Source: Peptostreptococcus sp. | GTDB taxonomy: Bacteria; Bacillota; Clostridia; Peptostreptococcales; Peptostreptococcaceae | DNA length: 24,000 nt | Assembly (NCBI RefSeq): GCF_036639115.1 | Contig: NZ_JAVWJH010000002.1 | Span: forward strand, 165,079 to 189,078 | Direction of reading: 5' to 3' | Part shown: in pieces, positions 1-24,000 of the stretch | Layout of the letters: each line of letters starts with the position of its first letter | Numbering within the stretch: the first letter of the stretch is position 1 | Made by a program: the position numbers and the translations under genes | The notes under the pieces: model-generated | Database searches by the model: none | What the model saw: only the letters and a program-made list of their open reading frames with translations | What the model was told of the DNA's origin: nothing

Positions 1-112
1 TGACACTATATATTTGAGCCCAAATAATGTATAATTATAAGTTGATTGACAAATAAAATAAGCCTAAAAATAAAAACAAATGAAATAACAATTTAAGACA
101 GGAAGTGATATA

Positions 113-1438
113 TTGAGTAATGAAAATAGACCAATAGTAGCAGTGGTAGGAAGACCAAATGTTGGAAAATCAACAATTTTTAATAAATTAACAGGAAAGA
201 AAATATCTATAGTTGAAGATACTCCTGGAGTAACTAGAGATAGAATTTTCGGAGAAGTTGAATGGCTAAATAAGTATTTTACAATAATAGATACAGGTGG
301 TATAGAGCCAGATTCAGATGATATCATAGTATCCCAAATGAGAGATCAGGCAATGCTTGCAATAGATATGGCACATGTAATACTATTTATCGTTGACGGT
401 AAAGGTGGCCTTACTGCAGCAGATAGAGAAGTTGCTGAAATACTAAGAAAGACAAAAAAACCTGTAATATTGGTAGTAAATAAGATAGATTCTAAGAGTC
501 AGGAAGATTTAATGTATGATTTTTATGAGTTGGGTCTAGGTACTCCAGTTCCAGTATCTGGTGCAAACAGTATCGGATTGGGTGATTTGCTAGATGATGT
601 AGTAGAAAATTTCCCAGATGGATTAGATACAGAGTATGATGAAAGTATTGTTAGAGTGGCTATAACAGGTAAGCCAAATGCTGGAAAAAGCTCGATACTA
701 AACAACATATTGGGTGAAGAAAGAGTTATAGTTTCTCCAATAGCAGGTACCACTAGAGACGCTATTGATACATATGTAGAAAGAGATAACAATAAATTCC
801 TTTTAATAGATACAGCAGGTATAAGAAGACGTAGTAAAGTATATGAGAGAGTAGAAAAATTCTCAGTTTTAAGAGCTATGACAGCTGTTGATAGAGCAGA
901 TGTAGTGCTTATAGTAATAGATGCGACTGAAGGAGTTACAGAGCAGGATACAAAGGTTGCAGGACTAGCACATGACGAGGGTAAGGGATGTATATTTGTA
1001 GTTAATAAATGGGACTTGATTGAAAAAGATAATAAAACTATGATTAACTTTAGAAATAAAATTAAAATGAAATTCCCATTCATGAATTATGCACCAATAC
1101 TATTTGTATCTGCAGTAACAAACCAAAGAATTAATAAGATATTACAAACAGTTATGGATGTTTCTTATGAACAAAATAGAACTGTAACAACATCAGTTTT
1201 AAATGAAGTATTAGGTGAAGCGGTTATGTTAAACCAACCACCTTCAGATAAGGGTAGAAGACTAAAGATATATTATGGAACACAGACAGGAACTAAACCT
1301 CCTACTTTCACATTGTTTATTAATGACAAAAAGCTTACTCATTTTTCTTATACAAGATACTTAGAAAACAGATTAAGAGAAAATTTTGGATTCGAAGGTA
1401 CATCTATAAAGATAGAGTACAAGCAAAAAAGAAGATAA
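113..1438 (+). CDS. der: Ribosome-associated GTPase Der/EngA
   Basis: 441-aa ORF with two tandem P-loop GTPase domains (GRPNVGKS..DTGG..NKID and GKPNAGKS..DTAG..NKWD) plus a C-terminal KH-like tail, the diagnostic EngA architecture. TTG start at 113 is preceded by AGGAAGTG. Confidence 0.95.
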   Translation: MSNENRPIVAVVGRPNVGKSTIFNKLTGKKISIVEDTPGVTRDRIFGEVEWLNKYFTIIDTGGIEPDSDDIIVSQMRDQAMLAIDMAHVILFIVDGKGGLTAADREVAEILRKTKKPVILVVNKIDSKSQEDLMYDFYELGLGTPVPVSGANSIGLGDLLDDVVENFPDGLDTEYDESIVRVAITGKPNAGKSSILNNILGEERVIVSPIAGTTRDAIDTYVERDNNKFLLIDTAGIRRRSKVYERVEKFSVLRAMTAVDRADVVLIVIDATEGVTEQDTKVAGLAHDEGKGCIFVVNKWDLIEKDNKTMINFRNKIKMKFPFMNYAPILFVSAVTNQRINKILQTVMDVSYEQNRTVTTSVLNEVLGEAVMLNQPPSDKGRRLKIYYGTQTGTKPPTFTLFINDKKLTHFSYTRYLENRLRENFGFEGTSIKIEYKQKRR

Positions 1439-1453
1439 CAGGGGGGAAGTAAT

Positions 1454-2065
1454 GTGCTTTTATTATATGTTTTAATTATAGTATTATCCTACTTAATAGG
1501 AAATATCTCTAGTTCATATATAATTAGCAAGGCAATATTTGGCAAGGATATAAGAATGCAAGGTTCCAAAAATGCTGGTACAACTAATGCTCTTAGAACA
1601 TTTGGTTTTAAGGCAGGTTTTGCCACTTTTCTTGGAGATTATTTCAAGGGAACAATTGCAGTCTTAATTGCTATGTTTATAGCTAGAAAAGCGAATCTAG
1701 ATGTAGATCTTGCCAAATATATTGCAACTTTAGCAGTTGTAGCTGGTCATAATTGGCCAGTCCTACTTAAGTTTAAGGGTGGAAAAGGAGTTGCCACTAC
1801 ATATGGAGCTCTACTAGCTATAGCACCCTTACCTACATTAGCGAGCATGCTATTTTTCATAGTATTGGTCTTGGTAACTAGATATGTTTCAGTAGGTTCA
1901 ATACTGGGAGTATGTCTGTTCCCAATACTTATGTATATGAGAGGCGATTTAGGTGGTGTATGGGTATGCTTATTGCTTTCTATATCAGTTATTTATAAGC
2001 ATAGAGAAAATATCAAAAGATTGCTAAAGGGCAAAGAAAGTAGACTGGATTTAAAGAAAAAATAA
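1454..2065 (+). CDS. plsY: Acyl-phosphate:glycerol-3-phosphate acyltransferase PlsY
   Basis: 203-aa polytopic membrane ORF. Motifs GSKNAGTTNALR and GHNWPVLLKFKGGKGVAT are typical of PlsY. GTG start follows a GGGGGGA Shine-Dalgarno. Conserved der-plsY-gpsA order. Confidence 0.9.
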   Translation: MLLLYVLIIVLSYLIGNISSSYIISKAIFGKDIRMQGSKNAGTTNALRTFGFKAGFATFLGDYFKGTIAVLIAMFIARKANLDVDLAKYIATLAVVAGHNWPVLLKFKGGKGVATTYGALLAIAPLPTLASMLFFIVLVLVTRYVSVGSILGVCLFPILMYMRGDLGGVWVCLLLSISVIYKHRENIKRLLKGKESRLDLKKK

Positions 2066-2116
2066 CCAAACATAATTTGGGCAAAGAAAGTCAGATTTGA
2101 AAGGGGTTATATATAG

Positions 2117-3127
2117 ATGAATAAGGTATGTGTATTAGGAGCTGGTAGCTGGGCTACTGCTTTAGCGAAAGTATTAAATGATAACGGAAATGAAGTAATA
2201 CTTTGGGCAAGAAGACAGGAGCAATGTGATGAAATAAATAACTGTCACACAAATAAGAAATATTTAGATGGAATTGTACTAGATGAAAAGTTGAAAGCCA
2301 CTGCTGATTTAAAGTCAGCTATTGAAGGGGCCAAGGTTATTGTTCTTGCAGTTCCATCACAACAAGTAAGGGGAGTTTGCCAAAAGATAAAGAGTTTTGC
2401 TTCAGATGAGCAGATAATAGTCAATGTAGCAAAGGGAATTGAGAATAAGACAGGAAAAAGAATTTCCCAGATATGCTTGAAAGAACTTCCTAATAATAAA
2501 TATTGTATGCTATCAGGGCCTTCTCATGCTGAAGAAGTCTCTAGAAATATTCCCACAGCAGTAGTTGCCGCTTCAGAATGTATAGAAACATCACAAATTA
2601 TACAAGATTATTTTATGAATAAATACTTTAGAGTATATACAAATCATGATCTAGTAGGTGTGGAACTGGGCGGTGCTACTAAGAATATCATAGCTTTCGG
2701 AGCAGGAATATTGGATGGTCTAAACTATGGTGATAACTCTAAGGCAGCTCTTATGACGAGAGGCTTGACTGAAATTAGTAAGTTTGGAGTAGCAATGGGT
2801 GCAGAGCTGTCTACTTTTTCAGGATTATCAGGAATAGGAGATCTTATAGTAACTTGTACCAGTATGCATTCGAGAAATAGAAGAGCAGGTATACTAGTGG
2901 GCAAGGGTCATTCTATTGAAGAAACGAAAAAAGAAATAGAGATGGTAGTTGAAGGAATAACAGCTACTGTAGCAGTATATGAAATGGCAGAAAAAATGAA
3001 TATTGAAATGCCGATTACTGAATGTATATATAGAGTTATTACCACAGATCTTGATCCAGAAGAGGGTGTTATGGAGCTCATGACAAGATCAAAAAAACAT
3101 GAAAATGAATCTATATTTAAATTATAA
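2117..3127 (+). CDS. gpsA: NAD(P)H-dependent glycerol-3-phosphate dehydrogenase
   Basis: 336 aa. N-terminal Rossmann motif VLGAGSWATALA, then SGPSHAEEV and LGGATKNIIA, characteristic of GpsA. Follows plsY as in many Firmicutes. Confidence 0.95.
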   Translation: MNKVCVLGAGSWATALAKVLNDNGNEVILWARRQEQCDEINNCHTNKKYLDGIVLDEKLKATADLKSAIEGAKVIVLAVPSQQVRGVCQKIKSFASDEQIIVNVAKGIENKTGKRISQICLKELPNNKYCMLSGPSHAEEVSRNIPTAVVAASECIETSQIIQDYFMNKYFRVYTNHDLVGVELGGATKNIIAFGAGILDGLNYGDNSKAALMTRGLTEISKFGVAMGAELSTFSGLSGIGDLIVTCTSMHSRNRRAGILVGKGHSIEETKKEIEMVVEGITATVAVYEMAEKMNIEMPITECIYRVITTDLDPEEGVMELMTRSKKHENESIFKL

Positions 3128-3168
3128 TGCATAAATTTTAAAATAATACATACAATCTTATAAGTTTT

Positions 3169-3177
3169 TGATATAAT
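3169..3177 (+). promoter_or_regulatory. Candidate extended -10 promoter (TGaTATAAT) for the ylmE-sepF-ylmG-ylmH-divIVA block
   Basis: TGATATAAT at 3169-3177 in the 137-nt AT-rich gap after gpsA. Only a weak -35 (CATACA at 3149-3154). Sequence pattern only. Confidence 0.4.
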
Positions 3178-3264
3178 AATACATATGTGGTATTATGCTT
3201 ATTGAGATTTAATTATTTTCATCATGATTTTAAAAAAAATAATACTATGAAAGTAGGTGTATTA

Positions 3265-3966
3265 ATGATGAGTATTGATAAAAATTTAGATAAGGTAAGA
3301 CATAACATAGAGGATGTAGCCCAAGAATGTGGCAGAGATTTTGAAGAAATATTATTGCTTGGAGTTACCAAAACTGTTGATACAGACATGGTAGAAGAGG
3401 CAATTAAGTATGGAATCACCGATGTTGGAGAAAATAAGCCCCAAGAACTAAGTAGAAAATATGAAGTTATTGGAGATAGAGTAAAGTGGCATCAAATAGG
3501 TTCCCTACAGACCAATAAAGTAAAATACATCATAGATAAAGTTGAGCTCATACATTCTTTAGATAGGATGAGTCTTGCAAAAGAAATTCAAAAAAGAGCA
3601 GAGCAACATGATGTTACTGTAAAGTGTTTGGTACAAGTGAATATTTCAAAAGAAGAGTCAAAACATGGTATATATAGAGAAGATGTAGAGAACTTCATTA
3701 GAAATTGTTCTGCAGAATATGATAGAATTAAAATTACGGGATTGATGACAATGGCACCATTTGATGCTGAGAAAGAAGAAGTAAGATCAGTATTCAGAGG
3801 TCTAAAGAAATTATCAGAAGATATTTCGAAATTAAAGCTTCCAAATGTCGAAATGAAGGATCTTTCAATGGGAATGAGTCAAGATTTTGATATAGCTATT
3901 GAAGAAGGAGCAACGATTGTCAGAATAGGTACATCCATTTTTGGAAAGAGAAGTTATAACAAATAA
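3265..3966 (+). CDS. yggS: YggS/YlmE-family pyridoxal-phosphate homeostasis protein
   Basis: Motifs LLGVTKT (PLP lysine), WHQIGSLQTNKVK and LSMGMSQDF..AIEEGATIVRIGTSIFG match the YggS/YlmE family. Start placed at ATG 3265 (AGGTG 5 nt upstream; ATG 3268 equally possible). The ORF-track GTG at 3187 adds an implausible hydrophobic/basic leader. Confidence 0.88.
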   Translation: MMSIDKNLDKVRHNIEDVAQECGRDFEEILLLGVTKTVDTDMVEEAIKYGITDVGENKPQELSRKYEVIGDRVKWHQIGSLQTNKVKYIIDKVELIHSLDRMSLAKEIQKRAEQHDVTVKCLVQVNISKEESKHGIYREDVENFIRNCSAEYDRIKITGLMTMAPFDAEKEEVRSVFRGLKKLSEDISKLKLPNVEMKDLSMGMSQDFDIAIEEGATIVRIGTSIFGKRSYNK

Positions 3967-3995
3967 AATATACAGACATTGCTAGGAGGTAAATT

Positions 3996-4517
3996 ATGGC
4001 AGGTTTTAAAGATAAAATGGGAAAATTAAAAGACTGGATGATAACAGACGATGAAAACTCTGATGAAGAATACGATTCATATGAAGATGAATATGAAGAT
4101 AGCTTTGAAGAATATGATGACAACTTTGAAGAGTATGAAGAAGATGCAGATACTACACCTACATCGTCATCATCATCATATGCAGCTGGTATAGCTGCAA
4201 GTAGAGTAGCAGATTATCAGGCTCACAATCAGATGAAGGTTGTAATCGTTGAGCCAAAGGTATATGATGACGCAGCTACAATAGCTGACCATCTAAAACT
4301 TAGAAAAACTGTAATAGTAAATCTTGAAAATATGACACAGCAAAATACTAAAAAGTCTATATTTGACTTTATGAATGGAGCTGTATACGTATTGGATGGT
4401 AGCATACAGAGAGTTTCAAAATCTATATTTATTCTTGCACCGAAAAATGTTGATGTCGATGCTAGTATAAAGAAAGAACTTGAAAGTAAAGCTATTTTTC
4501 CTTGGCAAAGTAGATAA
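3996..4517 (+). CDS. sepF: Cell division protein SepF (YlmF)
   Basis: 173 aa. N-terminal amphipathic MAGFKDKMGKLKDWM resembles the SepF membrane-targeting helix. The C-terminal domain (KVVIVEPKVYDDAATIADHLKLRKTVIVNLENM...VLDGSIQRVSKSIFILAP) is the conserved SepF FtsZ-binding fold. AGGAGG SD. Position between ylmE and ylmG. Confidence 0.92.
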   Translation: MAGFKDKMGKLKDWMITDDENSDEEYDSYEDEYEDSFEEYDDNFEEYEEDADTTPTSSSSSYAAGIAASRVADYQAHNQMKVVIVEPKVYDDAATIADHLKLRKTVIVNLENMTQQNTKKSIFDFMNGAVYVLDGSIQRVSKSIFILAPKNVDVDASIKKELESKAIFPWQSR

Positions 4518-4537
4518 TTTAAAGCGAGGATAAGAAT

Positions 4538-4795
4538 ATGGGAATGGTGAAAGTTGCACTGCAGTATCTGATAAATATTATAGTTTGGGTGATTATCGCA
4601 AAAGCTATACTTTCTTGGTTTCCTGGAGCACAGAGTAGTAAGTTATACACTATGTTGGACCAATTTACAGAACCTGTAGAGGCTCCTATAAGAAAGATTT
4701 TTGGAAAATATATGTCGGGACCACTCGATTTTACCCCTATGATAGCGATTATAGTTCTTATGATAATAGGAAACCTTATATCGAAATTTTTATAG
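4538..4795 (+). CDS. YggT/YlmG-family small membrane protein
   Basis: 85 aa with two TM segments. Sequence (AKAILSWFPG...FTEPVEAPIRKI) and position after sepF fit YggT/YlmG. GAGGA SD 7 nt upstream. Confidence 0.85.
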   Translation: MGMVKVALQYLINIIVWVIIAKAILSWFPGAQSSKLYTMLDQFTEPVEAPIRKIFGKYMSGPLDFTPMIAIIVLMIIGNLISKFL

Positions 4796-4802
4796 GTGAA
4801 TT

Positions 4803-5588
4803 ATGGATAAATTAAAGCTTACAAATCACATTAAAGATGATGATTTAAGAATTAAGATGTATAGAATTGTTGATATCTGTAATTTAGTGCTTAAAAACTA
4901 TGAGTATCGACAGACAGAGTTTTTAAATCCATTTGAAATTAAAAACGCGGTCGCAATAGTTAACTCTCAACAAGATCTAGCTTGTAGGGTTGATGGTGGA
5001 TATGATGGTGCAGAAAGATCTGTATTATCAATTTTTCCATATTACCAAGAAGTGGAAGATTCTGATGTTGAGATTAGTTTTTTACAGATTGATGGAAATT
5101 TTAAATTTTCATCTGTTTCACATCGAGATTATCTAGGTTCTATATTGGGTCTAGGTATAAAAAGAGAAAAAATTGGAGATATACTAGTGCATGAAGATTA
5201 CTGTCAGGTAATAGTAGAAAGTGAAATATCAGATTATATAGTATATAATTTAGATAAAGTTGCAAATAATAGAGTAAATCTAAAAAAAATAGACAGAAGT
5301 GATATAATAAGATCAAGTCAAGCTTTTGATGAGAGATCACTAACTGTATCTTCTCTTAGATTAGACAATATTATATCTGCAGTTTTTAAGCTGTCTAGGC
5401 AAGAGGCGACAAAGCTAATAGATGTAGGATTTGTTTCAGTAAATTATGAGAAAATCAACAAACATTCAAGTTTAGTCGATGGAGAGTCGGTAATCTCAGT
5501 CAGAAAAAAAGGAAAGTTTATTTTGAGTGAAGTAGGAGATACTACAAGAAAAGGCAAAATCAAAATAAAAACAAAAATATTCGTATAG
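4803..5588 (+). CDS. ylmH: YlmH-like RNA-binding (S4-domain) protein
   Basis: 261 aa. HRDYLGSILGLGIKREKIGDI motif and a C-terminal S4-like segment (LRLDNIISAVFKLSRQEATKLI) typical of YlmH. AGGTGA SD. dcw-distal synteny. Confidence 0.85.
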   Translation: MDKLKLTNHIKDDDLRIKMYRIVDICNLVLKNYEYRQTEFLNPFEIKNAVAIVNSQQDLACRVDGGYDGAERSVLSIFPYYQEVEDSDVEISFLQIDGNFKFSSVSHRDYLGSILGLGIKREKIGDILVHEDYCQVIVESEISDYIVYNLDKVANNRVNLKKIDRSDIIRSSQAFDERSLTVSSLRLDNIISAVFKLSRQEATKLIDVGFVSVNYEKINKHSSLVDGESVISVRKKGKFILSEVGDTTRKGKIKIKTKIFV

Positions 5589-5600
5589 GAAGTGAGATAA

Positions 5601-6245
5601 ATGATTACACCAGAAGAAATAAGCAATAAGGAATTTAAAAAGGGATTTAGAGGATATAGTGAAGAAGAAGTAGATGTATTTCTAGATCAGTTAAAAGATG
5701 ACTATGAAGTTATTGTAAAGGAAAATGAAGCCGTAAAAGAAAAGTTACTTATGTATCAAGAACAAGTAAGTAAGTATTCTAGCATAGAAGAAACATTGAA
5801 GGAAACTTTGATTACAGCCCAAAGTGCTGCAGAAGACACGACAAGTGCTGCTAATAAAAAGGCAAGAATAATAGTTCAAGAAGCTGAGCTTCAGTCAAAG
5901 CAAATAATTGACAGTGCAAACAATAAGGTAGTAGAAATAAGAAATGAATATGAATCTCTTATAAAAGAATTTAAGGTATTTAGAAATAAATTTAAATCTT
6001 TACTAGAAGATGAAATGGAAAATGTTGATGATATCTTTAGTGATATAACAAATGAAAATGATGGCTTTAATCAAGTGAATTCACCAACAACTTTTGAAGG
6101 AACAGGTACTATGAGAATGTCAGTTCTAGAAGATGTTCAGGAAGAAGAAGAAAATAACATCGGTATTCAGACAGTTGAAGATATACAAGAAACTAAGCCA
6201 GAAGATGAGTCGGGTTCTCCTGAAGATATATTTAAAATAAAGTAG
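5601..6245 (+). CDS. divIVA: Septum-site determining/polar scaffold protein DivIVA
   Basis: N-terminus MITPEEISNKEFKKGFRGYSEEEVDVFLDQL is the canonical DivIVA lipid-binding domain. It is followed by coiled-coil sequence and an acidic tail. Sits directly upstream of ileS, as in Bacillus. Confidence 0.92.
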   Translation: MITPEEISNKEFKKGFRGYSEEEVDVFLDQLKDDYEVIVKENEAVKEKLLMYQEQVSKYSSIEETLKETLITAQSAAEDTTSAANKKARIIVQEAELQSKQIIDSANNKVVEIRNEYESLIKEFKVFRNKFKSLLEDEMENVDDIFSDITNENDGFNQVNSPTTFEGTGTMRMSVLEDVQEEEENNIGIQTVEDIQETKPEDESGSPEDIFKIK

Positions 6246-6326
6246 TGTTTTAGACCAATTTCAGATTAAATACCTTATAAAAAGTATAGTATTTTCAATA
6301 AATTTGAAAAAGGTTTTTAAAAACTA

Positions 6327-6355
6327 TTGACGATTTGTTTTTTTTGACATATAAT
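6327..6355 (+). promoter_or_regulatory. Sigma-A-type promoter for the ileS leader
   Basis: TTGACG (6327-6332), a 17-nt spacer, then TATAAT (6350-6355). This is a near-consensus hexamer pair with ideal spacing, about 20-30 nt upstream of the first T-box stem. Confidence 0.75.
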
Positions 6356-6361
6356 CAATAA

Positions 6362-6626
6362 AAATAGATTTATAAAAGCTATGACGAAGAGAGTAGTGTA
6401 TATATACTTTTTAGCGAGTCGGGTTTGGTGTGAGCCGATAAAGGATTATATATGTGAAGATCACTTCTGAGCAGAAGGCTGAAAGTCAATCTGACAATTA
6501 AGCTAACCGGGTGGTTTCGATATAGACCTTTGAGAGTTCAGGTACAAGCTTTATCTGTATTTGAGAATTAGGGTGGTAACGCGATTTTAGCTCGTCCCTT
6601 GCATTGCAAGGTGACGGGTTTTTTTA
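6362..6626 (+). promoter_or_regulatory. T-box riboswitch leader, isoleucine-specific (specifier ATC)
   Basis: Ordered T-box elements: GA/K-turn-like ATGACGAAGAGAGTAG (6381-6396), AG bulge AGCGAG (6413-6418), distal loop GGTGTGA (6427-6433), specifier context GAAG-ATC-A with ATC at 6460-6462, conserved T-box AATTAGGGTGGTAACGCG (6566-6583), then a terminator hairpin. ATC matches the downstream ileS. Confidence 0.9.
6591..6625 (+). terminator. Intrinsic terminator of the T-box leader (attenuator)
   Basis: CTCGTCCCTTGC-ATT-GCAAGGTGACGGG hairpin with one bulged residue, followed by T7 (6619-6625). Its 5' arm is adjacent to the T-box sequence, so an alternative antiterminator is possible. Confidence 0.85.
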
Positions 6627-6691
6627 TTTGTAAAAATATATCAAGAAATCATCTTATTTAATATATAAATTTTAGAAAAGGAGATAAAAAT

Positions 6692-9600
6692 ATGGGAAAA
6701 GAATTAGTATTCGATAAGCTTTATGATGGAAGTATATCTCAAGCTGAAGAACAAACTTTAAAAACTTGGAGAGAAGATAATATTCTTGAAAAAGTTCTTG
6801 AAAAAGGAAAAAATGATCCTACTTTCGTATTTTATGAAGGACCACCAACAGCAAATGGTAATCCTGGAATACATCATGTTATATCTAGAACATTAAAGGA
6901 TTGGGTCTGTAGATACAAAACAATGAGTGGCTACAAGGTGCCAAGAAAAGCAGGTTGGGATACACATGGACTACCTGTAGAATTACAGGTTGAAAAGCAG
7001 CTTGGACTATCAGACAAAAAGGCTATAGAGGAATATGGTATAGCAGAATTTTGTGACAAGTGTAGAGAGTCTGTATTTTCATATGAGAAAGAATGGAGAC
7101 AAATGACTGAAAGAATGGCTTACTCAGTAGATTTGGATGATCCATATATAACATTAGACAATGACTACATAGAAACTCTATGGTGGATATTAGATAAATT
7201 TAATGAAGAAAATATGCTATATGAGGGACATAAGATACTTCCATATTGCCCTAGATGTGGTACTGGACTGGCTTCACATGAAGTAGCTCAGGGATATAAA
7301 GAAGTAAAGACAAATACTCTTGTAGCTAAATTTAAAAAGAAAAATACTGAAAATGAGTATTTTTTAGCATGGACAACTACTCCTTGGACACTACCTTCAA
7401 ATGTTGCGTTAACTGTTAATCCTGAAATAGATTATGTTAAGGTTAGAAAGGGAGAGGAAGTATATTATCTAGCTAAGGCTTTGGCTGACAAACACCTAGG
7501 TCAAGGTGAATATGAAGTCTTAGAAACTATGAAGGGTAAAGATCTTGAATATCAAGAGTACGAACAACTAATGCCATTTGTAGATGTTGATAAGAAAGCT
7601 TTCTTTATCACTTGTGGTGATTATGTAACAGTGACTGATGGTACTGGTATAGTTCACTCAGCACCAGCATTTGGTGAAGATGACTATGCAATGGGAAGAA
7701 AATATTCACTTCCATTTGTACAACCAGTAGATGATGAAGGAAAGTTTACAGCTACACCATGGCAAGGAAAATTTGTAATGGAAGAAGGCCTAGATGTAGA
7801 AATAATCAAATGGCTTGCTAAAGAAAATAAGTTATTCTCAAAGGAAAAAATGGTTCATAACTATCCACATTGCTGGAGATGTTCTACTCCATTGGTATAC
7901 TATGCAAAGCCAGGCTGGTATATAGAGATGACAAAACTAAAAGATCAATTAATAGAAAATAATAACGGAGTAAATTGGTACCCAGAGTTTGTAGGTCAGG
8001 GAAGATTTGGAAATTGGCTAGAAGAACTAAAAGACTGGGCGATATCTAGAACAAGATACTGGGGAACTCCATTGCCTGTATGGAAGTGTGAATGTGGAAC
8101 TAAGAGCACAGTTGGATCTAGACAAGAATTGGTTGACAGAGCAATAGAAGATGTAAACCCAGAAACAATAGATCTACATAGACCGTACGTAGATGATATA
8201 CACCTAAAGTGCCCAGATTGTGGGAAGCCAATGACTAGAGTAACAGAGGTAATAGACTGTTGGTTTGACTCTGGATCAATGCCTTTTGCACAATGGCATT
8301 ACCCGTTTGAAAATAAGGAAAACTTTGATCAGTTATTCCCAGCTGACTATATATGTGAAGGTATAGATCAAACTAGAGGATGGTTCTACTCATTGCTAGC
8401 TATATCAACATTTGTAACAGGAAAAGCACCTTACAAAAATGTATTGGTAACTGATCTTGTGCTAGATAAAAATGGAAAGAAGATGTCAAAATCTAAGGGT
8501 AATACAATAAATCCATTTGAAATGTTTGATAAATATGGAGCAGATGCCTTAAGATGGTACTTACTATACGTATCACCACCTTGGACACCAATAAAGTTTG
8601 ATGAAGAAGGATTGAAAGAGATAATCTCTAAGTTTATAGGAACTTTAAAGAATACTTATAACTTCTTTACTTTATATGCCAACACAGATAATTTAAATCC
8701 AAAAGATTTCTTTGTGGATTACAAGGAAAGACCAGAACTAGATAGATGGATTCTTTCTAAGTTTAATAACTTGAAGAAGGAAATAGAAGAAAATCTTGAA
8801 ATATTTGAAGTAAACAAGTCAATAAGAAGATTGACTGAATTTTTAAATGATGACTTATCTAACTGGTATATAAGAAGAAGCAGAAGAAGATTCTGGGGAA
8901 CTGAATTAACAGAAGATAAGATGGCGGTATATAATACTACTTATGAAATATTAACTGAGTATTGTAAGATGATAGCTCCGTTTGCTCCTTACCTGTCAGA
9001 GGAAATGTACAGAAAGTTAACTGGAGAATATTCAGTTCACTGTGCAGATTACCCAAGATATGATGAGAGATTAATAGATGAACGTCTAGAAGAAAAAATG
9101 GACCTTACAAAGAACCTTGTAACTCTTGGTAGAGCTGCTAGAGAAAGCTCAAAAATAAAAGTAAGACAGCCTATATCAGAGGTACTTATAGATGGTAAAT
9201 ATGAGAGTATAATATCTGATCTTGTCGGCCTTATAAAAGAAGAGCTAAATGTAAAGGAAGTAAAATTTGTTAAAGATTTAAGTGAATTTATGAACTTTAC
9301 ATTGAAGCCAAACTTCAAGGTATTAGGACCAGTTTTAGGCAAAAATGTCAATAAATTTGGTAAGTTACTTTCAACACTGGATTCCCATGAAGTGGTAGCA
9401 AAGACTGAGTCTGGCGAAAAGGTAAAGGTTGATCTAGATGGTGAAGAATTTGAATTTGGTAAAGAAGAAATATTAGTAAATATAGAATCTAAGCCAGGAT
9501 TTAATGTTGCAATGGAAAATAATCTATTTGTAATATTAGAAACAGTTCTTACTGATGAGCTAATCAATGAGGGACTTGCTAGAGAATTTATATCTAAGGT

Positions 9601-9814
9601 TCAACAGATGAGAAAAGCTAGTGGTTTTGAAGTTTTAGATAATATAAATGTTTACTACAATGGTGACGCTGATATTCAAAGAGCAGTGGAAACATTTGAT
9701 GAGTACATAAAGAATGAAACACTTTCGTTATCTATAAATAAAGTTGACGATGAAAGCCTAGAAATACAAAATCTTAATGATCATGAAACTGGTATAAAGG
9801 TAGAAAAAGCATAA
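6692..9814 (+). CDS. ileS: Isoleucyl-tRNA synthetase, type 2 (long, Thermus/eukaryote-like form)
   Basis: 1040 aa. HIGH-region FYEGPPTANGNPGIHH, KMSKS motif at KKMSKSKGN, editing (CP1) insertion, Cys clusters CPRCG / CWRC / CECG / CPDCG. AAGGAG SD. Preceded by the Ile T-box. Confidence 0.97.
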   Translation: MGKELVFDKLYDGSISQAEEQTLKTWREDNILEKVLEKGKNDPTFVFYEGPPTANGNPGIHHVISRTLKDWVCRYKTMSGYKVPRKAGWDTHGLPVELQVEKQLGLSDKKAIEEYGIAEFCDKCRESVFSYEKEWRQMTERMAYSVDLDDPYITLDNDYIETLWWILDKFNEENMLYEGHKILPYCPRCGTGLASHEVAQGYKEVKTNTLVAKFKKKNTENEYFLAWTTTPWTLPSNVALTVNPEIDYVKVRKGEEVYYLAKALADKHLGQGEYEVLETMKGKDLEYQEYEQLMPFVDVDKKAFFITCGDYVTVTDGTGIVHSAPAFGEDDYAMGRKYSLPFVQPVDDEGKFTATPWQGKFVMEEGLDVEIIKWLAKENKLFSKEKMVHNYPHCWRCSTPLVYYAKPGWYIEMTKLKDQLIENNNGVNWYPEFVGQGRFGNWLEELKDWAISRTRYWGTPLPVWKCECGTKSTVGSRQELVDRAIEDVNPETIDLHRPYVDDIHLKCPDCGKPMTRVTEVIDCWFDSGSMPFAQWHYPFENKENFDQLFPADYICEGIDQTRGWFYSLLAISTFVTGKAPYKNVLVTDLVLDKNGKKMSKSKGNTINPFEMFDKYGADALRWYLLYVSPPWTPIKFDEEGLKEIISKFIGTLKNTYNFFTLYANTDNLNPKDFFVDYKERPELDRWILSKFNNLKKEIEENLEIFEVNKSIRRLTEFLNDDLSNWYIRRSRRRFWGTELTEDKMAVYNTTYEILTEYCKMIAPFAPYLSEEMYRKLTGEYSVHCADYPRYDERLIDERLEEKMDLTKNLVTLGRAARESSKIKVRQPISEVLIDGKYESIISDLVGLIKEELNVKEVKFVKDLSEFMNFTLKPNFKVLGPVLGKNVNKFGKLLSTLDSHEVVAKTESGEKVKVDLDGEEFEFGKEEILVNIESKPGFNVAMENNLFVILETVLTDELINEGLAREFISKVQQMRKASGFEVLDNINVYYNGDADIQRAVETFDEYIKNETLSLSINKVDDESLEIQNLNDHETGIKVEKA

Positions 9815-9971
9815 ATATTTTATAGTACACATTTATGTATTTCGATGGATTTTTGATATTTGAGAAATATTATAGATCCTAATATAGCAGAAAACTTTAT
9901 TAAGCATATTGTGATATACTGGAAGTATGCAATATTCTTTTAGAAAAACTAAAAAAGAAGTATATATTTTA

Positions 9972-10003
9972 AAGAGTTGTTGCGTTTGCAGCAACTCTTT
10001 TTT
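9972..10003 (+). terminator. Rho-independent terminator downstream of ileS
   Basis: 12-bp stem AAGAGTTGTTGC / GCAGCAACTCTT (one G-U pair), GTTT loop, trailing T-run. Lies 158 nt after the ileS stop. Confidence 0.85.
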
Positions 10004-10012
10004 ATAAAAATT

Positions 10013-10042
10013 ATGAAACTAAGTGTCTAAATATGGTATAAT
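10013..10042 (+). promoter_or_regulatory. Candidate extended -10 promoter for the xseA operon
   Basis: ATGAAA (10013-10018), an 18-nt spacer, then TGgTATAAT (10034-10042). Located just after the ileS terminator and 37 nt before the xseA ATG. Confidence 0.55.
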
Positions 10043-10078
10043 ATATCTTAGGAAATTATGCAGTTTGGTGGTGATTAA

Positions 10079-11269
10079 ATGAGAATTAGAGCACTAGATG
10101 TTACAGAGGCAAATGAATATATAAAAAGGATTTTAAATGATGATCCAATTTTAAGTAATATCAAAGTACGTGGGGAAATATCTAATTTTAAACTTCACTC
10201 TTCAGGAAACGTATATTTATCTTTAAAAGATGACAATTCAAAGATAAACTGTATGATTCATAGAAATAGTTTTGATAAAAATCTGGAATTAGAGGACGGT
10301 AAAAAAATAATTGCAGATGGTTACATATCTTCCTATGTTAGAGGAGGAGTATATCAACTATATATAAGAAATATAGAGATCGAGGGCGAAGGAGAACTTT
10401 ATAGAGAATTTATCAAATTAAAAAAGAAACTAGAAAAAGAAGGATTGTTTGATTCTCAATATAAAAGAGAAATTCCAAGATTTCCCAAGTCTATAGGTGT
10501 AATAACGTCACCTACAGGTGCGGTTATTAGGGATATTATAAATGTAGTTAAGAGGAGATATCCAAAGCTTAGTATAAAGCTGTTTCCTGTTCTGGTACAA
10601 GGGCAAGGTTCAGCAAAAGATCTTGTGGATGGACTAGAATTTTTTAATAAAAATAAGAACGTCGATATAATAATAATAGGTAGAGGTGGAGGTTCATTAG
10701 AAGAACTTTGGTCCTTTAATGAAGAGAGTGTGGCAAGGGCTGTGTTTGAATCTAAAATACCTGTTATATCAGCTGTAGGTCATGAAACTGACTTTACTAT
10801 CTGTGATTTTGTGTCGGATATGAGGGCTCCAACTCCATCTGCAGCTGCTGAGATAGCAACTCCTAATATAGATGATATAATAAGACATCAAAACAATATA
10901 CTAAGGTCTATGGAAAGTTCAATGGTAAATACTATTAGATACCAAAGACAAAAGATTGACTCACATTTTCATAGATTTAACTTATATAAGGAAAGATCTT
11001 TGTTTACAGATAGATATATGGAACTTGATAGATATCAAGAAAAAATAGAAAAAGCAATGGAACTTTTGTTGAGACAAGAAAAGGAAAAATTAAATGTATT
11101 TTCTAACAGTATGGCGAATTTGAATCCATTTTCGGTACTTGAAAGAGGATATATTGTAGCACAAAAGGGTGAAAAGCTAGTATCAAGTATTTCAGATGTT
11201 TCTATGGGAGACAAATTAGATCTTAGGTTAAATGATGGAACTATAAAATGTGAAGTAATAGAGAAGTAG
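10079..11269 (+). CDS. xseA: Exodeoxyribonuclease VII large subunit
   Basis: 396 aa. N-terminal OB-fold region (VRGEISNFKLHSSGNVYLSLKD) and catalytic core (IGVITSPTGAVIRDI...IIIGRGGGSLEELWSFNEE...SAVGHETDFTI) typical of XseA. Confidence 0.95.
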   Translation: MRIRALDVTEANEYIKRILNDDPILSNIKVRGEISNFKLHSSGNVYLSLKDDNSKINCMIHRNSFDKNLELEDGKKIIADGYISSYVRGGVYQLYIRNIEIEGEGELYREFIKLKKKLEKEGLFDSQYKREIPRFPKSIGVITSPTGAVIRDIINVVKRRYPKLSIKLFPVLVQGQGSAKDLVDGLEFFNKNKNVDIIIIGRGGGSLEELWSFNEESVARAVFESKIPVISAVGHETDFTICDFVSDMRAPTPSAAAEIATPNIDDIIRHQNNILRSMESSMVNTIRYQRQKIDSHFHRFNLYKERSLFTDRYMELDRYQEKIEKAMELLLRQEKEKLNVFSNSMANLNPFSVLERGYIVAQKGEKLVSSISDVSMGDKLDLRLNDGTIKCEVIEK

Positions 11270-11282
11270 GCGAGGTTAATTT

Positions 11283-11507
11283 ATGAATGAGATAGATTTG
11301 AAAGATTTATCATATGAAGAAGCAATGTCTAGAATGGAAGAGATATTAAAAAAATTGGAAACAGGAAACAATAAGTTGGATGATTCTCTAGCGTTGTATG
11401 AAGAAGGAATCAAATTATATAGATATTGTAATGAAGTATTAGACAAAGCAGAACTAAAGGTAAGCAAGTTTAATAATCAAAATGAAGAAATAGAGGTGGA
11501 TATATAA
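11283..11507 (+). CDS. xseB: Exodeoxyribonuclease VII small subunit
   Basis: 74-aa helical protein ([41 protein letters not shown]) immediately after xseA. Its stop overlaps the ispA start. Confidence 0.92.
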
Positions 11508-12397
11508 TGGATTTTATCTCTGAGTTAAAAGAAAAAAGTAAATATATAGATTTAAAGTTAGAAGAGTATATGCCAAAAGAAACTGGTTATCAAAAAACTG
11601 TATTTGAAGCTATGAATTATAGCTTAAGAGCAGGTGGGAAAAGACTAAGACCAGTGCTTTTAATGGAATCTTATAGACTTTGTGGTGGTAAGGATGAAGC
11701 ATTTATCCCATTTAGTATCGCTATAGAAATGATACATACATACTCTTTAATACATGATGATTTACCAGCCATTGATAATGATGATTTAAGGAGAGGTAAA
11801 GCAACAAATCATAAAGTATTTGGAGAGGCAATGTCAATATTAGCAGGAGATGCACTTTTAAGCCATTCTTTTGAAATAATGCTTGGAGAAAGCATAGTAT
11901 CTAAGTATCCAAACAGAGGTCTTAATGCTAGCTATGAAATATCTAAGGGCGCTGGTATATATGGAATGATTGCGGGACAGGTAGTAGATGTAGAAAGTGA
12001 AGGAGAGCATATAGATAGAGAGAAGCTAGACTTTATACATATGAATAAGACTGCCAAAATGATTATTGCTAGTATGAGAGCTGGTGCCATGCTTGCAGGT
12101 GCAGAAGCTGATAAGTTAGATGCAGTGAGCGTATATGGGGAAAGAATAGGTCTTGCATTTCAGATAGTAGATGACATATTAGATGTAGTTGGAGATGAAA
12201 AAACTCTAGGAAAACATGTTGGTAGCGATATAGAAAATGAGAAGTCTACTTACCCTGCTATTTTTGGTATAGACAAATCATGGGAAATTGCTAGAAAACT
12301 AATATCGCAAGCAAAGGAAAAGTTAGATATTTTTGATAGTGAAGATTCTCTATTTTTATCAAATCTATCTGACTATATTATTAATAGAGAATATTAG
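11507..12397 (+). CDS. ispA: Polyprenyl (farnesyl/geranylgeranyl) diphosphate synthase
   Basis: 296 aa. First Asp-rich motif LIHDDLPAIDNDDLRRG, second Asp-rich motif FQIVDDILD, GKRLRP motif. Conserved xseAB-ispA-dxs context. Confidence 0.93.
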   Translation: MDFISELKEKSKYIDLKLEEYMPKETGYQKTVFEAMNYSLRAGGKRLRPVLLMESYRLCGGKDEAFIPFSIAIEMIHTYSLIHDDLPAIDNDDLRRGKATNHKVFGEAMSILAGDALLSHSFEIMLGESIVSKYPNRGLNASYEISKGAGIYGMIAGQVVDVESEGEHIDREKLDFIHMNKTAKMIIASMRAGAMLAGAEADKLDAVSVYGERIGLAFQIVDDILDVVGDEKTLGKHVGSDIENEKSTYPAIFGIDKSWEIARKLISQAKEKLDIFDSEDSLFLSNLSDYIINREY

Positions 12398-12417
12398 ATT
12401 TATTATAGGGGGAAATA

Positions 12418-12852
12418 ATGAATTATTTCATAGATTTTTTTGCAAACAAGACATTATGGATAAGTGTACTTTCATGTTTTATTGCACAGTTCTTTAAAAT
12501 GTTTACAGGAAAAAAGAGGGTTGAGCTATCTAGAATATTTATTTCTGGTGGTATGCCTAGCTCTCATAGTTCGTTTGTCAGCTGTATGACTACTATGATA
12601 GGACTGGGACATGGATTTAATTCAGATATTTTTGCCGTAGCTGCTGTTATTTCATGTATTATAATGTATGATGCATCAGGTGTGAGACAAGCAGTAGGTA
12701 AGCAGGCTACAATATTAAACCAACTTGTGGATGCTTGGCAGAGTAAAAGGCCAATTCAGCAAGAAAAGTTAAAGGAGTTAATAGGGCATACTCCTAAACA
12801 AGTACTATTTGGTGCTTTGCTTGGAATTGTAGTTGCAATAATATTTTATTAG
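12418..12852 (+). CDS. Divergent PAP2-family membrane protein (DUF212 / acid phosphatase-haloperoxidase-related)
   Basis: 144 aa with 3-4 TM segments. Motifs SGGMPSSHSS and GHTPKQVLFGALLG resemble degenerate PAP2 motifs 2 and 3. GGGGGA SD. Function not established. Confidence 0.8.
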   Translation: MNYFIDFFANKTLWISVLSCFIAQFFKMFTGKKRVELSRIFISGGMPSSHSSFVSCMTTMIGLGHGFNSDIFAVAAVISCIIMYDASGVRQAVGKQATILNQLVDAWQSKRPIQQEKLKELIGHTPKQVLFGALLGIVVAIIFY

Positions 12853-12865
12853 TTAGGTGATAAAG

Positions 12866-14782
12866 ATGTATAAACTATTAGAGGGTGTAAATTCACCCCA
12901 AGATATAAAAAAAATGAATACAAGTCAACTGAAAGAATTATCAAAAGAAATAAGAAAATTCTTGGTTAAAAATATTGCAGAGACTGGAGGTCATTTGGCC
13001 TCTAATCTAGGCGTTGTAGAGATAACTCTTGCTCTGCATAAAGTATTTAATAGTCCGGTTGATAAGATTGTGTGGGATGTAGGGCATCAGTCTTATGTTC
13101 ATAAGATAATAACAGGAAGAAAAGAAGAGTTCCCTACATTGAGACAATATAAGGGACTGTCTGGATTTCCAAAAGAAAGTGAAAGTGAACATGACACTTT
13201 TGATACGGGACACAGCTCTACATCCATATCTGCAGCACTTGGAATAGCAAGTGCAAGAGATATTAAGAAAGAGGATTATGATGTAGTGGCGGTGATAGGT
13301 GATGGTGCTATAACTGGTGGAATGGCAATAGAAGCATTAAATAACCTTGGATATATGGACAAGGACATGATTATAGTATTTAACGATAATGAAATGTCTA
13401 TAGATAAAAATACGGGTGCTTTTTCTGCATATATGTCAAAGATTATTCAAAACAGTGAAGCTATGACATTTAAAGATAGCATAGATAAAATAATGAATAT
13501 GACTTCTGTTGGTGAAGCTTTTTCAAAAAGAGCAAATAGATTGACTGATTCAATAATATCTAGCATATCTCCATCAGAGTGTAGCTTTATGGATGCTCTG
13601 GGTGTGAAGTATATTGGTCCGATAGATGGCCATAATATAGAAGAAATGATTGATATATTAGAGTATGCAAAGCATATTGATGGTCCAAAGTTTATACATG
13701 TAAAGACTGTTAAGGGCAAGGGATATAGATTTGCAGAAGAAAGACCAGATGCCTACCATGGGGTAGGTAAGTTTGATTATAGAGAAGGTGTAAAAAAATC
13801 AGAAAAAAGATCAATTTCATCAATAGTTGGAATGACACTTTCTGATATGGCAGACTCAAATAGTAATATAGTTGCCGTTACAGCAGCCATGCCGTCTGGA
13901 ACAGGACTTAATATATATGAAAAATTCCATCCAGATAGATATTTTGACGTTGGGATTGCAGAACAGCATGGAGTTACATTCTCAGCAGGATTGGCAAAGG
14001 CTGGTATGAAACCGTACTTTGCAGTTTATTCAACGTTTTTACAAAGAGGCTATGATCAGTTGATACACGATGTGTGCATTACCAAGAAGCCAGTTACTTT
14101 TTTAATAGATAGAGCAGGTTTGGTTGGCAATGATGGTGAGACACATCATGGTGAGTTTGATTTATCTTACCTAAATCCAATACCAAATATAACGGTAATG
14201 GCACCATGCGATACAAGAGAAATGATCGATATGATGTTTTTCTCACAAAACATTTTATCGCCACTAGCGATTAGATATCCTAGAGGAAGTGAGTACTATC
14301 TTGATAAAGATAGATATAGCTTTATGAAATGTTCTAGTATAGAAAAATTACCGCTTACTATTGATAATATAGGTAGACCTCAACTTATCTATGATGGAAT
14401 AAAAGAAAATACAAAAAAGGTAGCAATACTATCAATAGGAAATATGTTGATTCCATCTATGGAAGCAGTAGATATGATATTAAAAGACAATAAAAATATA
14501 TCTTTTAGGCTGATAAATGCGAGATATCTAAAGCCATTGGACGAAAAGAAGTATTTAGAATTATTAGATGGTATTGACAAGGTGTATACTGTTGAAGATA
14601 ACGTAATAACAGGTGGTTATGGAAGTAGTATAGAGCATTTGATAAAATCAAATGATATAAATATAGATTTAGAAATAATAGGCATTCCAAACAGATTTGT
14701 AGGTCATGGAAATACAGATGAACTAATGGATGAAATAGGGATGTCATCTGAAAAATTAAAAGAGAGAATAGAGGGTTTTTAA
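12866..14782 (+). CDS. dxs: 1-deoxy-D-xylulose-5-phosphate synthase
   Basis: About 638 aa. ThDP motif [47 protein letters not shown] 12866 preferred (AGGTGA 5 nt upstream) over the track's GTG at 12857. Confidence 0.95.
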
Positions 14783-15660
14783 TGAAAAAAAGAATTGATG
14801 TTTTGCTTGTAGATATGGGATACTTTGAAAGTAGAGAGCAGGCGAGAAGACATATTATGGCAGGAAGTGTATTTGTTGACAATCAAAGAGTTGATAAAGC
14901 AGGTACAGCTGTCAAAATAGATTCTGATATAAGAGTAAAGGGAAAACTAATACCATATGTTAGCAGAGGTGGATTAAAACTTGAAAAGGCACTTAAAAAC
15001 TTTGATTTAACGGTTAAAGATAAGGTTTGTATGGATATAGGTGCGTCTACAGGAGGCTTTACAGATTGTATGCTCCAAAATGGGGCAAGAAAAGTATATT
15101 CAGTGGATGTAGGATATGGACAATTAGCTTGGAAACTAAGACAAGATGAAAGAGTGGTTTGTCTTGAGAGACAAAATATAAGGTATTTGGATGAGAGTAT
15201 TTTGGATGAAAAACCAAATTTTGCATCTATAGATGTATCTTTTATATCTTTAAGGTTGGTACTTCCAAAAGCGTGGAGCATATTAGCTGAATCAGGAAGA
15301 ATTGTGGCGCTTATAAAACCTCAATTTGAAGCAGGTAGAGAGAAAGTAGGTAAAAAGGGAGTTGTAAGAGAAAAATCAACACATATTGAAGTTATTGATC
15401 GTATTTCTAAAATTGCGATTAAAGATGGATTTAGAGTACTAGATTTAGACTTTTCACCTATCAAAGGGCCTGAAGGAAATATAGAGTATCTAATATACTT
15501 GGAAAAAGTAGATAATAAGTTAGAAGAAGATGCTTCAATAGACGAATTTGAAAAGTACATAGCTGATAACAATTCATTGGATGGATATAATAATTCATAT
15601 GATGACTATTACAAAAAAATTGTCGGGTTAGTAGAGGAGTCACATTCTTTAGACAAATAG
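14782..15660 (+). CDS. tlyA: TlyA-family rRNA 2'-O-methyltransferase (hemolysin A-like)
   Basis: 292 aa. N-terminal S4 domain (RIDVLLVDMGYFESREQARRHIMAGSVFVDNQRV), YVSRGGLKLEKAL, and SAM motif DIGASTGGFTD. Start overlaps the dxs stop (TAATG). Confidence 0.92.
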   Translation: MKKRIDVLLVDMGYFESREQARRHIMAGSVFVDNQRVDKAGTAVKIDSDIRVKGKLIPYVSRGGLKLEKALKNFDLTVKDKVCMDIGASTGGFTDCMLQNGARKVYSVDVGYGQLAWKLRQDERVVCLERQNIRYLDESILDEKPNFASIDVSFISLRLVLPKAWSILAESGRIVALIKPQFEAGREKVGKKGVVREKSTHIEVIDRISKIAIKDGFRVLDLDFSPIKGPEGNIEYLIYLEKVDNKLEEDASIDEFEKYIADNNSLDGYNNSYDDYYKKIVGLVEESHSLDK

Positions 15661-15673
15661 TTTGGGGGAAGTT

Positions 15674-17359
15674 ATGATTTACGAATTATATATGAAAAAC
15701 TGTGCCTTAGTGGATGAGTTAAGGGTAAACTTTGGAAAGGGTTTAAATATACTCACTGGAGAAACAGGATCTGGAAAGTCTATAATTTTAGAAGCACTAA
15801 ATCTTTGTCTAGGAGGAAAGTATGATAGAACATTTCTTAGAAGGGGATCTCAATTGGGAGAAGTCGAAACAGTCCTATTTGTTGAAAATGAAAATTTCAT
15901 AAAACAGTTAAGAAACTTGGATATAGAAGTAGATGAAGATAATTTGGTAGTTGTTTCAAGAAGACTTTTCTCAGATGGCAAAAGCACAACGAAAATAAAT
16001 GGGAAAAATATAAAAGTCTCAGACCTGAAAAAAGTAATGTCATTAGTGGTTGATATGCATGGCCAACATCAAAATCAAGCGCTTTATAGTAAAGAAAATC
16101 ACCTAGAATTTTTTGACTTATATGGCAAGAGTAAGGTGAAAGAGAGACTAGAAGAATATAAAAAAGAGTACAAAGAATATAATAATATACAAAAGCAAAT
16201 ATTAAAACTCAATGACAATAAATCTGAGATGGAAGTTCAGCGCGAGAGAGATCTCTTAAAGTTTCAGATAAATGAAATTGAAGTAGCAAATTTAAGTAAT
16301 GAGGAATATGAAGATTTAAAATTAAAAAAAGAAGTATTTGCAAATAGTGAAAAAATATTTAATTCACTAAATGAAGCCTATACACTGCTACATTCAGGAC
16401 AGTTTAACTCAGAAGAACAAGTAGGTAAAGCTTCCAATGCTATAGCTAATGTAGCAAAGTATGATAAACTTCTAGAGGAAATAGAAGTATCTACAAACAA
16501 TGTACTTTATGAACTAGAAGATCTTTCGGGAAACATTAGAAGTTATCTTGATAATATAGACTTCGAACCATACTTACTAAATGAAGTACAAGAAAAATTA
16601 GAAGTAATTAATAGCTTGAGAAGAAAGTATGGAGATACGATAGAAGATGTTTTAGACTATTGTAGCAAAATAAAGGCAAATCTCGATGATATAGATAATA
16701 GAGAAGAAAAAAACAATGAGTTACAATCAAGTTTGTTAAAAAAAGAAAAAGAACTTGCAATTAAAGCACAAGTACTTTCGGATGATAGAAAGAGGGTTGC
16801 AAGTGAGCTAGAAAAGGAGCTTTTAGACGAGTTATCTAGCTTGAATATGAAAAATACAAAATTTAAGGTTGATTTCAAAAAAATAGAGTATAATGAAAAC
16901 GGAAATGATGATGTCGAATTTTTGGTATCATTTAATCTAGGTGAAGAGATGAAGCCACTATATAAGGTGGCTTCTGGTGGAGAAATGTCTAGATTTATGT
17001 TAGCATTTAAATCGATATTATCTGACGTTGATAAAATAGATTCATTGATTTTTGATGAAATAGATACAGGAATAAGTGGAAGAGCAGCACAGACCGTTGG
17101 AGAAAAATTATCTAGAATATCCAAGGAGAAACAGCTTATATGTATTACGCATCTACCACAAATTGCTTCATTTGCAGATGAACATTTCTACATAGAAAAG
17201 AATGTAGAAAACGACAGAACCTATACATCTATTGAAAAGCTGAACAGAGATTCAAAAAAAAATGAGATTGCAAGATTGATATCTGGCATGAGAATAACAG
17301 AGAAAACAATAGAACATGCTGATGAAATGTTAGATATTGCTGATGAAATAAAAAAATAA
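15674..17359 (+). CDS. recN: DNA repair protein RecN
   Basis: Walker A GETGSGKSI, long coiled-coil middle, signature SGGEMSRFMLAFK, Walker B LIFDEIDTGISG. ATG 15674 (GGGGGA SD) preferred over TTG 15662. Confidence 0.95.
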   Translation: MIYELYMKNCALVDELRVNFGKGLNILTGETGSGKSIILEALNLCLGGKYDRTFLRRGSQLGEVETVLFVENENFIKQLRNLDIEVDEDNLVVVSRRLFSDGKSTTKINGKNIKVSDLKKVMSLVVDMHGQHQNQALYSKENHLEFFDLYGKSKVKERLEEYKKEYKEYNNIQKQILKLNDNKSEMEVQRERDLLKFQINEIEVANLSNEEYEDLKLKKEVFANSEKIFNSLNEAYTLLHSGQFNSEEQVGKASNAIANVAKYDKLLEEIEVSTNNVLYELEDLSGNIRSYLDNIDFEPYLLNEVQEKLEVINSLRRKYGDTIEDVLDYCSKIKANLDDIDNREEKNNELQSSLLKKEKELAIKAQVLSDDRKRVASELEKELLDELSSLNMKNTKFKVDFKKIEYNENGNDDVEFLVSFNLGEEMKPLYKVASGGEMSRFMLAFKSILSDVDKIDSLIFDEIDTGISGRAAQTVGEKLSRISKEKQLICITHLPQIASFADEHFYIEKNVENDRTYTSIEKLNRDSKKNEIARLISGMRITEKTIEHADEMLDIADEIKK

Positions 17360-17395
17360 TTTCCCATTTGATAATGGTGAATCTAGGAGGTAAAG

Positions 17396-18517
17396 ATGCG
17401 AGTAGAGGCGAAGTTAAGAAAAGATAGAAAAACAAAAAAGCTCGCAAAGAGGATAATGGCTGGTGAAATAGCTGTTATTAACCACGTGGATATAGATGAA
17501 GTGGCTGCAAAATCTTTGGTAGAAGCTAAAATAAAGCTAGTCATCAATGCTGCAGAATCTATAAGTGGTAGATATCCAAATGCAGGACCTAATATATTGG
17601 TTAAAGAAAACATACTTATAATTGATAATGTTGGGGAAGAAACTTTTGATTCTCTTGAAGAAGGGGATATAATTGTCGTTGAAGAAGGCAAAATATACAG
17701 GGACAATGAACTTTTGGGCGAAGGTGAGGTAATGACGGCAGATGTAGTAGCTCAAAAAACTAAACATGCCTATGAAAATATAGGTGCTGAGTTAGATAGG
17801 TTTATAGACAATACTATAGAGTATGCAAGAAAAGAAAAGGGAATGATTTTGGGAGATGTAGAAATTCCTAAAATGAAGACAAATTATGATGGAAAGCATG
17901 TCTTAGTAGTAGTAAGAGGTCATAATTATAAGGCTGACTTACAAGCAATAATATCGTATATAGAAGAAGTAAAGCCTGTACTTGTAGGAGTTGATGGAGG
18001 GGCTGATGCGCTTTTAGAATCTGGATATAGGCCAGATGTAATTGTAGGAGATATGGACAGTGTGTCCGATGAAGCTCTTAAATCGGCGAAGGAAATTGTT
18101 GTACATGCCTATACTAACGGTAAGGCACCAGGCTTAAAAAGAGTAGAGGATTTGGGTCTAGAAGCAGTAATATTTGCATCTCCAGGAACTAGTGAGGATA
18201 TTGCTATGCTGGCAGCATATGAATACAATGCCAAGCTTATAGTTGCTCTTGGAACACACTCCAATATGATCGACTTTTTAGAAAAAGGTAGAAAAGGAAT
18301 GGCATCTACATTTTTAGTAAGGTTGAAAATTGGGGCAAGACTAATAGACGCTAGAGGAGTAAGTATGCTTTACAAGAGTAGATTGAAGCTAAAATATATT
18401 GTGGCTTTAATTGTAACCGCACTTTTTCCAGTATTAATTCTAATATCTCTATCTCCAAAAGTGCAGACTTTTATGCAGCTTGTAGAGATAAAGATGAGAC
18501 TATTGTTGGGAATGTAG
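17396..18517 (+). CDS. steA: SteA-like protein (thiamine-pyrophosphokinase-like domain, C-terminal membrane anchor)
   Basis: 373 aa. Central GVDGGADALLESGYRPDVIVGDMDSV mirrors the TPK catalytic-domain motif (GxDGGA...PD..xGDxDS). C-terminal hydrophobic helix YIVALIVTALFPVLILISLS. GGAGG SD. Lies right after recN, as in the actinobacterial steA locus (recalled, not searched). Confidence 0.75.
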   Translation: MRVEAKLRKDRKTKKLAKRIMAGEIAVINHVDIDEVAAKSLVEAKIKLVINAAESISGRYPNAGPNILVKENILIIDNVGEETFDSLEEGDIIVVEEGKIYRDNELLGEGEVMTADVVAQKTKHAYENIGAELDRFIDNTIEYARKEKGMILGDVEIPKMKTNYDGKHVLVVVRGHNYKADLQAIISYIEEVKPVLVGVDGGADALLESGYRPDVIVGDMDSVSDEALKSAKEIVVHAYTNGKAPGLKRVEDLGLEAVIFASPGTSEDIAMLAAYEYNAKLIVALGTHSNMIDFLEKGRKGMASTFLVRLKIGARLIDARGVSMLYKSRLKLKYIVALIVTALFPVLILISLSPKVQTFMQLVEIKMRLLLGM

Positions 18518-18574
18518 GATGTTTATCAAACAAACATCTATATATAAATAATTAAAAACAGGAAGGTTGATGAA

Positions 18575-19441
18575 ATGCATATTAATTTTAAATATTTTAT
18601 TGTCTCAATTGGATCTATATTTTTGGCTTTGGGAATAGGTATCTTAGTAGGATCAAGTCTTGGAAATAATGAGACTATTCAAAAGCAAAATGAAGCAATT
18701 GTAAAAGATATTGATGAGCAATTCAATGAATTAAAAACAAAGGACGAACAACTAAGTGAAGAGAATAGTTCTTTAAAGGAAAATATGGGTAAGTATAAAA
18801 AGTATATCGAATCCAATGAAGCTCTATTGACAGCAGGTAAGTTAACAGGAAAGCAAGTAGGAATAATTTCTTTTAGTGAAAAAGATTCTTCGGAAAATTT
18901 AGATTCTGTAATAGCTAATGCGGGTGGAAACGTAGCTTTTGATATAGTTATTAATGAATCATTATTTGAAAAGGGAAGCGCACAAAAGATTAATGAAAAA
19001 CTACAGACAAATATATCTAAAGACTCAGAGTTAATAGACCTTGTTTCAGATGCTATTAAAGAATCAGATTCAAATGGAAGATTAAATGTTCTTTCAGAGT
19101 TGGGTTATGTAAAGGTAGAAAAATATACAAATCAGTTTGATGCAGTAAATAATATAGTAGTATTTAACAATCCAGCCACAAAGATGAAAAATAAGGTAGC
19201 CACACTTGAAAAACCAGTAATAGAAAGTTTAAAAAGTGAAAAACCAGTATTAGTTGTTCAAAACTCTTCTTCAAATAAGGAAAGTCTTAAAGAATTATCA
19301 AAACTAAGAGTAGCTACTATAAATAATATTGATCAATCTATGGGGCATATATCATTAATAACATGTTTGACAAATGATAAAATAATAGGTGATTTTGGAA
19401 AGACTGATGATAATATGGTTACGATACCAGTGACTAAATAA
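18575..19441 (+). CDS. MctB/SteB-family bitopic membrane protein (databases often label this 'copper transporter')
   Basis: 288 aa. N-terminal signal-anchor FKYFIVSIGSIFLALGIGILVGSSL resembles the MctB (Rv1698) N-terminus as I recall it. It is followed by a coiled-coil segment (QKQNEAIVKDIDEQFNELKTKDEQLSEENSSLKENMGKYKKY) and an extracytoplasmic domain. GGAAGG SD. Follows steA. Confidence 0.7.
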   Translation: MHINFKYFIVSIGSIFLALGIGILVGSSLGNNETIQKQNEAIVKDIDEQFNELKTKDEQLSEENSSLKENMGKYKKYIESNEALLTAGKLTGKQVGIISFSEKDSSENLDSVIANAGGNVAFDIVINESLFEKGSAQKINEKLQTNISKDSELIDLVSDAIKESDSNGRLNVLSELGYVKVEKYTNQFDAVNNIVVFNNPATKMKNKVATLEKPVIESLKSEKPVLVVQNSSSNKESLKELSKLRVATINNIDQSMGHISLITCLTNDKIIGDFGKTDDNMVTIPVTK

Positions 19442-19452
19442 TGGAGGAAAAG

Positions 19453-20142
19453 ATGTTTACTAGTGTAATAATACCAGCATATAATGAAGCTGGAAGAATA
19501 AAAGACACCTTGGATCACATAGTCGACATCGATATAATAGATGAAATATTAGTAGTCGATGACGGTTCAAAAGACGATACGGCAAAGGTTTTAGAAGATT
19601 ATAAAAATAGTAAGGTGAAGTATTGGGTACAAAACCCTAATCAAGGAAAAGGAAAAGCTCTTGAAAAGGGTCTTGAAATGCTAGATAAGGATAGTAATAT
19701 AATAGTATTTTTGGATGCTGATATAGGAAAAACATCATCAGAAGTTGTAAAGATTATACAACCTGTAATTGATGGAAAATGTGATGTTGCCATAGCAAAG
19801 TTTAGACCAGCCAAGAAAAAGGGTGGAATGGGATTTGTTAAAAGACTTGCTAGAGATTCTGTATATGAATTAACGGGTGTGAAACTAGACTCAACGCTGT
19901 CAGGTCAAAGAGCTTTTAAAAGAGAAGTAATAGAAAAGTTTGATTCAATACCTGATGGATACGGAGTAGAGGTAGGTATGACAGTTGACATATTGAAGTG
20001 GAACTACACAATAAAAGAGTATATAGTTGATATGACTCACAATGAAACAGGAAGGGACCTAAGTGGATTTATTCATAGAGGTAAACAGTATTTACATATT
20101 AAAAAGATAGTAAAACAGAAAAAACTAGAATGGAGGAGATAA
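19453..20142 (+). CDS. Soluble GT-A fold glycosyltransferase, GpgS-like (GT2/GT81-like)
   Basis: N-terminus FTSVIIPAYNEAGRI, VVDDGSKDDT, GKGKALEKG, DxD motif FLDADI, then GGMGFV..SGQRAF..DGYGVEVGM. No TM segments. ATG 19453 (GGAGG 5 nt upstream) preferred; ATG 19441 overlapping the previous stop is also possible. Confidence 0.8.
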   Translation: MFTSVIIPAYNEAGRIKDTLDHIVDIDIIDEILVVDDGSKDDTAKVLEDYKNSKVKYWVQNPNQGKGKALEKGLEMLDKDSNIIVFLDADIGKTSSEVVKIIQPVIDGKCDVAIAKFRPAKKKGGMGFVKRLARDSVYELTGVKLDSTLSGQRAFKREVIEKFDSIPDGYGVEVGMTVDILKWNYTIKEYIVDMTHNETGRDLSGFIHRGKQYLHIKKIVKQKKLEWRR

Positions 20143-20144
20143 CT

Positions 20145-20972
20145 TTGTACACTTACTTAATGACTTTAATGTTATTTTTTGTAGGAGTAGCAGTAACATT
20201 GTTATCAATACCATTTTTATCTAAAATGTTAAAATCAAATGGAATGATAAGGCCAAACTACAGAGGAGAAAAAATTCCTGTAAGTATGGGAATTTGTTTT
20301 ATACCAGCACTCATAATAAACTCAGCAATATTATTGTATTGTAATGTTGAAGTGACAAGGCTTTTTAGGGTATATATCTTATTATTTGGAGTAATGTCAA
20401 TGTGTTTTGCAGGTATAATAGATGATAGTATAGGAAATAGAGATGTAACAGGTTTAAAAGGTCACTTTAAATCTTTACTTAATGGGAAGTTAACTACTGG
20501 AGGATTCAAAGCACTTTTGGGTGGATTAGTTGGACTGGTAATAACCGTTTCAATATCAAAGTCTATTTCCCATATTATAGTAGGAACTTTAGTAATAGCA
20601 CTTTCTACTAATCTTATGAACCTTTTGGATTTAAGACCAGGTAGAGCGATTAAGGTTTATCTGTTATTATCTATCATAATATTTATATTTAGTCCAGTGT
20701 TTGAAAAAGAGTTAATGATGCTGATTGTACCAGCTGTTATAGCATATTTCTATTATGATTTAAAGGCAATGTCTATGATGGGTGATGCTGGATCAAATGT
20801 ATTAGGGATATCTATAGGTATATTTATGGTTACATCATTTGACCTAAAGGTACAAATATTTTGGTTAGCTATTTTAGTGATAGTACACCTTATAGGGGAA
20901 AAATTCTCTATAACAAAACTTATAGAGAATAACCATATATTAAACTATATTGATAAACTTGGAAGGAATTAA
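20145..20972 (+). CDS. Divergent MraY/WecA-like (glycosyltransferase family 4) polytopic membrane protein
   Basis: About 275 aa with 8 or more hydrophobic segments. Motifs NYRGEKIPVSMGI, AGIIDDSIGNRD, STNLMNLLDLRPGRA and MMGDAGSNVLG parallel the cytoplasmic-loop motifs of polyprenyl-phosphate sugar-1-phosphate transferases. TTG 20145 (GGAGGAG 6 nt upstream) or ATG 20130. Start region overlaps or abuts the GT2 stop. Confidence 0.75.
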   Translation: MYTYLMTLMLFFVGVAVTLLSIPFLSKMLKSNGMIRPNYRGEKIPVSMGICFIPALIINSAILLYCNVEVTRLFRVYILLFGVMSMCFAGIIDDSIGNRDVTGLKGHFKSLLNGKLTTGGFKALLGGLVGLVITVSISKSISHIIVGTLVIALSTNLMNLLDLRPGRAIKVYLLLSIIIFIFSPVFEKELMMLIVPAVIAYFYYDLKAMSMMGDAGSNVLGISIGIFMVTSFDLKVQIFWLAILVIVHLIGEKFSITKLIENNHILNYIDKLGRN

Positions 20973-20973
20973 C

Positions 20974-22053
20974 ATGATTAGTAAAAAATTGGGAATAGTA
21001 AATAAAATCAAAAGTGAGAATGAATCGATACAAGATTTATTGGTTGAAATTGATGGTAATATTGAAAGAGCATATAATTATATTCAATTGACAGGAAAAG
21101 CAAAGATAGGTGATAATCTAGTACTTAATACTACAGCTGTTGAACTTAGTTTGGGAACGGGTGGATTTCACTTTGTAATACTAAATATTGATAATCCGGA
21201 GTCTGAACTTTCAGATGGTGGGCATATAATGAAACTGAGATATACCCCTATGCAGATAAAGGTTGATTCTGTGGAAGAGCAAGATAGTCAATATCATGAT
21301 ATATTCAATGATTTTGTATGTTTGGAAAGGTTACCTGTAGCCGTTGGAGCACTACATAGCATTATTCCACCTTTTGCAGCGACTTTTAAGAAAAATTGTC
21401 CAGAAAAAAAATTGGTATATATAATGACTGATGGTGCAGCATTACCGATAGCTTTTAGTAAAAATGTCGAAAACCTAAAGAAAAAAGGTTTGATAGACGC
21501 TACTATTACTTATGGAAATGCATTTGGCGGAGATTATGAATGTGTAAATATATACACAGCTCTTATCACTGCAAAAGCTATTTGTAAGGCAGATTGCGTA
21601 ATTGTAGCAATGGGACCAGGTATTGCAGGTACAGGTACAAAATATGGGTTTAGTGGTATAGATCAAGGGATGATAATAGATGCTGTGGAAAAGCTAAATG
21701 GAGAATCCTATATAATACCAAGAATTAGCTTTGCAGATTTAAGACCAAGACATATAGGTATATCTCATCATTCAATAACCATTTTGAGTGAAATAACAAG
21801 TAAAGCAAGTAATCTTGTCATAAATTCTGGCTATGATGAATCAAAATTGAAAATAATAAAAGATCAAATACTTTGTAACAGCATTGCAGAAAAACATAAA
21901 GTATTCTTTACAGAGTACGAATCTACAAAAGATGATTTAGATAAGTTTGACCTTAAGGTTAAGAGTATGGGCAGAGGATTTGACGAAGATAAGGAATTTT
22001 TTATTGCAGCATCAACAGTTGCTAATGAAATTTCTAAAAAAATAAATGATTAA
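20974..22053 (+). CDS. Conserved protein of unknown function (DUF3866-like by size and context)
   Basis: About 359-aa soluble ORF. ATG 20974 (GGAAGGA SD) starts 2 nt after the previous stop. N-terminal beta-rich part (LNTTAVELSLGTGGFHFV) and a Rossmann-like part (LVYIMTDGAALP...VIVAMGPGIAGTGTKYGFSG). Coding is clear; the DUF3866 name is my recollection, not a search result. Confidence 0.7.
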   Translation: MISKKLGIVNKIKSENESIQDLLVEIDGNIERAYNYIQLTGKAKIGDNLVLNTTAVELSLGTGGFHFVILNIDNPESELSDGGHIMKLRYTPMQIKVDSVEEQDSQYHDIFNDFVCLERLPVAVGALHSIIPPFAATFKKNCPEKKLVYIMTDGAALPIAFSKNVENLKKKGLIDATITYGNAFGGDYECVNIYTALITAKAICKADCVIVAMGPGIAGTGTKYGFSGIDQGMIIDAVEKLNGESYIIPRISFADLRPRHIGISHHSITILSEITSKASNLVINSGYDESKLKIIKDQILCNSIAEKHKVFFTEYESTKDDLDKFDLKVKSMGRGFDEDKEFFIAASTVANEISKKIND

Positions 22054-22161
22054 TGTACTTAAATAGTAAGAAAGTTTAGATTATAATATAGTGACTAAAA
22101 CACAAAATCTCAAACTAGAAAAAATATAAATGGTGTTAAATTGATAAAGAGGTGTTTTAAT

Positions 22162-22974
22162 ATGTATGATAAAGTTAAAGAAAGTGTTGATTATATAAAG
22201 GGAAAAATACATGAAAAGCCTGAAATCGCTTTGATTTTAGGATCAGGATTGGGAGATTTAGCCGAAGAAATAGTAGACCCAACTGTAATACCCTATAGAG
22301 AAATTCCGAATTTCAAAGTGTCTGAAGTGGCAGGACACAAAAGCCAACTTGTAATTGGTAAACTTTGTAATAAGTGTGTACTAGTGATGCAGGGAAGATT
22401 TCACTATTATGAAGGGTATTCTCAGTCTGAAATAACTTATCCAATAAGAGTATTTAAGGAAATGGGAATAGAAAAATTATTGGTGACCAATGCAGCAGGT
22501 GGGTCAAATAAGAGTTTTAAGGCTGGAGATCTAATGGTTATAAAAGATCATATTAATATGAGTGGTTCAAATCCATTGATAGGACCAAATAATGAAAAAT
22601 TTGGACCTAGATTTCCAGATATGTCTCAAGCCTATTCTAAGTCAGGTGTTGAACTTATTAGAAAGTGTGCGGAAGAACTATCACTAGATCTTAAAGAAGG
22701 TGTGTATATGTTTTTCTCAGGACCAAACTATGAAACTCCAGCAGAGGTAAAAATGGCCTCCATACTGGGGGCAGATGCTGTGGGTATGTCTACTGTACCT
22801 GAAGTTATCGTAGCGAATCATAGTGGTATGGAGGTATTTGGTATATCTTGCATAACAAATATGGCAGCAGGAATATTAGATCAACCTCTAAATCATAAGG
22901 AAGTAATAGAAACTACGACAAGAGTAAAATCAGATTTTTCAGGTTTAGTTAAAAGCTTTATAGAAAAAGTATAG
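22162..22974 (+). CDS. punA: Purine nucleoside phosphorylase, trimeric PNP/PunA type
   Basis: 270 aa. ILGSGLG, GRFHYYEGY, VTNAAGG, GPRFPDMS, GPNYETPAE..GADAVGMSTVPE and NMAAG motifs match inosine/guanosine PNP. ATG 22162 (AGAGGTG 7 nt upstream) preferred over TTG 22141. Confidence 0.93.
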   Translation: MYDKVKESVDYIKGKIHEKPEIALILGSGLGDLAEEIVDPTVIPYREIPNFKVSEVAGHKSQLVIGKLCNKCVLVMQGRFHYYEGYSQSEITYPIRVFKEMGIEKLLVTNAAGGSNKSFKAGDLMVIKDHINMSGSNPLIGPNNEKFGPRFPDMSQAYSKSGVELIRKCAEELSLDLKEGVYMFFSGPNYETPAEVKMASILGADAVGMSTVPEVIVANHSGMEVFGISCITNMAAGILDQPLNHKEVIETTTRVKSDFSGLVKSFIEKV

Positions 22975-22992
22975 TTAGAAAGGAAAGTGCCC

Positions 22993-24000
22993 ATGAGTAG
23001 AAAACAGACACAATCTAAAAAAGTGGTAAGGAAAAGAAAAAAGAAGAAGAAAATAAGAGTTTTTAGACTCTTAATTGTCATATTTGTAGTTCTAGCAATA
23101 ATTGCTGGAATTGGAAATATATATTATAGAAGTGCATCAAAGGCAGTGGATCCAAAATCGAACAAAGAGATAATAGTTGAGATTCCAGAAGGGTCAAGAG
23201 CGAAGGATATTTCTACAATCCTTAGAGATGAAAAGCTAATTAAAAATAAGAGAGTATTTATATCAAATGTAAAAAACTCTAAAAATGCTGAGAAAGTAAA
23301 GGCTGGTAAATATAAGCTTTCTCAGAATATGGACAATAAGATGATAATAGATAAGCTAGTTGCTGGAAAAGTATATCAAGATGGCATAAAAATTACTTTT
23401 CCAGAAGGAAGCGTATCCACTGACATAGTTGACAAATTGGTAAAAAGTGGATTAGGTAAGAGAGAAACATATGTCAAATTATTTAGAAGTCCTAAAGAGT
23501 TTTCAAAAAAATATAACTTTTTATCAAATAACAAAATAACAACACTTGAAGGTTTTCTATATCCTGAAACTTACTTTTTCAAGAAGGGTACTAGTGAAAA
23601 ACAGGTGTTTGAAAAAATGTTGGCAGAATTCGAGAAAAAATATAATAAAAATATAATGCCAATTGTAGAAAAAAATAAGCTTGATTTTTATGATACAGTA
23701 ATAATGGCATCTATTGTAGAAAAAGAAGCTATTAATGATGAAGATAGAGATACAATAGCTGGAGTATTCTACAATAGATTAGATAAGAATATGAAGCTTC
23801 AATCTGATGCGGTACTTCAGTATGGATTACCAGAGCGTAAGAGTAGAGTCTTATACAAAGACCTAGAGGTTGAAACTCCATATAATCTATATATACATGC
23901 TGGACTTCCACCAACTCCAGTGGCAAATCCAGGGATTGAATCTCTTATGGCCGCAGCTAACCCTAAAAAGACAGATTATCTTTACTTTGTAACTGGAACT
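22993..24000 (+). CDS. mltG: Endolytic murein transglycosylase MltG (YceG-like), 3'-truncated by the window edge
   Basis: Not in the ORF track because it runs off the window. My translation from ATG 22993 gives a Lys-rich N-terminus, a TM anchor (LLIVIFVVLAIIAGIG), a LysM-like segment, then LEGFLYPETYFF, ASIVEKEA, GVFYNRL, LQSDAVLQYG and PYNLYIHAGLPPTPVANPG, the hallmarks of YceG/MltG. Open frame of 336 codons to position 24000. Confidence 0.9.
   Translation, partial: MSRKQTQSKKVVRKRKKKKKIRVFRLLIVIFVVLAIIAGIGNIYYRSASKAVDPKSNKEIIVEIPEGSRAKDISTILRDEKLIKNKRVFISNVKNSKNAEKVKAGKYKLSQNMDNKMIIDKLVAGKVYQDGIKITFPEGSVSTDIVDKLVKSGLGKRETYVKLFRSPKEFSKKYNFLSNNKITTLEGFLYPETYFFKKGTSEKQVFEKMLAEFEKKYNKNIMPIVEKNKLDFYDTVIMASIVEKEAINDEDRDTIAGVFYNRLDKNMKLQSDAVLQYGLPERKSRVLYKDLEVETPYNLYIHAGLPPTPVANPGIESLMAAANPKKTDYLYFVTGT

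Follow-up and report, generated by a model that had tools for sequence, protein, structure and literature searches.

A SteA-SteB gene cluster with transferase-like genes in Peptostreptococcus and its possible relation to envelope biogenesis

Five co-directional genes follow recN in a 24,000-nucleotide stretch of Peptostreptococcus sp. DNA (contig NZ_JAVWJH010000002.1, positions 165,079 to 189,078; hereafter, the window). The original prediction had taken them for one tightly coupled module with a link to cell division or separation. This raises the question of whether these genes indeed form a unit and, if so, what such a unit could do.

Layout of the locus

The five open reading frames and their junctions were recovered as first described. 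The recN gene itself (15662..17359, + strand; TIGR00634, 537 bits) is context and lies outside the module. After a gap of 36 nt it is followed by steA (17396..18517, +), preceded by AGGAGG, and after a further 57 nt by steB (18575..19441, +), preceded by AGGAAGG. The start of the glycosyltransferase gene (GT2; 19453..20142, +) can be placed at ATG 19453, which leaves an 11-nt gap and comes with GGAGG, or at ATG 19441, which overlaps steB by 1 nt. Similarly, the next gene, here called PNPT-like (20130..20972, +), overlaps the GT2 gene if it starts at ATG 20130, and its alternative start, TTG 20145, leaves a 2-nt gap and comes with GGAGGAG. The DUF3866 gene (20974..22053, +) begins 1 nt after the PNPT-like gene, at the same ATG as in the NCBI model of an identical protein (MEG0249929.1), and a purine nucleoside phosphorylase gene lies 87 to 109 nt downstream. 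As predicted, the composition is that of the surrounding genome, with an even GC content of 0.29 to 0.36 across the region, and no terminator-like site was found between 14.5 and 23.2 kb, the recN/steA junction included.

All genes of the window share the + strand, and close junctions are the usual case there: dxs and tlyA overlap by 1 nt and tlyA and recN are 1 nt apart, their functions being unrelated. Because short junctions are common throughout the window, co-direction and close spacing by themselves do not go beyond the default of this genome. The evidence for a unit is its conservation in other genomes rather than its spacing or orientation.

Families and motifs of the five proteins

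Profile matches bore out the families proposed for steA, MctB/SteB, the MraY/WecA-like protein and DUF3866. SteA matched the NCBIfam equivalog NF040608 (509 bits, cut-off 150) as well as PF12555 and PF04263, and its family profile matched the solved SteA structures 9hmy/9hmz (E 4e-92) and aligned to 8sd5 (E 5e-7) and 3l8m (E 9e-5). The protein is predicted to consist of a cytoplasmic TPK/MptE-like domain and one C-terminal transmembrane (TM) helix (residues 335-353). TPK and MptE pyrophosphorylate primary alcohols, and their pyrophosphokinase signature is complete here (GVDGGAD, GDMDS, H237, GTSED, GTH and KGRKGM) and invariant in the family alignment (37/37 module-associated SteA sequences). 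The same signature is degenerate in both solved Mycobacteriales SteA proteins, whose loci are not known to carry the transferases. In C. glutamicum, UDP/GDP stabilize SteA, whose pocket is a predicted carbohydrate-binding site; corynebacterial SteA binds UDP/GDP and does not bind ATP (PMC12977500). SteB matched the MctB family (PF11382, E 6.7e-34, residues 3-279) and is predicted to carry an N-terminal TM helix (residues 8-26) followed by an extracytoplasmic domain.

The third protein is a soluble GT-A glycosyltransferase (PF00535, E 2e-24) with a DAD motif. No TM helix was predicted for it, and the membrane and interface helices of DPMS and GtrB are absent. Its proposed identity as a GpgS-like retaining enzyme could not be established: it scored 70.7 bits against the GpgS model, below the cut-off of 262 bits, and its family profile matched P. 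furiosus DPMS (5mlz, 1.6e-21) slightly better than GpgS (7.5e-19), GtrB and ArnC also being matched. Judged by this profile, the family is nearest to polyprenyl-phosphate glycosyltransferases and GpgS.

The PNPT-like protein, a divergent member of the MraY/WecA superfamily, matched PF00953 marginally (31.6 bits, cut-off 27) and none of the NCBIfam models, and its family profile matched MraY structures over nearly the full length (E 2e-7). It is short (275 to 280 amino acids [aa]) and predicted to be polytopic, with at least seven TM segments. The family retains the MraY motifs DD, NxxNxxD and GDxGS, found here as DD98-99, N161xxN164xxD167-L-R-P-G-R172 and MGD219xGS. The DD pair, D167 and D219, which correspond to catalytic aspartates of MraY, are invariant in 53 sequences from two phyla. 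The HHH motif has become H...E, and the DGxDG stretch, part of the MraY uridine pocket, is an invariant DLRPGR in this family. Because of this second replacement, the donor may be unusual, or the protein may be no transferase.

The last protein belongs to DUF3866 (PF12982, 440 bits, E 4e-132). It is cytoplasmic and has two domains, an N-terminal beta domain and an alpha/beta domain with a Gly-rich loop. The earlier description as Rossmann-like is roughly right, but a Foldseek comparison of its high-confidence AF2 model (pLDDT 97.4) with the PDB gave no convincing match (best TM-score, 0.34).

Conservation and the C. difficile cluster

In a DUF3866-seeded survey of 80 species-level loci, the block SteA-(SteB)-GT2-PNPT was found upstream of DUF3866 in 55 loci across Clostridia, without a single break. 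All five genes were contiguous in 30/80 loci, the contiguous block had no clear SteB in 7/80, and extra genes separated it from DUF3866 in 18/80. Median gaps were 7 nt for SteB/GT2, -1 nt for GT2/PNPT and 5 nt for PNPT/DUF3866. SteA-GT2-PNPT-DUF3866 is still present in five lineages from which SteB and the TM helix of SteA have disappeared. Co-localization also extends to basal Actinomycetota, where the same families share one region with a GT1, a GT-C (PMT_2), a MurJ flippase and a membrane protein of about 740 aa. This extended cluster looks like a complete lipid-linked glycan pathway. Within it, the PNPT-like gene shifts position and still remains in the SteAB cluster; Acidimicrobiia clusters have no GT2. 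The gene order tlyA-nadK-recN-steA-steB, named in the original prediction, was directly seen in Actinobacteria.

DUF3866 was the looser member. It lay beside NUDIX-spoIIM-xerD in 14 loci, the SteA block being absent for at least 5 kb around, and an M20 peptidase gene was immediately upstream of it in about 20 loci. DUF3866-NUDIX fusion proteins exist, and three Acidimicrobiia SteAB-PNPT loci lack DUF3866 as far as they extend. The five genes are better read as 4+1, with DUF3866 as the one.

The orthologous cluster of C. difficile is cdr20291_1053-1057, already published as essential (J Bacteriol 2025, PMC12548448). Both species are Peptostreptococcaceae, and the clusters are alike in their five families, order and sizes (373/291/230/274/355 aa in C. 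difficile, 373/288/229-233/275-280/359 aa in the window). A locus from Clostridioides is laid out identically. Each C. difficile gene received 0 to 2 transposon insertions in 76 to 130 sites (0, 0, 0, 0 and 1-2), and flanking spo0A and nudF were tolerant; essentiality in the region is limited to the five genes and does not extend to spo0A and spoIVB (PMC12548448). CRISPRi knockdown gave short, swollen, phase-bright, chaining cells, a phenotype also obtained on targeting the PS-II pathway or PBP2/RodA (PMC12548448). Since CRISPRi is polar, that the upstream genes share this phenotype does not count as independent evidence. These data are in agreement with a link to division or the envelope. That the set has no described function holds for its biochemistry in the literature searched, but not for the cluster as such. 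The C. difficile study assigned no pathway to it and did not name 1053/1054 SteA/SteB (PMC12548448); steAB in Clostridia were noted by Carloni et al. 2026.

The C. difficile cluster lies between spo0A and nudF, whereas that of the window lies between recN and pnp because both of these neighbors have been lost. Indeed, recN adjoins steA here because spoIVB-spo0A, which stand between them in spore-forming relatives (synteny, loci L002-L020, L084 and L088), are missing. The order dxs-tlyA-(nadK)-argR-recN-spoIVB-spo0A-...-NUDIX-spoIIM-xerD-deoB-pnp-pdp is conserved in its entirety. Since tlyA-recN to NUDIX-xerD is a deeply conserved core neighborhood, the adjacency may be partly inherited. Taken further, the genes would stay together as an old, compact core-genome segment and not as one pathway: SteAB would serve a wall hydrolase, GT2 and PNPT an unrelated glycopolymer, and DUF3866 would go with the downstream nucleotide/ribose genes (NUDIX, deoB, pnp and pdp) or the M20 peptidase. 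The equally close packing of the unrelated dxs, tlyA and recN is consistent with this, as are the 14 loci, peptidase neighbors, fusions and Acidimicrobiia loci in which DUF3866 goes its own way. We nevertheless consider it unlikely on the whole, since the block is unbroken in 55 loci, SteA-GT2-PNPT survives the loss of SteB, the PNPT-like gene relocates in Actinomycetota and stays beside SteAB, and essentiality in C. difficile is confined to these five genes.

Possible functions and relation to known systems

We hypothesize, giving it about an even chance, that the five genes are the Peptostreptococcus version of an envelope operon that is ancient in Gram-positive lineages and in which the SteAB system is coupled to lipid-linked glycan synthesis. 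SteA and SteB would form a transmembrane pair of the kind that, in Mycobacteriales, positions and activates a septal peptidoglycan endopeptidase. Their genes would share a transcript, and probably translational coupling, with those of two enzymes, the soluble GT-A glycosyltransferase and the PNPT-like protein as a divergent polyprenyl-phosphate sugar-phosphate transferase. We infer that the latter two assemble a short glycan at the inner membrane face, on a polyprenyl-(pyro)phosphate carrier, and that the intact nucleotide pocket of SteA catalyzes a step of this pathway or reads its UDP/GDP-linked substrates. The supply of envelope-polymer precursors could in this way be linked with extracellular cleavage of the wall. 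DUF3866, cytoplasmic and probably phosphate or nucleotide binding, would work with the module as its looser fifth member.

Alternatively, the PNPT-like protein might be no transferase. It would instead inform SteAB from within the membrane, as a sensor or scaffold whose ligand could be, for instance, undecaprenyl phosphate or a lipid-linked precursor. Its DLRPGR and H...E replacements, small size, marginal Pfam score and lack of an NCBIfam match would fit such a role. This is distinctly unlikely, however, as DD, D167 and D219 are invariant across two phyla and in Actinomycetota the protein occurs together with a flippase and bona fide glycosyltransferases.

It is quite improbable that the module makes the unusual Peptostreptococcaceae lipoteichoic acid (LTA), PS-III of C. 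difficile, whose structure, ->P-6)-aGlcNAc-(1-3)-aGlcNAc-[1-2-GroA]-(6->, contains aGlcNAc and 1-2-GroA (PMC13558421). In this scheme a GpgS-like enzyme would form alpha-GlcNAc-(1-2)-phosphoglycerate, the pyrophosphokinase activity of SteA would be directed at a primary hydroxyl (GlcNAc C6, for instance), and transfer of the phospho-unit to a lipid carrier would fall to the altered PNPT. GpgS, which forms an alpha-1,2 linkage to 3-phosphoglycerate, ranks among the solved proteins closest to GT2, the SteA signature for acting on primary alcohols is intact, and genes for the LTA polymer were not found described in the literature searched. Yet this proposal is wholly inferential, GT2 falls below the GpgS cut-off and is missing from Acidimicrobiia clusters, and the module is far wider spread than the one known occurrence of the polymer.

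A sporulation function has been suggested for clostridial steAB from their position just downstream of spo0A (PMC12977500), and most Clostridia loci have spo0A as the direct neighbor before steA. Such a function is very improbable and as a main role is contradicted, since the module is retained in the window and in P. canis (L001), where spoIVB-spo0A are gone from the locus, Actinomycetota have it without spo0A, and in C. difficile the cluster, unlike spo0A and spoIVB, is essential for vegetative growth.

Among known systems, SteAB-RipA of Mycobacteriales (Rv1697/Rv1698; C. glutamicum SteA/SteB) shares with the window an orthologous SteA, an MctB-family SteB, bitopic topologies and gene adjacency, and the upstream tlyA-nadK-recN context is alike in Actinomycetota. 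Chaining upon loss is a further shared trait (PMC12977500, PMC6705760). In contrast, SteAB of the window stand in an operon with PNPT-like, GT2 and DUF3866 genes, SteA carries the full TPK/MptE signature instead of the degenerate form of the solved mycobacterial proteins, and the orthologous C. difficile cluster is essential. A PNPT-superfamily enzyme beside a soluble or peripheral glycosyltransferase is also found in the lipid-linked glycan initiation modules WecA+WbbL, TagO+TagA and archaeal AglH+AglJ, and the Actinomycetota cluster resembles these further in having a flippase and a GT-C. Unlike them, the clostridial operon encodes no flippase, polymerase or ligase, and its PNPT-like protein is shorter, with the altered DLRPGR motif. 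Finally, compared with thiamine pyrophosphokinase and archaeal MptE-type HPPK, SteA has no thiamine-binding domain and carries an additional domain at its N-terminus as well as a membrane anchor, but it shares with both the DGG...D and GDxDS...H signature.

Gene order and conservation of the module

All genes of the window lie on the forward strand, in the order der, plsY, gpsA, yggS, sepF, ylmH, divIVA, ileS, xseA, ispA, dxs, tlyA, recN, the five module genes, a purine nucleoside phosphorylase gene and an mltG-like gene. Following recN (15662-17359), the module comprises steA (17396-18517), steB (18575-19441), a GT2 glycosyltransferase gene (19441 or 19453 to 20142), a gene for a divergent MraY/WecA-superfamily protein, here called PNPT-like (20130 or 20145 to 20972), and a DUF3866 gene (20974-22053). 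The five open reading frames, their Shine-Dalgarno sites and their junctions (36 nt, 57 nt, -1 or 11 nt, an overlap or 2 nt, and 1 nt) agreed with the original prediction, as did the uniform composition across the window. The terminator scan gave no terminator-like site in 14.5-23.2 kb, and the promoter scan of the window region gave promoter-like sites barely above the shuffled background. Since tight junctions are usual in this genome (dxs and tlyA overlap by 1 nt, and tlyA and recN are 1 nt apart), spacing by itself does not argue for a functional unit.

The DUF3866 and SteA proteins of the window are identical to the NCBI entries MEG0249929.1 and MEG0249933.1, both from a Peptostreptococcus MAG; among named species P. 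russellii comes closest, with about 85% identity. Upstream of the module and on the same strand lies a division-associated block, yggS-sepF-(small yggT-like ORF at about 4540-4800)-ylmH-divIVA (3187-6245), and a T-box leader (RF00230, 109.7 bits) occupies 6372-6602, 5' of ileS (6692-9814). Downstream, an mltG/YceG-like ORF (22995-24000; peptidoglycan strand terminase family) begins near 22995 and is truncated by the end of the window; a YceG gene is found at the equivalent relative position in a Clostridioides locus (L088).

With each species represented by one genome, DUF3866 was detected in at least 593 genomes, and the best 80 loci were annotated with profiles derived from the window proteins. 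The proposed co-localization of the five families beyond this lineage was borne out in 30 of these best 80 loci, where all five genes are contiguous (Peptostreptococcaceae, Alkaliphilus, Natronincolaceae, Tissierellia, Thermoanaerobacterium, Mahella and others), but DUF3866 proved separable, 14 of the 80 carrying it without a SteA block within 5 kb or more upstream. Seven others had a contiguous block with no clear SteB, and 18 had the SteA-(SteB)-GT2-PNPT block with extra genes before DUF3866, most often an M20 peptidase gene and at times ptb-buk-vor genes or an SNF transporter gene. Four loci were cut by a contig end and six were too short to judge; one more locus, L017, had the block and no scorable DUF3866 ORF. 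Median gaps were 7 nt between SteB and GT2, -1 nt between GT2 and PNPT, and 5 nt between PNPT and DUF3866. The wider order dxs-tlyA-(nadK)-argR-recN-spoIVB-spo0A-[block]-DUF3866-NUDIX-spoIIM-xerD-deoB-pnp-pdp-dacB is likewise kept as a whole, and the genes could be neighbors merely by inheritance of this core-genome order, without a shared function. We regard this explanation as unlikely.

Compared with spore-forming relatives (L002-L020 and L088), both the window and the P. canis locus (L001) are devoid of nadK/argR, of spoIVB-spo0A in the recN/steA interval and of NUDIX-spoIIM-xerD-deoB in the DUF3866/pnp interval. In this non-sporulating genus the window locus (15660-17396 and 22053-22163) has been compacted: with spoIVB-spo0A and NUDIX-spoIIM-xerD-deoB lost from Peptostreptococcus, recN and pnp have become the neighbors of the module.

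Protein families and diagnostic motifs

SteA matched the NCBIfam equivalog NF040608 with 509 bits over residues 4-370 (cut-off, 150) and thus belongs to this family. It consists of TPK-like PF04263 and PF12555 domains, with a single C-terminal TM helix predicted at residues 335-353, and the family profile matched the solved SteA 9hmy with an E value of 4e-92. SteB, encoded 57 nt 3' of steA, matched PF11382 (MctB; E value of 6.7e-34, profile positions 2-300 of 306) and has a predicted N-terminal TM helix at residues 8-26. A SteB would be expected to bind the coiled coil of a RipA-type endopeptidase; no partner hydrolase was identified within the window.

We aligned 37 SteA sequences, all from loci carrying the PNPT-like gene (33 from Bacillota and 4 from Actinomycetota). 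The motifs GVDGGAD, GDMDS, H237, GTSED, GTH and KGRxGM were invariant in 37/37 of these module-associated proteins, and they align with DGxxxxxLE...PDIIVSDLDG...VVHAHGD of the archaeal MptE-type pyrophosphokinase and with TPK. In contrast, the mycobacterial side of the comparison, which consists of the two solved Mycobacteriales sequences, is degenerate: 9hmy reads GVGTGAD, GDPDQ, P and SATD and 9hmz reads GVDGAAD, GNPTG, P and SSTD, different parts of the TPK/MptE signature being lost in each. All five pattern-scored motifs were kept in 102 of 120 Acidimicrobiia SteA proteins, and a homologue search seeded with Acidimicrobiia SteA returned close relatives only. Furthermore, five independent MAG lineages (L021, L025, L026, L035 and L042) have no steB and encode a SteA without the C-terminal TM helix, with the signature intact and SteA-GT2-PNPT-DUF3866 still contiguous. 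Because these SteB-less, helix-less lineages keep the GT2, PNPT-like and DUF3866 genes adjoining, their gene content points to a cytoplasmic job of SteA tied to the transferases, beyond signaling to SteB.

The GT2 protein matched PF00535 (E value of 2.3e-24) with an invariant DxD motif (D88-A-D90) and thus qualifies as a soluble GT-A glycosyltransferase. Polyprenyl-phosphate GT2 enzymes (DPMS, GtrB, ArnC and PpgS) hold their lipid acceptor with interface or membrane helices, whereas prediction gave no TM helix for this protein, which ends in a conserved basic tail. It had been labeled a GpgS-like retaining enzyme. It scored 70.7 bits where the cut-off is 262 and so falls outside the GpgS family (NF010496, glucosyl-3-phosphoglycerate synthase), and all specific NCBIfam models remained below their cut-offs. 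A profile of 47 orthologues searched against the PDB matched Pyrococcus furiosus DPMS (5mlz) best (1.6e-21, positions 2-191), followed by GpgS (7.5e-19, thus no better than DPMS), GtrB and ArnC. The label could therefore not be upheld as given: since the protein lies below the GpgS threshold and its family profile matches DPMS best, "GpgS-like retaining" would be one of two near-equal possibilities.

The PNPT-like protein, with at least seven predicted TM segments, matched PF00953 marginally (31.6 bits; cut-off, 27). NCBIfam models gave no match, nor did single-sequence PDB searches; MraY was reached by the family profile only, 53 orthologues matching MraY structures over nearly the whole length (E value of 2e-7). 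The family motifs DD, NxxNxxD and GDxGS are invariant, and D98, D99 and D219, also invariant in the 53 sequences, align with the DD and GDTGS of MraY. MraY and WecA proper carry an NxxNxxDGxDG motif, of which the DGxDG stretch is part of the MraY uridine pocket, as well as HHH (MraY) or HIHH (WecA). Assignment to MraY or WecA proper was rejected, as the sequence at this motif is NLMNLLDLRPGR: another residue stands in place of the second Asp, and R169, P170 and R172 are invariant. In the 53-orthologue profile an invariant DLRPGR takes the place of the DGxDG stretch, and near the C terminus only H253...E257 is left of the HHH/HIHH-type motif. Judged by the family profile and these motifs, the protein is a member of the PNPT superfamily that is neither MraY nor WecA. 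It is very doubtful that this protein, which has exchanged the DGxDG stretch and retained the three aspartates, acts as a non-catalytic sensor.

The DUF3866 protein matched PF12982 with 440.6 bits (profile positions 1-316 of 318), within a family of 425 clusters (50% identity) at E < 1e-30. AlphaFold gave a pLDDT of 97.4 with an alignment and 33 from the single sequence, and the model has an N-terminal beta domain and an alpha/beta domain with Gly-rich loops. Foldseek of this model against the PDB found generic alpha/beta matches only (SRP/FtsY/MeaB/UreG, SIMIBI-type NTPase folds; TM-score of ≤0.34), sequence and profile searches of the PDB gave no match, and hhalign detected no relationship with SteA. 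A NUDIX gene, lost in this window, is immediately 3' of DUF3866 in 51/80 loci, and two proteins are DUF3866-NUDIX fusions (P0121 and P0257, 562 and 555 aa). Immediately 5', an M20/M42-type peptidase gene is present in about 20 loci (L032-L040, L044, L046, L049, L061, L066-L068, L073, L076, L078, L082, L083 and L085), including loci with DUF3866 detached from the SteA block. The ties of DUF3866 to the M20 peptidase and NUDIX are as strong as its tie to the SteA block, and 4+1 is the best description of the module. The M20/M42-DUF3866 pairing also occurs in Armatimonadota, there preceded by a SIS-domain gene.

SteAB clusters in Actinomycetota

The PNPT-like family reaches basal Actinomycetota. 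In "Ca. Aquicultor" the order is recN, an M23-like membrane protein, SteA, SteB, GT2, GT1, PMT_2 (GT-C), a 740-aa membrane protein, PNPT-like, pyrG, M20, DUF3866, NUDIX and xerD, and a second Actinomycetota MAG has a near-identical order. Acidimicrobiia loci read tlyA-nadK-recN-(PNPT-like)-SteA-SteB-MurJ-(GT1)-~750-aa protein-PMT_2-(PNPT-like)-pyrG; in one of them pyrG is followed directly by NUDIX, DUF3866 being absent. Across the two phyla, no other gene thus accompanies SteAB as constantly as the PNPT-like gene. From the families encoded, its setting in Actinomycetota looks like a complete lipid-linked glycan pathway, with initiation, elongation, a flippase and extracytoplasmic transferases. 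The M. tuberculosis locus, whose order we take to be steA-steB-pyrG-nudix-xerD, reads on that assumption as a reduced form.

Two further proteins were observed at SteAB loci. In two basal Actinomycetota loci a membrane-anchored protein is encoded between recN and steA (L082, 1045-1911; L083, 2717-3580); it matched Peptidase_M23 with a sub-threshold 21-23 bits (cut-off, 28.7) and could be a hydrolase or activator partner. A 740-790-aa protein with a signal/TM segment, an ectodomain of about 370 aa and about 10 TM helices accompanies the SteAB-PNPT cluster (L082, 7782-10004; L083, 7703-9937; L081, 14681-16957; L086, 6196-8427; L046, 3787-6084; L027, 4005-6386 on the minus strand). Its ectodomain looks alkaline-phosphatase/sulfatase-like, with faint Pfam matches only, and the protein falls in no Pfam family.

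Proposed pathway and comparison with known systems

As the best reading, to which we give an even chance, a SteAB system is linked at the genetic level to a membrane-associated glycan pathway of two enzymes. The PNPT-like enzyme would initiate the glycan and GT2 would act next; the intact nucleotide site of SteA would either catalyze a step or sense the nucleotide-linked substrates of the pathway, and DUF3866 would be a cytoplasmic accessory. A bolder proposal, which we hold to be quite unlikely, is that SteA is more than a regulator, namely an active TPK/MptE-type (pyro)phosphotransferase. With GT2, the altered PNPT and DUF3866 it would make up an unrecognized route to an essential glycopolymer of the envelope; this polymer might be the lipoteichoic acid of Peptostreptococcaceae, with its GlcNAc-glycerate and 6-6-phosphodiester. 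On this view, SteAB as the hydrolase regulator of mycobacteria would be what is left of that route in degenerate form. GpgS-type enzymes create alpha-1,2 linkages with phosphoglycerate, and TPK-type enzymes use primary alcohols as substrates. Because both the linkage and the chemistry fit, it is chemically attractive that the module makes the GlcNAc-glycerate lipoteichoic acid PS-III, known from C. difficile (PMC13558421), but we consider this improbable.

In families, order and sizes, the module matches cdr20291_1053-1057 of C. difficile R20291 (373, 291, 230, 274 and 355 aa; PMC12548448, Table 2 and supplement). The Clostridioides-type locus L088 has a layout identical to that of the C. difficile cluster, and the Peptostreptococcaceae loci L001-L008 likewise support the match. 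In the published Tn-seq, 1053-1056 had 0 insertions in 130, 117, 76 and 111 TA sites and 1057 had 1-2 in 122, while insertions were tolerated in the flanking spoIVB, spo0A, nudF and xerD (PMC12548448). CRISPRi of 1053-1056, which is polar, led to a strong viability defect and to short, swollen, phase-bright, chaining cells, a morphology also described for knockdown of PS-II-pathway genes and PBP2/RodA (PMC12548448). With respect to a putative septal localization of SteA and control of an NlpC/P60 hydrolase, this chaining is an indirect phenotype only. Since nudF is dispensable, the 1057 insertion result is not explicable by polarity. Experiments had thus singled out the gene set as an essential cluster before, and the original prediction of a module without described function stands insofar as the authors list the five genes as assigned to no pathway (PMC12548448). 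Essentiality of all five genes in C. difficile, together with the lack of B. subtilis orthologues reported in the published screen (PMC12548448), makes them candidate narrow-spectrum antibiotic targets.

In the literature searched, we found no functional study of the C. difficile cluster beyond the CRISPRi/Tn-seq paper and no naming of it as SteAB plus a PNPT/GT2 pair. The same searches gave no report of conservation across Clostridia and basal Actinomycetota in a glycan-pathway context, of the intact-versus-degenerate SteA signature contrast, of SteB-less, soluble-SteA variants or of the DUF3866-M20-NUDIX linkage. The presence of steAB in Clostridia had been noted: it lies 3' of spo0A in some of them, and a sporulation role was proposed (PMC12977500). 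We rejected this role as extremely improbable, as this window argues against it and the C. difficile cluster is essential for vegetative growth.

SteAB inside an apparent lipid-linked-glycan gene set in two phyla, an intact versus a degenerate SteA signature and a soluble SteA without SteB give a handle on the genes behind unassigned envelope polymers of Clostridia and on the ligand or reaction of the conserved SteA pocket. In mycobacteria, SteAB forms a transmembrane complex and positions RipA, and C. glutamicum SteA is stabilized by UDP/GDP, its pocket being predicted to bind carbohydrate (Carloni et al. 2026, PMC12977500).
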